Shown: piece after piece, positions 1 through 64,000 of the stretch
Layout of the letters: the number at the start of each line of letters is the position of its first letter
Numbering within the stretch: the stretch's first letter is position 1
Origin: an uncultured virus (IMG/VR IMGVR_UViG_3300005937_000013)
Lineage: Duplodnaviria; Heunggongvirae; Uroviricota; Caudoviricetes
Length of the DNA: 64,000 nucleotides
Virus record (IMG/VR): IMGVR_UViG_3300005937_000013
Direction: 5' to 3' (one strand)
The notes under the pieces: generated by a model
The model's input: only the letters and a program-made list of their open reading frames with translations
Databases searched by the model: none
Told to the model about the DNA's origin: nothing
Position numbers and translations under genes: made by a program

Positions 1-1320
1 CCGCATGTCATCGTCAGGGATGGCGCTGAGTAGAAACTCCTCCCAGATCGGGTCGCGTGCGTCACGGTGATACTCCACCGTGCATGAGCGGGTGATCAGG
101 TCACCCGGGTCGGGTGAGCGAAGTATGAAGGTACGAAGATCAAGGGTCCCGTTCTGAAAGTTGACGAGCATCGGATCACTGTCAAGCTCGCTAACGTCTC
201 TCGTCATATAGTCCTCGGCGAGCTTGAGTGTTGCGTCTCGTCCAGGACGATTCTCGATACGGCGGATCCGCTTCCACAGCAGTTCGATGTTCTCGTCAAC
301 ACGATCAACACGGGCAAGCATCTGATCAGCGAGGACACCTGCGTACAGCTTGTGCTGGGTATGATCGAGTTTCCACCGTAACCCGTCCCACGCTAGCCAT
401 CCGAGCTCAGGCACGTAGATCACCTTGTCCCAGAAGATGGCCGCGTAGTCGAGTGAGTTGAACCGATCTGTATCGCGTACCTTCAGGTTCTTGACGTCAA
501 GCTCGGGCTCCCCTATCTCGTCATCTGGTTCTCGCTTACAGGCTGACTTGGTGATCGTCTCAAGCTCATCAGTACCGAGTGGAGGTTGGCACCGCTTCTC
601 GTTGACGTCGTAGAGGTATCCGAGGATGGCGTGGAACGACATCCCCTTACCACGGCAGTGCCAGGCGATGCGGTTGAGCGTGTCGTTCCGCTTGCTCTCA
701 GGGATGGGTGGACCGTCTACCGTGTGATCGATCCACTCTGGCTTTCGCTTCTGTCCGGGGGGCGTGACCTCCACCAGCTCGATCATCCACTGGGGAGCTG
801 GCTGGATGACATCGAGGTTGATCCAGGCATACACTAGCCCGGTCTCGGGGTGGATGGACGGGGGTGCGGCGACCTGTCCCCCCACCCCGCGTACGTCCAC
901 CCCGGGGAGCAGCCCGACCTTGTTGGGGACGTGCCAGTTGCCCACCACGTAGTAGAACAGCTGGATCCCGCCACCACCGGTCCGCTGGGTGAGCGTGGAG
1001 GGAGCCGGCTCGTGTCCCCTCGCGATGCGCCACTCGTCCATGGACTGGCCACCGTTGCCACCCTCGGGAAGCAGGTCCAGGTCTATGACGAAGTACGTGC
1101 GGTCGTGCTCCGGCACGTAGCCGAGCACGAGCCCGATGTTGTAGTTCGCGTACTGTTGCTCCCAGACCTCGAGAACCGCAGGATCATTGCTGGCTACGTT
1201 GACCCAGTCGGGAAGGACAGGACGCTTGCCGATGAGGGGATGGATCCTGAGCCCGAGAGGAAGCAGACTTCGCCACCCGTTGAGGAAGGGGGCGTTACCG
1301 TTATGTGGTTCACTGGCCAC
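1..1320 (-). CDS. Prim-Pol primase fused to D5/P4-like helicase (runs off the left edge; absent from the ORF track)
   Basis: Manual translation from GTG at 1320 (RBS GGAGG): ...GKRPVLPDW...NYNIGLVLG...YFVIDLD...TGGGGIQLFY...GVDVRGVGGQVAAPPSIH (Prim-Pol motifs); near position 1 LVNFQNGTLDLRT...DLITRSC...PIWEEFL (D5_N-like). Confidence 0.85.
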   Translation of the reverse strand, partial: MASEPHNGNAPFLNGWRSLLPLGLRIHPLIGKRPVLPDWVNVASNDPAVLEVWEQQYANYNIGLVLGYVPEHDRTYFVIDLDLLPEGGNGGQSMDEWRIARGHEPAPSTLTQRTGGGGIQLFYYVVGNWHVPNKVGLLPGVDVRGVGGQVAAPPSIHPETGLVYAWINLDVIQPAPQWMIELVEVTPPGQKRKPEWIDHTVDGPPIPESKRNDTLNRIAWHCRGKGMSFHAILGYLYDVNEKRCQPPLGTDELETITKSACKREPDDEIGEPELDVKNLKVRDTDRFNSLDYAAIFWDKVIYVPELGWLAWDGLRWKLDHTQHKLYAGVLADQMLARVDRVDENIELLWKRIRRIENRPGRDATLKLAEDYMTRDVSELDSDPMLVNFQNGTLDLRTFILRSPDPGDLITRSCTVEYHRDARDPIWEEFLLSAIPDDDMR

Positions 1321-1472
1321 GTTCCTCCACCTAGACGGATATGTGGCCAGGGCCGGTCGACCGACGGCGACCCCGGCAGGAGAGCGTTGAGGAGAGCTAT
1401 CTTAGCTCGCGGGTTTGCGTGGGCCAGCACCGTGGTATATTGGTGAGACCGACGGTGACCCCGCCCAGACGA

Positions 1473-1501
1473 ACGCCCCCTCCTTGAGAAAGAGGGGGCG
1501 T
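1473..1501. terminator. GC-rich hairpin between the histone-like gene and the primase
   Basis: ACGCCCCCTC (1473-1482) / GAGGGGGCGT (1492-1501) perfect 10-bp inverted repeat. Confidence 0.45.
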
Positions 1502-1582
1502 CGTCACGTCTACGGGAGCATAGAGAGGGCCGGGACCCCGCCGCGGAATCCCGGCCTCTCCTGTCGCCGCTCCCCTGGCGAT

Positions 1583-2071
1583 CTAGCGGCCCTTGCCGCT
1601 TACCCAGACAGCGTTGCGGGTGGAGCCCGAACGGTGGACCTTCTCCGCCTTGCGGAGACGCCACACGCTCTCGTAGGCGAGCTGACGGGTGCAGTCCACG
1701 GCCTCGGCCACCTGCACGAGGGTCAGACCCTCCTTGCCCGACGCCTTGATCACCTCGAGGATCTTGGCGTCCCGCTCCACGACGTCCTCCGAGCGCCGAC
1801 CACCAGCGCCCACCGGCTTCACGATGCCAGGACCATCGCGCCGTGCCTTGCCCTCGTTGACGAGCTTGGTGACGGCCTTGCGGGCCGTGTCCTGGGTGAC
1901 GCCAGCCTGTGCGGCCAGGTCCTTCACCGCGATCCCCTCGGCGCCCGAGCTCTTGACGAGCTTGGTGATCTTCTCGAGCGGGGTCGCAGCCTTGGTGGTC
2001 TTGGCCGCCCGCTTGGCGGGCGCCTTCTTCGTGCCCGCCTTCTTGGCGGGTGCCTTGGTCCCTGCTGGCAT
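1583..2071 (-). CDS. Histone-like DNA-binding protein (PAKKA tail plus two winged-helix-like domains)
   Basis: N-terminal KAPAKKAGTKKAPAKRAAK; two HTH-like repeats (VKDLAAQAGVTQDTARKAV, LVQVAEAVDCTRQLAYESVW). Confidence 0.7.
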   Translation of the reverse strand: MPAGTKAPAKKAGTKKAPAKRAAKTTKAATPLEKITKLVKSSGAEGIAVKDLAAQAGVTQDTARKAVTKLVNEGKARRDGPGIVKPVGAGGRRSEDVVERDAKILEVIKASGKEGLTLVQVAEAVDCTRQLAYESVWRLRKAEKVHRSGSTRNAVWVSGKGR

Positions 2072-2107
2072 GTCGGTCCCTTTCGGTCGGGTGGGTGGTT
2101 GTCTGGG

Positions 2108-3358
2108 TCATTGTATCACAGCCGTCTTGTAGCTGTTGGTGAAGTCGAGCAGATGTTCCCGATCACCGATCATCTCGCCCGTGTATCCGCCCGGCTCGCC
2201 CAGGATCGCGTTCCTGACCCACCCCGAGATCCAGCGTCCACAGTCCACCGGGATGCCCTTGCCCCACGTCTGGCGGATGATCCCCCGCTGGTCCCTGAAC
2301 GACTCGATGAGCCAGGAGTCGGGGAACCCCATGATCCGGGCTACCTCACGGTGGGTAAGGCCACGATCCTGCATCGGGTGGAGGACCGACTCTAACCCAG
2401 CACCCGTGATGACGCGGGCAGGTTCCTTCCATCTCCACCGGGTGAGTTGACTCGCACCACACCAGAAACGTGGCTCGGTCTCCCCGTCGTAGACCCGCAT
2501 CAGGTTCGGTGCGCGGGTGGCCCAGCTCTTGTGAAGGTCGCCATAGATCCGCCAATACTTGAGCATCCGCTGCTGCAGCCGCTCTCCCTCCAACCAGGGA
2601 CCCGTCTCGTCGGTGATGAGGTCGAGCGACTTCCTGATGTACGTGGAGTCGTAGTATTCGTGCCCGTCCACGTAGCCACTTCGTGACCTTCTCGGCTCGG
2701 CCCACCAGGATGCCTCCTCGGTGTAGGGCTGGGGCTCGTACTGGAACCACTCGAGCTCGAGCAGGTCACCGATCACCGACTCGAGCGAGGGGATCCGCTC
2801 GACCTTGGGTGGCTCGATCCCGAAGGGGATCTGCGTGAGCACCCAGAAGTACCGCTTTCTCTGGGCACACCCGCCCACGCTCACGGCGTTGTGCAGCACG
2901 TGGTAGAGGGTCCACCGTCTCCCCGTGATCGTCTCCACCTTGTCACGGAGAGACTGCATGAGTGACTGGCCCTTCTTGAACGCGGCCTGGACGCTCTCGA
3001 ACACCATGACCTGGGGATAGCACCGGGCACCGTACTCGGCGAACGCCCACATGCAGTCGTTGATCTTCGAGTCCATCCCCCGGAACGCCTTGGGCGAGAG
3101 GGTGGAGAACCCGGAACACGGTGGGTTGCCGAACACGTAGTTCACCGCGACGGGTTCCCACTCCGCGGGGTCGCTCACCTGGGACGCCCACTGGTACCCG
3201 AGCAGGTGCCGGTTGGCCTCACAGTTGAACACCCCGAAGCCACCCTTCATCTCACGCTTACCCACGAGTCGGAATCCCGCCTGGACCGTGCCGAGGGTGA
3301 ACCCCCCGGCAAAGCCCTGGCAGTCAACCGCGGTGACGTCAGCTAGGGGCTGGGTCAT
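2108..3358 (-). CDS. DNA cytosine-C5 methyltransferase-like enzyme with atypical cofactor motifs
   Basis: Motif IV GNPPC(81)SGFS, VI FE(121)SV, VIII QKRKRYF, IX HREVARIMGFP, X WGKGIP; motif I reads DCQGFAGG. Confidence 0.85.
   Translation of the reverse strand: MTQPLADVTAVDCQGFAGGFTLGTVQAGFRLVGKREMKGGFGVFNCEANRHLLGYQWASQVSDPAEWEPVAVNYVFGNPPCSGFSTLSPKAFRGMDSKINDCMWAFAEYGARCYPQVMVFESVQAAFKKGQSLMQSLRDKVETITGRRWTLYHVLHNAVSVGGCAQRKRYFWVLTQIPFGIEPPKVERIPSLESVIGDLLELEWFQYEPQPYTEEASWWAEPRRSRSGYVDGHEYYDSTYIRKSLDLITDETGPWLEGERLQQRMLKYWRIYGDLHKSWATRAPNLMRVYDGETEPRFWCGASQLTRWRWKEPARVITGAGLESVLHPMQDRGLTHREVARIMGFPDSWLIESFRDQRGIIRQTWGKGIPVDCGRWISGWVRNAILGEPGGYTGEMIGDREHLLDFTNSYKTAVIQ
2110..2118 (-). promoter_or_regulatory. 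Extended -10 promoter (TGA-TACAAT) upstream of the histone-like gene
   Basis: Minus strand reads TGTGATACAAT about 40 nt before the ATG at 2071. Confidence 0.5.
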
Positions 3359-3965
3359 GCCCGGCCGTCACTAGGTAGTTGATCCGTCCGCAATAGCACT
3401 TAAACGGCACGGCGAGCCTGTCCTCCTCGCGACGATACCTTTCTGGTATTTCGGCAGGAATGCCGTCCTCGATGGCTCGTCCACAGTCCGGGCACTTGGT
3501 CCCGATCACCTGGTAGCCACCGGGCGTCTCCTGCCGCTCCTGGTTGATCTTCGCCTTCTGCATGTACCGGTTGTAGAACTCGTATGACAGGTCAGGTATG
3601 GTCTGCCTCTCGAGCTTCGCCACGAGGATGGCGTTCATCAGAAAGTGCCAGGCGTCGACCAGCTCCTTGAGGTACGCGTCCCGGTTGAAGAACTCATCGG
3701 TAGCCCACGGCTTCCACGACACCTCGTCCAGGGCCTCGCCGAGCTCCTTGATGAGCGCGGTGTGGTTCCACGACAGGTAGTAGGCTCGGTCGTCCGCGTC
3801 CACCACCGGGAGACACTTGAAGATGTCCACCTGTAGCTCGTACTGCCGACGGAGCATTGCTCCGAGGGTGTCTCCACTGACGGGGTTCGGCTCGTCGATG
3901 GACTCTACGCCACCTGCGAGGTGCTGTGGTCGATACCCAGCATCCGTCCGATCGTCTTCAGGCAC
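3339..3965 (-). CDS. Dimeric all-alpha dUTPase/MazG-like NTP pyrophosphatase with C-terminal Zn ribbon
   Basis: ALIKELGEALDEVSWKPW...KELVDAWHFLMN; CPDC...CYC; GTG at 3965 preceded by GAGAGAGGAG. Confidence 0.8.
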   Translation of the reverse strand: MPEDDRTDAGYRPQHLAGGVESIDEPNPVSGDTLGAMLRRQYELQVDIFKCLPVVDADDRAYYLSWNHTALIKELGEALDEVSWKPWATDEFFNRDAYLKELVDAWHFLMNAILVAKLERQTIPDLSYEFYNRYMQKAKINQERQETPGGYQVIGTKCPDCGRAIEDGIPAEIPERYRREEDRLAVPFKCYCGRINYLVTAGHDPAPS

Positions 3966-5251
3966 AGGTTCTCCTCTCTCGCTACGTTGTAGACCGCCCG
4001 CTGCATCTGGACGAGCCACAACCAGTCGGCCTCGTTGGTGTTCAGGTGATCCACCCGTCTGCGTAGCTCCGTCACCGTCCTGGGACGGAGCCAGTGGATG
4101 AGTGCGCGCATGTCAGGATTCAGCTCATCTCCCATCTCCTCGGCCTGCCTGAGGGTCGGGATGATGTGACCCTGGTCATCGTACTTCGGGTGAAAGAAGC
4201 ACACCGTCCCGTTCGCGAACATCTCCCACGCCTTCGGGGTCGCCCAGCTCATGTGGAGCTTGATCGGGACCGCCAGGGTGGACCGCACCGTGGTGAGGAG
4301 CTGCGAGAGCGAGTGCCAGGGGTAGGGCGTGATGTCAGGAGCTCGCTTCTTGTCCCAGTTCCCCACGATCCAGTCGGGAAAGAGGGGCCGGATCCACTGC
4401 TTCAGAACCTCGTCTCTTCCTGAGGCAGCACGGGACTGGTTGATCATCACCCCGAACCGTCTCCGTCCCTCCCACTGGTCGTTGAACGGGGTGCTAGAGG
4501 GCACGCAGCTCCCCAGCTCGAGCCCAGCGTACTCGTAGGTCAGGTCCCACTCCCAGCATCCCGGGTGCTTCTTGTGGATCCGGGCGATGTCCCCGTAGCC
4601 CCATGCCTCGGGCTCGAGCGGTTCCCACCCGTAGCGGTACGCGGCCTGCTTGCTGACAAAGTCGTACTGGCTCACCACGTGGGACCGCTGGGGCCAGGCC
4701 AGGTCCCTCGCCTTCAGCTTGTTCCAGATGTCGGAACAGAGCCAGATCGGCTCCCGGTGGTGGTAGTCCTCGCTCCGCCACTCGTTGAGCCAGCGGAAGA
4801 TGTAGCTCACGCACCGTATGTAGATCATCCGCGAGACCCCGAGGCCGATGGTCCCGTCCACCTTCGGGATGGGCTGGTTGATCGTGTCGTTCTGGCCCAT
4901 CCAGATCATGATGGTGTCGCACGAGTCCAGGATCGGCTTCCAGATGTCCGTCATGTACTTGATGTACGTGATCGAGTTCTCGACGGGTGGGGTCCCCTCG
5001 ACGTTGATCACCCGCTCGGCACGGCGAACGTCCCCCTTGAGCTCGACCATGGGGTTGGTCACGTTGGACGGGAGCCCGACCTCACCAGGGACAGCCCCGT
5101 CGTTGTGGCCCACCAGCACGAACTCGATCTCGGGGTACTCGCGGGCCAGGCGGTTGACGAGCATGGGGGCCTCCCAGTCGCCTCCAACTGCGTTCCACCC
5201 CGCGGGGTCATACGCCTGGGTTCGCCCCACCTTCGTGTACGCGACCCTCAC
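3905..5251 (-). CDS. GT-B glycosyltransferase, probably DNA-modifying
   Basis: N-terminal VGGDWE loop; C-terminal TPKAWEMFANGTVCFFHP (GT-B K..E.motif); sits among DNA-modification genes. Confidence 0.65.
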   Translation of the reverse strand: MRVAYTKVGRTQAYDPAGWNAVGGDWEAPMLVNRLAREYPEIEFVLVGHNDGAVPGEVGLPSNVTNPMVELKGDVRRAERVINVEGTPPVENSITYIKYMTDIWKPILDSCDTIMIWMGQNDTINQPIPKVDGTIGLGVSRMIYIRCVSYIFRWLNEWRSEDYHHREPIWLCSDIWNKLKARDLAWPQRSHVVSQYDFVSKQAAYRYGWEPLEPEAWGYGDIARIHKKHPGCWEWDLTYEYAGLELGSCVPSSTPFNDQWEGRRRFGVMINQSRAASGRDEVLKQWIRPLFPDWIVGNWDKKRAPDITPYPWHSLSQLLTTVRSTLAVPIKLHMSWATPKAWEMFANGTVCFFHPKYDDQGHIIPTLRQAEEMGDELNPDMRALIHWLRPRTVTELRRRVDHLNTNEADWLWLVQMQRAVYNVAREENLCLKTIGRMLGIDHSTSQVA

Positions 5252-5729
5252 GCCACCACTCCGTGTTCGAGCTGGTGGACGTGACGGTAGCCGTCTGGCT
5301 CGTGACGTGTACTGCCAGAAGTGGGAGCATCTGGGGTCGCCACCACTCCTCGCCCGGTCTCGGGGGAAGCAGCCGGTTGGCTGTCAGGCTGCTCGCGTGG
5401 GGGTCCAGGATCGGGAGCTTGGTGTTCTTGTCTCGGAACCATTCCATCTCCTCGTGCATACACAGCCACAGGTACTCGTAGAGCACCCACGACAGCAACG
5501 TCTCCTCGTCCTTGTCGGCGCCGAGAGGCATGTCTCGTGGCATGTAGAGCTCGACGTCCTTCTGTTGGCGAGACGGGTTGGCCTCGTATCGGGTGTTCTT
5601 GACCCACGCCCGGATCACCAGACGGTAGTGGGTGATGCTCCCGGGGTTGTGGTGGAGTGTCAACGTCCATCCCGGTCGGGGAGCGATCTGCTCCACCAGC
5701 TCCATCGCCTCATCCGGCTCGAGTGTCAT
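5208..5729 (-). CDS. Hypothetical protein
   Basis: Co-oriented ORF starting MTLEPDE, overlapping neighbours. Confidence 0.55.
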   Translation of the reverse strand: MTLEPDEAMELVEQIAPRPGWTLTLHHNPGSITHYRLVIRAWVKNTRYEANPSRQQKDVELYMPRDMPLGADKDEETLLSWVLYEYLWLCMHEEMEWFRDKNTKLPILDPHASSLTANRLLPPRPGEEWWRPQMLPLLAVHVTSQTATVTSTSSNTEWWREGRVHEGGANPGV

Positions 5730-5910
5730 GTTCGCTCCACATGATCTCGTTGCCTGCCTCCCGTGACTCCTTGATCGCGATCTGGACCACGGGGCAGGCC
5801 CTCCCCTGAGCACACGTCTCGAGGTAGAAGACCTGCCCCTGGGTCCACGTCACGCACCCACAGGCCCAGTGGACCCGCTCCGTAGGTTCGGGTGCGTGAC
5901 CAGGACTCAC
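5710..5910 (-). CDS. Small Cys-rich hypothetical protein
   Basis: WACGC...C....C; GTGA overlap with the upstream stop. Confidence 0.55.
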   Translation of the reverse strand: MSPGHAPEPTERVHWACGCVTWTQGQVFYLETCAQGRACPVVQIAIKESREAGNEIMWSEHDTRAG

Positions 5911-6878
5911 ACCGGAACCTGCGGTGGGGCCGACCCCGGAGCCGGGTATGCCTGCGGCTGCGGTGTGCCCGGTGCTGGTGGTGCCGGGTACTGCTGCTCA
6001 GGAGCCTGCGGCTGCCCGGGCTGGACTCCGGGTTGCTGGCCGACCAGCTCCTGCTGGGCAGGCGGGGCTGGGAACCCACCCGGCCCCGGGGGTGGTGGAG
6101 CCGGCTGTGGTGCCGGCTGCGGCTGCTGCTGCGGGACGTTGAGGGGCTGCCCCGGAGGCCCCTGCTGCGGTGCGGGACCGTTGGGGGGCGTGGGGAACCC
6201 CTGAGGAGCCCCTGGTACGCCTGGCGAGACCCCTGCTGGTGCAGGCGTGGCTGGCGCGAAGGGGGTCTGGGGGGTGGTGGGAGCCCCAAACTGAGGAGGA
6301 GCCACGGAGGGTCCCGGAGCTGAAGGCTGCGGGTACCCCGGCTGCGGCTGGAACGGCTGCTGGAACGGCTGTCCCATCTGCGGGACGCCCGGCTGCTGGA
6401 ACTGCGGGGTCGCCATCTGTGGCTGCATCCCATATCCCGGCTGGGGTGCGGCAGGATGGGGCGTGGCACCAGCCACGGCCGGTCCCACGAAGGAGAGGTT
6501 CTGCCGACCCCCACTCGTCTCCGCCTTCACGTGTGCCGTCCGGCCATCCAGGTTGTTGGCGATCATCTGGAGGGCCTGCTGCTCGTCCATCGTCTGGAAC
6601 TGGTTGAAGAACTCCGGTCCGAGACCCAGGATCGCGAAGTTACGGAACCAGTGGAACATCGCCCCGGGGTTGTCCGGAGTAAAGACGAAGTTGTGCATGA
6701 ACGGCTTGTTGGCGTGGATGCCCTGGAGAATCCGGCACCGGGCCACGATCATCCACTTGTTGTTTCGGGACGCCTTCACCTGTGCCCCGAACAGCTGGAC
6801 GTCGTAGTCCCCGTCGGGGACCACCTCAGCTCCGCCCCCATAGTCCTGGAGGAGCTGCGAGAAGTTTACGGTTGTCAT
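5907..6878 (-). CDS. ssDNA-binding protein (DUF669-like) with long Pro/Gln-rich tail
   Basis: VPDGDYDV...KASRNNKWMI OB-like start (MTTVNF at 6878); adjacent to Sak4-like ATPase. Confidence 0.65.
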   Translation of the reverse strand: MTTVNFSQLLQDYGGGAEVVPDGDYDVQLFGAQVKASRNNKWMIVARCRILQGIHANKPFMHNFVFTPDNPGAMFHWFRNFAILGLGPEFFNQFQTMDEQQALQMIANNLDGRTAHVKAETSGGRQNLSFVGPAVAGATPHPAAPQPGYGMQPQMATPQFQQPGVPQMGQPFQQPFQPQPGYPQPSAPGPSVAPPQFGAPTTPQTPFAPATPAPAGVSPGVPGAPQGFPTPPNGPAPQQGPPGQPLNVPQQQPQPAPQPAPPPPGPGGFPAPPAQQELVGQQPGVQPGQPQAPEQQYPAPPAPGTPQPQAYPAPGSAPPQVPV

Positions 6879-6891
6879 GTCTATCCCTTCG

Positions 6892-7785
6892 CTAGCTGGT
6901 CTGGGTAGTCTGCGGCACAAGCTGTGGGAACACGCGCCACAGGACATCTCGGGTAAGGTGTGGGGTCGCCTCCCACATGTTCGCGGGTGCCACCGTGGTG
7001 GGCATCCCGCTGAGCACGGCAGGGACCCTCCGCTGGATCCGCTCTCCCGCGTAGTACAGCGGGTTGGTAGGACGGGTGAACACCTGCCGTACCTCGTAGG
7101 GCTCACCGTGCTCGTCGATGGCAAACGACCCGTCCGGGTTCTGGTAGTTGACGACCTGCAGGTAGCAGATCAGGTCGAAGAAGTAGGGCAGGGCGGTCCG
7201 GATGCCTCCCTCCATGCTGGGTGCCCACCGTCCCTCCTCGTTGATCCGTGACTCGGCCACGAACACGGCCATCTGCAGCGGGTTGGTGGGGTGCTGGGTG
7301 AGATCGCGGACACCACGGAGGAGAGCGTCCATCCGACGAAGCAGCTCACCCCAGTGGTCCTGCTTCCACTTCGACCCCTCCATCCCCGGCTCGATCTTGT
7401 CCTTGAGCTTCCGCTGGATCTCACTGATCGAGTCGAGGACCACGGTTCGGAAGTGGTGCTGGCCGGTCTCGAGGTGCTGGAGTCCGTACACCAGGTCCTC
7501 GAAGTTGTTGACCACCACGTTGGCAGCCTCCCACTGCCCGTCCCACATGGGCGGGGCGTGGACCTTCGGGTCCCAGGGGATCACCCGCATCGGGAGAAAC
7601 TTGGATGACCCCTCAGCGTCGAACACCACCAGGGGTGGTGGGGCCGTGCACGCGAGGGTGGACTTCCCGATCTTCGAGTGGGCGTGGATCACCACGCTCA
7701 TGGTGGGCAGCACGTACTGGATCGGCTGTGGTGTCCAGACCGGCTGCTGACCGTTGGGTACGTAGAGGTTGGGGTCGTAGCTCAT
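6892..7785 (-). CDS. Sak4-like AAA ATPase (AAA_24) recombination protein
   Basis: Walker A variant HAHSKIGKST, FDAEGS, Walker B VVLDSISE, ALPYFFDLICYL. Confidence 0.8.
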   Translation of the reverse strand: MSYDPNLYVPNGQQPVWTPQPIQYVLPTMSVVIHAHSKIGKSTLACTAPPPLVVFDAEGSSKFLPMRVIPWDPKVHAPPMWDGQWEAANVVVNNFEDLVYGLQHLETGQHHFRTVVLDSISEIQRKLKDKIEPGMEGSKWKQDHWGELLRRMDALLRGVRDLTQHPTNPLQMAVFVAESRINEEGRWAPSMEGGIRTALPYFFDLICYLQVVNYQNPDGSFAIDEHGEPYEVRQVFTRPTNPLYYAGERIQRRVPAVLSGMPTTVAPANMWEATPHLTRDVLWRVFPQLVPQTTQTS

Positions 7786-8081
7786 CGGAGCTTCCCTCGC
7801 AGGATCAGCCAGCGGAAGCAGGCATCATCTCGTAGCTCTGCTAGGTATTCGTTCGTCAGTTCATCCTTTCGATGATGACTCGCGTCCCAGTTGTTGAAGG
7901 TTCGCTGGGCAGCCTCGACAAATGTGAGTTTGTCCGCAGCGTGCATCCGACCAGCCGCGATGTCAGTAGCTAGACGGTGATACTGTTCTCCCAGCAGAGC
8001 GATTCGTAGATGACCTACTGGTTGCTTGATCCACCAGTCGAGCCACGCCTGGTCGGCCTCAGGCACGGTCATGTCGATCAT
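7782..8081 (-). CDS. Hypothetical protein
   Basis: ATGA-coupled ORF in the operon. Confidence 0.55.
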   Translation of the reverse strand: MIDMTVPEADQAWLDWWIKQPVGHLRIALLGEQYHRLATDIAAGRMHAADKLTFVEAAQRTFNNWDASHHRKDELTNEYLAELRDDACFRWLILRGKLR

Positions 8082-9676
8082 GACTGCACCACCGCCGGCT
8101 CGTACCGCTTGAGCGGGTTGACGGACACCAGGGTCTCGGCGATCATGGCCTCAGCCCCCGCGGGGGTGTGGTCCATCATCGGGCACAGGGCGAAGAACTC
8201 ACACTTCCACGAGCACGAGTCAGACCAGCGGGGTGGACACACCTCGTGGTGATCGTGACCCGCGTCGAGCATGGCCCGTGCCTCGGTGATCCGACTGAGC
8301 CGTCCCTTGATCCGCTGCCAGTGAGCCTGGAGCTGCTCGAGGTTGTGGGTGACCGGTTCCCGCATGTAGAACGGCGGCTTGGCCTGGGCTGTCCGCTTGA
8401 CCTTGCGGGCCATGTTATAGAGCGCCCCCGCGGTCCGAAGCTCCCGGTCCAGTCCGTCCTCCACGAGCTTCAGGTACTCGATGAGGTGGTAGGTGAGCAT
8501 CTGCTCGTTCCCCACCAGGCCCTTGAGCGCGTCCTTGAACGACCCCACGGTCTTGTGGTCGAGGAACCGCCGAGCTCCGTCCCTCTCGTCCTCAGCCCTC
8601 ACGTCCAGCTTGGCGATGAGCCTCACGTGTTCGAGTCCCGGGATGCCGGGGTTGGCGAGCACCACCTGCTCGGACCCGATGATGGTGAGTCCCACGTCCG
8701 CGGAGGTTTCCTGCACCCAGGCGAAGTACCCCTCGATCATGGCCCGCACCATGTCGGTCTCGGAGTTGAACTCCTTGAACGTCTCCTCGCTGGCCTCCTC
8801 GGTCTCGAGCTGCTGCTGCCGCTCCTTGGTCCTCTCGTTGAACACCTCCCACGGGTCACCTGGTTCCGGCTGATACCACGCCTCCAGGGCCTCATGGAAC
8901 CGGGTCCCCATCATGGCGGGACCGGTCACCTTCTCCCCCGGTGGACCCACCCGTCGGTAGTTCTGGAGGTACCAGCGTCGGGGACAGTCCGCGAAGGTGG
9001 TCATCTCCCCGTTGGCGACGTACCACACGTTCGGGTCAAACGCGATGGTCTGGGCCGGTGGGGTTGAGAAGGTGGTCTCAGGAGCGGGCTGTGCTGGTGT
9101 GGGCTGTGGTGTGGGCTCAGGGTCGTACCAGTCGTCCTCGTCGACCTCCTCGTCGGTGTAGGACGGGGAGGGGGTCTCGGGAGCTGGGGGTACCGAGTCC
9201 ACGTCCTCCCCGTCCTCATCTCGGATCCACACGTCCACGTTACGGATCCACTCGTCGATGACGTGGAAGTCGTCCCTGGGTGCAGTCTCCAGGCGGTACT
9301 GGCTGGGCCAGGGGTAGGGCGGGATACGGCCGTTGAGACGCTGCATGATCTCGAGGTAGCGATTACCGAGCCCCATCCGCTCCTCCTCGATCGCCCGGGT
9401 CGCCATGTTCTCCTGCTGCTGCTCGGGGATGGGCTCGGTGGGACCCTCCTCCGGTCGCTCCTCGGTGTCCGTCGCCATGAGGGCCGGATCTATCAGGTCC
9501 CCGATGAAGGGCCTGAGCGCCGTGATCTCGCCTGGCTTGAGTCTCCGTCCGTGCTCGAGGGCGTGGACCCGGTTCTCCGTGATCCCGGTGGCCTCGGCGT
9601 ACACCCGGCGGGACATCTCCCGCCTCTCCGTGCGATCGTGTTTGATCGCCTCCTCTACCGACATGTGGTCCGGCAT
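8078..9676 (-). CDS. Cas4/RecB-like PD-(D/E)XK exonuclease with N-terminal HTH and acidic linker
   Basis: CPRRWY, GTRFHEALE, AKLD...DHKT, C-terminal CSWKCEFFALC; start MPDHMS after GGAGGAG. Confidence 0.8.
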   Translation of the reverse strand: MPDHMSVEEAIKHDRTERREMSRRVYAEATGITENRVHALEHGRRLKPGEITALRPFIGDLIDPALMATDTEERPEEGPTEPIPEQQQENMATRAIEEERMGLGNRYLEIMQRLNGRIPPYPWPSQYRLETAPRDDFHVIDEWIRNVDVWIRDEDGEDVDSVPPAPETPSPSYTDEEVDEDDWYDPEPTPQPTPAQPAPETTFSTPPAQTIAFDPNVWYVANGEMTTFADCPRRWYLQNYRRVGPPGEKVTGPAMMGTRFHEALEAWYQPEPGDPWEVFNERTKERQQQLETEEASEETFKEFNSETDMVRAMIEGYFAWVQETSADVGLTIIGSEQVVLANPGIPGLEHVRLIAKLDVRAEDERDGARRFLDHKTVGSFKDALKGLVGNEQMLTYHLIEYLKLVEDGLDRELRTAGALYNMARKVKRTAQAKPPFYMREPVTHNLEQLQAHWQRIKGRLSRITEARAMLDAGHDHHEVCPPRWSDSCSWKCEFFALCPMMDHTPAGAEAMIAETLVSVNPLKRYEPAVVQS

Positions 9677-9692
9677 CTTGTCTCTCCTCCGT

Positions 9693-11546
9693 CTACGTCG
9701 GAAGTAGCGCGCTATTGAGAATGACGTGTTCCTCATGTTCCAGAACCGCCAAGTCTGCCATTCGTCCAGCTAGACGCAGCGTGAGCTTATCACGAGTGAT
9801 CTCCTCGAGCCTTGCCATGCGCTCGCCCAGGACCTCGAACTGTCTCTCCTCCTTCGTGCCTGGCGCCACGAGATCGATGAGCGTGAGCGAGGTCCAGCGC
9901 TCGCTCCCGATCCTGTGGAACCGGTTGATGGTCTGGTAGTTGATGAGCATCGACCACGAGCGGTCCATCCGGACCATGATGGGCGCCCCGCTCATGTCGA
10001 CCCCGGTGCCTCCCGCCTTCATGGTGAACAGGAGTGCCCGGGTCTTGCCCTGCTCGAGCGCCAGGAGGGCCGCCTCCCTCGCCTCGTCGGTCATGCCCCC
10101 TACGAGGAGCATGTGGTCGATCTTCTCCTTCTCGAGTCGCAGGCTGGCAAGCTCGATCAGCTTCCTGCTCTCCGCGCAGGCCAGGACCGGGACCGCGGCC
10201 TCGTCCATCACCCGCAGTAGCTCGTCCACCTTGGGAGATGGCTCGGTCATGATGACCTGACCCGTGATTGGGTCTAGCTCGCACGTCGCCGAGGCAAACT
10301 GCAGAAGCCGCGTCTGCTTCGCCAGGTTGTTGGGAGCGACGAGGAGGTCATCCCCAACTTCCGCCATGAGGTGTTTCGCCATCTCCTTGTACGCCTTGGC
10401 CTGCTTGGGTGACATCGGGCATTCCCTCGTCTCCGGAACCACCGGCGGTAGCTGTGGTAACACCAGCGCCTTGGGCATGCGCCGAAATCTGGGGTCGAAG
10501 AAGCCAAAGAACTCTGCCCTCGTGTCTGGTCGTAGCCCCACGGTCACGATCTCACCGGTCCAGGTGTAGGACTGGAGACAGTACCGCTGGACGTGCGACG
10601 TCTTGCTGGGATACTCGTCGGGCCTCATCCCGTGCATGATGGGCCACAGGTCCTCGGGGTTGTCGGCGATGGGAGTACCGGTCAGGGCGTAGCAGAATCG
10701 AACAAGCTCCCCGCACATCACCCGCCAGATGGCCCTGGTCCGCTTGGCCTGCGGGTTCTTCATCATGTGGGCCTCGTCCACGATGACGGAGCGGAAGGGG
10801 ATTCGGTTCAGCTCCTTCTCGTGCAGCTCACACCGCGACTCCTTGAGGTTGGGGTCGCCCGTCTTGCGGTCACACTCAGCGCACTTGAGTAGCCGGATAT
10901 CCCCATAGCCGGAGAGACGGGAGTGGAGCTGGACCGCCTCCCAGTGGATGACGTAGACGTCTGCCTCGGTGTTGAGTGCCTGGCGGCGGTCAGTGGCGGT
11001 GCCACCGATGACGCTCACCTTTACGCCGGGGAACCACCGTTCCCAGTGTCGCTTCCACTGGAGCTTGGTGGAGTTGGGGACGACGCAGAGGATCGGGAAG
11101 ACCCGGTGTCCGTAGGCCCAGAGCCGCCGGAGCGCACAGATCGTCGTGACCGTCTTACCGGCACCCATCTCGTCTGCGAGGATTGCCTGCTGAGCAATCG
11201 CCAGAAACGCTGCACCCGCTCTCTGGAACGGCCAGAGCTTCTCGTCCCACGGCGTACGAGGGTCCGAAAGGCAGTCAGTCGAGAGACGGAGCGCGAGGCT
11301 AGGAGCGACTCGGCGTTCATACTCCTCTCGGAGCCAGGTGACGAACCCGTCTCCGATCTGGGCGGGGTAGTCGACGAAGATCCCCTGGAGCGCCATCCAC
11401 GTCGCGTACGTCCTGGGCGCGGTGTGGATCTTTCGCTTCGTGTCACTGAGTACTCCGGGGATCTGGTTGACGAGGTAGAGCTCGGTCAGGGCGGACTGGA
11501 CGGTCACCCTGTCGTCGTGTTGAGGGTCCAGCTCTACGATCGCCAC
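9693..11546 (-). CDS. SNF2-family SF2 helicase
   Basis: LWPFQ, ILADEMGAGKT, IVDEAH, LTGTP, NRFHRIG. Confidence 0.9.
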   Translation of the reverse strand: MAIVELDPQHDDRVTVQSALTELYLVNQIPGVLSDTKRKIHTAPRTYATWMALQGIFVDYPAQIGDGFVTWLREEYERRVAPSLALRLSTDCLSDPRTPWDEKLWPFQRAGAAFLAIAQQAILADEMGAGKTVTTICALRRLWAYGHRVFPILCVVPNSTKLQWKRHWERWFPGVKVSVIGGTATDRRQALNTEADVYVIHWEAVQLHSRLSGYGDIRLLKCAECDRKTGDPNLKESRCELHEKELNRIPFRSVIVDEAHMMKNPQAKRTRAIWRVMCGELVRFCYALTGTPIADNPEDLWPIMHGMRPDEYPSKTSHVQRYCLQSYTWTGEIVTVGLRPDTRAEFFGFFDPRFRRMPKALVLPQLPPVVPETRECPMSPKQAKAYKEMAKHLMAEVGDDLLVAPNNLAKQTRLLQFASATCELDPITGQVIMTEPSPKVDELLRVMDEAAVPVLACAESRKLIELASLRLEKEKIDHMLLVGGMTDEAREAALLALEQGKTRALLFTMKAGGTGVDMSGAPIMVRMDRSWSMLINYQTINRFHRIGSERWTSLTLIDLVAPGTKEERQFEVLGERMARLEEITRDKLTLRLAGRMADLAVLEHEEHVILNSALLPT

Positions 11547-11548
11547 CG

Positions 11549-12034
11549 CTACTCGTCCTCTAGGAGCTTGTAGCGTAGCACAAGCGATTCCCAGTATCCC
11601 TTGTCTGCCGCAGCGAGCGTCACCGCCAGGATCCTGGCCGCGTCGTTGGCGTGACCCTCGCCACCCCTGGTGTACCAGCCGAGCTTCTTGAGCGTGTCGT
11701 TGGGGGCGAAGTGCTTGGCGTCGCTCGCGCTATACAGGACGAAGTTGACCCGGGCCTTGTAGCACAGGTACCGGGCGCACCCGATCACCTCGAACGGCCA
11801 GTTGGTGTCTCCCCGGGACTCCCTGGCCATCTTCACGCTGATGACCTCACGCTCGGCGGACACCCAGATGGGGACGTGGGTGATCCTACACAGCTGGACT
11901 GTCTCGGCCACCGCGTCGACCACCTCGGTGAAGTGCAGCTCCTTGGCCGCGAACTCGCCCTTCTGGTTGAGCAGGGCGATCCCGGTGAGCTTGCCTGGGT
12001 CCAGGGCGATGATGTTGGTGTCGATCTGTCTCAC
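11549..12034 (-). CDS. RuvC-like Holliday junction resolvase
   Basis: IIALDPGKLTGIA, SAERE, HANDAAR (RNase H fold acidic residues). Confidence 0.75.
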   Translation of the reverse strand: MRQIDTNIIALDPGKLTGIALLNQKGEFAAKELHFTEVVDAVAETVQLCRITHVPIWVSAEREVISVKMARESRGDTNWPFEVIGCARYLCYKARVNFVLYSASDAKHFAPNDTLKKLGWYTRGGEGHANDAARILAVTLAAADKGYWESLVLRYKLLEDE

Positions 12035-12339
12035 GCCTTGTCGTCCTCGATCGTCAGCTCTCTAGCCTTGGCGGCCAGCTGTTCCGGTGACTGCTGCCAG
12101 GTGTCTCCACGGTTCTTGTAGACGTTGAACAGCGTAAGGAGGCACTGCTCGAACGTCTCACCCCGGATCTCGACGAAGTTGTGGAGCCACATCCGCAGCT
12201 CGTTGGGGTCTGAGCTGAACGAGGTCACCATGAAGTCGGTCTGCATGATCTGGTCGCTCGCTAACAACCGCACTCCACCACCGGGTATCTCACCACCCCA
12301 GATCACCCACTGTTTCGTCGGCTTGATGTACTTGGGCAT
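12031..12339 (-). CDS. Hypothetical protein
   Basis: TAATG-coupled to the polymerase. Confidence 0.55.
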   Translation of the reverse strand: MPKYIKPTKQWVIWGGEIPGGGVRLLASDQIMQTDFMVTSFSSDPNELRMWLHNFVEIRGETFEQCLLTLFNVYKNRGDTWQQSPEQLAAKARELTIEDDKA

Positions 12340-14153
12340 TACGTCTTACTCCCCCAGTTGGGTCCGAAGTCTGTGCTCGCGGTGAGGGGGACGGAGAACA
12401 GGTCGGGGTCCTCCATCACGCCCTGGGTCCCACCCGCCACCTCCGCCAGGTGTTCGTCAGGGGCATCCATCACCGCCTCGTCGTGACAGTCGAGCACCAG
12501 GTACTCACCGAGCCCCGCGGACTGAAGCTCGACGTTCTTCATCTTGAGCACCTCGGCTGCCATCCCCTGGATGAGGTAGTTGACGAGGGCGTAGTACCGC
12601 CCATCGTCGTTGATGAACCGCCGCCTAGTGAGCTGGGAGAGGACGTAGGCGGTACCCTCCTGGGCCTCTCGGTCTCTCGCGATCTGCTCCACCTGCCTGT
12701 TGAACGTCTCCATCCCCGGGTAGAGGGCGTCCATGCGACCCATGAAGTCGGCAGCAGACCGAACGTCGATGCCCGCGGTCTTGGCGAACTTGGGGATGCC
12801 AGATCCGTAGATCTTGGCGTACCCGGCGTTCTTGGTGGGTTGGCGTCGGGGGTCTGACTTCTCGATGGTGGGGTCAGCGAAGATCTCGCGGGCCATGTTG
12901 ACGAAGAAGTCACCCTCCCCGAACGCCCGAATGAGACCAGGATCCCGGGTGAGGTGGGCGTAGATCCTGAACTCGATCTGGTCGAAGTCACACATGACCA
13001 GCGTCCTGCCAGGGGAGGCCGTGATGCACCGTCTCACCGCGTTGGCAACGGGATTGTCGTTGGACTTCCGGGGAAGCTGCTGGAGCGGTGGGTCAGACAC
13101 GCTCATCCGCCCCGTCTTCGCACCATATCCAGATTCAGGGTCCTCCTCGTCGCCCTTGTGCTTGGTCGGGTTGAAGTTCGGGTGTATACGGCCGTCCACT
13201 GCCAGCTCGAGAAACTTGCTGAGGTAAGCCGAACACACTCGCTGTATCCTTCGCCGCTGTAGAACGACCTCTGCAAGCGGATGGTGGGTAGCCGCGACGA
13301 CCTCGAGAAGTACGTCCTTGTCCAGGGAGAGTCGTCCCGTCTTCTTCGTCGTCTTCGTGAACGTGTAAGTGGAATCGGGAATGTCACGCTGCAACCTGTC
13401 TATCACTCGTACGTCAGATCCTGCCTCAAACCCGTAGTTGTCGAGACACCACCGACTGGCCTGGTCCACATATCGTCTGAACTCGGTGAGCTTCTTCGCG
13501 GTATAGTCGAGATCTACCGTTACGCCCCGCCACATCATGTCGATGAGGACAAAGGACGTCGCCATCTCGAGATCGAGGGCGTTGGGACACTGCTGCCTGA
13601 GGATCGGGTAGTGGTGCTCGTGGACCCTAGCGGTCAGGATCGGGTCCATGCACGCGTACACCCAGTAGGGCTGGAAGTCGAGTGGGACGGTGTCCCACCC
13701 CCACCCGTGGAGCCTCATGGCGTCACGTAGGATGCGCTGGGACTGGGCGGCCTGCTTGTCTACCCACCGCTCCGCCACGGCCTTGAGACCGGTGGGCTTG
13801 TGGGGCTCGAGCAGGTGGGCCTCGATCCTGGTGTCGTGCATCCGGTGACGGGGGAGCTTCACCCCTGCCCACTTCTCGAACATCATCAGGTCGAACGGGA
13901 GGTTGTGCATCACGATCTCCCCGCGGTACTCCCTGAGCACCTCGAGGATGGCCCCACCCCACAGGTGCCAGGGGAGAGCCCATGCCTCGTGGGCATTCCC
14001 GATCTGGAGTAGTCGGGGACGGTGCCGGTACCACTGGAGTCCCTCAGTCTCGATGTCCACAGCGAGGTACGGGTGGTTCTGGGACATCCACCGCTTCAGC
14101 TCCCCGACCTCGTCGATCGAGTCAACCAGGTGGAGGTTGACGTCGAGGGTCAT
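12339..14153 (-). CDS. polA: Family A DNA polymerase (3'-5' exonuclease plus polymerase, no 5'-3' exonuclease)
   Basis: ExoI VDIETEG, ExoII HNLPFD, TGRMS, motif A DFDQIEFR, motif B RQPTKNAGYAKIYG, motif C HDE. Confidence 0.93.
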   Translation of the reverse strand: MTLDVNLHLVDSIDEVGELKRWMSQNHPYLAVDIETEGLQWYRHRPRLLQIGNAHEAWALPWHLWGGAILEVLREYRGEIVMHNLPFDLMMFEKWAGVKLPRHRMHDTRIEAHLLEPHKPTGLKAVAERWVDKQAAQSQRILRDAMRLHGWGWDTVPLDFQPYWVYACMDPILTARVHEHHYPILRQQCPNALDLEMATSFVLIDMMWRGVTVDLDYTAKKLTEFRRYVDQASRWCLDNYGFEAGSDVRVIDRLQRDIPDSTYTFTKTTKKTGRLSLDKDVLLEVVAATHHPLAEVVLQRRRIQRVCSAYLSKFLELAVDGRIHPNFNPTKHKGDEEDPESGYGAKTGRMSVSDPPLQQLPRKSNDNPVANAVRRCITASPGRTLVMCDFDQIEFRIYAHLTRDPGLIRAFGEGDFFVNMAREIFADPTIEKSDPRRQPTKNAGYAKIYGSGIPKFAKTAGIDVRSAADFMGRMDALYPGMETFNRQVEQIARDREAQEGTAYVLSQLTRRRFINDDGRYYALVNYLIQGMAAEVLKMKNVELQSAGLGEYLVLDCHDEAVMDAPDEHLAEVAGGTQGVMEDPDLFSVPLTASTDFGPNWGSKT

Positions 14154-14619
14154 GTTCCACCACCTTCGTGACCTTGAGCTCGGGGTTCCACTTGGCCCTC
14201 GGGATCAGGACCTCCTTGAACCGGGTGTTCGACATGTCAGCCGGGACGATGATCCAGCCCTTGTGTCTCCAGACCATCTCGTATGACTCGAGGGTGACCC
14301 GACCGGTCATCCCCAGTGAGGTGGGGTGGGTGATCTCGACCCACCTGGTCGGCTCGATCTCAGCGGTGGTGGGTGGTGGGATCGGTCTCTCGAGCCCCAG
14401 GTCCACCCGGGCCTGTCTCATGGCCTCCCGCTTGTCAGCGGCAGTGAGTCGTATGGACCAGGGACACTCGTCCCCCTCGCCCCGCAGCTCGCGGTGCCGC
14501 CTGAGGAGCTGTTCCTTGGACTCCTCGCCCCTGCTCTCGAGGTGCCACCACGTCGCGAGTACACACCAGATGATCCAGATGACACCGGCAACGATGACGC
14601 TAACCAGCAACGACGACAT
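14122..14619 (-). CDS. Membrane-anchored hypothetical protein
   Basis: N-terminal hydrophobic helix LLVSVIVAGVIWIIWCVLA. Confidence 0.55.
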   Translation of the reverse strand: MSSLLVSVIVAGVIWIIWCVLATWWHLESRGEESKEQLLRRHRELRGEGDECPWSIRLTAADKREAMRQARVDLGLERPIPPPTTAEIEPTRWVEITHPTSLGMTGRVTLESYEMVWRHKGWIIVPADMSNTRFKEVLIPRAKWNPELKVTKVVEHDPRRQPPPG

Positions 14620-15076
14620 CGAACACCCTCAGACCCGAGTCCTCGAGCAGTGCCCTGGTCTTCTCGGGGTTCCTGTGTGCGTCCGCCTCCTCGTCCACGT
14701 TGACCAGCATCACCGACTCGAGACCGGAGTTGGCGATGGCCTTGGCGCAGATGTAGCACACCGATCCGGTCACGTAGATGGACCCACCCTCCCGGTCGAT
14801 CCGTGACGAGTGCATCAGAGCGTTGATCTCAGCGTGGTTGGAGGGACAGTCGGTGTACGTCCCGGGTGGCGACTTCCCTGCTCCCACGCGACACCAGTCC
14901 TCACAGTGGTCGGTGCTGGCGTACTTCCAGTCTGCCGGGGGACCGTTGTAACCTGAGGCCACCACGAAGTTCTTGGCGCTGACAATCACAGCCCCGATCT
15001 TGGCCCGGTCACAGCGACTTCGCTGGGCCATGGCGAGCGCCAGCTGACCCCACGTCTGAGCCCACGTCTGTCTCAT
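14600..15076 (-). CDS. dCMP deaminase
   Basis: RSRC...IGAVIV...SGYNG...HAEINAL...CYICAK; start MRQTW at 15076 by ATGA overlap. Confidence 0.88.
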   Translation of the reverse strand: MRQTWAQTWGQLALAMAQRSRCDRAKIGAVIVSAKNFVVASGYNGPPADWKYASTDHCEDWCRVGAGKSPPGTYTDCPSNHAEINALMHSSRIDREGGSIYVTGSVCYICAKAIANSGLESVMLVNVDEEADAHRNPEKTRALLEDSGLRVFDVVVAG

Positions 15077-15258
15077 CGCTTCTTCTCCCGGTACTCCCTC
15101 ATGTACTCCGTGTTTGCTTGCTTGTCTCGGTACCGTGTTCCCCGGCTGAGGTGACACGCCTTACAGTTCGGTCGCAAGCCATCGGACTTTGACGCGTCCT
15201 TGTAGAAGGAGGCGAGGGGCTTTGCGATACCGCACTGCGAGCAGACCTTGGTGATCAC
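15073..15258 (-). CDS. Stand-alone Zn-finger of the type found N-terminal to HNH/EndoVII homing endonucleases
   Basis: KVCSQCGIAKPLASFYKD...GLRPNCKAC; 61 aa, no nuclease domain. Confidence 0.6.
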   Translation of the reverse strand: MITKVCSQCGIAKPLASFYKDASKSDGLRPNCKACHLSRGTRYRDKQANTEYMREYREKKR

Positions 15259-16124
15259 CGGGTGAGCTTCTCGAACTTTCGCCGTTGAAGGTCCTGCATC
15301 ACCTGCATGTACCGGTCCTCGGTCTCGGTCAGCTGGTTGGTGAACAGCTGCCCGTTGGTACCGGGAGTGTGTCCATATCCGAGGAGTGCAGCTCGCCAGA
15401 AGCTCTTGAACCCGAACCACTCGTCCGGTGGACCGGTGGGATCGTGGAGGTTCTCGATGGCCTCCCAGTCCCGCTCGTAGGCGTGGAGACTCACGGGTCG
15501 GTGGACCAGGGGACCCACCGTGCACTCGAGCATGTTGGCGATGGTCCACTGGAGCTGCCCGAACTGGAACAGGTCGTAGGCGAGCCCGAGCCACACGTCG
15601 TTGGACCGCATGTCCGTGAAGCAGATCAGCTGGTCCTTTCGGATGAGGAACTGGAGCGCCACGGTGCAGGGGTAGTCGAGCTTGTCCCGCATGTTGTCCT
15701 TGTGCGGGTCCCACAGGGTGATCACGGCCTGGCGAGACTCGGGGTCCCGCTGGAGCTTTCGGACCACGTCAGCACCCTGGGTGTTGATCCGGTTCCCATA
15801 GGCCCCGTGCATCTTCCTGTTGTCGGGCTCACGGAACTGCTCGAAGTGTTCCGAGGCCATCACCATCAGCTCGGGGTCGTGGAACCCTCCACACAGCTGG
15901 ACCGCCTCCGTCGTCGCCACCTCGGTGCTCACCCTCCTCCCGATCAGGGTGGGGAGCGCACAGTGGGGCCGCTCGAGGATGACGGTGAACCCGAGTAGCT
16001 CCGCGGTCCTCATCCCCCTGGGTGAGACGTCAGACCCGTACTCGAGCACGGTCATGCAGATCTGCCGGTACGCCTCCTGGAGGGTGCCGGTGGTGATCAG
16101 GACAGGTCGCTCTACGGTCGCCAT
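15255..16124 (-). CDS. Thymidylate-synthase homologue, dCMP-type (hydroxymethylase/methylase)
   Basis: DYPC(153), MRSNDVWLGLAYD(184), SLHAYE; Asp at the base-specificity site. Confidence 0.82.
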   Translation of the reverse strand: MATVERPVLITTGTLQEAYRQICMTVLEYGSDVSPRGMRTAELLGFTVILERPHCALPTLIGRRVSTEVATTEAVQLCGGFHDPELMVMASEHFEQFREPDNRKMHGAYGNRINTQGADVVRKLQRDPESRQAVITLWDPHKDNMRDKLDYPCTVALQFLIRKDQLICFTDMRSNDVWLGLAYDLFQFGQLQWTIANMLECTVGPLVHRPVSLHAYERDWEAIENLHDPTGPPDEWFGFKSFWRAALLGYGHTPGTNGQLFTNQLTETEDRYMQVMQDLQRRKFEKLTR

Positions 16125-17080
16125 GACAGCAGGTCCTCTCCGAACAGGGCGGCCTCACGGAGGATCCGCCGGTACACGACCTTGTGGTCGTGGTAGAACC
16201 GCCGCCAGTACTGCGGGTGTGGGACCGTCCCGTGCTTCCAGCTGATCTCCGACACCGCGTTGTGTGCCTCCTTCCCGAGAGCCACCACGTTGGGATAGTC
16301 GAGCGCTGCTAGGAGTCCAGTCAGGTCCTCCTCGAGGGCGTTGGCGATCCCGGCCTTGACCCGGAGCTCGGGTGGGAGGTTGGACAGGAGGTAGTGGCCG
16401 GAGTTTCCCGTGGGTACCGGGACGAAGGCAGCCTCCCACCGGTCGTCCGGCCTGGTGTTCCGCTGTTCCCCCAGTAGGAGGTACTCGGGCTTGGGTGGTC
16501 CGATGTACGTGGGAAACTCCTCGAGGGGACGGGCAGCGAGGTCGAGATCCCACGCGTAGCTCATCATCTCACGGAGGAGCTTGACGTCCTCCTGCGTGTT
16601 CTGCCCCCAGTACCCGATCCTCGTCCTGGTGGCAGTGTCCCAGAGCACGTCCATGTACTCGTGGAGGACCAGCTCCACCTGGTCGTCCGCCAGTAGGTCC
16701 ATCTCCCCACGTCTCTTACGTCGCTCGATGATCTCGAGAGGTGGGGCGGTCAGGTGGACCACCAGGGCTCCTCGGCTCCTCAGGAACATCTCGAGGTGGG
16801 TAAGTCTCGCCAGGTCCAGTCTCGACGTACCTCGGAGGATGGGACCGTAGATCAGCTCTCCCACGTGCCACCGGTCGCACACCACGTGCGTGTGCTGTCC
16901 TGGCCGGTAACCCTGGATGGCAAGCTCGTACTCCTCGAGGATGTCGAGCTCCGGGTCCGGGGGACCTGCCTTGAGCTTCTCGACGTCGTCGTGATGCTCG
17001 ATGGACGTGATGAGGTGGGTCAACTGCTCCACGAACGTGGACTTCCCCACACCGTCGACGCCCTCGACGATGACCAGCAT
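16112..17080 (-). CDS. dNMP (thymidylate-type) kinase fused to a UDG-like domain
   Basis: EGVDGVGKST P-loop, VCDRW; C-terminal YLLLGEQ...SGHYL...VVALGKEA...VPHPQY (UDG-superfamily pattern). Confidence 0.75.
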   Translation of the reverse strand: MLVIVEGVDGVGKSTFVEQLTHLITSIEHHDDVEKLKAGPPDPELDILEEYELAIQGYRPGQHTHVVCDRWHVGELIYGPILRGTSRLDLARLTHLEMFLRSRGALVVHLTAPPLEIIERRKRRGEMDLLADDQVELVLHEYMDVLWDTATRTRIGYWGQNTQEDVKLLREMMSYAWDLDLAARPLEEFPTYIGPPKPEYLLLGEQRNTRPDDRWEAAFVPVPTGNSGHYLLSNLPPELRVKAGIANALEEDLTGLLAALDYPNVVALGKEAHNAVSEISWKHGTVPHPQYWRRFYHDHKVVYRRILREAALFGEDLLSWRP

Positions 17081-17128
17081 GTCCAGCTCCTTCCCGCCCG
17101 GACCTGTCTCGGTCCGTGTGGCGAGGGC

Positions 17129-17548
17129 CTAGGCTACCACACCGATGCCCCTGACCTCACACTCCGCTGCCAGGGGCACGTCGTACTGCATCGCCATCAG
17201 GAGCGCGTTCCTGGCCACGACGGAGATGTACCTCTCCTTGTCCCGGTTCCGCCTGTGTAGACACTCGATCACCCACAGGGGCGAGCTGGTGCGCTCCACC
17301 TTCCCGATGGTCCTCTCACCAGGAACGAGGGAGAACCCCTCCGACACCACGGCGTACCGCCTGGCCACGTCGGGGTCCTCACTCCGCAGGATGGTGACCC
17401 GGGTCCACCTGCACGCCGAGCACCTCTGCCCGCTCGGGACGTGGTTGCCCCGGTGAGCGTGGGTGAACCGACGCGAGGAGGTCTGGGCGAGGAGCGTCCC
17501 CTCGACCTGCTCCGGTCCCGCGTCGGTGTCAACCACGAACCTGACCAC
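17129..17548 (-). CDS. Hypothetical protein with CSACRW motif
   Basis: GTG at 17548 overlaps the upstream TAG. Confidence 0.55.
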   Translation of the reverse strand: MVRFVVDTDAGPEQVEGTLLAQTSSRRFTHAHRGNHVPSGQRCSACRWTRVTILRSEDPDVARRYAVVSEGFSLVPGERTIGKVERTSSPLWVIECLHRRNRDKERYISVVARNALLMAMQYDVPLAAECEVRGIGVVA

Positions 17549-17742
17549 TACCGGTCCTGTCTGAGTCTCCGCATCATGACCGGTGCGTCCCCGTGAGCCT
17601 CCCTCGGACGCAGCACCTCCCCGTCCTGCAGCTTGGCCCGGAGCCGGTCCTTCTCGTGGGTGAGCCGGGTGATCTCGACCATGAGAGCGGCGTTGATCAG
17701 CAGACTGACGAGTAGGACGATGAGGAGGGCGGTGGTCATCAC
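17548..17742 (-). CDS. Small membrane protein (lysis-cassette associated)
   Basis: One N-terminal TM helix followed by coiled coil. Confidence 0.55.
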   Translation of the reverse strand: MMTTALLIVLLVSLLINAALMVEITRLTHEKDRLRAKLQDGEVLRPREAHGDAPVMMRRLRQDR

Positions 17743-18089
17743 ATCCCCATCGGCTGGTCGGTGGTACCACCCAGGGGTGGCTCACCGGCGGAGTCGGTCC
17801 CGTCCACCGCCTTCTTGAAGTCGTAGGCGAACGAGGCCCCCGACCCGAGTGCCAGACCAGCTAGCACCTGGGACCACGTGTCGAGGTCACTCAGGGCAGT
17901 CTGGCCCCACACCGCGATGTTCTCGGCTACGTCCGCCTGAGCCGCCACCAGGATGACCACGATCCCAGCAACCCATGGGATCACCTGGGTGACCGCCTCC
18001 CGGAACTGTCCTCCACTCACGTACTTGAGCACCGAGGTGATCTTGACGAGAAACGCCGACAAGGTCGCCGCCGTGAATACCTCCATCAC
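17739..18089 (-). CDS. Putative holin
   Basis: 116 aa, three hydrophobic segments, GLALGSGASFAYD, charged C-terminus, downstream of lysins. Confidence 0.65.
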   Translation of the reverse strand: MMEVFTAATLSAFLVKITSVLKYVSGGQFREAVTQVIPWVAGIVVILVAAQADVAENIAVWGQTALSDLDTWSQVLAGLALGSGASFAYDFKKAVDGTDSAGEPPLGGTTDQPMGM

Positions 18090-18104
18090 TCCTCCGTTTC
18101 ATTT

Positions 18105-18665
18105 CTAGTCGGCTGCACAGATGAGCACGTCGAGCTGTCCACCGGGGGTGTTGAGCGTGATCGGCATGAAGTGGTAACCGGCAGGGCAGGTGAACGTGAT
18201 CGGGTCGTTGGGATCCGGGTCGTTGATCTCAGGATCCTGAATCTCAGGGTCCTGTACCTCGAGGTCCTGGACCTCCGGGTTCTGCATCTCCGCGTCCTGA
18301 GCTTCCGGGTCCTGGACCTCACCATCATCCGGATCAGGATCGTTCGGATCTCCGTCCTGAACCTCCCCGTCCTGGGGTTCAGGATCCTGGATCTCCGGGT
18401 CCTGTATCTCCGGGTCCTGGATCTCAGGATCGTCCGGGTCCAGCGATGGGATCGGAAACGTCGTGGTCGTGGTCCCCGGTGTGGTGGTCGGAGGCACGGT
18501 GAACGTCGTGGTTGTCGGTTGTCCCTCGGGTGCCTCAGGACTCGCCGCGGTGGTGTCAGCGTTTGTGAGTGCCTGCCAGGCGAAGGTACCGGCCACCGCA
18601 CCACCCGAGAGCGCGGCCGCCACCGCCAACGACACGATGACCATAGTCGGGCTCGCGAGCTTCAC
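18105..18665 (-). CDS. Exported protein with Thr-rich linker and acidic DPE(I/V)Q pentapeptide repeats
   Basis: Signal/TM N-terminus, TTTT tracts, repeated DPEIQ/DGEVQ/DPND units, C-terminal two-Cys domain. Confidence 0.65.
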   Translation of the reverse strand: MKLASPTMVIVSLAVAAALSGGAVAGTFAWQALTNADTTAASPEAPEGQPTTTTFTVPPTTTPGTTTTTFPIPSLDPDDPEIQDPEIQDPEIQDPEPQDGEVQDGDPNDPDPDDGEVQDPEAQDAEMQNPEVQDLEVQDPEIQDPEINDPDPNDPITFTCPAGYHFMPITLNTPGGQLDVLICAAD

Positions 18666-18913
18666 AGCTCGTCTCCTTCAGACGGTCGCTTGCCAAGGTC
18701 GTTCACCATGGAGGTCTTCCCAGCGAGCAACCCGAGCAGCGAGCCGAGGATGAGTGTGATGACGGAGACCAACGCTCGGACCACACCCGCTGTGTCGGCC
18801 TTGGGATCAGTGATCTCGACCACGACGATCACGGCACCGAGACCGAGGATGACGAGCGCCACGACAAGCGTGAACATGATCACCATGATCTCGATGACAG
18901 ATCGGTTTCTCAT
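18662..18913 (-). CDS. Two-TM membrane protein
   Basis: Two long hydrophobic helices. Confidence 0.6.
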   Translation of the reverse strand: MRNRSVIEIMVIMFTLVVALVILGLGAVIVVVEITDPKADTAGVVRALVSVITLILGSLLGLLAGKTSMVNDLGKRPSEGDEL

Positions 18914-18919
18914 CTTAGC

Positions 18920-19519
18920 TCACCACTGCCCGTAGTCCTGCTTCATCGACCGGTCGTAGTCCACCTCGCCCTCACACATCGGGTTCCCGTTGTCGTACTG
19001 ACGGAGGTGGACGTCAGCCCACTGTCCACCCGACCAGGCGTAGGTCTGCCACAGCCACCGGATGAGTCCTCGGTTCCTGAGGTGCTCGACGGTGTTCTTG
19101 CCCCCGTAGGCACCGACCCGTGCTAGCCCGATCACGGAGATGACACCCCGAAAGAAGTTCTCGATCGCCAACCACTGGGTTGCCGAGAACCCCCTCGTGT
19201 CCCCGTCCACCGCGAAGTAGATGGGACGGGTGGGTGGCATCCCCGCGAGCTTGGCGTCCTGGTCAGCAATCCTCGCCGCCACCGCCCCGTTGTCACTGGC
19301 AAGGGGGACGAACGCCCGACGTGGCTGGTACACCACGACCCGGGCGATCCCCTTGACCTTGAGCGCGGCTGCCTCCGTGGACGTGATGTCCTTCCCACCA
19401 CCCCGAGGGTCACGACCCACGTACCGGATGGCGAACTTGACCTTGCCACTGACGTTGAACCCGCTGATGGTGGTCGAGGCCATGCAGGCAACACCAGGGT
19501 GGCTAAACGAGTAGTCCAC
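18920..19519 (-). CDS. Second endolysin, DUF1906/GH25-like glycoside hydrolase (start uncertain)
   Basis: GVDYS, FAIRYV, PIYFAVD, RVGAYGG, WQTYAWSGG, VDYD...DYGQW. Confidence 0.8.
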   Translation of the reverse strand: MDYSFSHPGVACMASTTISGFNVSGKVKFAIRYVGRDPRGGGKDITSTEAAALKVKGIARVVVYQPRRAFVPLASDNGAVAARIADQDAKLAGMPPTRPIYFAVDGDTRGFSATQWLAIENFFRGVISVIGLARVGAYGGKNTVEHLRNRGLIRWLWQTYAWSGGQWADVHLRQYDNGNPMCEGEVDYDRSMKQDYGQW

Positions 19520-19530
19520 TCCGAAACATG

Positions 19531-19563
19531 GCCCCGGACTGGGGAGTGGTGGAGGTCCGGGGC
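19531..19563. terminator. Hairpin directly after the amidase stop codon
   Basis: GCCCCGGAC / GTCCGGGGC perfect 9-bp stem, followed on the minus strand by CATGTTT. Confidence 0.5.
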
Positions 19564-20544
19564 TTACTGAGGGCGGAGTGCCGCCAGACGTTCCTTGTAG
19601 TCCTCTCGCGGCTTGTACGAGAAGCCAAGCACCGGGTTCTCCATCTCGGGCACCTGGTCGATCAGCAGGGCTGGGAGGTTGTGAGGTTCCTTCCACGTTC
19701 CGGCTGAGATCAGGTCGGCCACGTACTCGATCACCGCGATTGCGTTCCAGTCACCGATCCAATACTTCTGGGAGAAGTCGTTGGCGACGAGGAACACCTG
19801 ATCGTCGATGGTTCCGTCGGGTCGCTTGGGTCGGACAAGAATCGGTGCCGTGTTGGAGTTCACGACCTTCTGTAGCTGTGCCTCGGTTGCCATGTCGAAC
19901 CAGTCTCCTGTCGTCGGTGGTGTGGTGGTTCCGGGTCGGTACTTGTTGAACATCTGCTGCGTGAGACAGATGCCCCGGGCTCGGTCGAACCCCCGGCGGT
20001 CCACCTTGCGGGTGGGTGCCCAGGTCTTGTGCTCCATCTGGGACGTGAGGGGCCGGGCTGCTCCGAGCATCCCGTACTCGGCGAGGGCACAGTCCACCGC
20101 GCCCATGAAGTCGAGCATTCCTGGGATGGTCTCGTAGTCCTGGTAGCCGCCCTCCCACTCGGTACCCCAGGTGGGCTTCCTCGCGGAGTTCTGCGGGACG
20201 TACACCCCATCGATGGTGATGGGTCCACCGAGACCGGGGTGGTTGGCCTCGCCCATGCAGATGATCCGGTAGACGAGGTCGTAGCCCCCATACCCGTTGC
20301 ACAGTGGCCCGGGCACGTCGGACCGCCCATTCTTGCAGATGTAGAGTGACGGGGTGAGGTTACCCGAGGGTCCTCGGTAGTACGTCGCCGTGTGGTGCTG
20401 CATCCGGAGGGGCTTCCTCGGGACAAGCCACGGGTCTGTGCCACGCCCGCTCCGGAGCTCGATCGAGCACCTAGTCCGTCTCCACCACCTGTCGATGGTG
20501 GCCTTGAGTTCTCTCGCCTCTGCTGTCGCCTGGGCCTGGGTCAT
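19564..20544 (-). CDS. Endolysin, N-acetylmuramoyl-L-alanine amidase (Amidase_2-like)
   Basis: HHTA, GRSDVPGPLCN, ANHPG, GTEWE, HKTWAPTRKVD (actinophage lysin A pattern). Confidence 0.82.
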   Translation of the reverse strand: MTQAQATAEARELKATIDRWWRRTRCSIELRSGRGTDPWLVPRKPLRMQHHTATYYRGPSGNLTPSLYICKNGRSDVPGPLCNGYGGYDLVYRIICMGEANHPGLGGPITIDGVYVPQNSARKPTWGTEWEGGYQDYETIPGMLDFMGAVDCALAEYGMLGAARPLTSQMEHKTWAPTRKVDRRGFDRARGICLTQQMFNKYRPGTTTPPTTGDWFDMATEAQLQKVVNSNTAPILVRPKRPDGTIDDQVFLVANDFSQKYWIGDWNAIAVIEYVADLISAGTWKEPHNLPALLIDQVPEMENPVLGFSYKPREDYKERLAALRPQ

Positions 20545-20801
20545 CCCTCACCACCCAGCTCCGCGAAGTCCTCCGCGGTCATGGTGGGGTTCTCGACGGT
20601 CCCCCACTGCTCGCCACTGTCCTCGTCGTCGTCCGGGTCGATGACCTTGCCGAGAAACTCCCCGGCTTCGGTCTCCTCCTCGGTCATCTCGTCGAAGAGG
20701 CTCTCGCTGTCAACCCACTCACCTGACCGGGGCGGGTCCTCCTCCTCGCACTCGATCTCGACCTCACTCCCGTCGTCGAACGCCATCTCTTTATCTGGCA
20801 T
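20541..20801 (-). CDS. Small acidic hypothetical protein
   Basis: MPDKEMAF start after GGGAGG; very D/E rich. Confidence 0.55.
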   Translation of the reverse strand: MPDKEMAFDDGSEVEIECEEEDPPRSGEWVDSESLFDEMTEEETEAGEFLGKVIDPDDDEDSGEQWGTVENPTMTAEDFAELGGEG

Positions 20802-20812
20802 GTGTGCCTCCC

Positions 20813-22177
20813 TTACTGTTCGGCTCGGAACGTACACCCGTTGAGGGTTGCCCACGACGTGTTCGGGTGAGTAACAGCGATGATGGTACCACTAGCGTCT
20901 ACGTCGATCCGACCAACACTGTTCGAGGGACTACCGAAGATCGACAGAAAGACATGCGTCTCGAGAGGTCGGTATCCCTCGGGGAGAGCCGCGATGGCAT
21001 CCGAGGTTGACCCGGTGCCATCAACGAGTCCCGCCAGGTGTACGATCCCGTGGGAGTCCTTCTTGTACCGCCCACCCAGAAAGTCTGTTCCGAAGGCAGA
21101 CCAGCCGTTGGCATACGCGATACCAGTTGCCCCCATCGACTCGTGGGTGTTCGATTGTGAGCCGCGACCCCACCAGTTGATCCCCCCGAGATAGTGGTCC
21201 TGCCCCGAGCCACCACCTGACTCTACCCGCATCGTGGTAGGACCACGGTTGCTCGATGGGTCACCACCCCCGCAGTCAAGTCTCGAGACCCCAAACCCAA
21301 ACCCGGTGAGCATCTGGCACCGCCAGCCAGGGGCGGTACGGTCAGGGAAGTCGAACGCCTTGCCGGGCACAGTGGCAGACTCGAGAACACCCTTCATCCA
21401 GCACCAGCCATCGGACCGGAGATAGATCTCGATCTCACTCTCACCCACCGCCGCCTTGTTCCACCCCGTCTGGAACAGGGGCACCTCCCAGTATCCTCGG
21501 AAGAACGTCCAGTCCGAGTCCCAGGAGTAGGCGAAATTGTTTGGACCCGGATAGGTGATGCCACCAAACGACAGATAGCTGTTGTTCGGTGCTACCTCGA
21601 CCTTGAGCTGTCCAGCGTTGTCAAGCTCCAGGACGGCCCCGGTGCTCCCGTCACGTACCGGGAAGTACAGTGAGTGTGCCGGCGGTGGAAGGTCACGCAT
21701 GATGATCGTGTTCACCGCGGTGGTGCCGCTCTTGACGAGTCCCTTGAGCCGCACCCAGCCGTCCGACTGCTGGTAGTAGCCCGGGACCGCGTGGGGCGAG
21801 CCCCACCAGACCCAGCTGTTCATCAGGACTGGCTGATCGGGATGTCCGCTACCGGCCTCTATCCAGGGTGGGTAGTCGTCCTCGGTCGGGTCAGTCTCAG
21901 TCCCCACGTTCGAGACCTTCCCGACGATACAGGACATCCCGTCACGGTACTGGTAGATCACCGTATCGCCGGGGTGATAGTCCCACGCCTTCCCGATGAT
22001 CCGTACCTCGACCGGGTTGGCAGGGTCACCAATCCACACCACTGGTGGGTTGCTCCTGAGCCCGTCAGTCGAGAGGATCTGGGATACCCTGAACGGGGCG
22101 TCGATCGCTGAACCCACGGGTCGACCCGGGAGGGTCTGTACCCCGATGGCTAGCTGGTCGAGCTCGGTGTCACTCAC
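20813..22177 (-). CDS. Minor tail / receptor-binding protein with three tandem beta-rich modules
   Basis: Repeated G-W/I-V-x-L-x-G units (GWVRLKGLV, GWCWMKGVL, GIVHLAGLV), ALPEGYRP; position after tail hub. Confidence 0.7.
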   Translation of the reverse strand: MSDTELDQLAIGVQTLPGRPVGSAIDAPFRVSQILSTDGLRSNPPVVWIGDPANPVEVRIIGKAWDYHPGDTVIYQYRDGMSCIVGKVSNVGTETDPTEDDYPPWIEAGSGHPDQPVLMNSWVWWGSPHAVPGYYQQSDGWVRLKGLVKSGTTAVNTIIMRDLPPPAHSLYFPVRDGSTGAVLELDNAGQLKVEVAPNNSYLSFGGITYPGPNNFAYSWDSDWTFFRGYWEVPLFQTGWNKAAVGESEIEIYLRSDGWCWMKGVLESATVPGKAFDFPDRTAPGWRCQMLTGFGFGVSRLDCGGGDPSSNRGPTTMRVESGGGSGQDHYLGGINWWGRGSQSNTHESMGATGIAYANGWSAFGTDFLGGRYKKDSHGIVHLAGLVDGTGSTSDAIAALPEGYRPLETHVFLSIFGSPSNSVGRIDVDASGTIIAVTHPNTSWATLNGCTFRAEQ

Positions 22178-23352
22178 TCGACGATCCTCCTGTCTCGGCA
22201 ACTGACTGTCATCGACCCGCTTGACCCGGTGAGCGGGAGCTGTACCGACTCTGCCACGAAGACCCCGCTAATTCCTGAGGTGGCATCGTCGATGAGGAGG
22301 GTATCACCGGGGACTATCCCGGGGTGAGGCACGCACTGTACCTGCACCACCTCGACGAGTCCGAGCACCTTGGGGAGCCGGGCCTTGGCGGCGTTGAGGG
22401 CCTGCTTGCTACTGGTGATGAACTCGGACACGTAGAAGAACGGGACCGGACCGTACTCCGAGTCATCTGGGTTGGCCGGGTCGAAGTAGGTGGGGCTGTT
22501 GGGGTTTCGGTCCCACCACTCTGCCCGCACGGGAGGCTTGTCGGACCCGGTGGACTCGCCCATGGCGATGACCCCGTTGTAGGTCCGCTCGTCGGTGAGG
22601 ACCCGCTCGACCTTGAGCAGCTTGGCCGTACCGCTAGGCGTGAGGTCCCAGGTGGGGTCGTCCTCGATGTCGAAGTCGGAGAAGATGTCGACGTTTCCCC
22701 TACCGTCCGCGTTCCAGTCAAACCGCATGGAGATGGCTGTGACCAGCTCCCGCACGACCGAGAGACGGTCCGCCTGGACCTCGAGGGACATCTTCCCGGT
22801 CCTACCCTTATTGTCCTCGATCTCGATGACCGCCTCAGGTAGGACGTCGTCGAGCAGGGTGTGGAGTGCGTCAGAGTGCGGGGTCTTGAGTGGGATCACG
22901 ATCGGTCGCCAGATCCGAGCCCGCTCTACCCGTCGCGAGTTGTCCGAGACCTCGACCTCCAGCGTGACCCCGGCTGAGCTGTGGTTGATCCGGGCGATGT
23001 CGATCTCGTAGACGCCGTAGTTCATCAGCTGGTCGTCACCAGCTGCCCTGAACTGCACCTGAACCCGTGCCGGGGCGGTAGGCGACAGCGGGGCTCCCTG
23101 GACGAGGGGAACGAGCGACTCCGCTGTCTCCCGGTCAACGACGAGTGAGGCTGTTCCGGTGCCCTGGATCGCCCGGGCCTCGTCGGTGACGATGGACCCA
23201 CCCACGATCTTCATCCGCGGCTCGTCAACGTTAGCTGGGTCCGAGCTAAGCAGCATCTCCCCGTGTTGTACGTCATACACGCTGATCACGGGTACGATCT
23301 GACCCGACTCAACCACGGAGGTCTGAAGGGCAGGTGTGAGCACCCTAGGCAT
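22174..23352 (-). CDS. Minor tail protein (DUF5047/hub-like)
   Basis: YNGVIAMGE...WDRNPNSPTY...YGPVPFFY...PHPGIVPGD; position. Confidence 0.75.
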   Translation of the reverse strand: MPRVLTPALQTSVVESGQIVPVISVYDVQHGEMLLSSDPANVDEPRMKIVGGSIVTDEARAIQGTGTASLVVDRETAESLVPLVQGAPLSPTAPARVQVQFRAAGDDQLMNYGVYEIDIARINHSSAGVTLEVEVSDNSRRVERARIWRPIVIPLKTPHSDALHTLLDDVLPEAVIEIEDNKGRTGKMSLEVQADRLSVVRELVTAISMRFDWNADGRGNVDIFSDFDIEDDPTWDLTPSGTAKLLKVERVLTDERTYNGVIAMGESTGSDKPPVRAEWWDRNPNSPTYFDPANPDDSEYGPVPFFYVSEFITSSKQALNAAKARLPKVLGLVEVVQVQCVPHPGIVPGDTLLIDDATSGISGVFVAESVQLPLTGSSGSMTVSCRDRRIVE

Positions 23353-26053
23353 GAGAGGCCACGCCCAGGGCTCGTGGCTTCTCCACCGAGACGAACGTGA
23401 TCCTCACCCGGTGGAAGTGCCGAGTAGGCCAGACCTCGGATGGCTGCTTGGCTGCCCGCATCACCTCGTACTCGATGGTGTCCGGCTGGACGTACCACTG
23501 ACGACCGAACGTGTCCTGAAGGAGCAGGGTGGCTCCCGATCCGGTCAACATCCGGAACATCGCGTACGCGTCCTCATCGAGGAGGTCGACCAGCATGTCG
23601 ACGTCGTCAGCCTTTACCCCATCGTGGGTCATCACGGCCGCGGTGGCACCGATCGGGTAGTCCTTGGTGTTGGGCTTGGCCGGCATGAGCTTCGCTGAGC
23701 CAGCCCTGATCGGCATGGACATGTCGGGATCGAGCGGGTCCCGGAGCCACCAGGAGGTAGGTACGGGCGGTGTGACGAAATCTGGCGGGGTCGACCAGCC
23801 GGAGCTGACCATGTTCCCCTCACCATTCTCGGCCTCGATCTGCGCCTGATACGTCGCCTGGACGCCACCGGGAACCTCGTAGTCGACGTAGGAGAGCTTC
23901 TGGAACTGTGGCAGGTGTGTTATTCGGGGCTCAGGGATCGTCTCCCAGATGGCGTCACCCTCCTCGTCCACTCCCACTGACCGTCGAAGCTCCATGATGT
24001 GATTGGTCGGATCCTCGTCGACCCAGCCGCCCTGGTTCCAGTAGTGGACATCCCGATCATCACCCACGGTCGAGCCGACCCAGAACCCGATGGTGTCGGC
24101 AAAGTGGACCTCACCGTTGGGTGCGCTCAGGACCTCAAGGTTGAGTCGGGCAAACACCGCACCTGACGGTGAGGTGCCAGTCACGGTAGCCCGTGTCCAG
24201 ACACCAAACGGACCTACCTCAGCGATGGAGCTACCCACCGTCTGGGATCCTGTGGCAGCTCCAGCCGCGTCGAACCAGTCGATGGTGAGCCGGACGCTTC
24301 GGGCGTTGGTGAACGGGGTGAACCAGGCTGCCGCGGCATAGGCGGTAGACCCCTTGACCCGGAACCCCGAGGTACCGCTGGGGGTCTGGGCGAGAGCGGT
24401 ACCGGTCGCGGTGATCTTGTTGATCTGGAGTGCCGCGACCCCTCGCTGACCGATGCCAGCATTCCGAGCGATCGTGGTGGCTGTTCCCGCGGCCCAGCCG
24501 GTGGTGTCGGTCTCAAGCGACGCCTGGTTCTCGGTGAGCAGTGAGGTGCGGCGGCCCTTGTAGATCCCGAGCTGGTCCACGAAGTGAACCTCGCTCACCG
24601 CGCAGCCGATCGCCCGAACGCTGATCTGGACCCACTTGGCAGTTGCCGGTGCTGTGGCGGTGGCGAACGCCTCCCGCCAGTCTGTGGTTGCGTCGGTGAT
24701 CGTGTACAGGGTGTTGGTAGCGTTGAGGTCCGTGCCGTCGTCGTCAAAGAACTCGATGCTTACCTGGCACGTCCGGGCGGTGGCTGCCGTCTTGAACGAC
24801 GCCCTTCCCGTGTAGAGGGCACCAGGCTCACACTCGATGCCCACCTCCTCCACGTCCGTTCCGATGAACGGGTAGGTGGCTGACGCGTCACCGGTGGTAC
24901 CGGTCCTCTGCATGGAGAGCGACGCGGACCCGTGGAGGAACTGGGACGTGACACGGGTGAGGGTCGTGCTGGATGTGGCGAAGTTGGGGACCGCGGTGGG
25001 CTCGATCGACGACACGTCCCAGGGCAGGAGGTTGTCAAGCCCCTCGACACTGATCACGATGCCATGGATCGTCGGGTCGTAGGTAGCCACCACATCTGGC
25101 GATAGAGGGGTCGCGATGCTGATCGAGAAGGCAGCGAAGTCCCACAGGCTGTTCGGTGAGAACAGGTCGGTTGAGCCGGGTATCCTGTAGACGACGCCAG
25201 GCTGCCACACGTCAAAGTGCTTGACCAGCAGGTACGCCCGGCCACTGAACCCGTTGGGCAGTGCCGACACCATGTCGTGATGCTTCTGGCCGGTGTGGAT
25301 GGACCGGTCATACACCGGCTTGAACTTGATCGCGAACGCACTCCACGGGTCGGGTGTAAACAGCGGATGAGCCACCTGTGCGTCGGTGAACACCCGGAGA
25401 CGAACCACCTGCTGCGCGATGCCCTCCGCGTCGTTGTACTCCCAGTCCCAGGGTGGACGCCCCACCACCTCGACACCTGACGGGTTGAGGAGGTTGATCG
25501 TGGGCCTCTCGTCGTAGGTCACCACGAGCGACAGGGAGTAGAGACGCGCCGTGTTGACCGCCGTCTTGCGGGTGATCTGCGCGCTCGCCCACCAGTACCG
25601 ACCAGACAACATCTGGGCACGTTCACCGAGGAAATACTTGCCGCTGTAGTCCTTTGGCCGCGCCGGGAACGTGACCTGCTTGACTGACGTCCCCAGGGCC
25701 GGCACCAGTCGCTCACCCGGGGCGTAGGCATCGAAGACCGCCGACGTGGTGCCCTTGGGACGACCGACCAGGACCGTCACTGGCTGGAAGTATTCGTACG
25801 TGGTGCTCGACCTCGTCGCGTGTGAGTACCTGATCCGGTGCTGTACGTAGCGGATCGCGGCACCAGCGGGGATCGACGGGATCGGGTACCGACAGTAGAT
25901 CCGCCAGCCGGTGGTCATGGTCCCAGCAGCCTGGATGTACGTCGTGTCTGACGCGTCGTTGAGTGCTGCCAGGGTGCTCGCTGCACCACCACCGAGGGTC
26001 CGTGATCCGAACTCCTGGATGATCTGGTCGGGGTAGACCTCTACCTGTCCCAT
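23345..26053 (-). CDS. Minor tail protein with two carbohydrate-binding-like (CBM4/9-type) domains
   Basis: Two repeats ending ...WT/WREA...TAP..A..A...VHF.D; immediately after the tape measure. Confidence 0.72.
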   Translation of the reverse strand: MGQVEVYPDQIIQEFGSRTLGGGAASTLAALNDASDTTYIQAAGTMTTGWRIYCRYPIPSIPAGAAIRYVQHRIRYSHATRSSTTYEYFQPVTVLVGRPKGTTSAVFDAYAPGERLVPALGTSVKQVTFPARPKDYSGKYFLGERAQMLSGRYWWASAQITRKTAVNTARLYSLSLVVTYDERPTINLLNPSGVEVVGRPPWDWEYNDAEGIAQQVVRLRVFTDAQVAHPLFTPDPWSAFAIKFKPVYDRSIHTGQKHHDMVSALPNGFSGRAYLLVKHFDVWQPGVVYRIPGSTDLFSPNSLWDFAAFSISIATPLSPDVVATYDPTIHGIVISVEGLDNLLPWDVSSIEPTAVPNFATSSTTLTRVTSQFLHGSASLSMQRTGTTGDASATYPFIGTDVEEVGIECEPGALYTGRASFKTAATARTCQVSIEFFDDDGTDLNATNTLYTITDATTDWREAFATATAPATAKWVQISVRAIGCAVSEVHFVDQLGIYKGRRTSLLTENQASLETDTTGWAAGTATTIARNAGIGQRGVAALQINKITATGTALAQTPSGTSGFRVKGSTAYAAAAWFTPFTNARSVRLTIDWFDAAGAATGSQTVGSSIAEVGPFGVWTRATVTGTSPSGAVFARLNLEVLSAPNGEVHFADTIGFWVGSTVGDDRDVHYWNQGGWVDEDPTNHIMELRRSVGVDEEGDAIWETIPEPRITHLPQFQKLSYVDYEVPGGVQATYQAQIEAENGEGNMVSSGWSTPPDFVTPPVPTSWWLRDPLDPDMSMPIRAGSAKLMPAKPNTKDYPIGATAAVMTHDGVKADDVDMLVDLLDEDAYAMFRMLTGSGATLLLQDTFGRQWYVQPDTIEYEVMRAAKQPSEVWPTRHFHRVRITFVSVEKPRALGVASHA

Positions 26054-29000
26054 TATCGGCTCTTCAGCGATCGTAGGAGCCTGCGGTCATGATCTGCAAG
26101 CTCTGTTCCGATGGTGTCCTTGACGGCATTCACCAGTGTCTTCCCGTCCATGATGGACTTGGCACTGACGTTGACAGTGACGATGGTTCGCATGTCGTTG
26201 ATGTTCGACTTGGGCACGTCGCTCGTGGGGATCACCTGCATCCCGTACCAGGCTGCCGCCTGTGACAGGACCATCTTGCTCCGGTTGGGGTTGCCAAACC
26301 TCGGGATGAACGCCTCGCCCCCGGTGGCCCGCTCCCCAAACAGGACGGTGGGGGAGTCGGCAAACCCGGCCGTCATCCCGCCCTCCTGCATCCTCAACAT
26401 CCCGTACCGACCAGGACGAGCCCGTGCCAGATCCGCGGTGTGAATCTCCTGGAGATGTCGGGTGGTGATCGTGATCGTCTTGTCATGGAGTCCAGCGAGA
26501 AGTCCCTGTACCTGGCGGATGATGCTCGACGCGTTGTCGTTGGCGTTGACGTCCGAGGTTCCCTTGGACACGTCCCAGTTGAACAGACGATCCTTGGCGG
26601 CACGGATCTTGCTGAGGGCATCCGCGTTGTTACCCAGGGCACGACCGGTACCTCTGCTCGCGTTCCAGTCAGCTAGCCGGTCCTTGGAGTCTCCGATCTT
26701 GGCTATGGCATCCGAGTTGTCCGCGTTCGCGTCTGCGGTACCTGACGACGCATCCCAGTTGAACATCGCGTCCTTCGACGCGGCGATCTTGAGCATGGCG
26801 TCGTTGTTGTTCACTGTGGCGGTAGCCTCGGCTGTCACCGCGTCCCAGCCCGCCGCCGCCGCCTGCAATGTGTCAAACTTGTTCTCGGGATCGATGATGT
26901 CGAGGAGTGCCTGGGCCTTGGGGTCAGACGCCTCGTACAGCAGTGCCCACGCCTGGACCTGTTCCGCGGTGGCCTGGAACGGCTTGCCGTCGAGGTAGAC
27001 CGTGGCCTCGGGGTTGGCAAGCCCGATCTGTGCAAGCACCTCGCCGATCTTCGCAGCATCGTTGTCGAAGAGCTCGGAGTTGATGCTGACCTGTGGGTTG
27101 ACCTTGGCGAGGTTGACCAGTCGGAGCGTCTCCTGCATCTGCTCCGCCGAGAAGATCGCCTTCTCGACCCCAGCGAGCTGGACGAGGGTACTGATGGACT
27201 CGGGGGTCAGACCCAGCTGGTTGACGTACTGCTCGGCAGCTTCCCGTGAACCCACGTACCCGGCAACCTGGTTGATCAGCTCCTCACGGTGCTGCTTGAG
27301 GACATCCACGCCCTCAGCCACCGAGCCGGTCTCGTCGGTTACCGCCTGAGCGTGCTCGATGGCAGCCGCCGCGGCTCCAGAGAACGCCTCCCGAACCTTG
27401 CGTCCTGCCTCGCTCTGGTAGTCGAGGTTAAACCCGTTCTCCTTCACGGCCGCGTTGAGGTCGTCCATCGCCTGACCCCAGCCGGTGAGGGCATCGAACG
27501 CCCCAAGGACCGTTCCGATGAGACTTTCGATCGTGGCGTTCAGATCCTCGATTCGTTCCGCCGCGGTCGAGGTCGGGTCACCCATGGTCTCGATGGCATC
27601 AGCAAGCGTAACGGCCTGAGGGCTCGCGTTGGCAGCCTCGAGCGCCATGAGTCGGATCTGGTCGGCCAGCATCCCAGTGGTCTGGGCAGTATCCTCGGGA
27701 TCATAGTCCTCGAGCTTGTTCAGCCAGTTCTCGACCTCACCAGCGGATATGCCGAGGGTGTTGGACAGCGTATCGATGTCGTGCTGCCACATCAACTGTC
27801 GCTGCTGGGCTGCCTCCATCTCTGCGCGGAGAGCCTTGGTCGCGTCCTTGTTCTCCTGGATCTTGTTCGGAAGCGGGCTCAGGTTCTCGAACAGCTGGCG
27901 AGCACCGGTGGACCACATGTTTGTGGTACCGATCATGTTGCTCCACTCTTCGTCAAGCCCTGCGAGCTTCTCCTTGCTTGCGTCGACGAACCCTCGGAGC
28001 CCTGCCAGGGTGTCCATGTCGAACTGACCCTTGAGGGTCGAGACAAGCTCCTTCGCCTTCTGCTGGGAGTTCTGCATGGCCGTGGTGAGCGCGATGAACC
28101 CACCCACGACCGCGGCCCCAGCAAGGGTAGGACCGATCGCGGCAAGTGCTGTCCCGATACCCCGGATACCGGTACCGAGGTTTGTGAGCGCGGCGCCAAA
28201 GTTACCCGTGACCAGAGCCTTGAGCGCAGAGCCGAGGAACCCAAGACTGGCGGTCAGACCCATGAGCCAGCCGATGGCGTTGCCGGCCGCCAGAGCTAGG
28301 AGGCCACCCCGCACGGCGAGGAGCCCTGCCTGGAGCTGGATGAACGCAGCCGCCGCACTGAGCAGCCGTCCCACCAGGACAGCACCGTAGGCGGCAGCCA
28401 CCGCCAGCACCAGGGCAGGGTGATCAGCGAGGAACCCTGCCACCGCGCCGAGAGCTGTGGCTAGAGCCGTGAGCCCCGCGATTGCCACCGCGAAGGTCAT
28501 GCCCGCCATCGTCTTGAGGACCGGTCCTACCGCCTGAGCAAGCTGCTTGAGGACGCTGATCACGTTGGAGATCGCGTCACCGATGGCTCGCACTGCCGGC
28601 TGGGCTGCCTGCCACGCGTTGGCCAGGCCCTCACCAACCTGGGGACCAACCCGCTGCACCCAGCTCATCGCGTCACGGAGCTTGGGGATGAGCGCGGCAC
28701 CGATCTCGATGCCGACCGCGGTGATCTGGTTCTTGAAGACCTGGAACTGCTTTCCGAGGCCCTTCATCTGCTCCTGGAACGCCGCCTGGGTAGCACCAAG
28801 GTTGTCGGTACGGTCGTTCATCGCCTCAAAGACGCGGTTGTAGACCTGACCCGCGTCCGTCATAAGGGCGAAGGCACCACGGGCTGCCCGGATCTCCGGG
28901 AACAACCTCGCGAGCATCTCGATGCTGCCACCAGTGACAACCCGCAGGTCCTCCATCACCCCGTGGAGTCCCCGCTCCTGGATGGCGGCTAGACCACTCT

Positions 29001-29763
29001 CGTACCCCATCTTCCTGAACGCTGCAGCAAGAGCATCGTTCGGGGTGATCATCTCGCGGATGAGCCGGTTGAGCGAGGTGGTGGCCTCGGACGCACTCAG
29101 ACCCGAGAGGGTCATGGTGGCGATGGCGGCACCGACCTCCTCGATGGAGATTCCCGCGGCTGCTGCTCCCGCGTTGACCTGACCGAGCTCGTGGGCCAGC
29201 TCCTCGAAGGTGATGACACCAAGCTCTACCGTCCTGAACAGCACGTCCGAGACGTAGGAGGCATCCTCGGCTTCCAGGCCGTAGGCGTTGAGCACACCCA
29301 CGATGGTGCGGGCGGCTGTCTCGGTGTCGGTGAGACCAGCAGAGGCAGCCGTGGCTGACGCCTCGAGGACGTTGAGAGCGTCGGCACCCTGGAACCCCGA
29401 GGACACGATCTGGTAGAGGCCCTCCGCCAGGGTGGTGGCACTCTGGGGAAGCCGGGTTGACATCTCCAGTACAGCGTTCGACATTGCCTGGAACTGAGGC
29501 TCGCCAAGACGGAGGATCGTGTTGACGTTTCGCATGGCACCCTCGAACTTGACCGCGGCAACGACCGCGGCTCCGAGGGCTACTGCTGCTGCCACCGCAA
29601 CAGACTGGAGAGCGAGCCTAAGACCCGCCATGACCTTGGAACCACGGGTACCCATCCCCGTGACCGACGTGTCAAACTGACGGATGGCACCCGCGGCAGC
29701 TCCCAGGGTACGGGCTAGACCCGCGTCCCTACCCGAGAGAATGACCGCGATGTTCCGCGTCAT
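26053..29763 (-). CDS. Tape measure protein (TP901 family)
   Basis: 1236 aa Ala-rich helical; FEGAMRNV...LAEGLYQIVSSG...; C-terminal FGERATGGEAFIP. Confidence 0.93.
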   Translation of the reverse strand: MTRNIAVILSGRDAGLARTLGAAAGAIRQFDTSVTGMGTRGSKVMAGLRLALQSVAVAAAVALGAAVVAAVKFEGAMRNVNTILRLGEPQFQAMSNAVLEMSTRLPQSATTLAEGLYQIVSSGFQGADALNVLEASATAASAGLTDTETAARTIVGVLNAYGLEAEDASYVSDVLFRTVELGVITFEELAHELGQVNAGAAAAGISIEEVGAAIATMTLSGLSASEATTSLNRLIREMITPNDALAAAFRKMGYESGLAAIQERGLHGVMEDLRVVTGGSIEMLARLFPEIRAARGAFALMTDAGQVYNRVFEAMNDRTDNLGATQAAFQEQMKGLGKQFQVFKNQITAVGIEIGAALIPKLRDAMSWVQRVGPQVGEGLANAWQAAQPAVRAIGDAISNVISVLKQLAQAVGPVLKTMAGMTFAVAIAGLTALATALGAVAGFLADHPALVLAVAAAYGAVLVGRLLSAAAAFIQLQAGLLAVRGGLLALAAGNAIGWLMGLTASLGFLGSALKALVTGNFGAALTNLGTGIRGIGTALAAIGPTLAGAAVVGGFIALTTAMQNSQQKAKELVSTLKGQFDMDTLAGLRGFVDASKEKLAGLDEEWSNMIGTTNMWSTGARQLFENLSPLPNKIQENKDATKALRAEMEAAQQRQLMWQHDIDTLSNTLGISAGEVENWLNKLEDYDPEDTAQTTGMLADQIRLMALEAANASPQAVTLADAIETMGDPTSTAAERIEDLNATIESLIGTVLGAFDALTGWGQAMDDLNAAVKENGFNLDYQSEAGRKVREAFSGAAAAAIEHAQAVTDETGSVAEGVDVLKQHREELINQVAGYVGSREAAEQYVNQLGLTPESISTLVQLAGVEKAIFSAEQMQETLRLVNLAKVNPQVSINSELFDNDAAKIGEVLAQIGLANPEATVYLDGKPFQATAEQVQAWALLYEASDPKAQALLDIIDPENKFDTLQAAAAGWDAVTAEATATVNNNDAMLKIAASKDAMFNWDASSGTADANADNSDAIAKIGDSKDRLADWNASRGTGRALGNNADALSKIRAAKDRLFNWDVSKGTSDVNANDNASSIIRQVQGLLAGLHDKTITITTRHLQEIHTADLARARPGRYGMLRMQEGGMTAGFADSPTVLFGERATGGEAFIPRFGNPNRSKMVLSQAAAWYGMQVIPTSDVPKSNINDMRTIVTVNVSAKSIMDGKTLVNAVKDTIGTELADHDRRLLRSLKSR

Positions 29764-30829
29764 AGCGTGTCGTCACCACCCATACCTGGCGCCTTCCTGA
29801 GAGCCTCCTCGTGACGCTTCTGCTGTTCGATCGGATCTTTGTCGGGATCGTACCAGTCGTCGGCATCCTCGTCGAGTTGGTCGAAGGGGATGAGCGTCAC
29901 GAACGTCCCCCGGGCCTTCTTCGGGATGCTCTCCTGTACCCGCTCGATCTCGTCGCACCCGTAGCAGTGTCGCATGACCGCGGCCAGGATGGGATCCGCC
30001 AGTGGGATGCCGTCGTCTCCCACCCAGTCCTCGGCCAGGGTGCCGCACTTGGGACACGCCTCGCGCATCACCATCTCGTACGCCACTGCCTTGTCTCGAT
30101 CCAGCTGGTTCCACTTCTGCGGTCCACCTAGGAAGTGCGAGTGTGAGATACCGTGTTTCTGGCAGATCGACATCTCCTCACGGAAACGAGGATCTGCCTT
30201 TAGACGTTTCCCAGATCTTGGATCTTGCGGATCCCCTGGTTGACGTTCGATGCTGCCTGACAGATGTCACCAATCTCTCCGGCAGCCCAGAACCCGTCCT
30301 CCTTCATCTCGTCCATGAAGTCTCGGGTAAGCGGCTCCTCCATGACGGGAGATAGCCCCTGATCGAGCCGCTTCTCAGGGTCGAACGGGGGCATGGCCGC
30401 GGAGATCTTCCCGTCCTCGTCCTCCACGTACAGGTAGTAGATACAGTGGGTGGCAAGCTCGGGGAGGAACGTCTCGTAGTTGTAGGCCAGTGCCTGGACG
30501 CCCATCCGCTTGGCTTCCTTGCGCTGGTCATCGGTCGGAGGGAACTTCGAGACGAGCTCGTCGTACTGCTTGGGCGGAAGGGACCGTGCTCGGAACCAGA
30601 TCAGGTGCGGAGCTAGGTCAGCCTTGGCCTGCTCGACCTTCTCCTTGAGGTCGTCAACCTCGATCTCAGCCTCAACTCCGGACCGTCGTCCGACCCGGAG
30701 CTGAGCCTGAGCAAGCTGTACCGTCGCCTCGTTGAGCTTGTCCTTGTAAGACGTGTCCTCGGGGATCGAGAAGTCGAAGTAGATCGGCTTCTTACGGCTA
30801 CGTAGGTGATCTAGCGGACGCTTGGGCAT
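29760..30829 (-). CDS. Tail assembly chaperone pair: gpG-like 30200-30829 and a -1 frameshift extension to 29760
   Basis: Slippery G GGA AAC (30206-30212) just before the TAA; -1 frame reads GKRLKADPRFREEMSICQKH into the 29760-30173 ORF. Confidence 0.88.
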
Positions 30830-30870
30830 CGCCTGTCTCCTTGTCTAGTGGAGGTTGTCTGGGGTGAGAA

Positions 30871-31347
30871 CTAGGCGGCGCAGGTAGCGTCGAACGTGGG
30901 CGGGTCCGTCGGTGTGAACCGAGCTCCCCACCGGGCGGGGTCGTTGCCCATCGAGTACTCGCGGTATGGACCGGTCGAGATGACCTTCCAGACCTCGCAC
31001 TTGTCCGCCGCTGCCGGGTTGGCGCCTGCCGTGCCCTTGTAGAACAGAACCACGTGCCCCGTCGTGCCCTTTGCCAGGGTCGACTGCAGGGTGTTGACCG
31101 TGTCGTCCTCGTAGAACACCAGCTGGGGCTCCTGGGCCGTGTCCTCACCGGGGATGGTGGTGGTGAAGGTCGTGCTCAGGTCCGGGGTCGCGATGGGGGA
31201 GTTCGAGAACTCGAAGCCCGAGATGTCCGCGATCTGCTGGGTCATGTTGACGCCCGAGTTGATCTGGGCTGCTGAGGGCGAGGTGAGCGAACCGAGGGTG
31301 ACAACCCAGTACGCCTTGCTCTTGCCTCGCCGGAAGAACCTCGACAT
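30871..31347 (-). CDS. Major tail (tube) protein
   Basis: PSAAQINSG...ISGF...ATPDL...TIPGE; upstream of the chaperones. Confidence 0.82.
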   Translation of the reverse strand: MSRFFRRGKSKAYWVVTLGSLTSPSAAQINSGVNMTQQIADISGFEFSNSPIATPDLSTTFTTTIPGEDTAQEPQLVFYEDDTVNTLQSTLAKGTTGHVVLFYKGTAGANPAAADKCEVWKVISTGPYREYSMGNDPARWGARFTPTDPPTFDATCAA

Positions 31348-31350
31348 GAA

Positions 31351-31593
31351 CTACTCCTCCGGAGTGGTGTCGTCTGGTGCTGTCTCGTCCTCTGGCGAGG
31401 TGGCTGCTTCGACTGTCTCGGCGGTGGCTTCCGCCTCTGCGTCTAGGTTCACGAACCCGCGTCGCTGCCACACGCCATCGTACGCTTCCTGCGTAACGAG
31501 GCCAACGTAGAGCGCGTCATCAGGCTCGTCGGGATCTGGGGTGTGGTCCACCTGATCGGGGTGGTAGATCCGCACCCAACCTGCCTCAGGCAT
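31351..31593 (-). CDS. Small hypothetical structural-region protein
   Basis: Co-oriented, acidic. Confidence 0.5.
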   Translation of the reverse strand: MPEAGWVRIYHPDQVDHTPDPDEPDDALYVGLVTQEAYDGVWQRRGFVNLDAEAEATAETVEAATSPEDETAPDDTTPEE

Positions 31594-32041
31594 ATGCCTG
31601 CACCTCCAGGTAGTAGAGGTCGACGCCGGACCACAGACCGGCCGTGGCGGTCAGGGCTCCTGCCTGACCAAGCCTTCGGTCTATGACCTTCATCGATCCT
31701 CCGGCACTTATCGGGTTGACAAACGACCCAGAGGCCGTTCTCTCTAGGATCATCCGTCGGACTCGGTCCGCCATGATCCCAGCACTGTCGTCTGTCCTCC
31801 CTACGGAGGTGATCTGGTACGCGATGCTACCACCCGAGTCGGGGTGGGCAAGATCCCCGTAGACAAGAAAGGTCGGGAACGGGTAGATCACCGCGTACGG
31901 GTACACTAGCTGGTTGTCAACGATCTGGGCGTCTCGGGGAGCCTCACCCACCTCGACCTTGTAGTCGATCCCCAGGGCGTTGCGGAGCATGTCGTGGAGG
32001 CCCACCGTGACCGGGGTTAGCTCGAGGACGTGACCCGCCAT
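31586..32041 (-). CDS. Tail terminator (DUF3168-like)
   Basis: YPYAVIY...YQITSVG; synteny. Confidence 0.7.
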   Translation of the reverse strand: MAGHVLELTPVTVGLHDMLRNALGIDYKVEVGEAPRDAQIVDNQLVYPYAVIYPFPTFLVYGDLAHPDSGGSIAYQITSVGRTDDSAGIMADRVRRMILERTASGSFVNPISAGGSMKVIDRRLGQAGALTATAGLWSGVDLYYLEVQAYA

Positions 32042-32418
32042 CAGATCCCCCTCGTGGCGACGACCATCATGTTCCGCACGTACATGGTCTCGACCACGTC
32101 GGCAGCGGGCCGCACGTGAGGCTGTGGAGCCTGTTGGTAGTACCGACCTAGGGTGTCCTGGCCGAAGAACCCGAGCTCAAGCCGCCGACCATAGGGTGCG
32201 TCGGTGGTCACCACCCGCTGGTTCCCATCTCTCTCGATGTGCCAGGAGTCCCGGTAGTTCCCGGTCCGGAACGGGGCTGCTGCCTTGATCATCGCGAGGA
32301 GGATACCAGCGTGTACCTCGGTGGCTGACTCGACCTCCTTGTCGAGGACCGCGGCCTTGGCGATGAACCGACCTGACAGCTCCCTGGCTCCCACCACGAT
32401 GAAGCGAAATCCGATCAT
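32041..32418 (-). CDS. HK97 gp10-like neck protein
   Basis: APFRTGNYRDSW...APYGRRLELG...PQPHVRPA. Confidence 0.8.
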   Translation of the reverse strand: MIGFRFIVVGARELSGRFIAKAAVLDKEVESATEVHAGILLAMIKAAAPFRTGNYRDSWHIERDGNQRVVTTDAPYGRRLELGFFGQDTLGRYYQQAPQPHVRPAADVVETMYVRNMMVVATRGI

Positions 32419-32834
32419 GGCCGGTCCGTGTACCTCTCTCGAAGCTCACAGCGAGCCTTCTCGAACAGGTTGAACGTGGAGTGCAGGCACTCCTCGACCC
32501 GGAGCCACTTCCCCACCAGGCCCTCGTCGTGGGAGCAGGCCGTGATCTTCACCTGGTCACCGACCACGATGGCGGGTGAGCCGCCCGGGATGCTCAGGTC
32601 GTAGAACCCGATCACCCGGGGCTGTCCACCCGCGAACTCGGAGAGGTTGCGGTAGGTCGGCTTGAGCTTACAGGCGAAGCTCCCTACCAGGACGCGTCCT
32701 CCGGTCGTGACCACCCCCGTCACGGGATTGGTGAAGTCGTCGGTGGCACCCTCCACGTCCCGGTAGATCTCACACGTGTCGATGAGCAGCAGCTCGTCGA
32801 GTCTTGGTCGGAGTCCGGTCAGGTCAAGTGGCAC
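32415..32834 (-). CDS. Head-to-tail stopper (DUF6093-like)
   Basis: LIDTCEIYR...NPVTG...VGDQVKIT; synteny. Confidence 0.7.
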   Translation of the reverse strand: MPLDLTGLRPRLDELLLIDTCEIYRDVEGATDDFTNPVTGVVTTGGRVLVGSFACKLKPTYRNLSEFAGGQPRVIGFYDLSIPGGSPAIVVGDQVKITACSHDEGLVGKWLRVEECLHSTFNLFEKARCELRERYTDRP

Positions 32835-33129
32835 GGGGTACCACCATGTCCATCAGCGCCTTGATCGCGGACTCCGCCACGCCTGTCCCCAGATCCGCAC
32901 CCTCCAGCATCTTCTTGTCGAGAGCTACCCGGTCGACATTGACGAGGAAGTCGAGAACGATGGCCTCCGGCACGATGTCCGAGGCGGGGTACGTCTCGAG
33001 TACCACGTCAAAGGTGTTGGACCCCTCGACCGGCTTCATCCAGACCACACGAGAACCCTGCTCGAGGTACTCGTTGATCTCCTGCTCGGTGATGAGCCCA
33101 AAGAAGTGCTGACGGACGGCCTCCATCAC
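32824..33129 (-). CDS. Hypothetical protein
   Basis: Coupled ORF in the head-tail region. Confidence 0.5.
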   Translation of the reverse strand: MMEAVRQHFFGLITEQEINEYLEQGSRVVWMKPVEGSNTFDVVLETYPASDIVPEAIVLDFLVNVDRVALDKKMLEGADLGTGVAESAIKALMDMVVPRAT

Positions 33130-33464
33130 AGAGACACCGCTGCGTAGGTCACCCCCGTCACGTTGTCCACACCCACCCCGATGAGGCCACCGGAGTCCGC
33201 GAGGTCGTTGGGGAGCCTGACCAGGCGCAGGCCGCTGGTAGGTAGGGCGATGGAGATGTTGGGCACCACCGCGCCGTACACGTCCTTGGAGGTCGGGGTG
33301 TCCACCAGGAGGTTGCGGGCCGCGCCCGAGGTGTTGTTGACGAGCAACGCGAGACCAGGGGATCCCGCCTGGATGGTGTCTGAGGTGGACGTGGTACCCG
33401 ACGGGGTCGCCATCGTGATCGCCTGTGGCGGGATGGTCGTACCATAGATCGGAAGCAGGGCCAC
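33126..33464 (-). CDS. Putative small virion protein
   Basis: Beta-rich, G/T/S-rich; RBS GGAGG. Confidence 0.55.
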   Translation of the reverse strand: MALLPIYGTTIPPQAITMATPSGTTSTSDTIQAGSPGLALLVNNTSGAARNLLVDTPTSKDVYGAVVPNISIALPTSGLRLVRLPNDLADSGGLIGVGVDNVTGVTYAAVSL

Positions 33465-33473
33465 GAGGGCCTC

Positions 33474-33821
33474 CTATCGGTCTTGACCCGCCCGCTCGAG
33501 CGGGTATGCCCTGAACATGGTCAGTCCACCGCCTGGTGGTATCGTGTCCGAACTGTCTGGATAGGCCGAGAGCTCGTACAGCCGACGCCTGATGGCATCG
33601 ATGTTTGCCGCAGTGCTCTGCCCGTACTCACCCGAGACCTGGAAGCTCGCAGGCGAGGCGAGGATGACAGCTAGCCGGCTTGACCAGACGTGTCGGATGA
33701 CCCCGACGAGGCCACCACGGAGCGCGTAGATGTCATCGAGCTCCGAGTCGTCGGGGCCACCCCACGCCTCTGGGGCTAGCTCCCCGTAGAGCAGGTCAAG
33801 TTGACTCTGACTGAGCGCCAC
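33474..33821 (-). CDS. Putative head-to-tail adaptor
   Basis: Position after the capsid; helical 115 aa. Confidence 0.55.
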   Translation of the reverse strand: MALSQSQLDLLYGELAPEAWGGPDDSELDDIYALRGGLVGVIRHVWSSRLAVILASPASFQVSGEYGQSTAANIDAIRRRLYELSAYPDSSDTIPPGGGLTMFRAYPLERAGQDR

Positions 33822-34311
33822 TGGTCGACTTGCGGGCTCGGCTAGCCGGCTTGGGAGCTGCCTGGTCCGGCGCGTTCACGTTGCCGGCCTTGTTGCTGTC
33901 GTTGAACAGGTCCGCCATGGCCTGCTTGCCCTCGTCGAACGCCTCGGCCTCCTCGTCCTCGTCGAGGTCAAGGTCGGTCGCGACCTGTTCCCTGAACTCG
34001 GCGGCCTTGACCGCTGCGGCGATCTGGGAAGCATCCCAGTCGTCCCCGTACTCGACCTCCCGCTCGTCCGCGACCCCCTTGACCACCTGGTAGACCGCGT
34101 CGTCATACAGGTTGGATCCGGCCGCGTCCATCGGGTCCTCACACCAGGAGTCCTCGATGTACTCCTCTGCCCAGGAGGGAACCTCATCTCCCGGCTGGAG
34201 CACGACCTGCGGAAGTGGCTGGACACCGGGCTCACCCCGGCGCAGCTTCTCCACATGGTCCTCGTCTCGATCGTCGACGAGGGTGACCTCTCGACGAAGT
34301 ACCTTCGCCAT
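33796..34311 (-). CDS. Capsid-adjacent hypothetical protein
   Basis: LQPGDEVPSWA motif seen in post-capsid actinophage ORFs. Confidence 0.55.
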   Translation of the reverse strand: MAKVLRREVTLVDDRDEDHVEKLRRGEPGVQPLPQVVLQPGDEVPSWAEEYIEDSWCEDPMDAAGSNLYDDAVYQVVKGVADEREVEYGDDWDASQIAAAVKAAEFREQVATDLDLDEDEEAEAFDEGKQAMADLFNDSNKAGNVNAPDQAAPKPASRARKSTSGAQSEST

Positions 34312-34323
34312 GTTGTCCTCCGA

Positions 34324-35403
34324 TCAGGCCACGTCGGCCGTGAAGATGAGCTCGGGGTTGATGATGGCCGGGAGAGCCACCGCCGTCGCGAGCGTGAACG
34401 TCTGCACCGGGTTGTCATTCTGCAGGTTGAGGCAGACCACACCAGGGGCATCCTGCCGCACGATGAGCTGGCGCTCCAGGAGCCGCACGGCCTCGGCGGT
34501 GACACCGTAGAACGTGTTGCCCATGGGCTCGCCCACCGGGGGCAGGAGCACTACCTTGTCGGTGGGAATGACGGGAGTGAGGGTCCCGTTCACCCTGACG
34601 CTCACGTCGTAGAACGGATCACCCGACGGATCTGCACCCAGCCCGTTGAGGGGCGGGATGCCGAACTCCGAGAACACCTGCCCGATGGTGGCCAGGTTGA
34701 CCCGGTTGGGAGCCGTGGACGCACCCGCCTGGGCATACGCACGGACCTCGTTATTCACCGCCAGGGCGGGGAACAGGGTACGGGACATCAGGATGCCCCG
34801 GGGCATGACGCCCGTGTCCGTCTTGTACAGCTCAAGCCAAGTGAGCAGGTTGGTGATCGGGGTAGCCGTGGCCGCGTTGGCGGTGGTCCACTGGGCCGCG
34901 CCCGCGAGGACCGGCTTGTGGCCAGCAGCCACGCCGAAGTCCACGGAGACGTTGACCCCGTTCTCGTTGAGGGTCAGGATGCCGTCGGTCAGGACGTCAC
35001 CCCGGGCGAGTTCGATCCTGCCCTGGACAGCTCGCACCATCCGCTCGGCATCGTCGAAGATCGCGTCGATGATCGGGTTGGTGACACCCGTCTGCATAGC
35101 CCGGAGACGGAGTGACTCCTCCTCGGTCAGGGCAATCTGCCGTGACACCGGAGGGATCTCTCCCCGCTTCCGAACGATGCCGGGCCGCCCGGTCATCGGG
35201 GGCTGGGTGTCCCACGCCCGGTACTCAGCGACGTCCACGTCGGTCAGACCACCGGAGCGGATCCGAAACTCGACGTCGTCGACAAGTCGGTTGGGGAACA
35301 CCTGGTCGAGCACGAACCGTGCTCGGAGTGTCTCGTCGTTGAACGCCCTCACGTAGTCGGTGAGTTCGGCCGGGTCGACGAGATCGGTGATCATCTGTGC
35401 CAC
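34324..35403 (-). CDS. Major capsid protein (HK97 fold, phage capsid E-like)
   Basis: AEYRAWD...EIPPVS...RIELARGDVLTDG...VDFG...ALPAI; follows scaffold and decoration genes. Confidence 0.88.
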   Translation of the reverse strand: MAQMITDLVDPAELTDYVRAFNDETLRARFVLDQVFPNRLVDDVEFRIRSGGLTDVDVAEYRAWDTQPPMTGRPGIVRKRGEIPPVSRQIALTEEESLRLRAMQTGVTNPIIDAIFDDAERMVRAVQGRIELARGDVLTDGILTLNENGVNVSVDFGVAAGHKPVLAGAAQWTTANAATATPITNLLTWLELYKTDTGVMPRGILMSRTLFPALAVNNEVRAYAQAGASTAPNRVNLATIGQVFSEFGIPPLNGLGADPSGDPFYDVSVRVNGTLTPVIPTDKVVLLPPVGEPMGNTFYGVTAEAVRLLERQLIVRQDAPGVVCLNLQNDNPVQTFTLATAVALPAIINPELIFTADVA

Positions 35404-35471
35404 CTATCACGCCTCCTGTTCGCAGGTGACTAGGAACTGTCGTCGTTCCAGCTTCACGCTGGTATCGGCCA

Positions 35472-35909
35472 TCACTCGAAGCGAATGAGGGCGTGCTGTC
35501 CGTCGGTGAGGGCGGACGTCGGACCCATGTCGACCTTGGCGGCCGCGTCGAGTCCATGGTTGGCGGGGAGACGGGTCTCTCGGATCGTCCCTCGCCAGAA
35601 CAGGTTGGCAACGGCCTTGTTGGAGGCCGGAACCGGGTTCATGTCGACCGCGGAGCCCAGGAACCCACGAGCATCCTGGCGACCGTCAAGGGCACCAGAG
35701 GCGTAGATCCCGTAGAGACCGGTGGCCGTGATCTTGCCGATCACCAGGCCCGACGGCAGGAAGCCGTTGGGGTAGTGCGTGGCAAGCGTGAAGGTGGTCA
35801 GGTCGAGGGTGATCGACTGCATGTCGTCATAACCCTCTCGCCGGCGAATCCAAGACCGGTCGTCGGCCTGGAACGCCTGCTCCGTGACGAACTGAAGTGC
35901 GAAGCCCAT
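35472..35909 (-). CDS. Head decoration protein
   Basis: HYPNGFLPSG...GLYGIY...DGRQ..GFL. Confidence 0.75.
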   Translation of the reverse strand: MGFALQFVTEQAFQADDRSWIRRREGYDDMQSITLDLTTFTLATHYPNGFLPSGLVIGKITATGLYGIYASGALDGRQDARGFLGSAVDMNPVPASNKAVANLFWRGTIRETRLPANHGLDAAAKVDMGPTSALTDGQHALIRFE

Positions 35910-36628
35910 TACACGCTCCTACGTGTTCCGTCGATCTCCGCATGAGCTGGCACCGGGTCGGTACTCAGCCGCCGCCCGAGACGTTCACGGAGCCGGGCGT
36001 TTGCCCGGTCCTTGGACGACTCCCCACCCTGTGAGGTAGGAGGTTGTCCGCCTCGGGTTGCAGTGTCTGTCGGCCCTCGGCCGTTGCCGCCTACGGCGAC
36101 GAACATCTGGGGATACACGGACTTGAACTGCTCGGCACCAGCTACCACCGCGGCAACCCGAGCACCGTCATCCATCCCCGACGTGAACTGGAACTGGACC
36201 ATGGGAGCGTACTGCTTGGCGACCTGCCGAGGCATCCCTAGGTCCATGAGCGCGTCTGTTGCCAGAGCATCACGGATGATCCCATATGCCTCCTGGCGAA
36301 CTCGCTGAGCTTCCTGGCGAGCCTCCTCGGACTTGAGGAGCTTCTGCTCTGCCTCGGGGAGCGCCGCTGCTGCCCGGTCCTTCTGCTCCTTGACGAACGC
36401 GGCGGCCTCGTCCAGGGTCATCCCGAGCTTCTCGGCCACGTCCCGCTCCACCGATGCCCGACCCTCAGCCTTCTCGCGAGCTCCGAACGACTGAGCCCAC
36501 TGGTTGAGCTGGTTGAGCTTGTCGAGGTCCGCTCCGCCGGTGGGTGGCGGTGGGGGAGGCGGCTGCCCCTGCCCCGTCGGGGGAGGTGTCGGAGGAGGTG
36601 GCTGTCCCTGTCCCTGCGGATCACTCAT
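35909..36628 (-). CDS. Capsid scaffolding protein
   Basis: Pro-rich N-terminus, coiled coil, YPQMF...GG C-terminus; position. Confidence 0.75.
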   Translation of the reverse strand: MSDPQGQGQPPPPTPPPTGQGQPPPPPPPTGGADLDKLNQLNQWAQSFGAREKAEGRASVERDVAEKLGMTLDEAAAFVKEQKDRAAAALPEAEQKLLKSEEARQEAQRVRQEAYGIIRDALATDALMDLGMPRQVAKQYAPMVQFQFTSGMDDGARVAAVVAGAEQFKSVYPQMFVAVGGNGRGPTDTATRGGQPPTSQGGESSKDRANARLRERLGRRLSTDPVPAHAEIDGTRRSV

Positions 36629-36677
36629 CTGTCTTCCTCCGAGAGAGGTCGGGTATTGGTGGCGGAGTGTAGCACGG

Positions 36678-36995
36678 TCACGTGATCTGCACCGTGTCCA
36701 CGCGCTCGACGGCCTGCTCAGCCCCTCCGGTGACCCTCGACCACAGCTGCCACTTGCCTACGGCCAGGTCAACGGGGCTGTCGCCTATGATGGGGGTGAC
36801 GGCCACACGGGTGTACCCCTTGGCCGTGCCCGTGGGGTCCCCGTCCCATGACCCAGGGATCCAGGTGGTGGGGCGGGCCTCGGCGTCGGCCTTGTCGGTG
36901 AAGGCGCACTCGACCGTGTAGGCGGTGGGGTCCTCCTCTGTATCCACGTCGAAGTGCAGCTTCTCCCTGGACTCACGCTCGAGCTTCACGCCCAC
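36678..36995 (-). CDS. Small Ig-like virion protein
   Basis: W..GSW...LAVGKWQLWSRV. Confidence 0.55.
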   Translation of the reverse strand: MGVKLERESREKLHFDVDTEEDPTAYTVECAFTDKADAEARPTTWIPGSWDGDPTGTAKGYTRVAVTPIIGDSPVDLAVGKWQLWSRVTGGAEQAVERVDTVQIT

Positions 36996-39900
36996 GGCAC
37001 CCTCCGAAGATCGTCACTCTCGAACCGCCGCCTGAGTTCGTCCGCATCATAGCGACGTCTCAGCTCTCCCGCCATCACCGGCTTGGTCAGCCCGTTCACC
37101 CCATGGGTGCGGCGGAGGTCGTTGGCGTCGGTCTTTCGCCGCAGACTGTGGACGAGGACCTGGAGCAACCCCGGCATCGTAACCAGGAGGTCCGCCAGCA
37201 CGTCTACCACCGCGTCTGAGGTGGCGGAGACGGCAAGGGTGGTCCCGAGACCGAGGGTGGACTGGATGAGGTCTACCACCGCGTCGGTGGTGGCCGCGAG
37301 CCCAAGGTTGAGCCGGGCCGTGGCGAGAAGGTCCATCACGACGTCCACCTGAGCCACCATCCCCTGGGTGAGCCTCAGGGTGGAGAGGTGTTCAGCGACG
37401 GCGTCTACCGTGGAGGTGAGTGGGATCTGGAGCCCGAGCTGCGACTGGACGTCTGCCACGGAGTCGACCGTGGCCTGCATGGTCGTTCCGAGGACAAACA
37501 GGTCCGCCAGCTGGTCGGCAACGACGTCCGAGGTGGCTGACAGGGCGATCGCCAGTCTCGCGGTGGCTAGGTGCTCCGCGACGGCGTCGGAGGTGGCCGA
37601 GAGAGCCAGGGCTAGCCGGGCGGTGGCGAGGTGTTCCGCGACCGCGTCCACGTTGGCGCTCACCCCGTAGCTCACCCCTGCACTGGCTAGGTGCTCCGCC
37701 ACCGCGTCTGAGGTAGCCGTGAGGGGTAGGGCCAACCCGAGGGAGGCTGCCTGTGCAGCCACGGCGTCTGAGGTGACTGTGAGGGGCAGGGAGAGCCCCA
37801 GCGAAGCAGTGAGATCTGCTACCACATCCGAGGTGGCCGTGCAAGCAAGGGTGAGCCGGAGAGCGGCAAGGTGGTCCGCCACCGCGTCCAGGGTGGCGGA
37901 GAGGTCAACCTGTCCACCGAGGAGGAGGTTGGCGACATGATCCGCCACGGTGTCGACCGTGGCGGCGAGGGGCAGAGCCAGCCGGAGCGTGGCCTGCTGG
38001 TCCGCGACAGCGTCCGAGGTGGAGGCGAGGGGCAGGGCCAGGGCGAGGGTGGCAAGGTGCTCGGCTACCACGTCGACGGTGGCACTCATGGGGAGGACCG
38101 TGGCGAGGGTTGCTTGATGCTCGGCGACCGCGTCCGAGGTGGCCGTCAGCGGGAGGGCGAGTCCTAGCGTGACGGTCTGGGAGGCCACCGCGTCGCTGGT
38201 GGCAGACAGCGGGAGTGCCAGGGCGAGGGTGGCGCTCTGCTCCGCGACCGCGTCTGCGGTGGCAGCGAGAGGAAGGGAGAGCTTGGCAGTGGCCTGGACG
38301 TCCGAGACTGCGTCCACCGTGGCTGCCAGGGGATGGATGAACGCCAGGGTACCGGTGTGCTCAGCGACGGCATCCACCGTGGCGGTGAGGGCGTGTGCCT
38401 GCCCACCCAGCCCCGCCAGGTGCTCAGCGACCGCGTCCGAGGTGGCTGAGATGGTCTGGAGACTCCCCGGTTCGTGGGTGACGACGAGCCTAGGCTCAGC
38501 GTAGGTGGTGTTCTCATACGACACGATCATGAACTGTTCGGTCGTGCCCGGGTGCTCGTAGAAGATCATCAACGAGTAACCGGGGCGCCATCCCGACTGA
38601 TTGACGATCTCCTGGACGATCGTCTTGATCTCGGGACTACTGACCTCGGTGCCTAGTGACCCAAGATCGTTGGTGGTCCAGCTAACCGACGCGGTGGTGG
38701 CAGCCCGTCCCCAGATGTCCTCGTCCAGACCAGCTGTACCGGTCCATGAGTTCTCCGTAAGGTGTCCCTTCAGGGTCCCCTCGGCATCGTTCTTGTCGGT
38801 GCTGGCAAGGGTGACCTTCAGTACCGCTGACAAGATGTCTCCACCCTGCGGGATGTTCCACCCGTTGAACCGCCACGCTGCCCGACCGCCACCGGCGGCA
38901 CCCATCGCCAGGGCCGAGACGTTACTCCAGTCGGGGATGTTCGCGGATCCCACCCCACCAGACTCAACCCCATCGTCCAGTCCGTCCGCGACCAGGATCG
39001 TCGAGGTGATGTACCTCCGGAGGGTGGCCTGCTGGTCGGCGACCGCGTCTATCTGCGCGGTAAGGGGAAGTGCCAGACGAGCCGTCGCCACCACGTCTGT
39101 TACTGCGTCGACAGTCGCCTGTAGTGCGTGCTGTGTTCCCGTCGAGATTGTAGCCTGCTGATCGGCTACCGCGTCCACCGTCGCCGTCAAGGGCAACGCC
39201 AGTCGGGCCGTGGCCTGCACGTCCGAGACTGCATCGGACGTCGCACTCAGAGGCAGAGCGAGGGCGAGGATGGCCTGGGTGTCCGAGACCCCATCGACGT
39301 TGACCGACCCGAGGTCGACCGCCCCACCACCACCCAGGTTCCAGTCAAACGGGTAGGGGCCGTCATCAGCATCGACCGTGGTCCCAACCCGGGTGGCCTG
39401 CTCAGCGGTTCCGATGATGTCCGCGACCGCGGTGGTGACCGCCGCCTGGTGATACGACCAAAGCGAGCTTGGAGAGGCATCCACCCACTTCTGGAGGGTG
39501 TCCTCGAGCCCGGCAGCCACGAGGTTGGAGTCCCCGGTAGAGTCAGCAGTGTAAGGGAGCGAGTTCTCCCAGACAGCCACCACCGCCAACTTGCCGTTGA
39601 ATATCTCGCTAGCTCCACCTGTACTCAACGTAATGAAGTCACCACCGGCACCGCCCACCGTCGCCGTCCAGTTCGCGACGGAGGCGTCAAAGTTGGCGTG
39701 GCTCCAGGTGGCAGTGTTGTAGTTGTAGATCGATGCCCGGGGGGTGGCAGTTCCAGTTGCCTTTCGAACCACCACGAGAGCCCAGACACCTGTCGGAATG
39801 GTGTTGGTGCTAGCCGCACCGGCCGACCCGTTGTGCCAGACGATCCACTCACCGGTCTCGATCTGCAGGGGCGTAAACTTGTACAGGTCATCACTATTTG

Positions 39901-40723
39901 TCACGCAGAACGCCGTCTTGACGGTCGCCGTCTCAGTAAGCTTCATCAACATGGCGACCGTCCCGTACGTCCAGCCGGCAAGGTTGCCCATTGAGAACTG
40001 GAGGTTGTCGTCTACCCCATCAAAGATCCGGGTCGGTCCGTTGGGTGGTCCCGCGACCGTGAGAGTCGCCTGGGTATCTGAGACCGCGTCACAAGTAGCC
40101 GAGAGAGCGATCGGCGCGAAGCTGAGGTTCTGGGAGAACTCAAACCAGGGGACGGTTCCAGTAGTGTCGGTCGCGGCGTTGGTGTGATCGGTCCCGTTTC
40201 CACCGATCGCCATGTCGAACTGGGGGGAGGTACCGGTGGCCGCCATCCCATAGCCGACCTCAACCACGAGACGGTCATCCTGCTGCGCGGTCTGGGAGGT
40301 GAGTGACTGGGCGTTAGCACACCGGACACCCTGTACCGTGGCGGGCAGCTCGGTGGTCTCAGCGTAGAATCCCTGCACGAGCAGCGTCCCTCGGACCGTG
40401 GACCCGTCGCTGCTCACCAACCGAACACAGAGTGACCGTCGGTCGATGTTGTCGTTACCCGAGACCTCCCGACCACGGGACATGACCGTAATCGTCCCCG
40501 AGATGGATCCAGGGTTCAGAGGTGGAGAGACCAGCTGGAACGCCAAGCACTCGTTATTTGCACCCGAGGTGACGTTGACGTTAGAGAGCTGCTCGGTCCC
40601 GGACGCCTTTCCAGTAGAAAGACCGCGGGTGACGAACCCCGTGGTAGACTGCCACCCAGCATCAGGGGTGCGGGAGAACCCTGAGACCGAGCTGGTAGCG
40701 ACACCGTAGAAGCGGGTCGCCAC
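36986..40723 (-). CDS. 1245-aa fibre-like virion protein with LamG-like domain and ~20-aa repeats
   Basis: FDGVDD...W..V...FNGKLA LamG pattern; dozens of L(S/T)AT(S/V)DAVA(E/D)xxATLxL repeats. Confidence 0.7.
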   Translation of the reverse strand: MATRFYGVATSSVSGFSRTPDAGWQSTTGFVTRGLSTGKASGTEQLSNVNVTSGANNECLAFQLVSPPLNPGSISGTITVMSRGREVSGNDNIDRRSLCVRLVSSDGSTVRGTLLVQGFYAETTELPATVQGVRCANAQSLTSQTAQQDDRLVVEVGYGMAATGTSPQFDMAIGGNGTDHTNAATDTTGTVPWFEFSQNLSFAPIALSATCDAVSDTQATLTVAGPPNGPTRIFDGVDDNLQFSMGNLAGWTYGTVAMLMKLTETATVKTAFCVTNSDDLYKFTPLQIETGEWIVWHNGSAGAASTNTIPTGVWALVVVRKATGTATPRASIYNYNTATWSHANFDASVANWTATVGGAGGDFITLSTGGASEIFNGKLAVVAVWENSLPYTADSTGDSNLVAAGLEDTLQKWVDASPSSLWSYHQAAVTTAVADIIGTAEQATRVGTTVDADDGPYPFDWNLGGGGAVDLGSVNVDGVSDTQAILALALPLSATSDAVSDVQATARLALPLTATVDAVADQQATISTGTQHALQATVDAVTDVVATARLALPLTAQIDAVADQQATLRRYITSTILVADGLDDGVESGGVGSANIPDWSNVSALAMGAAGGGRAAWRFNGWNIPQGGDILSAVLKVTLASTDKNDAEGTLKGHLTENSWTGTAGLDEDIWGRAATTASVSWTTNDLGSLGTEVSSPEIKTIVQEIVNQSGWRPGYSLMIFYEHPGTTEQFMIVSYENTTYAEPRLVVTHEPGSLQTISATSDAVAEHLAGLGGQAHALTATVDAVAEHTGTLAFIHPLAATVDAVSDVQATAKLSLPLAATADAVAEQSATLALALPLSATSDAVASQTVTLGLALPLTATSDAVAEHQATLATVLPMSATVDVVAEHLATLALALPLASTSDAVADQQATLRLALPLAATVDTVADHVANLLLGGQVDLSATLDAVADHLAALRLTLACTATSDVVADLTASLGLSLPLTVTSDAVAAQAASLGLALPLTATSDAVAEHLASAGVSYGVSANVDAVAEHLATARLALALSATSDAVAEHLATARLAIALSATSDVVADQLADLFVLGTTMQATVDSVADVQSQLGLQIPLTSTVDAVAEHLSTLRLTQGMVAQVDVVMDLLATARLNLGLAATTDAVVDLIQSTLGLGTTLAVSATSDAVVDVLADLLVTMPGLLQVLVHSLRRKTDANDLRRTHGVNGLTKPVMAGELRRRYDADELRRRFESDDLRRVPWA

Positions 40724-41196
40724 TAGGGCCTCTTGTACGTAATGATCTCCGGGTCCTCAGGTGCGATGGCTCCCTCGGCGATCCCCTTGTCGAGGAACGT
40801 CCGAACCTGCTCGTTGGAGACCCGTCCCCAGATCCACCCGTACTCTGTCACCGCCACCTCGAGCATGGACCGGTAGACTCCTGCTCGCTGGGCGGCGGGG
40901 ACCAGGGAAGCGTCGAGGCCCACCCAACGACCCTGGCCCCCGCCGAGCTTCCCACCACGGTCATCCGTGACGATCAGGTACGCCTCAAGCTCGGTCCCAT
41001 CGTGGGAGATGGCTACCACAGCACTGTCCCGGTCGAGAAAGTCCAGTACCGCTGCCATGGTGGGAAGGGTCAACTCGAGGTTCCCTGAGGCCACTGCTCC
41101 CGCGTTGCACCGCTCCCCGAGGACGATCCGACCTGCCAGGTTGACTATCTCGCCAGCCCAGGTGGTGTCGTGTGTCCGCTCGATGACCCGAGCCAC
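40723..41196 (-). CDS. Possible GNAT-fold protein
   Basis: LVPAAQRAGVYRSML...VSNEQVRTFLDKG resembles GNAT motifs A and B. Confidence 0.4.
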   Translation of the reverse strand: MARVIERTHDTTWAGEIVNLAGRIVLGERCNAGAVASGNLELTLPTMAAVLDFLDRDSAVVAISHDGTELEAYLIVTDDRGGKLGGGQGRWVGLDASLVPAAQRAGVYRSMLEVAVTEYGWIWGRVSNEQVRTFLDKGIAEGAIAPEDPEIITYKRP

Positions 41197-41200
41197 GACA

Positions 41201-41626
41201 TCAGCCCGGGGTGCCCTTGCCCAACCGGAACGTGAGCTGACCGACCCCAAAGGAGGCGGTGTCGCCGTTGTTCACGTCCTTGGAGGCTGCCAGAGCCGCC
41301 CACGCGTACACCGACCCGGCCGTGGAGGCCGAGTGTAGCGTCTGGTGGGTGACGGGCGAGTTGTCCCAGTCTGCCGAGGCGGTGGGGAAGGTGATCGCCG
41401 ACGTGGTGGTCTTGGCAGCCGGAGCTGTACCCGAGGCCGCCGAGAAGGTGGACGCACCCACTGGTTGGCGGGCGTAACCACCGGTGGTAGGTTCGGTGAT
41501 GTTGGTTCCCGCGTCCGTGGGCGTGGTCGAGCTCAACCCCACGTGGAGGGTGGTCGAGGGAGCCCAGTCGGGGTCCTGAAAGACGTGGTCGAGTATCGCC
41601 TGCTCGATGGCGTCGACGAAGGGCAT
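41201..41626 (-). CDS. Conserved virion protein (tail-fibre/structural family)
   Basis: LHVGL...E...GYARQ...ITFP.A..DW. Confidence 0.65.
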   Translation of the reverse strand: MPFVDAIEQAILDHVFQDPDWAPSTTLHVGLSSTTPTDAGTNITEPTTGGYARQPVGASTFSAASGTAPAAKTTTSAITFPTASADWDNSPVTHQTLHSASTAGSVYAWAALAASKDVNNGDTASFGVGQLTFRLGKGTPG

Positions 41627-41943
41627 CAGGTGTCCTCTCCGTTCTCCGCAGCTGCCGCTGCCCTGAGTTCCTCACGGCGTGCCGCCCGGTCGGCCTCGAT
41701 CTGATCCATGGCCGCCTTCTGGACCGCGTCACGCTCGCGAGCGGAGTCATCCCGCCAGTCGTCGGGTAGGGCGTCGGGATCACCGACGTCCTCGAAGTGC
41801 TCGGGAGCAAGCTGGGCCTGCTCGTAGTCGGAGATGTCCTCGATGGCAGTTCCAGCCTCGAGGGTCACCATCATGTTCGGTTCGTAGTCGTCCCGCTGAG
41901 GGTCGGCTGCCACAGCCACGTTTCGCTTGAGCGTGAACGCCAT
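41626..41943 (-). CDS. Hypothetical protein
   Basis: RBS GGAGG, coupled ORF. Confidence 0.55.
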   Translation of the reverse strand: MAFTLKRNVAVAADPQRDDYEPNMMVTLEAGTAIEDISDYEQAQLAPEHFEDVGDPDALPDDWRDDSARERDAVQKAAMDQIEADRAARREELRAAAAAENGEDT

Positions 41944-41951
41944 CTCGCCTC

Positions 41952-43763
41952 CTACTTGGTCGGTTGCTTAGCTGGTGGCGGCTGGTTCCCTCCGCCCTGT
42001 CCGTTACCCTCAGGCTGCCCAAAGCCCCGGGCCTTGGCCTGCTCGACCGCGGCTGCGGTCTCCATCTGGAACTCGGCCTGTCGAGCCTCCCCCATGGGTG
42101 GGATCTCCGTCCCGAGGTACTCCGCGGCGGCCTCGGGTGACTCCAGGGCCTCCTTGAGCACCCTGGCGCCCTCGAAGTCCTCGCTCTCCACCGCGTCGGT
42201 CTCGTCGGCAGCATCCGTGATCGAGATGCCCGCGTCCTCCATGAGGAGCCGGATGGACGTGTTCCGGGAGATGAGCTTGTCCCGGTACATGGTGAGGATG
42301 TCGTTGATGATGACGGCCCGGTCCGAGGGGAGAAACTGGCCGAACGCGTACTCGATGATGGGGATGCCCTCGTTGTCCAGCCTCCCCGCGGGTGGTCTGA
42401 GGTCCGCGTGGGTCGGGTCTAACATGGTGAACCGGTGCACGAACGAGAACAGCAGCGGATACTTCTCGTGCCGAACGAGCCGCATCCGACGCACCAGGGA
42501 GCGGAGAGGACCGAACGACAGAGCCAGGGCGATGCCGGAGGGGACCTCGGAGGGTCGGAGCTTGCCGAGAACGCTCTCGGGCATCCGGATGTTGGTCGAG
42601 AGCCGCTTGAGCAGCGTCTCGATGTACTTGAGCAGCGCATCGAGGTTCCGAGAGGTGTCGATGACCGTCACCTCGCCCTGGATCACCTGTCCGGGCCCGT
42701 ACGTCTGAACCTTGCCCTCCTCATCCGCCTCAACCGGCGATTTCGAGCCCAGAGGCGGCGAACCAGTGGTCCGTGAAGTCTTGAGAAGGTCCGTGTCAGT
42801 CGACTGGATGTCGTCGATGATCTGGAGCACCTTCTGTAGCGCGGAACGGCCGAAATGCTCCTTACGACTGATCGTGTTTGGCAGGTGAACGACCGGGACG
42901 AAATCGACGCCGATATCGAGGTTTCGCACCTGCTGACCATCCGCGTTCACCTCCCAGCGGGCCTTGGTCTCGTCGAGGTCGATGTACTCCTTGGACCCGG
43001 TGTCCTCGTAGGTCCACGTTCCGTCGGACTTGAGGCACACCTTGGTCGAGGGGTCAGATCGCCAGGGGTAGGACCGTGTTCCATCGTCCACACCCACCGG
43101 AACCGGATCGTACGCCGTGTCGATCAGCTCGTAGGTGATCCGACGCACAAACCGCTCCGGGGTACGGCCCGTGGACCCGTTTCCGGGCCGGTCGATCTCA
43201 TACTCCCAGGCTATGTGGACCTTGGTCGGGTACTGGTAGTCATAGGAGCTCGGATCGATGACCGGGAAGTAGAACCCCGGGTCGTAGCACCGAACGGTGG
43301 CTCGTCCACGCGGTGAGTCCCAGGCCACCTCGTAGACCCCGTCCCCGAGGCCCACCGCGTCCTCCTCGACCTCCATCACGGTCATGTGGAGGTTGTCGTC
43401 CTCCACCCACCGCTCGAAGAAGTCCTGGAGGGTGTCCGCGTAGTCGTCGACCTCGTCCTCGGCCTTTCGACGAGCACCTCGGACCATCACCATGGCGTCC
43501 TCGCCCAGGACCGCGTCGACGAGGTTCTGGACGATCAGCGACGGGTCACCGTACTCCCTTCGAGAGTCGGGATCGTCGTCGTTGGGCAGGTACTCGTGGG
43601 CAGAGTTCTCGAGGTAGGCCGAGAGCAGGATGTACGCCTCGAGCCGCCGCTTGTTCTCCCTGTCGACCCAGGACGGGGCCTGTCCGACCTGGCGGTTGAG
43701 GAAGGCTGGCTTGTAGTCGTAGGCCGACCACTGGTCCACGAGCAGGGGCTTCGTGTGCGCCAT
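41952..43763 (-). CDS. Portal protein
   Basis: 603 aa after TerL; AVGLGDG, FVPVVHLPN...GRS, PSGIAL. Confidence 0.85.
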   Translation of the reverse strand: MAHTKPLLVDQWSAYDYKPAFLNRQVGQAPSWVDRENKRRLEAYILLSAYLENSAHEYLPNDDDPDSRREYGDPSLIVQNLVDAVLGEDAMVMVRGARRKAEDEVDDYADTLQDFFERWVEDDNLHMTVMEVEEDAVGLGDGVYEVAWDSPRGRATVRCYDPGFYFPVIDPSSYDYQYPTKVHIAWEYEIDRPGNGSTGRTPERFVRRITYELIDTAYDPVPVGVDDGTRSYPWRSDPSTKVCLKSDGTWTYEDTGSKEYIDLDETKARWEVNADGQQVRNLDIGVDFVPVVHLPNTISRKEHFGRSALQKVLQIIDDIQSTDTDLLKTSRTTGSPPLGSKSPVEADEEGKVQTYGPGQVIQGEVTVIDTSRNLDALLKYIETLLKRLSTNIRMPESVLGKLRPSEVPSGIALALSFGPLRSLVRRMRLVRHEKYPLLFSFVHRFTMLDPTHADLRPPAGRLDNEGIPIIEYAFGQFLPSDRAVIINDILTMYRDKLISRNTSIRLLMEDAGISITDAADETDAVESEDFEGARVLKEALESPEAAAEYLGTEIPPMGEARQAEFQMETAAAVEQAKARGFGQPEGNGQGGGNQPPPAKQPTK

Positions 43764-43776
43764 GGCGGACAGAGTA

Positions 43777-45378
43777 TCACCGTGTGCCCACCGCCCGCTT
43801 GTCTGCCACGGTCTTGATCACGAGCGTCTCCCCCTCGGGCACCATGAGCTCGGTCAGACCCCAGACGCAGGCGTCGGCTCGGTCCATCTTGACGACGGTG
43901 TCGTCCTCACCCCCGGACACCATGGGCTCGTCGTCCTCCTCGTCCTCGACCCCGATCAGAAGCAGCTGGTCCTCGAGCTCGACCAGGCTGTTGCCGAAGG
44001 TCGTCTGGAGGTGGTGGACCTCCCGGCGCTCGTAGCAGGCAGCGACCGGCTCGGCCCGCTTCACCTTGCCCCGGGAGGCCCACACGAGCTTGATCGGGAG
44101 CCCCGGCTCCACCGCGTGCATGGTGGAGGCCACGAGGTCACCACCGTTGTTCTTCTCGGCTATGACCCGGTCAGCGTGGAGCCGCTTGTAGACGTTGGCG
44201 ACCTTGTGCGCCCAGTCCGAGTCCGTCATGATGCCAGAGTGGCATTCGAACACGACAGCGTGTGGACGTCCTCGAGGGTTGTCCGACTTGGCACAGAAGG
44301 GACAGGGAGCCCTGGTCTTCCCGACGACGATGATCCCGGTCTCGTTCGAGGTATTTGGATCGGCGGTTACCGCGGGGTCCACGGCTATGACTACGCGGGC
44401 GAGCAGCTCTCCGAGCTCGTAGGTCCCGGCGATCGCGGTGATGTTCCAGGGCTCAAGCCGGCGTTCTTCGATGTACTCAGCTCGGATGAGACCACCTTCG
44501 AGGTCTTCGAGCACCTCTGCCGCCAGCTCCTGGCGGCCAATCCGCGTATTAGCGTACGCATCTTCCAGTTTCTGGAGCACGATCCCCGGGAGGTTTGGAC
44601 GGTTCTCAAAGGTGTGCCCGCTCGTGAGGATTATGCCGTTCCTCGAATCTTTAGCCTCCTCGACCATCTTCTTGATGAACTTGTACGGCTTTGGCGTGGT
44701 CGTGATTATCGCCTGGGGATTGGCGCCAAGACGGAGACCGAAGAGGAGCATATCCCAGGTCTTCTGCCGGTATTTCCAGGTCGCGACCTCGTCACACCAG
44801 GCTCGGTGGTGCTGTGGGCCGCGGAGCCGCTCCGGCTCTTCGGCGCTGAATATCTTCGCTCGGCTTCCGTTCTTCAGGACGAGCTCCCCGAGCGACCGGT
44901 TCCACGCGAGGACGAGGGACTCGGGGAAGATCCCCAGGAGCCCTGACTCGCCCTCGACCATGGTGTCACGGCCGTCCTGGAAGGTCGCGGCCACCAGAGC
45001 GATCCGAGCTCCGGGTCGCTCGAGCATGAACTTGGCGATGTCCTCGGCCCCGGTCCTGGTCTTGCCCCAGCCACGACCGGCCAGGATGACCCAGACCGTC
45101 CACGGGAGGTGTCCCTGGCTGATGACGTGGTCGAGCCGCCTCCGACGCATCCGCTTGTGGGCACCGGGGTAGAGCCGCCTGGCCTCGACCTCAGCCTCCT
45201 GACAGGTGGTGGGGTCGTCACAGAGGAAGTGCGGCTCCGGGGTTCTCTGCTTTCCGCGTGCCTGCAGGAGCCACCGGAGCCGACACTTCCCGGCCATGTC
45301 GAGCTTGCGGAGCAGCTTCTTCCGCGTCTCGACGGGGAGCTTGGGGAGCTGCTCAGCCAGCTGGTCGACAGATGACAC
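43777..45378 (-). CDS. terL: Terminase large subunit
   Basis: Walker A AGRGWGKT, LRGPQ, Walker B WCDE, TTTP, RNase H VAVDP...GK..RAEP...DRADA. Confidence 0.95.
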   Translation of the reverse strand: MSSVDQLAEQLPKLPVETRKKLLRKLDMAGKCRLRWLLQARGKQRTPEPHFLCDDPTTCQEAEVEARRLYPGAHKRMRRRRLDHVISQGHLPWTVWVILAGRGWGKTRTGAEDIAKFMLERPGARIALVAATFQDGRDTMVEGESGLLGIFPESLVLAWNRSLGELVLKNGSRAKIFSAEEPERLRGPQHHRAWCDEVATWKYRQKTWDMLLFGLRLGANPQAIITTTPKPYKFIKKMVEEAKDSRNGIILTSGHTFENRPNLPGIVLQKLEDAYANTRIGRQELAAEVLEDLEGGLIRAEYIEERRLEPWNITAIAGTYELGELLARVVIAVDPAVTADPNTSNETGIIVVGKTRAPCPFCAKSDNPRGRPHAVVFECHSGIMTDSDWAHKVANVYKRLHADRVIAEKNNGGDLVASTMHAVEPGLPIKLVWASRGKVKRAEPVAACYERREVHHLQTTFGNSLVELEDQLLLIGVEDEEDDEPMVSGGEDDTVVKMDRADACVWGLTELMVPEGETLVIKTVADKRAVGTR

Positions 45379-45700
45379 GTACCTGACCCCACCGCTTGAT
45401 CAGGAGGGCGTGCTCGCGGTTCGAGGTGGGGCACAGGTACCGGTTTCCCAGTCCGTTCTTGTCGTAGACCCCCACCCACCCCTCCTCGCCCGCGTACGCC
45501 TCCGCGCAGTCGCTCGTCACGTCCTCACCGTCGAGGAGGATGGTCCAGACGCCCTTCCTGCCACTTCGGTCGCCGAACCTGATCCCGACGTGGTTCTCGT
45601 CCAGTCGGTCTGGGCCTTCGGGCAGGCCAAACTCGTCGGTACGACAGTACGCGCAGCGGATCACTCCTCTCGGGGTCTGAATGGCAGGTTGACGGCCCAC
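45353..45700 (-). CDS. Hypothetical protein
   Basis: GTG overlapping the upstream TAG (TAGTG); CAYC motif. Confidence 0.5.
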   Translation of the reverse strand: MGRQPAIQTPRGVIRCAYCRTDEFGLPEGPDRLDENHVGIRFGDRSGRKGVWTILLDGEDVTSDCAEAYAGEEGWVGVYDKNGLGNRYLCPTSNREHALLIKRWGQVRVICRPAG

Positions 45701-45873
45701 TAGCGTCTCCTCCGGCCCCGACGACGGGTTCGACGACGCCGTCCACCCCTCCGGGTGCGTCGGATCTTGCTCCTCGGTCGGGGCTTGCTCCCGTACTTCT
45801 TGGTCCAGCGGCGAGCGATCCGGGGGTGTCGCGCCCACATGTACCGACGCTGCCTCTCGGAGCGAAACGGCAC
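45700..45873 (-). CDS. Arg-rich 57-aa peptide (not in the ORF track)
   Basis: MPFRSERQRRYMWARHPRIARRWTKKYGSKPRPRSKIRRTRRGGRRRRTRRRGRRRR; both ends coupled to neighbours by TAGTG overlaps. Confidence 0.75.
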   Translation of the reverse strand: MPFRSERQRRYMWARHPRIARRWTKKYGSKPRPRSKIRRTRRGGRRRRTRRRGRRRR

Positions 45874-46100
45874 TATGGCCTCGCCGGGCAGTCCACGTTA
45901 GCCATAAACAGCTCCGACAGGTCCCGGGCACACTCCGGGTGCAGGTGCCAGGTGAGGGGCTCACCTGTGTCGGGGTGCATCATGGTCAACTGACGCCAGT
46001 TCTGGGGGATGCTCGGTCCCCCCTCCGGCACCTGACCCTGAACCTGGCGTCCACAGCGGTCACAGGTGATGGTGACCCTCTGCTCGACGACGATGGTCAC
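45873..46100 (-). CDS. Small Zn-binding hypothetical protein
   Basis: TCDRCG...W...HLHPEC. Confidence 0.6.
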   Translation of the reverse strand: MTIVVEQRVTITCDRCGRQVQGQVPEGGPSIPQNWRQLTMMHPDTGEPLTWHLHPECARDLSELFMANVDCPARP

Positions 46101-46240
46101 CCGCCGACGCGCCTCGTCCCCCGGGCCGTCCCGGGATGCCTGGTGTTCTTCATCCCGCGACGTCCGACGATCGTCTGCTTCTTCCCGTTACCCCCACCGG
46201 TGACACCGGCGGGCTTGTAGCCACCCTTGCGAACTGCCAC
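46097..46240 (-). CDS. Basic 47-aa peptide (not in the ORF track)
   Basis: RBS GAGAGGAG; MAVRKGGYKPAGVTGGGNGKKQTIVGRRGMKNTRHPGTARGTRRVGG; GTGA overlap with the next gene. Confidence 0.65.
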   Translation of the reverse strand: MAVRKGGYKPAGVTGGGNGKKQTIVGRRGMKNTRHPGTARGTRRVGG

Positions 46241-46288
46241 TATCGGCTCCTCTCGCGTGCAATAGGACTTAGCCCCCCTGAGGGTACC

Positions 46289-46539
46289 TCAGCGCCGCCT
46301 CCGACGCCCACCCCTCCGTGACCGGGCCTTGCGCTTCCTGCCGGCCGCGGACATCTTCGCCATCTTCTTCTTCCCGTACTTCTTCCGACCGATGGAGGCC
46401 GCGACGGCCCCCGGGTTCCTCACGTTCCCCGCTTGGCGATGGACCGCTTGAGGGACCGGAACCGTGCCCCGGATCCCAGCTTGGGCTTGCGGCCCTTCCG
46501 CTTACCTCGCGACCTGGATGATCTCCGGCGTCTCGCCAT
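46289..46539 (-). pseudogene. Basic protamine-like ORF interrupted by a -1 shift in a G4 run
   Basis: MARRRRSSRSRGKRKGRKPKLGSGARFRSLKRSIAKRG stops at 46420, but the -1 frame continues NVRNPGAVAASIGRKKYGKKKMAKMSAAGRKRKARSRRGGRRRRR*. Confidence 0.65.
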
Positions 46540-46568
46540 GTCGACCACCTCCTGGCCCGGAGAGGGTA

Positions 46569-47270
46569 CTACCCCGCGGGCAGGGCCGCCATCAGGGCCA
46601 GCTCAGCCCTGGTGGAGTGGTCGACGAGCCTGAGGGTCAGGCGGCGACCGGAGCTGGTGGCGGTGGTGATGGTCCCGGTGTAGAGCGGGTCGGGATGGTT
46701 GTGGGCGTTCCTCACCAGAGCCAGGTCCCAGTCGGTGGCGATCCCACCCTGGCACGGGCCCGGCGTCCCGTGGGAGGAGTGCTTCAACCCCAGGGCGTGG
46801 AACAGCTCGTGGCAGACCGCGTTGGCGAGGACGGCGGCGGTCCAGGGGGCCGAGTCGAACCCCAGGCGGGCAGCAGCCCCGAACATGTGCCCCGTCGAGC
46901 TCCACCCCACGTAGGCGACGGCACCGTTCATCGGAGCCCGGAACACCCGGACGCAGTGGGTTCCCGGGGCGGTGGGACAGGTGGCCTGGGACCCGTTGGG
47001 GACGTGCAGGACCGTCGCTACGTACGGCGACCGGTTCGCCTGGAGCATCCCCGAGTTGATCCCCCGCATGAAACTGCCGTCCGAGGCCAGGGTGGCGGGG
47101 ACCACCAGGGTGATCCGCCGCTCGAGCGAGTTCGGGACGTTCTGCTGCCAGTGGACCAGCTGGCCCGTGGACGTCGTGAAGTTGTCCGAGGGGTGACAGG
47201 CGACGGCCAGCAGGACCACGACGACCAGCAGGCCCACTGCATGAGCTCGGCTAGCTCGTGGGGGCCGCAC
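46569..47270 (-). CDS. Lipoprotein Zn-metallopeptidase (metzincin-like)
   Basis: Lipobox-like LLAVAC; HELFHALGLKH = HExxHxxGxxH. Confidence 0.72.
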   Translation of the reverse strand: MRPPRASRAHAVGLLVVVVLLAVACHPSDNFTTSTGQLVHWQQNVPNSLERRITLVVPATLASDGSFMRGINSGMLQANRSPYVATVLHVPNGSQATCPTAPGTHCVRVFRAPMNGAVAYVGWSSTGHMFGAAARLGFDSAPWTAAVLANAVCHELFHALGLKHSSHGTPGPCQGGIATDWDLALVRNAHNHPDPLYTGTITTATSSGRRLTLRLVDHSTRAELALMAALPAG

Positions 47271-47844
47271 CGTCGGTCCCGGTGGCGATGGCGTCGGTCA
47301 GGGCCAGGATCTCTTCGTCGAGGTCCCGCTCCTCCAGGTCCTCCTTCTCGAGCTGCAGGTGACGCCCGACCGTCCGGTCCAGGACGATCTCCGCCGCCTT
47401 GAGCCGGTCCGCCGGTCTACTGTCCTCGTCCTCGAGGATGGCCTGGACCGCCAACACTGCCGCCTGGGCGGTGAGCTCGAGGTGCTGGCGGATCAGCTCG
47501 ATCCGCTCCGCCCGGGCCCGGGTGGCCTGGTTCCCGTTCGGCCTCGTCAGGTCGTCGTCGTCTAGGATCTTCCCCGACGCCCCGTGAAACCGACACACGT
47601 GGGTCCCGGGGACCGCCGCGTTCCCGCACCGCTCACCCGTCTGCCGACTGTTCTGGGTACACCGCGGCCGCCCGTGGATGGTCAGGTTCTCGGGTCCGAG
47701 CTGGTCTACCACGTTCTGTCGAAGCCGGTGGGTGTGCCCGAGCTCCTCGGGCGTGGACCAGTCGGGTGGAGGGGGGAACTGGTACCCGCCGATCGGGACC
47801 ACCTTGGGCTTCCCGTGCAGCCGATCCCTGGTCGCGTCGTCCAT
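47251..47844 (-). CDS. Putative terminase small subunit
   Basis: RCTQNSRQTGERC...CRFHG Zn motif, DRLKAAEIVLDR; first gene of the packaging operon. Confidence 0.65.
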   Translation of the reverse strand: MDDATRDRLHGKPKVVPIGGYQFPPPPDWSTPEELGHTHRLRQNVVDQLGPENLTIHGRPRCTQNSRQTGERCGNAAVPGTHVCRFHGASGKILDDDDLTRPNGNQATRARAERIELIRQHLELTAQAAVLAVQAILEDEDSRPADRLKAAEIVLDRTVGRHLQLEKEDLEERDLDEEILALTDAIATGTDGAAPTS

Positions 47845-47995
47845 GGGGCGACAGGGTACCACACCCGCCTCACCAGGGTGTGCTGGTGGCCCTCGCGAGG
47901 CGGGTGCGGTAGGTTGGGAGTGGTGATCCCCCGGGAGGGCGGGTAGCTCAACCGAGGGACCACCGTACCCAGAGGGCGCCCCTCTGGGCAAGACC

Positions 47996-48024
47996 ATGGT
48001 AGCAGAGGAACTGTCGGAGAGCTA
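47996..48024 (-). promoter_or_regulatory. Leftward promoter TAGCTC-N17-TACCAT
   Basis: Same consensus and spacing as the right-arm promoters. Confidence 0.6.
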
Positions 48025-48389
48025 CTACTCCTGTCGGAGAACCAGGGTGGTGCGGGGCCGCAGGCTCGCGAGAGGGTGCGGGGTCGCCGGATCCTGGGGA
48101 ACCGTCGGAGTTCCGACGGGACGGCGTGCCGGCGACCCCTGGTTGTGATCTCGCACGGTAACGGGGCGGCAGTCAGGAGTCAAGCGATAGGCAGAAATAA
48201 ACTGGGAAGGGGAGGCGAAGGTGGGGGTGGACGGAGGCGTCACCGCGGTCCGTGCGCTCCGAAACGTGGCCGTGGGGGTATGGGTCCCTGGCAAGGGGTC
48301 CCAGGCCCCGAGGGGGCCTCGTAGGGGGCTCTCGTGCGCCTCCCTACTCACCCTGGGGGCCGTGCCCCGCTGTGTGCCCTTGTGTCGTG

Positions 48390-48439
48390 TGTGACATATG
48401 TCACATCAAGAAACTTGCTCATTTGTGACATATGTCATA
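48390..48439. promoter_or_regulatory. Two palindromic operators TGTGACATATGTCACA (48390-48405) and TGTGACATATGTCATA (48424-48439)
   Basis: Perfect and near-perfect 16-bp palindromes matching TGTGA-N6-TCACA. Confidence 0.75.
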
Positions 48440-48466
48440 GACAACCCCTTGCTAGGGGTGTACCAT
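48438..48466 (+). promoter_or_regulatory. First rightward promoter TAGACA-N17-TACCAT
   Basis: Sigma-A-like hexamers with 17-bp spacer. Confidence 0.7.
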
Positions 48467-48538
48467 GGGTGTTGGTAAGCCACCCCGATGGGGTGGGGGT
48501 GAGGCAAGGTGCCTCACCCAAAGAGAGAGGAGCACATC

Positions 48539-48901
48539 GTGCCTACCACAAACACGCCCAAGGCCGAGGCCAAGGGTGAGGACAAGCCCGAGAGGTCCAC
48601 TGTGGCCGCAAAGGGTGAGTTCGACAAGGTCCTGGCCCGGGTCAAGGCCGCCGGCAAGGCCGGGATTGGCCTGGCCGACCTGGCCAAGGCAACCGGCCTT
48701 CCCTACCGGGTGGTCCACAACATCACCTGGAGGATGGAGGGCTCGCCCAAGGATGGGGCTCTCCGCAAGCCCGAGGAGAGGGTCATTGTCCGGGTCAACA
48801 CCGACCGCAAGGTCCTCTACGCCATCCGGCCCAAGGGCACCGGGTTCTCCATGAGGGGAATCTACGCCACCAAGGCCCAGGAGGAGGCCCCGGCCAAGTG
48901 A
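48539..48901 (+). CDS. Winged-helix-like DNA-binding protein
   Basis: VKAAGKAGIGLADLAKATGLPYRVVHNITWRM; GTG after AAGAGAGAGGAG. Confidence 0.7.
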   Translation: MPTTNTPKAEAKGEDKPERSTVAAKGEFDKVLARVKAAGKAGIGLADLAKATGLPYRVVHNITWRMEGSPKDGALRKPEERVIVRVNTDRKVLYAIRPKGTGFSMRGIYATKAQEEAPAK

Positions 48902-49012
48902 GGAGTGGGGGCCGCAAGGCCCCCACCCCCACGCTCCTCCACCACCGGCATGGTGGTGGGGGGCCGTGGGGGTCCGGCAGGTAGCCGGGCTCTCGAAGAG
49001 AGAGGAGCAACG

Positions 49013-49404
49013 ATGTCGAGACGATTCTGGGCGGCTGCCTCGGTGGCCGTGGTGGGGCTCGTGGGCCCGGCCGGAGCTTGGGTGGGAACCCGGCTCGACG
49101 GCGAGCCCAGGCGGCCCTACTGCCCGAGCGAGGACTCCTGCCGGCCGGACTACGACGGCGAGAGCAACACCTGGGAGATCGTGGAGGTCACGCCATGACC
49201 GACACGATCCAGGGTGACCTGCGCGAGATCGCGCGGGAGATCCTCCGGGGCGATGATCGCGTCAAGGCGGCACATCGCGTCCTGGACATCGCGGACGAGA
49301 TCGACCGGGCGGTCCGCCCGGAGGACCGATCGGACCTGCCCACGACGGCGGGTCACCGCACCGAGCACTGGGTTCGCCCCGGAGCGGGGGCGACGTGGAT
49401 GTGA
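49013..49404 (+). CDS. Two small ORFs: 49013-49198 (TM plus CPSEDSC) and 49195-49404
   Basis: Extended SD then ATGA coupling. Confidence 0.6.
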
Positions 49405-50074
49405 TCCGCTCCAGCGGTGAGGAGGAGGCGGCCGAGAGGCCGCCCCTCCGCCGCAACCGGTCACACCACGCGTACCGGATGCAGCCACCAGACGGCGTCC
49501 GCGTTCGCGGACGGATGCGGTGGCCCACGCGGACGGGCGGCGCCAGCGGCGTCCGAACGGTGGTCGCCAGCCGGACGCGGATCTCCGCGCTCACCAGCAG
49601 GCGAGCACGGCTGGACGCGACCGCGGACACGCGGGACATCTGGGCGAAGATCGCCCTGTACCGGTGACCAGTGGCGGGGCGGTGACGATGAGGACCACGA
49701 GAGTCCGAAACCACGGACCGAAAGTCCGAAATGATCGGACGGTACTATCCACGGAAAGGGCGACACAGAGACGGCATCCGACGGTCTATCGCCCCCCTTC
49801 TGCCCCTGCTTTCGGATCTGTCAAACATTCTCCCGTTCTTCGCGTTCAAACATCCGAAACCGTCTGTGAACGACGCGGCTCACATGTCCAACGTGTGAGT
49901 TGCCAAACTCCCCTATACGAGGGGATACATAGCGACTTAGTCCACTCACACGTATTATGTGTTACGCCTGGTCACACCACGTGCCGTTCACACGGAAGCC
50001 TAGGACGGAGATCGCATGAGACTACACCGCGTTCCACCCAGAACCCGAACCCGACCCCGAGAGGATCGTCCTGA

Positions 50075-52037
50075 ATGACCACCACCGGCTCCGAGGTCAA
50101 CGACCTCATCCACCACCTGTCCCGGGTCGCCCACGGCCTGGATCCCGACGTCTACGAGACCGCGATGGACACCTCGCTCACGGAGCGACCTGAGCTGATC
50201 GCGCACTACGACGCCCGTCAGCGACTCGCCCGTCGCCTGGTCCGCGTCGCCCACGAGCTGAACTCGATCCTCCCTGATCGACGGCTCACCGACGAGATCG
50301 CGTCGGATGCCCAGCCCAGCGAGTACGGGCGGTCCCACGACGGGATGGCCTGACCACCGAGATCGTCCCGAACGACCACGAGATCGCGTCGGGCGACTGA
50401 CACCATCTGGCTCATCGCCAGGTGGTCCACTACCCTTGGGTGGAGCCCCATCCAGGGCGAGCAAGAGAGAGGAGCGAGATGTACCAACCGACTGACCCGA
50501 CCTACCGGTGTCTCGTCCACGGTCTTCCTGAGGTCGACTACGACACCCGGTGGTCCGAGGGTCCCGAGCCGAGCGTGGCCGAGCTCACCACGGAGCTCGT
50601 CCACCACCTGTGGGCGAAGCTCTTCGGTGAGCGCTGCCCCAACGACTGGTGCGGCCACTGCTACGACGAGTACATGGTCCGGCACCACCCCCTCGGCATC
50701 GAGGACGTCAACCTCGAGGAGCAACACCAGATCGCCATGATCGAGGAGTCCTGTACGTGCGACCAGAACCCCCAGCTCGCGCGTCAACGAGCAAGAGAGG
50801 AGGCGAGAGCATGGGAGAGCGACCGGGCCTGGACGGCAGTCTGGGCGAGAGAGCAGGCGAGGGGATGGTGAACGCCGAGCTCGAGCGGGTGGGGATCATC
50901 ACCCGCGGACGCCGGCTGGCACTCGAGCTGGCCGACATCCTGGACGAGGAGGCCACTCGTGGCATCTCCGTCCAGCACACCTACACCGTCACCACGCTTC
51001 CGACCATGAGGCGGGTTCGCGTCACGGTGGAGCTGGTCGATGGCTGAGCCGATCGACCTGGACAACTGGCCGAGCGGCTGGTGTGCCATCCACGACACGG
51101 TGGAGGCCAACGAGACCCAGCTGGCGGAGGCAGACACGGTCTGCTTCGAGTGCGGGCACGTGTATCCCACCGAGGATGACCTGCTCGCCGAGTGGGTCAA
51201 CCAGTTCGGGCCGACCGAGCGGGTAGCAGCGGAGATCATGTTCTGTCCGCTCTGCCTCCACGACTTCCTGTAACCGACAACAAGCGAAGGAGAAGGAACC
51301 ACGGAACCCAGCGACGACAGGACGCCGAACGAGGTCATGGCAGCCGCCCAGGCCAAGCTCCGGCGTCCCCAGTACGGCACCATGGACCGAGACGCGATCT
51401 GGCGGGAGGCGTCCAACGTCCTCGTCCAGCACTTCGGATCACGGTTCGACGTCCACGTCAACGACGGCAACCACGCCGTGACCATCATCGACCGAGCTCC
51501 GGGCAACCCGGACGAGGTCGGTGGGTCCCGGTGCGTCACGATCCAGCACAACCGACGGGGCACGACCCCGTTCTGACCGAGGAGACCACCGATGAGCAAG
51601 CAGGTGACGCGCGTCACCGTCAAGGCGGGTGGCATCACTGCCACGAACACGGCGGACCATCCCGTGAGGCGAGGCGACAAGCTCGGCATCCGGATCGTCC
51701 GACACGATGACGGCCGGATCACGGTCGCCGTCTACAACCGGGAGTTGGCATGACCGACGATCGGTTCGAGTACCTCCCACCCAACGCCGACCCAGACGAT
51801 CCCACACGCGAGCTCGTGTGGGAACACGACCAGGGGCCGGTCTACATGGTCCTCAACCTCACCGCCGAGGACATCCGGGGCATCCGCTTCGCCCTGGCTG
51901 CTCTCCGGTCGGGTGAGATCTTCGCGGGTGCCCGGGACTCCTTCGAGCTCGGGTTGCGGATCCAACACATCGACGAGTTTCACGCCTCGGCGATCGAGCC
52001 GCTACATCCCGACGAGATGGACGCGGAGGCCGAGTAG
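50075..52037 (+). CDS. Run of small hypothetical genes (50075-50353, 50479-50871, 50865-51047, 51040-51273, 51337-51576, 51592-51753, 51750-52037)
   Basis: Co-oriented, RBS or stop/start overlaps; several Cys/His Zn motifs. Confidence 0.6.
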
Positions 52038-52123
52038 GAGATTTGCACGGTATCCAGGTGTCCACTACCATGGGTGGTGGATGGACCACAAGGTCCGAAC
52101 GACAAAGAGAGAGGAGCGAGACC

Positions 52124-53188
52124 GTGAGAACGGTAGAGCTAGACGAGCTGGACGGCTTCACCAGCCGCTTCATGCACGTGGTCGTCGCGCACGATCCCTT
52201 CATGGATCCGTACGTGGCCGAGGGTGGGATGATCCGCACCGTGTTCGCGTGGGGTCACCCGGTCCTCAAGGTGACCGGCCCCGGGGTCATCATGGATAAG
52301 GAGACCGGAGGCGAGCAGCGCCCCGCGTCGTGGCAGTGGCTCGGTCTGGACGACGCCATCGAGCCGGAGGATCTCACCCGGCAGCGGGAGGTCGTGTCCA
52401 ACCTCCTGGTCGACCTCGGCATGGTCGGCCAGGACTACGAGGACGACTTCGAGAACCTCGCCGGTGCGCTCGGTAACTACGAACGTGCCGAGGGGACGAG
52501 CACTCCGCTCATGACCCACGAGGCCATCGCGTTCGACACGTTCATCGAGCACCTCGGTGAGCACGACCTGCCGGCGTGGGTGGACACCATGGTCCACCGC
52601 ACCCCACTGACGGAGGAGGAGCGGTGAGGGCCACGTACGAGGTCTGGGGCGAGCAGCACAGCGAGCCGGAAGAGCGGCCCTACCACCGGCGTGCCGGGGC
52701 AGGCGTGACCGTCTGGAGCCGCGAGCACGAGAGTCACTCCTGGACAACGCCGAGTGCCCGCATCGCCCAGCTCACCGCCGAGCTCATCAAGGAGTACCTC
52801 GGCCACGGGACAACGGCGACCCAGACGCCGCACACCATGCTGCACGACCTCCAGCAGCTCGTCACGACGGCCCAGCGGTACGCGATGGAGTGGGCCGTGG
52901 ACGACCACCTGGCTGGCGGTGCAGCAGACCTCGAGCCGGACGACGGTGACGAGGAGGACGAGAAGGTGTCCTGGACCGATCCCTGGACGGAGGACGAGGG
53001 CTACCGGCCCACGTAGACAGAAGGAGAGCGGGCGGATGTTGTTCACGGCGGGACTGCTCGCCCTGTACCTAGCCTTCGAGCTGGTAGGGTGGCTACGAGA
53101 CCGACGCAAGATCGCGCAGTGTGGGGACTGCGAACAGACCGACGGGGAAGTTCCCCTCGGACAAGAGAGAGGAGAAACGGAGACATGA
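52124..53188 (+). CDS. Hypothetical genes 52124-52627, 52624-53016 and 53036-53188 (small TM)
   Basis: Extended SD, GTGA coupling, AAGGAG RBS. Confidence 0.6.
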
Positions 53189-53688
53189 ACCTCCGAAAGC
53201 TAGCAACCAGCGGGCTCGTGGTGGGCGTCCTTGCCCTGGCGGGTGCCGCGTGTGGTACGGATGACAGCGACGACTCGGCAGCGAGTGCCGACACGACCGA
53301 GCAGGAGTCCACGACGACCACCGAGATCGAGGACCCCACGTCCACGGTCGAGGACTGGAAGGCGTCCGAGGACGGGCTGCTCACCGCCGACTGGGCGTAC
53401 TACTCGGTGGGTCAGATGGATGCGCTCGCCGCAGCCGCCGCTGAGTTCGACGTGAGCCAGGTCATGAGCGTCGCGCTGGACACCCAGCTCGAGTACGAGA
53501 CCACCTACAAGGACGTTCCCGAGGCGTTCGCCAACGCCCCGGACGAGGTCCTGAGCGAGGAGGGCCAGGCCGGCTACGCCGGGGTCCTCGCCGCGATGGA
53601 GGCGTACTCAGTCGGCGACATCGAGACCGGCAACCAGCTGCTCACCGAGAGCACGCAACACATCAACGCCGCTGCCGCGCGGCTGTAG
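53185..53688 (+). CDS. Lipoprotein
   Basis: MNLRKLATSGLVVGVLALAGAAC-GTDD lipobox, Thr/acidic linker. Confidence 0.75.
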   Translation: MNLRKLATSGLVVGVLALAGAACGTDDSDDSAASADTTEQESTTTTEIEDPTSTVEDWKASEDGLLTADWAYYSVGQMDALAAAAAEFDVSQVMSVALDTQLEYETTYKDVPEAFANAPDEVLSEEGQAGYAGVLAAMEAYSVGDIETGNQLLTESTQHINAAAARL

Positions 53689-53795
53689 TTCTCATCGGTC
53701 TCCCAGGCTAGCTCACCGCTTTGTGGTGTGCTAGCTTGGGGAGATTGCCCCCCAGACCCCTGGGCGGCAAAGGCGAAACAGAGAGGACAGGCGGT

Positions 53796-54137
53796 ATGTC
53801 AAGCAAGGTGCGGGTAGCGGCCGCGGCGGTGGCTGCTCTTGCAATCCTGGGACTGGCGGCGTGTGGAGACGACGATGACGACGTCACCACGCAACCGGCA
53901 GTTCCGGCAGCTCCAGCTCCGGCAGATGTCTCGGGAAGCGATCAGCATCTCGAGAACCTGGCGGATGACGGCGCAGTCAACGCGTTCGAGGCAGGCAACC
54001 AGGCCGCCTCGGATCGACTGCAGGGTCAGGCCGACCAGATCGCCGAGGCTCAGGCCAAGGCGAAGGCGGCCCAGGCTGCCGAGGATCTCGAGCGTCAGGC
54101 TCACCTCGACGGCCAGGCTCGCACGTACGGCCAGTAG
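53796..54137 (+). CDS. Lipoprotein
   Basis: MSSKVRVAAAAVAALAILGLAAC-GDDDDD. Confidence 0.75.
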   Translation: MSSKVRVAAAAVAALAILGLAACGDDDDDVTTQPAVPAAPAPADVSGSDQHLENLADDGAVNAFEAGNQAASDRLQGQADQIAEAQAKAKAAQAAEDLERQAHLDGQARTYGQ

Positions 54138-54146
54138 CCCCACGAC

Positions 54147-54191
54147 CGTAGGGCACCGGCCTCTGACGCCCTTCGGGGCTGGTGCCCTGCG
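54147..54191 (+). terminator. Long hairpin after the lipoprotein gene
   Basis: CGTAGGGCACCGGCC / GGCTGGTGCCCTGCG arms, internal cUUCGg element. Confidence 0.5.
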
Positions 54192-54266
54192 CCGGCTATC
54201 TGTCATGCGTGTGTGTTGGGTGGCCCGCGCAGGGAGGTTCCCTGCGGAAAGGTGCAACTAACGCAC

Positions 54267-55805
54267 ATGAAACGGAAACTGGTAGGAGGAGCCGCGATCC
54301 TGTTGCTGATCGTGGGTGCCCTCTTTGCGTCGTCGTGGTCAGCCGGAGCGAACCTCCCTGGCAACGACTTCGAGGGCAACGACGGCAACATCGCGGTGAA
54401 CACTCCAGGCAACGTCGACTGGCTGACGGTCGATGACCCGACGGTGGGCGTGGACCTGCCGACGGGCCAGACTGACAACTCGTTCGGGCAGGGCTCGAAG
54501 GAGGCCAACGTCAACGTCACCGTGGTCACTGGCTCGATCCCCAACTCCAAGGCCGACCTGGCCAGGTTCGGGGTCGCGTCACAGACCATCGACGACCAGA
54601 CGTACCTCCAGCTCTTCTGGACCCGCGCCAACCAGTCCGGCACGGTGAACTTCGACTTCGAGCTCAACAAGCTCCAGCAGCCGGATCTCACCACCGCTGG
54701 ACCTAAGACGCTGGTCCGGTCACCGGGCGACCTGCTCATCAACTACGCGTTGCTGGGTGGGTCACAGTCGCCGACGTTGACGGTGTTCACCTGGAACGGC
54801 ACCACCTGGGCGGACGAGACGGTGCTCGGATCCTCCGTGAGCGAGGGCGCGATCAGCACAGCGACGCTGACCGACCCTCTGATCGGTGGGTCTGTCCCCG
54901 CGTCCCGGTTCGGTGAGGCGAACATCAACCTCACCGCGGCTGGGCTCATCGACCCCGATGAGTGCGAGGGCTTCAGCTCCGCGTACGTGAAGTCGCGGGC
55001 CTCCGGGATCAACTCGGAGATCAAGGACTTCATCGCTCCTCAGCACGTGAACATCTCGAACTGTGGCACGATCGTGATCGAGAAGGTGACGGATCCCAGT
55101 CCTGACCCGACCGACACGGCGTTCGACTTCACCCTCACCGGTGGGGACTCGGCCCTGAACGAGGCGTTCTCGCTGAAGAACGGGGAGAACTTCACCGCGG
55201 CGGGTGTCCAGGCGAGCGACGGCTACGCCGCCGCCGAGACGGTGCCGGCCAACTGGGAACTGACGTCGTTCACCTGTGACGACGGCTCCCCGGTGACCAA
55301 CATCGACGTGTCCGTCGGCGAGACAGTGACGTGCACGGCAACCAACACGCTCCAGCAAGGTGCGCTCGTGATCCACAAGGACCGCAAGCACGCTGCCGCT
55401 GAGGGCACTGACCCGGTGCCTCATCCTGGCGTGAGCTTCACCGTGTCCGGCGTGGCCGACCCGGCCGTGACCGATGACAACGGTGTGGCCTGCGTCGACG
55501 GCCTCCTGCCTGGTGACTACACGGTCACTGAGCAGGTGCCCGCGGGGTACCACAGCGCCGATGCGGAGCAGCCCTACACGGTGGTGAACGGCACAACCTG
55601 TGCCACCGCCACCGCGTTGGAGTTCCACAACACACCGCTCACCGACGTCACGGTGAGCGTGAACTCCCAGGTTGATGGTGGCACCGCGTCCACCATCGAC
55701 TGCGGTGATGGCCCGGTTGCGACCGACGCCAACGGTGATGGTTCCCTCACCCTGCCTGACCTCGAGCCGGGCACCAAGGTGTGCGAGATCGTCATCGATC
55801 CATGA
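54267..55805 (+). CDS. Secreted protein with SpaA/prealbumin-like (pilin-type) Ig domains
   Basis: Signal peptide MKRKLVGGAAILLLIVG; GTIVIEKVTDP...FDFT...Y...E...W...C...TCTATN; GDYTVTEQVPAGY...FHN. Confidence 0.72.
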   Translation: MKRKLVGGAAILLLIVGALFASSWSAGANLPGNDFEGNDGNIAVNTPGNVDWLTVDDPTVGVDLPTGQTDNSFGQGSKEANVNVTVVTGSIPNSKADLARFGVASQTIDDQTYLQLFWTRANQSGTVNFDFELNKLQQPDLTTAGPKTLVRSPGDLLINYALLGGSQSPTLTVFTWNGTTWADETVLGSSVSEGAISTATLTDPLIGGSVPASRFGEANINLTAAGLIDPDECEGFSSAYVKSRASGINSEIKDFIAPQHVNISNCGTIVIEKVTDPSPDPTDTAFDFTLTGGDSALNEAFSLKNGENFTAAGVQASDGYAAAETVPANWELTSFTCDDGSPVTNIDVSVGETVTCTATNTLQQGALVIHKDRKHAAAEGTDPVPHPGVSFTVSGVADPAVTDDNGVACVDGLLPGDYTVTEQVPAGYHSADAEQPYTVVNGTTCATATALEFHNTPLTDVTVSVNSQVDGGTASTIDCGDGPVATDANGDGSLTLPDLEPGTKVCEIVIDP

Positions 55806-55849
55806 TGTGGCGGGTGGACGCCTAGCTGTCGAGGCGGACACCTTCTACA

Positions 55850-55885
55850 GCCACGGGGAGGGGCCCCCCCGCCTCTCCCCGTGGC
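55850..55885 (+). terminator. Hairpin ending the surface-protein cassette
   Basis: GCCACGGGGAGGGG / CCTCTCCCCGTGGC arms. Confidence 0.55.
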
Positions 55886-55956
55886 ACCACCTAGCACACC
55901 GAGAAGGGGGGTGCTAGGCTGGGGGTAGGAAGCCAACAAGAGAGAGGAGCCAAGCG

Positions 55957-58944
55957 ATGCAAGGCTGGAAGCACGTCCGTCTTAGCCCGAGGGCTAGGGC
56001 ACGACAACTGGTGGGTGCGCTCGTCAGCGACCTGAAGGACGAGTGGCCTGGTGACGGGTGGGCACCTGTGCTCATCCGCGTCCAGAGGGACGGGGTCAAC
56101 TACTCCGTGAGGGTGGTGAGAGACCGATGACTGAGCGACGCAACAACGACAAGGTGGCTAACGTCCTCGAGGCGGCAGCGTACATGATGGCTGACTCTCC
56201 CGAGGTGGAGCACCGCGAGAAGGCGAGCAAGCTCTTCGAGGCCGCCAGGATCATCGGGGACTGCCCCCAGGACTACCTCTACCCGGAGCTTGTTCCTGAC
56301 GACCACCTTCCCCTCGAGGACAAGATGGTCGCGTTCATGAGCGAGATCGCGAGGATGGCCGATGGTCTGGACGGGTGGACCAACGGTGTCCTCCACCGCA
56401 AGGTCCGAACCTACGAGGGTCACCCGTACCACGTCATCATCACGGACCTCGATCTGGGGGCCTAGTTGCCGTTGCCGTCGTACATCCCGACGAACAAGTT
56501 TCTGATGGAACGGGCGTTGCGCAACCTGCGTCACGGACCAGGGGAGTGCCCCACGTGTGACCAACACCGAGCAGCGCTCGAGCAGGCGATCTATAACTGG
56601 GACCATCCTGGTCTCGCGTCAAGACAACCCAAGGAGAGACATCCGATGGCTACCACAGCCGAACAGGTCCAGACTGACACCGACACCCCACCCAGGCGGG
56701 GTACCATCGCCTGGTACGAGCAGGAGGTCCAGCGACTCAACGTCGCGCTCGAGCAGGCAAGGGACGTCGACGAGGACAGGATCCAGAACCTCGAGATCGA
56801 CCGTTCCGACCTCCGGGAGGAGCTGCGACAGGAGCAGGCAAGCCGGGAGGCCCAAGACACCCGCATCGCCCAGCTGGACGAGATGGTCACCCAGCTCACC
56901 GCGGCGGTGACCGACAAGCAGGCTGAGCTCGAGGCCCAGAACCAGCGCATCGAGCGGTTCACCACGATGCTCCACGATGAGGCTGACTCGCGGGGGCTCT
57001 GTTCTGACTATGATCGCATCGTCGCGCGGGCTGGACTCATTCCCCGGAACCAGCAGTGGACCGTCGAGGTCAGCGTCGAGTTCGACATGACCCAGACCGT
57101 CGAGGCACGGGGTGAGGACCGGGTGCGCGAGATGGTCAACGATGATGAGTGGATCAGGAACATGATCATGCGGGCGTTCGATCCCTACAACCATGGCACC
57201 ACCTACGAGGATCTCGAGACCGAGGTCAGCGTCTACATCGCCGAGTAAGGAGAACCGATGACACTGAACGACTACATCGCGGAGCTGGAGACGATCCGCG
57301 ACCAGAACCCCGAGGCGGAGGACGCCGAGGTCACCGACGAGAACAACAATCCGTTAGGTTCTCCCGAGTGGTTCCCGGCCTCGGGTGATGAACAGGCCGC
57401 TGTGGTGGTGTGTGCCCATGCCTGAGACCCCGATCAAGCGCCCGCTCAACGGGGAGCGGGTGCGGATCCTCTACCAGCTGTGGGGGCTCCAGAAGAAGCC
57501 GCGCGAGATGGTGGCCGTGTACGTCGCGTTTGACCTGGACCGGCGGGAACACGTCCTCTCGGGCCGGCCCAAGTTCGGAACTGCTGTGGTCCACGAGAGG
57601 AACGTGATCGCGATGTACCACACCGAGCGGGACATCATGCAACCCGAGATCTATCGAGGAGCGTTGCCAAGGCCATGATCGAGTACGACGACACCCTCTA
57701 CGGCAAGGTGGGTGACCGGGTGCGTCTCACCAGGGAGGCCGGCGACGAGTGGCACAGGCTACACGCCGGAGCCACGGGTACCATCACCTACGTCGACGGG
57801 GTGGCGACCAGACACGTCGAGTGGGATGACGGATCCAAGCTCGGGATCCTACCCGACATAGACCGATGGGAGGTCATCGGATGAGCGAGCAGAACAACGA
57901 GAACGTCCAGCACGTCGCTGAGCGGCGCCAGACTGCCATCGACGTCGTCATGGCCCTGGCCCTACCGGAGTCGGTCCACGAGGCCAACGCGGTGAGACTG
58001 GTGGGTGGCATCCTGATGGAGCGGGCCCGGATGGTGGACAACGGTGACGAGTACGGCATCCAGATCTGGTGGCCCGACGGGTGGGTGAGCGAGTTCGACA
58101 TCGGAGAGACCAAGTGGCGGGTGACGATCGAGGAGGTCGGGTGAAGCAACGCATCGAGGAGCTCGGCTGGGAGCTGGGTCAGACCGTGGTCCTGGGTGAC
58201 CGGACCAGAGGCCTGTTCTACGTGGTCGAGGACCGCGGACCGATCGAGGTCATCGAGATCACCCCCGAGGTGTGGCAGGCGATCGTGACGCTTAGGATCG
58301 CCAAGGACGCGAAGGAGTGGGAGGACGATCCCGCCATGCTCGACCAGCTGGTGCCCTACGCGGAGATCCTGGCCAGGGCCGAGGGTCACAGGGACCACGG
58401 GCTCGTGCTCGAGCGGGAACTGCGGTTGTGAGGATCTTTGTCCGGGTGGTCTGTACCGACTCCTCCGTCGAGGATCTTGACCACATCTCGAACATCAACG
58501 TTCGGGAGACCGGCGAGCTGTGGTTGTTCGAGGCACCGGGATCAAAGCCGAGACGGCTGTTTCTTCCCGGTGAGTGGGAGTGGTTCGAGGCGAGCATCCT
58601 ACAACGGGAGGGCGTATGAGCCAGAGGATCGAGTGCCCGATCTGCCACGAGACGTTTGACACGTGGGCTGACCTCGAGCTGCACGTGCCGTGCCCAGACG
58701 AGAGGATGGAGAACGATGACGAGGAGGAGTGATGACCTGGCCGCGCGTGAGCATCATCGACGCACCTGACGGGATGTGCGCTGCCCAGGTCGAGATGGAG
58801 GCCGGGAGAACCACAGCTGACCGGGGACGTGGTGGCCGTGCTAGGTACCACGCCATCGGCAGGCCCGCCAACACCGAGGTCCAGGCTCTCCGTCACCTGA
58901 TCGAGGACCTGACGATCGCCATCACAGGCGAACAACCCATCTAG
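55957..58944 (+). CDS. Operon of small genes (55957-56130, 56127-56465, 56646-57248 coiled coil, 57258-57425, 57418-57678, 57675-57884 DUF4314-like, 57881-58144, 58141-58431, 58428-58619, 58616-58732, 58732-58944)
   Basis: Continuous ATGA/GTGA coupling; 57675 has KVGDRVRL...GATGT...VEWDDGS.L. Confidence 0.62.
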
Positions 58945-59001
58945 CTCACCGCCACCCCACCTGCTAGGGTGGGGTAGGCCAAGAGAGAGAGGAGCCGTTA
59001 G

Positions 59002-61050
59002 TTGGCCGACAACATGCCCGTGACGTGTCAGCTGTGTGGAGAGCCCTTCCCCGACAAGGACGCGATCTGGGACCACGAGTGTCCTGAGTGGGACCGGATA
59101 CGAAGAACGGCGATGCCCACACTGGCTGCGTACCGAAACCTCATCCACTGGTATGAGAACGCGCCCGGACCAAGGTGGGCGAAGAGACTCATCATGTGGG
59201 GCGTGAGACAGGCAGTGCCCGAGCGTGAGGATCCTGAGCTGATTGACGCTCTCCTCAAGCTCCGGCCCAGACAGGTGTTTCGGATGGAGAGGAGACGCGC
59301 GAGATGGGGTCTCATCGACACCGGAGCAAGAGACGATCTCGACAAGGCAAGGCGCCAGTTCGAGATCGAGACCGAGCTAGAAGGGAGAGCCGATGACGAC
59401 TGGCACGCCGCAAGGCGTACCGTGGATGGGAGACGGAGACGAAAGCGACTCCGCAGCATCCAGGGCGGGCGGCAGGAGTAGCCATGGCCGTTGAGTACCG
59501 CTACCAGGAGTGCCGCGAGTGGAACCACCTGTGGCACCGGGTCCCTGACACAATGGACTGGCACCCGAACCGGGTGTTCTACTTCAGACGGGTGAGCCAG
59601 TGCTCGGAGTGTCTGACCATCCGGATCCACCTGCTGGACGCCTACGGCTACCCGCAGGGGCTCTACTACAAGCACCCCCACGACTGGAAGTGGCCCGGTG
59701 ACCACGCTCCCAGCAAGGCGGAGCTCCGCAAGATGACCATCGACGCGAGTATGAAGGAGGCTCGTGATGCCCGGAGAACCCGAGCAAGAAAGACCGCAAA
59801 GAAGTCCTAAGCCGCCGGGCTCCATGCGTGAGGCGGGGATCATCAACCGGTACCTCAAGGCGGTCGAGTCACAGCACGACCTCAGGGCCGGCGCGGCAAG
59901 CATCCAGACGCAGATCGACAGGATCAGTGACCGGCTTGCCCACAACACCCTCACCGGCGTCCAGCGGCTTGACCTCGTGGTCAGGCACCAGGTGCTCGTC
60001 CAGCAGCTCAGCGCCTACGATGCTGAGCTCGAGGAGGAGTTCGTCGCGATCGCGAAGGAGTGGGGCGAGAGGCGAGGTGCCACCTACGCCAGCTGGCGAA
60101 CCATGGGTGTCTCACCCGACGTGCTCGAGCGAGCAGGAATCAAGGAGAGCGGAACATGACTGACGACTTTGCCACCACTGAGGAGATCGACCAGGGCGTA
60201 CCGGATCTACCCCGCCCACTGGTGTTCCTCGTGGAGGAGCAGATCTGTGTCGGCAACCTCCAGGACTACGCCAACGCCGAGAAGCAGGGCCACTACGCCG
60301 GGCTCGACGTCAAGGGACCGTGGCAGGTGTTCGTGAACTGGGAACGGAACATCCTCAACCGCGATACCGGCGAGCACTATGACGTGGGCATCCCCATCCT
60401 TCGGCGCCGTGAGCCCACCGTGCGGGGTCAGGACAACCTGGAGCTCGACTTCCGAACAGTGTGGATGGAGCTGGACGGGGAGACAGCTACGTACCAGCTC
60501 GACCTCCGTGCATGACCCGGGCGTCAGATCCATACGAGCGTAAGATCGCCAAGGATACCGTCGTCTTTCCGTACTACGAGATCACCGAGCTCCTCGCCCT
60601 GATCGACGGGGCTAGGATTGCGGCTGAGCTCGAGGACCATCCGCTGTTCCTCGACGACATCGACTGGCAGCTCATCGCGAAGACGAGGCGGCGGCTCGAC
60701 AACCGGGCCAGGGTGGTCGAGAAGCGGGTAGAGCAACACCTAGCGAGGAAGCGAGATACATAGTGCGATTTGACTGGGGTGACCGGTGGCGAGCGATGCG
60801 GACGCGGTGGCGTCAGGACGCCGAACAACGGAGACGATCAATGGGTGAGAACGAACTGAGGTTGACGCAGTGCGTGTGCTACAGGGTGATGACCTGTCAC
60901 TACTGCCACGAGCAGCTAGTAGAGGACGAGCTGAACGTGAGCGACGACCAGGCCTGGGCGGACTACGTTCTCCATGGTCCGGTCATCGACCTACACATCC
61001 TCGCCCACGCCTACTGTGCGGAGGGCCAGGACGAGGTGGAGAGGGCTTAG
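59002..61050 (+). CDS. Operon of small genes (59002-59481, 59484-59810, 59824-60159, 60156-60515, 60512-60763, 60763-61050)
   Basis: Promoter plus extended SD; coupled ORFs; Zn motifs in several. Confidence 0.6.
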
Positions 61051-61107
61051 CTCACCGCCCCACCACCTGCTACCATGAGTGTGAGCCAAGAGAGAGGAGC
61101 AAGCGAG

Positions 61108-61815
61108 ATGTCCATGAACGATCCTGCTGAGCTCGTTGAGTCTGAGCTCGGCCCCATCCTGTCCATCGTGCGGGACCGGCTCGTCACCGAGCAGCTGCCC
61201 ATGTACCGGACCACCGCGGTTGACCCGGTGGCCGGCGAGATGTGGTCAGTCGTCTTCGAGAGGACCGACCCCGAGATCGACTGGGAGGGTACGCTCACCC
61301 AGGAGGAGGCCGTCCGTCTCCTCCTGCACAAGGTCGGCCACCTGACCGACCTCATCGACCAGCTGGGCCGTCTCGAGGCCCAGACCCACGCCCTGCTACA
61401 CACGCTGGTGGGGCACGAGCACGGGAACGGTGAGTGATGTTCCCCTGCCGAGTTCTGTGGTGGACCGTGATGCTGTACTGGGATGACATCGTGATCGTGT
61501 GGGTGTGTGAGCACGGCAACGCCCACATGCTCGACTTTGGTGTCGGGCAGGCAAGGGAGATCTTCCGTGGTGGGTCCACGTAAGGTTCGGATCGACGAGG
61601 AGGTCATCAACGGTGACATCACGGTCACCGAGGTGATCATGCGGAAGTCGAACATGAAGCGCCCCGACCTGCTCTGGTACGAGCTCTGGGTCAAGATCAG
61701 GGGTCACCGAGAGGAGATCCGACTCGCGATCTTCATGCGTCCCAGCGACCTGAAGATCAACGCGAGAAGGATCAGCACCAACCACGACGTACCCATCCGG
61801 AGTTTCCTCCCGTGA
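61108..61815 (+). CDS. Small genes 61108-61437, 61437-61583 and 61567-61815
   Basis: Promoter plus extended SD; coupling. Confidence 0.55.
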
Positions 61816-61854
61816 GGGGCTGGTGCTACACTGGGTGCCACAAGAGGGAGGAGC

Positions 61855-61971
61855 GAGTCGGTGTGAGCCTCCCGGGGTTGGTCGTATGTTCGTGTGAGCC
61901 ACGAACGGCGCGGTCTGGAGTCTCCTCTCTCTTCCGTGCCGCGGCCAACTCCGGCAGCCTCATACCGACTC
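61855..61971 (+). ncRNA. Predicted three-way-junction RNA with an anti-AAGAGAGAGGAGA loop
   Basis: Four nested helices with only G-U wobbles on the + strand; own promoter TTCCTC-N17-TACACT at 61804-61832. Confidence 0.7.
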
Positions 61972-61993
61972 ACCCAAGAGAGAGGAGAACCAC

Positions 61994-62215
61994 GTGACGT
62001 TTACCGTCATCGTATCCGAGCACAAGTACGAGGACATGACCGACGACCAGATCGCCGAGTTCGGGCTTGTGGACTCCAACGCGAGCCCGTCGGGGTTTCT
62101 ACGGATCAGCCACGTCGTAGGTCCCAAGAACCACCGGATCGGTCGGGTCGATCCCATGGAGAACTTCGGGACGATCTCGGGTGTTCGCATCACCTGGGTC
62201 GAGGAAGGTCACTAG
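61994..62215 (+). CDS. Hypothetical protein
   Basis: GTG after the extended SD at 61976. Confidence 0.65.
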   Translation: MTFTVIVSEHKYEDMTDDQIAEFGLVDSNASPSGFLRISHVVGPKNHRIGRVDPMENFGTISGVRITWVEEGH

Positions 62216-62271
62216 CACTCCGTTCTGCCAGGTGGTAGGCTGGAGTCACACAAGAGAGAGGAGCGGTTGTA

Positions 62272-63033
62272 ATGCCCGACGAGAACAACGGGGTGGACGA
62301 GTCCATCCTCGAGAAGATCCAGAAGGTCCTGAACCTCGCCGAGAAGGCGGGAACCCAGGGCGAGGCCGAGGCAGCGTACGCGAGAGCCACGGCGCTCATG
62401 ACCAAGTACGCGGTCGACCAGGTCATGCTCGATGCCCTGGGCGAGGGTGGCAAGAGAGACGAGATCACCGCGATGGCGATGCCCTACGGGTCCACCTACT
62501 GGCAGGCGACACGGTATGTTCTGATCGAGCTAGGGTTAGCCCTCGGTCTCCAGCCGGCAGTGAGTGACTACTACGACAGGAAGAACGGTCACCTGGACTG
62601 GTGGGGCTGGAAGTCCGAGCTCAAGACTGCCGAGCTGATGTGGGCGAGTCTCGAGATCCAGATGATGCAGGCGGCCGGCGTTCACATGCGGGTGGCATCC
62701 AGGGTCACTGACCGCGAGGAGCGGTTCAAGGAGAAGCGGTCGTTCATCATCGGCTTTGGCCAGGCGGTGGCCAGGCGAGTTCGTCAGGAACGCCTCGAGG
62801 CACGGATCAAGGAGAGCCAGGCACGGGGGAGCTCAGGTCTCCTGCCCGCCCTGGTGAGCCGGGACGACCAGTTCCGTGAGTTCATCGACCAGAGGTTCCG
62901 AAAGGGGAAGGATCTTCGACCCCCCAAGATCCACGAGGACGGTTACCTTGGCGGCCAGCGGGCAGGCCAGACAGCGGACCTCAACGCACCGGGGGGACGT
63001 GTCGGTGGCCGACGAGAGGAGTTGGAACGGTGA
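62272..63033 (+). CDS. DUF2786-family protein
   Basis: ILEKIQKVLNLAE...EAEAAYARATALMTKYAVD; SFIIGF; GY..G..AG..ADL. Confidence 0.78.
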   Translation: MPDENNGVDESILEKIQKVLNLAEKAGTQGEAEAAYARATALMTKYAVDQVMLDALGEGGKRDEITAMAMPYGSTYWQATRYVLIELGLALGLQPAVSDYYDRKNGHLDWWGWKSELKTAELMWASLEIQMMQAAGVHMRVASRVTDREERFKEKRSFIIGFGQAVARRVRQERLEARIKESQARGSSGLLPALVSRDDQFREFIDQRFRKGKDLRPPKIHEDGYLGGQRAGQTADLNAPGGRVGGRREELER

Positions 63034-63072
63034 CAACCACCCGAGACATACCGTTGGGGGTAGTCTCCACCC

Positions 63073-63953
63073 ATGCCCTTGCCACCGTGGGTCGCAGACG
63101 TAGCGACGACCATCACCGACGTCAAGAACCTGGTCCTGCTCGAGGGGAGCATCAGGGGCGAGCAGGTGCTCATCCTCGCCAGGCTCAGCACGCTCGAGAT
63201 CGAGGAGAGGATGGAGCTGAAGCTCGTGGCCCTCATCCTCGATGCCGACATGATGAAGGAGGTAGACATCGATCCCGAGGAGACAACCGTGTACTCACTG
63301 GAGGCACTTGTCGATGACAGAGACTCCGTGGTGGCGGCGGCTCCTCACCCCACCTGAGGCACGTGGCGCAGTGACGGATCCTAACGGTGACGAGCTGCGT
63401 ACACAGGTCCCCCTGGAGGACGGCGGCTTGGCGGTTGCACGGCCCTCCGGGGGGACCCCATCCCCCCGACATCTACAGAAACGGAGACAGAGGCGTATGA
63501 ATGAGGGAAGCGTGTTGATCAGCCTCGAGCTGCGAGCTGATCCTGACGTGATGGCCCACATCGCGCACATCACGGAGGCCGCGCTGGCGGCGGACGCCAC
63601 CATCACCGAGATCCGAAAGGCACCCACCGTGATGGGTGAGCTCGAGCGGGGCAACATGAAGGCGTTTGCCGAGGCCATCAAGAAGGACAACTCGGACGAG
63701 ACTCCCGCTGTGGGTCGTCGTGGTCGTGGCAGTGGTTAGCCAGGGGTGGGAGTACCGTGGTCCGCGTAGGTGGGTGGAGGGGATCCCGTTCGGGTCCTGG
63801 ATGGAGTCCGGTGAGCACTACACCCAGCCCGTCGGATCCAAGCCCTTCCACGAGGACGACGTCATCCTCATCCCCGAGGACAAGTGTCACGAGACCACGC
63901 TGGAACACCTCCGACGGCTCCGGAGACGACTCCGGGAGGTCAAGCGAGGGTGA
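63073..63953 (+). CDS. Small hypothetical genes (63073-63357, 63497-63739, 63732-63953)
   Basis: Co-oriented ORFs; starts uncertain. Confidence 0.45.
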
Positions 63954-64000
63954 CCAGCGGACCCTGCGGTTGTGGTGGTGGGTGACCGTGCTTACCATCG

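Follow-up and report, generated by a model that had tools for sequence, protein, structure and literature searches.

An apparently virus-borne family of cytosine-C5 methyltransferase-fold proteins with a lysine in motif X, possibly acting on 5-hydroxymethylcytosine in phage DNA

The minus strand of the window, i.e. the whole stretch of 64,000 nucleotides of viral DNA that was analyzed, contains a gene for a protein of 416 aa (positions 2108..3358). Judged by its profile match, its modelled fold and its catalytic residues, this protein is a member of the DNA cytosine-C5 methyltransferase superfamily; the asparagine of motif X is replaced by a lysine, and we refer to the protein and its relatives as the GKG family. 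The family is almost confined to phages predicted to make 5-hydroxymethylcytosine (hmC), and the enzyme therefore probably processes hmC rather than adding a methyl or carboxymethyl group. The explanation that we favor, tentatively, is that the enzyme, its AdoMet site remodelled or lost, uses the covalent chemistry of Cys81 on hmC in the phage DNA.

A Pfam profile search of the protein returned PF00145 with an E value of 2.4e-15 and 57.2 bits (cut-off 22). The AF2 model has a pLDDT of 95.7. In Foldseek it matches the catalytic domains of DNMT1, MET1, ZMET2 and M.HaeIII (E 1e-18 to 1e-16, TM 0.57-0.68), and the target-recognition domain is large and DNMT1-like. The catalytic Cys81 (codon 3116..3118, minus strand) lies in the PPCS of motif IV and is kept in 132/133 aligned family sequences. 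Glu121 of motif VI occurs in 146/147, and the Arg-x-Arg of motif VIII is equally stable, with R167 in 146 and R169 in 150 of 151 sequences. All four residues are near-invariant across clusters down to ~33% identity; the first-pass annotation had described the catalytic set as intact in the window protein. In its fold, the order of its motifs, the Pro-Cys, Glu and Arg-x-Arg residues and motif IX the protein resembles the canonical C5-methyltransferases (M.HaeIII, M.HhaI, DNMT1/MET1/ZMET2). Public records label the gene as a methyltransferase, and the paper on phage GMA2 lists orf51 as a putative methylase and nothing further. Our literature searches found no publication on the GKG family.

The translation of positions 2249-2272 reads QTWGKGIP, which places Lys367 at codon 2258..2260 (minus strand). 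The first-pass annotation had equated this residue with the motif X Asn, and three alignments bear this out. With phmmer, Lys367 falls on the motif X Asn of M.HaeIII (WGKGIPVD versus IGNAVPVN) and of ZMET2 (wGKGipv versus vGNAvav), and an alignment with the family profile places it on the M.HaeIII residue again. The corresponding residue of M.HhaI is Asn304.

The family comprises 1078 matches at E <= 1e-5 and, below 1e-30, 169 clusters at 50% identity. We aligned 151 sequences, i.e. the query and the representatives of 50%-identity clusters; 145 of them are aligned at position 367. Here Lys occurs in 137 sequences, Arg in 5 and Gln, Met and Ser in 1 each, with a gap in 6 and Asn in 0. The same Lys was present in 29/29 homologues that were found independently via the hydroxymethylase gene discussed below. 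On these alignments the Lys at motif X is a hallmark of the family, and chance is ruled out. The survey of homologues and their neighbors that had been suggested as a check gave Lys in 137/145 and Asn in none, with genes of a predicted hmC pathway in the same genomes. The family is apparently virus-borne; the hosts of the relatives are actinobacteria (Gordonia, Micrococcus). Homologues of ~500 aa carry a fused C-terminal winged-helix domain.

The lysine is accompanied by a remodelled cofactor region. Motif I reads VDCQGFAGG (positions 3302..3328, minus strand). In an ungapped alignment with M.HaeIII the canonical Phe corresponds to Q14 and the first Gly to F16; translation and alignment hence confirm the earlier observation of DCQGFAGG instead of DLFxGxGG, and the loop FxGxGG is represented by QGFAGG. 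Within the family the position of the first Gly is occupied by Phe in 79 sequences, Leu in 40 and Tyr in 8, and the Phe position is variable. The contacts to adenosine in motifs II and III show weak conservation or loss: 94/133 family sequences have the motif II Glu, and 29 have the motif III Asp. The window protein and its clade, however, retain GG, an Asp close to motif III and the Glu of motif II (74/78 pattern-selected loci), and may therefore still use an adenosyl cofactor. A subclade at 36-40% identity has NGLA(G/A)F for the Gly-rich loop and has lost the motif II Glu; the catalytic Cys, Glu and Args and the Lys all remain. In the former cofactor region F41, G42, N49, R50 and W67 appear as new invariant residues.

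Two further changes surround the position of the methyl group. The Gln of PCQ is Ser82 in 119/132 family sequences, and the Asn of ENV (M.HhaI Asn120 position) is Ser122 in 141/147. Thus canonical enzymes have the Gly-Asn of motif X, the Gln of motif IV and the Asn of motif VI, whereas the window protein and the family have GKG, PCS and ESV. The two serines were absent from the list in the first-pass annotation; they are conserved as strongly as Lys367. In M.HhaI, Gln82 and Asn304 are reported to flank the transferable group; shrinking both admits larger groups, and Q82A alone lowers methylation about 16-fold (PMC3526304). The mutant M.MedI-N377K is described as still reaching full methylation with SAM (PMC12015181), so that an Asn-to-Lys change alone leaves methyl transfer possible.

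The neighborhood of the gene contains a set of proteins, all encoded on the minus strand, from which an hmC pathway can be predicted. The key member is a thymidylate-synthase homologue (15255..16124), which matches PF00303 with an E value of 3.9e-20 and has the CMP 5-hydroxymethylase MilA as its top PDB match (4.4e-19). It carries Asp at the positions of N177 and L143 of EcThyA and keeps Asp169. The same residues occur in 33/33 homologues that were checked. This combination is given as the signature of cytosine hydroxymethylases (PMC13326640), and on sequence grounds we predict that the protein is of the cytosine-specific, dCMP hydroxymethylase type. A 5-hydroxycytosine (5hoC) pathway was also considered and rejected: all 34 homologues have Asp at ThyA position 169, where 5hodCMP synthases are reported to have Asn (PMC13326640). 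The hydroxymethylase gene is overlapped by a gene for a P-loop protein resembling dNMP/thymidylate kinases (16112..17080), with weak matches to PF02223/PF13238 and a match to the thymidylate kinase family phrog_761 (E 7.5e-16); from its sequence it may be an hm-dCMP kinase. GMA2 has the same pair of genes. A TET route to hmC was dismissed, as a TET/JBP domain is absent among the window ORFs scanned.

Closer to the enzyme gene lies a gene for a MazG/dimeric-dUTPase-like NTP pyrophosphatase with a C-terminal Zn-ribbon-like tail (3339..3857; PF08761 E 9e-11, phrog_18650/173). Its reading frame is open to 4019; the likely start is the ATG at 3857, which is preceded by GGAG. The gene is found immediately upstream (-1) of the enzyme gene in most of 59 loci, and C122 and C125 of its product are invariant. 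By analogy the protein could serve as a dCTPase. A complex prediction for the enzyme and this protein, without ligand, scored 0.00 in both runs and is counted neither for nor against a complex. The next gene (3905..5251) encodes a 448-aa protein that by sequence has zero Pfam or PHROG matches and reaches T4 beta-glucosyltransferase (BGT) in a PDB profile search only with an E value of 0.4. Its AF2 model (pLDDT 90.3) has a GT-B fold, and the best 6 Foldseek matches in the PDB are all T4 BGT (E 1.9e-11 to 8.7e-9, TM to target 0.63-0.68). From this modelled fold the protein is predicted to be a DNA hmC glycosyltransferase.

On the other side of the enzyme gene, positions 1583..2071 encode a winged-helix DNA-binding protein of 162 aa with Pfam HTH matches. 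The fused C-terminal domain of the ~500-aa enzyme homologues is related to it by descent (BLASTP E 4e-11, residues 454-525 of P0105). The protein clusters with the enzyme family, and its gene is found at +1 in at least 22 loci. A BGT-like gene is present in at least 60 of 81 loci. Because some genes, the MazG-like gene of the window among them, were called wrongly by the GC3-based gene picker, the per-family locus counts are lower bounds. The cassettes of the loci vary; they contain either a BGT-like transferase and sugar-nucleotide enzymes or an amino-acid:DNA transferase and a kinase. A tRNA target, as for Dnmt2-like enzymes, was rejected as a leading idea: no tRNA gene lies in the window, the target-recognition domain is DNMT1-like and homologues carry a DNA-binding winged helix. 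In the Gordonia relatives we observed tRNA arrays near the gene.

The association of the enzyme with the hydroxymethylase is near-obligate. A thymidylate-synthase homologue is present in 24/24 enzyme-carrying viral records that are >= 90% complete, and in 43/50 enzyme-carrying records overall; the 7 records that lack it are fragments, 28-80% complete. It is also found in Micrococcus phage Kurnik and in the Gordonia phages Sixama and GMA2; a further cultured carrier of the enzyme gene is Gordonia phage GodonK. The nearest record available, a 19-kb fragment, contains no thymidylate-synthase match. In the reverse direction, the enzyme is present in 12/13 near-complete records found through the hydroxymethylase and in 37/50 overall. 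As a background, any homologue of the thymidylate-synthase protein of the window occurs in 476/50,697 phage records. In one complete hydroxymethylase phage the enzyme gene is interrupted by two stop codons, and another, 90% complete, has no enzyme gene; the enzyme may hence be dispensable. It is constant across cassettes of the sugar type and of the amino-acid type, and its role can therefore not be one specific decoration; a universal need for hmC processing is not obvious.

In our preferred explanation, which infers both the reaction and the use of hmC without AdoMet, the protein would be a DNA-binding enzyme derived from the cytosine-C5 methyltransferases with the covalent machinery kept. 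A cytosine-type base would be flipped out and attacked at C6 by Cys81, with Glu121 contacting N3/N4 and Arg167 and Arg169 contacting O2. The three residues that flank the methyl group in canonical enzymes are all altered (Gln82 to Ser, Asn120 to Ser and Asn304 to Lys), and these changes should leave more room and a positive charge beside C5. The phage presumably exchanges cytosine for hmC at the level of nucleotides and afterwards decorates this base; in the window the decoration would be a sugar, added by the T4 BGT-like transferase. The enzyme would be a core part of this replacement and decoration pathway. Its substrate would be hmC in phage DNA instead of plain cytosine, with Lys367 handling the 5-CH2-O group. 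As an acid/base or a cation, Lys367 could help to remove or add the hydroxymethyl group in an aldol-type step, or to bring about an exchange at the exocyclic methylene. In nature, such a reaction would correspond to the side reactions that C5-methyltransferases show without cofactor. More specifically, it is possible, albeit doubtful, that the GKG family is a natural class of methyltransferase-fold enzymes that rewrite hmC inside DNA independently of AdoMet. Lys367, at the site of the AdoMet methyl/sulfonium, would then drive an aldol-type removal, transfer or exchange of the hydroxymethyl group; this would yield or regulate an undescribed cytosine derivative, in a step common to the sugar-type and the amino-acid-type hypermodification of actinophages.

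The headline of the first-pass annotation was a different one, namely a natural carboxymethyl transferase, and a transferase of this type would use Cx-SAM or another anionic AdoMet analogue. Its premise that the engineered M.MpeI N374K uses carboxy-SAM is documented (PMC12783734, PMC12015181); a literature search for N436K, the change claimed for Dcm, returned unrelated proteins alone. Lys367 sits where the engineered N374K/N377K and the natural Arg350 are described to bind the carboxylate (PMC12783734, PMC12015181), and Ser82 and Ser122 would enlarge the pocket. The engineered M.MpeI N374K and M.MedI N377K share the Asn-to-Lys change with the GKG enzyme; as described, they have a normal AdoMet site, require supplied Cx-SAM and can methylate with SAM (PMC12015181), whereas the substitution in the GKG enzyme is natural and is joined by the two serines and the remodelled cofactor loop. 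The known natural carboxymethyltransferase, SpCmoX of Synechococcus phage S-B43 (PDB 8YF3; PMC12783734), is, like the GKG enzyme, encoded by a phage and homologous to C5-methyltransferases, and has a basic residue for the motif X Asn; the fact that it makes a handle for hypermodification can be listed as a further likeness. However, SpCmoX has Arg350, SPPC and CmoA, while the GKG family has Lys, NPPC and a dCMP hydroxymethylase as partner. CmoX proteins were searched for with Arg at the M.HhaI Asn304 position and an SPPC motif (PMC12783734); the window protein has Lys367 and NPPC, and Arg occurs in just 5/145 family representatives. The match between the enzyme and CmoX is weak (E 0.25 with the single sequence and 3.8e-5 with a profile, the latter in the motif IV region only). 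The adenosine contacts Phe25, Glu47, Phe48 and Asp69 are reported as kept in CmoX (PMC12783734); mapped onto the GKG family via the motifs of M.HaeIII/M.HhaI and not via an alignment to 8YF3, the Glu is present in 94/133 sequences and the other three vary. Moreover, genomes with CmoX as a rule encode CmoA too, and frequently an amide ligase; the published set has 4257 CmoA per 5615 CmoX (PMC12783734). A search for CmoA (TIGR00740, E <= 0.01) was positive in 0/27 complete relatives; it detected CmoA of E. coli and gave no match for the actinobacterial control C. glutamicum. A Pfam scan of 75 window ORFs likewise showed no CmoA-like Cx-SAM synthase, as the first-pass annotation had stated, with ~6 kb of the source contig lying outside the window. 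Finally, C5 is already occupied in hmC phages. Together, these results make a carboxymethyl-type transferase very unlikely. The fallback of the same annotation, a non-SAM donor or action on pre-modified cytosine, is in line with the near-obligate co-occurrence with the hydroxymethylase.

Other readings must be weighed against an action on hmC. An enzyme that acts on unmodified cytosine only seems unlikely, although the co-occurrence is equally expected if it attacks unmodified (host) cytosine. Such an enzyme might patch residual cytosine in phage DNA as a post-replicative C5 hydroxymethylase with a formaldehyde- or folate-type donor and Lys367 as acid/base. It might also attack host DNA, e.g. 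by deamination or adduct formation via the C6 adduct, with hmC shielding the phage genome. The fact that the enzyme never occurs without the hydroxymethylase in the near-complete records (24/24) is what a C-directed, potentially self-damaging activity would require; the enzyme is also unchanged across the decoration cassettes and lies in a replication operon beside the MazG-like pyrophosphatase. The invariant F41, G42, N49, R50 and W67 could bind a different donor. We know of no folate-using member of the C5-methyltransferase fold. Hydroxymethylation of C by cofactor-free M.HhaI is on record (PMC7176277). On the other hand, plain cytosine needs no enlarged cationic pocket beside C5, and a patching hydroxymethylase should sometimes occur without the nucleotide pathway, which was not seen in any of these near-complete records. 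An ordinary AdoMet-dependent C5 methyltransferase with lineage-specific drift of its motifs, directed to residual phage cytosine or to host DNA, is rather improbable. The PF00145 match above cut-off, the GG, motif II Glu and catalytic residues of the window clade, the activity of N-to-K mutants (PMC12015181) and the annotation in public records all speak for it. Yet the Phe and first Gly of motif I, the Gln of PCQ, the Asn of ENV and the Asn of motif X are consistently changed, loss of this Gln impairs M.HhaI (PMC3526304), the subclade without the Gly-rich loop retains Cys and Lys, and C5 is already occupied in an hmC-substituting phage. The winged helix, which is fused in the ~500-aa forms and encoded by a separate adjacent gene in the window, and the decayed cofactor site would also suit a non-catalytic, base-flipping DNA binder, e.g. 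a regulator or a protein that tells C from hmC. However, catalytic residues tend to disappear from pseudoenzymes, and with Cys81 in 132/133 and Glu121 in 146/147 sequences and Arg167/Arg169 near-invariant we regard this as scarcely probable.

The proposed action on hmC can be compared with known systems. In the hmC pathway of phage T4, gp42 is the dCMP hydroxymethylase, gp1 the kinase and gp56 the dCTPase, and alpha- and beta-glucosyltransferases decorate the base. The window has, as judged from genes and predicted folds, a similar set with its cytosine-type thymidylate-synthase homologue and its kinase-like, MazG-like and BGT-like proteins. To our knowledge, T4 has no component with a C5-methyltransferase fold; in the GKG phages, which have actinobacterial hosts, this component is near-obligate. 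The TET pathways of phages also link a gene of the C5-methyltransferase family to hmC hypermodification and glycosyltransferases; in these a normal AdoMet methyltransferase is described to make 5mC, which TET oxidizes before a glycosyltransferase acts (PMC8256090). In contrast, hmC in the GKG phages would come from a nucleotide-level hydroxymethylase. The chemistry that we favor has precedents in the laboratory, where covalent activation by Cys at C6 exchanges C5 groups without AdoMet. In line with the earlier statement that cofactor-free C5-methyltransferases add or exchange groups at C5/5hmC, cofactor-free M.HhaI adds a hydroxymethyl group to C and eM.SssI couples thiols to 5hmC (PMC7176277). 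The engineered Q82A/N304A pockets alter the same two positions as the GKG family (PMC3526304). These are laboratory side reactions of true methyltransferases, and a natural enzyme dedicated to cofactor-free C5 exchange was not described in the literature that we searched.

Should hmC prove to be its substrate, or AdoMet dispensable to it, the enzyme would provide the first natural case of the laboratory side chemistry of C5-methyltransferases. It would also represent a new step in phage DNA hypermodification and a candidate tool for the site-specific derivatization or read-out of 5hmC. GKG genes are routinely labeled as plain "DNA methyltransferase", and many phage genomes may therefore be misread. 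From the linked cassettes one would expect undescribed cytosines decorated with sugars and with amino acids in the phages that infect Gordonia, Micrococcus and uncultured actinobacteria, and such decorated cytosines would bear on the evasion of restriction and CRISPR by these phages.

The gene at 2108-3358 (minus strand) has a 416-aa product with a match to the Pfam family DNA_methylase (PF00145, E 2.4e-15). Its AlphaFold2 model, computed from a 76-sequence alignment, has a mean pLDDT of 95.7 and superposes with the catalytic domains of MET1, DNMT1, ZMET2 and M.HaeIII (Foldseek E ~1e-17 to 1e-18). Because of this match and superposition, the predicted fold is that of a DNA cytosine-C5 methyltransferase, and its target-recognition domain is large and DNMT1-like. 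The window (~64% GC) seems to represent the larger part of the genome of a tailed actinophage, with genes for terminase, capsid, tail, family A polymerase, primase and recombination. Among its other genes are a 1245-aa ORF without a Pfam match, placed between the portal/terminase region and the genes for the head (36986-40723, minus strand), and a gene in a cluster of short rightward genes for a 530-aa protein (54213-55805, plus strand). The latter contains pilin-like domains with the SpaA-type prealbumin fold and could act in surface adhesion or be a moron product.

Motif I of the enzyme reads VDCQGFAGG (translation of 3302-3328), and an ungapped alignment with M.HaeIII places Gln14 on the motif I Phe and Phe16 on the first Gly. 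The translation of 2249-2272 reads QTWGKGIP in the motif X region, so Lys367 is codon 2258-2260, as in the first-pass annotation. The assignment of this Lys to the motif X Asn also holds in three alignments (phmmer with M.HaeIII, the family profile with M.HaeIII, and phmmer with ZMET2). At two further positions, in the PCQ of motif IV and the ENV of motif VI of canonical enzymes, Ser takes the place of the Gln and of the Asn, respectively. Gln82 and Asn304 of M.HhaI are reported to pack against the transferable group of the cofactor; larger groups fit once these two residues are made smaller, and the Q82A exchange cuts methylation by a factor of about 16 (PMC3526304). With three residues replaced at the methyl-transfer site, the window enzyme would have more room beside C5 and an added positive charge.

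At E <= 1e-5, a word-indexed search returned 1078 proteins, many of which are encoded on contigs of 55-75 kb; at E <= 1e-30, HMMER run exhaustively against cluster representatives at 50% identity returned 169. In the alignment of the query with the 150 representatives listed, position 367 is K in 137 sequences, R in 5 and Q, M or S in one each; 6 sequences have a gap there and none has Asn. Lys at the motif X position is a family trait. Cys81 is kept in 132/133 and Glu121 in 146/147 of the aligned sequences, Arg167 in 146, Arg169 in 150, Ser122 in 141 and Ser82 in 119/132. The adenosine-binding positions vary: the motif I Phe is variable, its first Gly is F, L or Y, the motif II Glu occurs in 94/133 and the motif III Asp in 29. 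A subclade with 36-40% identity, found independently via the hydroxymethylase gene, has the Gly-rich loop NGLA(G/A)F and has lost the motif II Glu, while the Cys, Glu, both Args and Lys are kept in 29/29. The distinct subclade of this identity at loci L211-L226 (viral records G053-G085, many of them genomes of 110-136 kb) has ECV for ESV, WGKA for WGKG and a motif I without Gly-Gly, and is similar to the type in Actinomycetia phage DSL-LC01.

The product of 15255-16124 (minus strand) is a thymidylate-synthase homologue whose closest solved relative is the CMP 5-hydroxymethylase MilA (4.4e-19). It has Asp at the position of E. coli ThyA Asn177 (cytosine specificity) and, like MilA, at that of Leu143. 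It also retains Asp169, whereas the recently described 5-hydroxy-dCMP synthases are reported to have Asn there (PMC13326640). The three Asp residues are identical in all 33 homologues examined (30 from IMG/VR plus GMA2, Sixama and Kurnik). A thymidylate-kinase-like P-loop gene overlaps this gene. Directly upstream of the enzyme lie a MazG/dimeric-dUTPase-like pyrophosphatase (3339-3857, minus strand) and a 448-aa protein (3905-5251, minus strand). The latter has no Pfam or PHROG match; the six best structural matches of its predicted model (pLDDT 90.3) are all T4 DNA beta-glucosyltransferase. The last ~50 residues of the MazG-like protein form a Zn-ribbon-like tail (CxxC...CxC), of which two Cys are invariant among 35 homologues; a separate ORF of 50-58 aa sits between MazG and the enzyme in Kurnik and Sixama. 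The gene directly downstream of the enzyme encodes a winged-helix protein, and in the ~500-aa enzyme homologues a domain homologous to it is fused at the C-terminus. Together these genes would form a T4-style 5-hydroxymethylcytosine (hmC) kit plus one extra component.

Sixteen records of the phage collection encode the enzyme: 13 Gordonia records, Micrococcus phage Kurnik, DSL-LC01 and a fragment of 10 kb. These Gordonia phages and DSL-LC01 also encode the closest relatives of the window hydroxymethylase, and Kurnik likewise has a homologue; any homologue of the window protein is present in only 476 of 50,697 phage records. Among the 50 longer records taken from 80 IMG/VR enzyme loci, 43 encode a thymidylate-synthase homologue, including 24/24 of those at least 90% complete; the other seven are 28-80% complete. 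Conversely, among 50 of 80 loci with a hydroxymethylase of the window's clade, 37 records carry the enzyme (12/13 of those at least 90% complete). The enzyme may be dispensable in some lineages, because the copy at locus L210 (G065:C1:65929-67139), in a 100%-complete 103-kb viral genome, is split by one TGA and one TAA, and the 90%-complete 121-kb genome G077 has the hydroxymethylase without the enzyme gene.

Clustering of the ORFs at the 80 enzyme loci and in the window gave a constant order: a RecA-like ATPase, a DUF669 SSB-like protein, a variable cassette, MazG, and the enzyme, which the winged helix may or may not accompany. Two types of cassette occur, whose counts are lower bounds because the gene picker was crude. 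In the sugar type, the beta-glucosyltransferase-like protein (60 of 81 loci) often stands alongside a second, STELLO/RGP-like glycosyltransferase (31), an NAD epimerase (28) and a nucleotidyltransferase (17). The amino-acid type, upstream of the enzyme at ~10 loci (L043, L050-L052, L055, L073, L074, L077, L082, L083), comprises the amino-acid:DNA transferase ADDT (PF18724; 11), a weakly matching HMUDK-like kinase (8) and a DSPc phosphatase (7), together with an FkbM methyltransferase and a HAD hydrolase. The enzyme is retained with either type.

What does the enzyme do? The apparatus for covalent C6 attack on a cytosine-type base is under strong constraint, and a non-catalytic reader seems very improbable. 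The adenosine site appears remodelled or lost in the family; an adenosyl ligand may be possible for the window's own clade, since GG and the motif II Glu are retained there. Lys alone is compatible with methyl transfer, because M.MedI-N377K is reported to methylate with SAM (PMC12015181); we nevertheless consider ordinary methylation improbable. The first-pass annotation had proposed a possible natural non-methyl transferase, for example a carboxymethyl transferase. One natural DNA C5-carboxymethyltransferase is known from the literature: CmoX from the Synechococcus phage S-B43, which is described as contacting Cx-SAM through Phe25, Glu47, Phe48 and Asp69 and as relying on co-encoded CmoA, with 4257 CmoA per 5615 CmoX contigs; it has Arg350 at the M.HhaI Asn304 position (PMC12783734), where the present family has Lys. 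The family resembles CmoX only marginally (8YF3; E 0.25 with the single sequence, 3.8e-5 with the family profile over the motif IV region only). CmoA (TIGR00740) was detected at E <= 0.01 in 0/27 gene-carrying genomes (24 viral genomes at least 97% complete plus Kurnik, Sixama and GMA2); the model detected E. coli CmoA and gave no match in the actinobacterial control C. glutamicum. No CmoA-type domain was found among the 75 window ORFs scanned, ~6 kb of the source contig lying outside the window. These results speak against the carboxymethyl reading, and Cx-SAM-type transfer is very unlikely.

We tentatively favour an enzyme that acts on the hmC of phage DNA by a route other than classical methyl transfer, in which Lys367 would handle the 5-CH2-O group. 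This chemistry has precedent, because addition of formaldehyde to C and coupling of thiols to hmC are reported for cofactor-free C5-methyltransferases (PMC7176277). The main alternative, activity on unmodified cytosine by which residual C would be patched or host DNA damaged, is less likely; it equally predicts that the gene is never found without the hydroxymethylase.

The thymidylate-synthase homologue of the phages with the amino-acid cassette is of the cytosine type, which predicts an amino-acid-type hypermodified cytosine. To our knowledge, amino-acid-type hypermodification pathways have been described for thymidine only. Our literature search found nothing on the 'GKG' enzyme family, and the GMA2 paper calls orf51 a putative methylase and nothing more. 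Both the fold and the type of pathway are known, whereas the conserved enzyme itself is undescribed; its gene is almost entirely restricted to phages in which C5 receives a hydroxymethyl group before polymerisation.

Follow-up and report, generated by a model that had tools for sequence, protein, structure and literature searches.

The window, i.e., the whole 64,000-nucleotide stretch of phage DNA analyzed here, carries near its right end a short segment between two + strand genes. The upstream gene (61507..61815, 102 aa as given in the ORF list, codon log-odds of +0.37 per codon) ends in a TGA stop (61813-61815) that lies within a promoter-like stretch, and the downstream gene (61994..62215, 73 aa, +0.49 per codon) belongs to no known family; neither gene had a Pfam or PHROG match. 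The putative promoter (61803..61837, + strand), recognized by alignment with seven other sites of the phage, is composed of the -35 hexamer TTTCCT (61803-61808), an 18-nt spacer ending in TGC, the -10 hexamer TACACT (61827-61832), and GGGTG (61833-61837). A motif scan placed two + strand copies of a Shine-Dalgarno motif after it: SD1 (61842..61853), a variant, AAGAGGGAGGAG, with one A-to-G change, and SD2 (61976..61987), an exact copy 6 nt before the GTG at 61994. SD1 precedes only a start codon directly followed by a stop (GTG-TGA, 61861..61866, an ORF of one codon located 7 nt after SD1), and the segment between the two copies is occupied by a structured element (61855..61971).

The motif, AAGAGAGAGGAG, was found in nine exact and three one-mismatch copies on the + strand. 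When up to one mismatch was allowed, both strands together gave 13 matches, compared with 0.56 expected, and none of 100 shuffled sequences reached 13. The initial annotation had placed this repeat ahead of at least nine right-arm genes, and we found it at 10 gene starts, where the + strand copies lie 4-10 nt before the start codon (ATG, GTG, or TTG) of ORFs of 57-253 aa; besides SD2, these are the 12-nt copies at 48521, 48996, 50463, 52105, 53163, 55938, 58983 (with one mismatch), 61088, and 62252 (span 48521..62263, + strand). With SD1 included, 11 copies (nine exact, two with one mismatch) stand 4-10 nt before a start codon, and the one-mismatch copy at 62452 is inside a gene. All the sense copies are on the + strand between 48521 and 62463, with none in 1-48000, so that, as in start-associated motif systems, they are confined to the non-structural arm and to a single orientation. 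The definition of such systems by at least about 10 copies of about 13 nt, with a Shine-Dalgarno core and 3-9 nt before starts, also describes this array. The distance of the motif is constrained with respect to start codons and not to promoters, its separation from the -10 hexamer ranging from 9 to 54 nt. The tail of the actinobacterial 16S rRNA, CCUCCUUUCU-3', is able to pair with nine of the 12 bases in the motif, whereas the antisense loop described below pairs with all 12.

The minimum free energy (MFE) fold of the + strand from 61839 to 61993 returned, at the same coordinates, the four stems that had been proposed: P1 (61855-61867/61959-61971, 13 bp), P2 (61872-61885/61941-61954, 14 bp), P3 (61888-61894/61900-61906, 7 bp), and P4 (61907-61913/61934-61940, 7 bp). 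An extra 2-bp step (61869-70/61956-57) is placed between P1 and P2, and P2 leads into a three-way junction with P3 and P4. The P1-P2 helix, near-continuous over 29 bp, is interrupted by C.C 1x1 mismatches at 61868/61958 and 61871/61955, which were absent from the initial annotation. The 155-nt stretch folded at -82.6 kcal/mol (z -5.89) and the 117-nt element 61855-61971 alone at -77.6 kcal/mol (z -9.78), and in both cases none of 200 shuffles equaled the native value. The - strand of the element reached -64.1 kcal/mol, i.e., it was 13.5 kcal/mol weaker, and the observation that every non-Watson-Crick pair is G-U on the + strand held for five of five such pairs inside the four stems. These data support that the structure is favored on the + strand. 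In the fold, the GTG at 61861-61863 is buried in P1, with an unpaired probability of 0, and SD2 is free, with unpaired probabilities of 0.8-1.0 at nine of its 12 bases. A sliding fold scan (120-nt windows, n = 6390, step 20; mean -44.2, sd 7.8) did not list the element, because both arms of P1 fall within no single window; at -77.6, it would tie with the seventh-best window, and the windows at or below this value came from four other places (48861-49020, 1461-1580, 5781-5900, and 55801-55920).

The Rfam comparison that the initial annotation had suggested was run, and the element matched no family: the whole 64-kb window gave no hits at the gathering score, the C4 model included, and a permissive scan of 61750-62050 gave generic long-hairpin matches only, the best with 23.8 bits against a cut-off of 168. 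ARAGORN made no tRNA, tmRNA, or tRNA-like call in the whole window. The hairpin arms have no repeat copies within 47900-64000, and this ruled out an origin from a MITE or other repeat family.

The 20-nt tip loop of P4 (61914..61933) contains the anti-motif UCUCCUCUCUCUU (61921..61933), the complement of AAGAGAGAGGAG(A). The perfect antisense match claimed for this loop was borne out: positions 61922-61933 are the exact reverse complement of AAGAGAGAGGAG, this is the sole - strand match in 64 kb, and no other + strand stretch is identical to the anti-motif at 11 or more of 12 positions. By simple arithmetic, 128 kb of sequence should contain about 0.008 exact antisense copies of a 12-mer. The A-to-G variant SD1 still pairs with the loop, as G-U. 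In the MFE structure, four loop bases pair within the loop (61917-20 with 61927-30), and the unpaired probability was 0.02-0.17 at 61927-61930 and 0.83-1.0 at the other nine anti-motif bases; opening the anti-motif would cost 6.5 kcal/mol. The predicted fold supports exposure of the anti-motif at the tip. As the loop lacks a partner within the hairpin, it cannot derive from a simple inverted duplication; one that comprised the motif plus flanking sequence was likewise ruled out, given that the anti-motif occupies the loop rather than a position next to an arm.

Next, we considered whether the segment encodes a small protein. A 44-aa frame runs from GTG 61863 to TGA 61997, it is open, SD1 lies 9 nt upstream, and its stop overlaps the next start, so that it could be coupled to gene 61994 through the GTGA overlap. 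However, this frame of 44 codons (61863-61997) scored -0.29 log-odds per codon, compared with +0.47 (sd 0.09) for the 35 training genes, and no in-frame 44-codon window of those genes was as low; in addition, its start codon is buried in P1, and there was no PHROG match. The segment had been described as intergenic, and codon usage agrees that it is non-coding. On the same measure we reject a small protein in 61863-61997, a reading to which we give hardly any credence.

The search for relatives was negative throughout. No match was obtained by blastn with 61400-62400 against 50,697 phage records, nor a relative by tblastn with a 530-aa ORF; the DUF2786 neighbor protein had no relative in viral contigs, and among 5.8 billion proteins it recovered only itself, out of 1656 candidates. 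The terminase and DUF2786 proteins are less than 60% identical to those of all phage records. Motif strings in viral contigs gave 30 and at least 119 single chance matches, with the array in no contig; the anti-motif/gap/motif pattern had no match in viral contigs and five in metagenome contigs, all of them unrelated perfect palindromes, because the pattern itself is palindromic. One genome fragment is 100% identical to 27323-46553 of the window and does not reach the element, and two DNA sequencing runs, but no RNA run, were listed for this DNA; one of the two may be its source, and the other, with identical low-depth pieces, contained no variant letters. This soil phage is a singleton, without relatives found in these searches.

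The element could also be a neutral relic of recombination between the repeated cassettes, consisting of a truncated cassette start (SD1-GTG-TGA) and of scrambled sequence that folds by chance. SD1 and the next 13 nt are 84% identical to the cassette start at 52105, with AGA changed to TGA, and without 61842-61975 a standard cassette would result, i.e., -10, 9 nt, motif, 6 nt, and GTG; moreover, since the phage is a singleton, purifying selection cannot be shown. On the other hand, a z of -9.8 and a five-of-five G-U bias toward the + strand are unexpected for scrambled sequence, the arms have no further copies in 47900-64000, and the parallel in cluster K mycobacteriophages described below also counts against a relic. 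We regard this origin as decidedly improbable.

The initial annotation had assigned the element its own consensus promoter, a label that overstates the match. The promoter family of the phage reads YTAGCW-N18-TAnnnT-GGGTG across the seven other aligned sites, several of which show CTAGC...GCTAG symmetry, and a generic sigma-70 scan did not recover it. The -10, TGC, and GGGTG of 61803-61837 fit this family, but the -35 TTTCCT misfits YTAGCW, and the site scored -5.6 compared with 29.5-44.1 for the seven others in a leave-one-out weight matrix, which, built from only seven sites, is overfitted. The putative promoter is of the same class as those of the proposed targets and is the weakest of them, and therefore the sequence shows no built-in delay; the suggestion of an RNA-timed early-to-late switch found no backing here.

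At the other end, there is no T-run after 61971, and the consensus scan lists no terminator there; the element does not combine a G+C-rich hairpin with the U-tract of an intrinsic terminator. This test is a weak one, as other putative terminators of the phage also have no T-runs. Strong hairpins without T-runs stand behind genes of this arm at 48905-48991 and 55806-55885. The absence of a terminator 3' of the fold speaks against the discrete sRNA originally proposed, and therefore, by sequence, the element is a leader of gene 61994-62215 and not a proven free sRNA.

A leader raises the question of pairing in cis. The loop (61921-61933) is complementary to SD2 (61976-61988) at 13 of 13 positions, and, as in c4-type RNAs, a leader loop thus matches a downstream ribosome site on its own transcript. 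A cis-only switch, with the loop acting solely on its own message, would operate if the 5' arm were held open, e.g., by a ribosome on SD1 and GTG-TGA during synthesis: loop and SD2 would pair and gene 61994-62215 would be shut, and otherwise P1-P2 would form and SD2 would be free. SD2 begins 42 nt past the loop, with 16 of 18 bases complementary once the match is extended, the SD1 variant can, by virtue of its G-U, still pair with the loop in full, the SD1:loop pairing is the MFE structure for transcripts ending at 61933-61936, and when 61842-61880 or 61839-61885 was kept unpaired, the MFE fold contained the 13-bp loop:SD2 helix. However, the loop:SD2 pair probability at equilibrium was about 0, and forcing it cost 24 kcal/mol (-68.0 versus -92.2), which rules out masking of SD2 in cis at equilibrium and disfavors the alternative, raised at the outset, of a cis switch on the copy at 61976. 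When just 61842-61876 was opened, P2-P4 reformed and the loop stayed free. At every transcript length tried, the GTG of SD1 was fully buried and SD1 partly paired, and therefore ribosome loading at SD1 looks poor. From geometry, the 4-nt linker between P1 and SD2 is probably too short for SD2 to get to the distal end of a helix of about 35 bp. Moreover, no motif copy follows the cluster K hairpins at a short distance, and therefore those parallel cases cannot work in cis. An exclusively cis-acting switch is thus, in our judgment, unlikely.

In trans, the loop:target duplexes at 12 sites ranged from -19.7 to -26.5 kcal/mol, and the net pairing, after opening of the loop (6.5 kcal/mol) and the target, from -9.5 to -19.5 kcal/mol. 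To compare, duplex energies at 11 motif sites were -21.0 to -26.2 kcal/mol, versus a mean of -11.0 and a best value of -19.5 for 38 left-arm start regions. These calculations support a predicted pairing of loop to motif in trans that is favorable and specific but unproven. Of the initial proposal that one trans-acting RNA could act on all early cassettes, pairing with the repeat is backed by these computed energies, whereas a discrete sRNA was not indicated.

A parallel case was found in cluster K mycobacteriophages, whose motif is GGGATAGGAGCCC, unlike AAGAGAGAGGAG. According to the available passages of the 2011 cluster K paper, a lone opposite-orientation copy that starts no gene was already noted there, the ligand of the motif was left open as protein or RNA, and DNA-binding proteins were favored for the upstream inverted repeats (PMC3203893). 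In Adephagia, 16 copies are forward and one is reverse, and the latter is the entire 10-nt tip loop of a coding-strand hairpin (record 58661-58713; -32.9 kcal/mol, z -6.2; wider fold z -6.67) located in the 432 nt that separate genes 92 and 93, the region in which, in the accessible text of a 2024 paper, late transcription appears to start (PMC11373665). By blastn, the hairpin matched 126 phage records. In an alignment of nine diverse members, 98.7% of 151 cells were paired, two pairs were changed on both sides, and all one-sided changes were to or from G-U; the covariation support is modest, with 12 of 500 shuffles reaching the score and 81 of 500 the double-change count. The loop CCUCCUAUCCCC was kept in seven of the nine. 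In Kratio, an identical loop caps another stem, of 16 bp, at a separate location upstream of the terminase gene (record 797-841), and in Adephagia, Amelie, Niklas, and Kratio alike the reverse copy is the tip loop of a coding-strand hairpin. By analogy, the reverse copy at a hairpin tip supports an anti-ribosome-site RNA.

The anti-motif loop of cluster K is neither universal nor co-varying with the motif. Ekdilam has an altered loop, UCCUCCUUCCCCU, with 17 forward motifs unchanged, and SirPhilip keeps the hairpin with an unrelated loop (15 forward motifs, 0 reverse), so that the loop does not track the motif; since the SirPhilip hairpin was kept after loss of the anti-motif, the stem has a value of its own. 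Pixie (19/0), Unicorn (17/0), and TM4 (11/0) have forward motifs and no reverse copy, and the single reverse copy of ZoeJ precedes gene 40, a leftward gene, in the ordinary way. Reverse matches with two mismatches were also seen in Aminay (36071), Fionnbharth (33348 and 39446), Amelie (8188), and Ekdilam (48146).

In the literature searched on start-associated sequences and cluster K, the reverse site was credited with neither a hairpin nor an antisense function. The stem-loop, hairpin, and terminator passages available from the 2011 paper do not concern the reverse site (PMC3203893), the role of the motif is called ill-defined in the accessible text of the 2024 paper (PMC11373665), and the parts available of a 2025 survey describe the start-associated motif as in need of experimental verification and nowhere mention hairpin, antisense, or opposite orientation. 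The ligand being left open as protein or RNA in the 2011 passages (PMC3203893) would allow a site acting at the DNA level, i.e., an operator bound in either orientation or a cruciform or origin palindrome. Nevertheless, the motif is fixed relative to start codons and varies in its distance from the -10 hexamer, and the wobble-readable stem mismatches are all G-U on the + strand, both here and in cluster K, so we hold a DNA-level site to be very improbable.

Alternatively, the element could serve through its structure, as an RNase III-type site, a 5' stabilizer, a terminator or attenuator without a U-tract, or a put-like antitermination RNA, and the anti-motif in the loop would have no pairing role. 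The 29-bp P1-P2 helix is long enough for RNase III, given the substrate-length preference of this enzyme, the arm has the other T-run-less hairpins after genes mentioned above (48905-48991 and 55806-55885), and the SirPhilip hairpin survives the loss of the anti-motif loop. In lambdoid phages, antitermination RNAs are found where the long late transcript begins. The Adephagia hairpin is also placed where, in the accessible text, a long late transcript reportedly begins (PMC11373665). Yet the antisense 12-mer, so rarely expected by chance, sits in the single large loop, and such a coincidence would have been repeated in cluster K with another motif and on two different stems; besides, the position between a promoter and a gene with a free ribosome site is odd for a terminator, and Rfam offered no match. 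We attach a rather low probability to a purely structural role.

Collectively, we tentatively read the loop as an anti-ribosome-site decoy in the leader of gene 61994-62215 that base-pairs with the motif RNA, an interpretation that we consider quite possible while short of probable. Under the decoy reading, 61839-61993 would be a non-coding leader RNA of this gene, transcribed either from the cassette promoter (61803-61832) or by upstream read-through, and would fold during synthesis into a very stable Y shape that buries a vestigial first ribosome site (SD1 and GTG-TGA) and leaves SD2 free. Its tip would present 12-13 bases perfectly complementary to the start-associated Shine-Dalgarno motif, and the loop, mimicking the 3' end of 16S rRNA, would compete with ribosomes on about 10 motif-bearing right-arm messages, pairing mainly between molecules, as part of the leader or after processing. 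We infer all four of its premises: synthesis of the RNA, its accumulation, pairing inside the cell, and a repressive effect. The single antisense copy in 64 kb located in the one large loop, the + strand bias of the fold, the non-coding stretch, the selective pairing energies, and the cluster K parallel argue for the decoy. Against it stand the lack of a terminator 3' of the fold and a promoter with the poorest -35 of its family, which is of the same class as those of the targets and therefore would set one leader against about 10 messages and ribosomes in excess; internal pairing is predicted for four of the loop bases, the cluster K loop is neither universal nor co-varying, and AnnaSerena, treated below, has no reverse copy.

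In a wider form, actinobacteriophage start-associated systems would come with a dedicated RNA antagonist, a leader hairpin whose tip loop is complementary to the private motif and that masks all early messages upon accumulation, and 61855-61971 would be an independently evolved example; we consider this generalization doubtful but conceivable. Private, over-conserved ribosome-site motifs are frequent on non-structural genes of Actinobacteria phages. If true, the antagonist would explain both the conservation of the motif beyond 16S pairing and the purpose of the lone reverse site, the motif would be an address label, and one RNA would regulate a whole gene set after transcription. The 64-kb window cannot alone prove this idea, but it led to a directly testable hairpin in cluster K: Adephagia grows on Mycobacterium smegmatis mc2 155, has published RNA-seq, and is engineerable, and Ekdilam and SirPhilip are natural loop variants for comparison. 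If the pairing idea fails, the element remains an unusually stable, unclassified leader structure.

Compared with cluster K, and as far as the available passages of the 2011 paper extend, this phage shares a 12-13-nt asymmetric motif with a Shine-Dalgarno core, present in 10-24 copies a few nt before starts, found in the non-structural arm only and conserved beyond 16S pairing (PMC3203893). In cluster K, a subset of copies stands behind inverted-repeat promoters (PMC3203893), and a candidate counterpart in this phage is the CTAGC...GCTAG repeat, which covers the -35 together with the start of the -10 region at its base. The two differ in motif sequence and in arm layout (divergent rather than co-linear), and they have no detectable gene or hairpin homology. 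The fold of this phage is a 117-nt three-way structure flanked by two sense copies, whereas cluster K has a plain hairpin of 45-53 nt that lacks a neighboring sense copy. Judged by sequence, the phage appears to work like cluster K without being of that lineage (its motif is AAGAGAGAGGAG and not GGGATAGGAGCCC, and there was no blastn match). In Microbacterium cluster EF, the accessible text describes a SAS-like 13-nt motif in ten copies at ribosome-site positions, with conserved upstream sequence (PMC7302621), and this resembles the present phage in having about 10 copies at such positions. AnnaSerena, of cluster EF, showed 10 forward and no reverse copies of its own motif at up to two mismatches, and therefore such systems can exist without an anti-motif.

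The c4 antisense RNA of P1 and P7 and the CI RNA of satellite P4 are structured RNAs encoded in the leader of the operon they control; their loops are complementary to ribosome-site regions downstream on their own transcript, they also act in trans, and they are processed by RNase P. The element resembles them as a leader-encoded structured RNA with a loop complementary to a downstream ribosome site, but c4 and CI act on just one or two targets of their own, whereas the motif is common to about 10 genes here. A role of c4 in ant control is given in the available part of PMC8201110. Unlike c4, the element matched neither the Rfam C4 model nor any other family. RsaE/RoxS of Firmicutes and 6C of Actinobacteria are sRNAs that cover the G-rich ribosome sites of many messages with C-rich loops. 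The element shares with them a pyrimidine-rich loop on a stable stem that would pair with several Shine-Dalgarno regions; nevertheless, they are encoded by the host, each with a terminator of its own, and their short C-runs match generic sites, whereas the present element belongs to a phage leader and matches an extended, phage-private site exactly over 12-13 nt. The RegB endoribonuclease of T4 is a protein that cuts GGAG in the Shine-Dalgarno sequences of early messages, and the logic would be the same, i.e., a phage that shuts off its own early messages via the Shine-Dalgarno sequence, with an RNA masking the site in the present case.

The motif preceding gene starts in this phage, AAGAGAGAGGAG, was found on the + strand in nine exact copies and three with one mismatch, all within 48521-62463, and on the - strand as a single copy. 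These 13 matches compared with 0.56 expected, and 13 was reached in 0 of 100 shuffles. In line with the initial annotation, which had placed the motif ahead of at least nine right-arm genes, ten copies lie 4-10 nt 5' of an ATG, GTG or TTG opening ORFs of 57-253 aa; the exceptions are the 61842 variant, which precedes a GTG-TGA only, and an intragenic copy at 62452. Upstream of eight copies there is a private promoter-like pattern, YTAGCW-N18-TAnnnT-GGGTG, with the first base of the -10 at 48461, 50431, 52066, 55915, 58965, 61071, 61827 and 62236 (+). The spacing between motif and start codon is fixed, whereas anything from 9 to 54 nt separates the motif from the -10; the motif therefore belongs to translation and not to the promoter. 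The tail of actinobacterial 16S rRNA is CCUCCUUUCU-3', and within the motif only AGAGAGGAG can pair with it, suggesting that the first three motif bases are conserved for another reason.

The promoter-like family has further sites on the - strand (48024-47995 and ~53710), one leftward copy being oriented toward the structural arm. In many of its sites the -35 and the base of the -10 make up an inverted repeat, CTAGC...GCTAG, closely resembling the extended start-associated sequence (SAS) of cluster K mycobacteriophages. The 16-bp palindrome TGTGACATATGTCACA occurs twice with an 18-nt gap (48384-48445), overlapping TAGACA-N17-TACCAT, the first promoter of the divergent region that points rightward; by sequence, these palindromes resemble repressor operators. 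At 48905-48991 and 55806-55885, 3' of genes and just 5' of motif copies, there are runs of very stable hairpins that lack T-runs (folding energies -94 and -92 kcal/mol, z ~-4.3), with one arm of each CU-rich (CUCCUCC, CCUCUCCCC) and akin to part of the anti-motif. A perfect 16-nt inverted repeat has arms 11.8 kb apart: 50357-50372, directly past the stop codon that ends gene 50075-50353, and 62165-62180, within the leader-served gene 61994-62215; arithmetically, chance alone would yield ~0.03 pairs of this kind.

The window covers 64 kb of a ~70-kb phage contig, with a G+C content of 62-70%. The - strand carries the genes of 1-48000, including the large terminase (43777-45378), and the + strand those from ~48500 onward, nearly all without a known family. 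The best phage-protein relatives were below 60% identity (terminase, 218 records; DUF2786 protein, 63 records) and mostly from Actinobacteria phages; we infer an actinobacterial host. No relatives of the phage were found in any collection searched, making it a singleton; the one related record, 19,231 bases in a viral-contig collection, is 100% identical to 27323-46553 and, judging from this identity, is the same virus assembled twice. The phage was present in two rhizosphere DNA runs with zero variants, and the runs listed for it included none of RNA. A 530-aa right-arm protein (54213-55805) contains SpaA/prealbumin-fold domains (Pfam, E 2e-7 to 4e-7) of the kind characteristic of pilins and adhesins in Gram-positive bacteria, and had no match in the phage collection.

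The sole antisense copy of the motif lies in an intergenic stretch (61816-61993, +) that contains, in order, a promoter-like site (-10 at 61827-61832), the variant motif SD1 (61842-61853), the start-stop GTG-TGA (61861-61866), a predicted RNA fold (61855-61971), the exact motif SD2 (61976-61987) and the GTG (61994) that starts a 73-aa gene. Computed folding reproduced exactly the four stems originally proposed, and the 117-nt fold was exceptional (-77.6 kcal/mol, z -9.78) and more stable on the + than on the opposite strand by 13.5 kcal/mol. The non-Watson-Crick stem pairs (5/5) were G-U on the + strand, as had been claimed, and two C.C mismatches interrupt the P1-P2 helix. The P4 loop (61914-61933) indeed holds the antisense motif, with nine of its 13 bases predicted free and four weakly paired inside the loop. 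The observation of the element is real and far beyond chance. A structure-only role of this fold is unlikely. Searches for Rfam families and for tRNA-like genes identified neither. A relic, a peptide and a site acting as DNA jointly share what probability the other readings leave; against the peptide, the 44-codon frame across the element scored -0.29 log-odds per codon vs +0.47 for genes, and is non-coding-like. SD1 and the next 13 nt including GTG (61842-61866) are 84% identical over 25 nt to 52105-52129, where a 167-aa gene starts at 52124; unlike in that gene, the codon after the GTG is a stop, and from its sequence SD1-GTG-TGA looks like a decapitated cassette start. Given this likeness, and that a standard cassette (-10, motif, GTG) would remain if 61842-61975 were removed, an ordinary cassette seems to have received the element as an insert or to have been rebuilt into it.

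The discrete free sRNA initially envisaged was not borne out: no T-run was found in the sequence 3' of the fold, so it is by sequence a leader, possibly processed. For the complete leader, both SD2 and the loop were predicted to be free, SD1 partly paired and its GTG entirely buried, and in growing-transcript folds SD1 was caught first by CCUCCC (61868-61873), then briefly by the loop, before the final fold formed. Intramolecular pairing of the loop with SD2 had a probability of ~0 and a cost of 24 kcal/mol, and became the best fold only when 61842-61880 was held open; a switch acting only in cis, which this last result would allow, is therefore ranked below pairing in trans and is improbable. 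Intermolecular loop-target duplexes reached -19.7 to -26.5 kcal/mol, or -9.5 to -19.5 net of opening costs; the loop against 38 left-arm start regions, taken as longest-ORF starts and some possibly wrong, gave a mean of -11.0 and a best of -19.5 kcal/mol. The most economical reading is that an RNA hairpin would present an anti-ribosome-site sequence tuned to the private motif of the phage, which would also explain why a lone antisense motif copy sits in the tip of a stable coding-strand hairpin in two unrelated phage groups. That the element acts by pairing mainly in trans is the reading we tentatively favor.

Several phages limit a general rule. The loop has drifted in Ekdilam with 17 forward motifs unchanged, and SirPhilip (15 motifs) retains the hairpin with an unrelated loop. 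Genome motif searches found 11-19 motifs each and zero reverse copies in Pixie, Unicorn and TM4, and neither motif nor reverse copy in Boilgate. The ZoeJ reverse copy is an ordinary site of a leftward gene, and AnnaSerena (cluster EF), with ten copies of a motif of its own, lacks a reverse one. These cases indicate that the anti-motif is an optional partner of such systems. Loop and motif did not visibly co-vary across the compared phages.

The motif system described here resembles the cluster K SAS in its formal features, and a single reverse SAS copy had been noted there in 2011 (PMC3203893). Adephagia (JF704105) has 16 forward SAS copies and one reverse, the latter forming the 10-nt tip loop of a coding-strand hairpin (record 58661-58713) within the 432 nt that separate genes 92 and 93, 3' of a T-tract terminator. 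A 2024 RNA-seq study states that late transcription 'appears to initiate' in this gap (PMC11373665), where the reported late start may lie on either side of the hairpin. This hairpin was found in 126 phage records; in nine diverse members aligned, 98.7% of 151 cells were paired, with two compensatory pairs and one-sided changes all to or from G-U, and the covariation control was modest, 12 of 500 shuffles reaching the score. In Kratio (KM923971) an identical loop tops another stem, of 16 bp, close to the left end (record 797-841); it lies immediately 5' of the terminase gene, within an annotated ORF. Thus, in cluster K the reverse-SAS loop is found on two different stems at two genome places. 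Antisense masking of ribosome sites is a known principle, e.g., c4 of P1; in the literature searched, we did not find described a one-to-many design via a shared start-associated motif, nor its link to the long-standing SAS puzzle.
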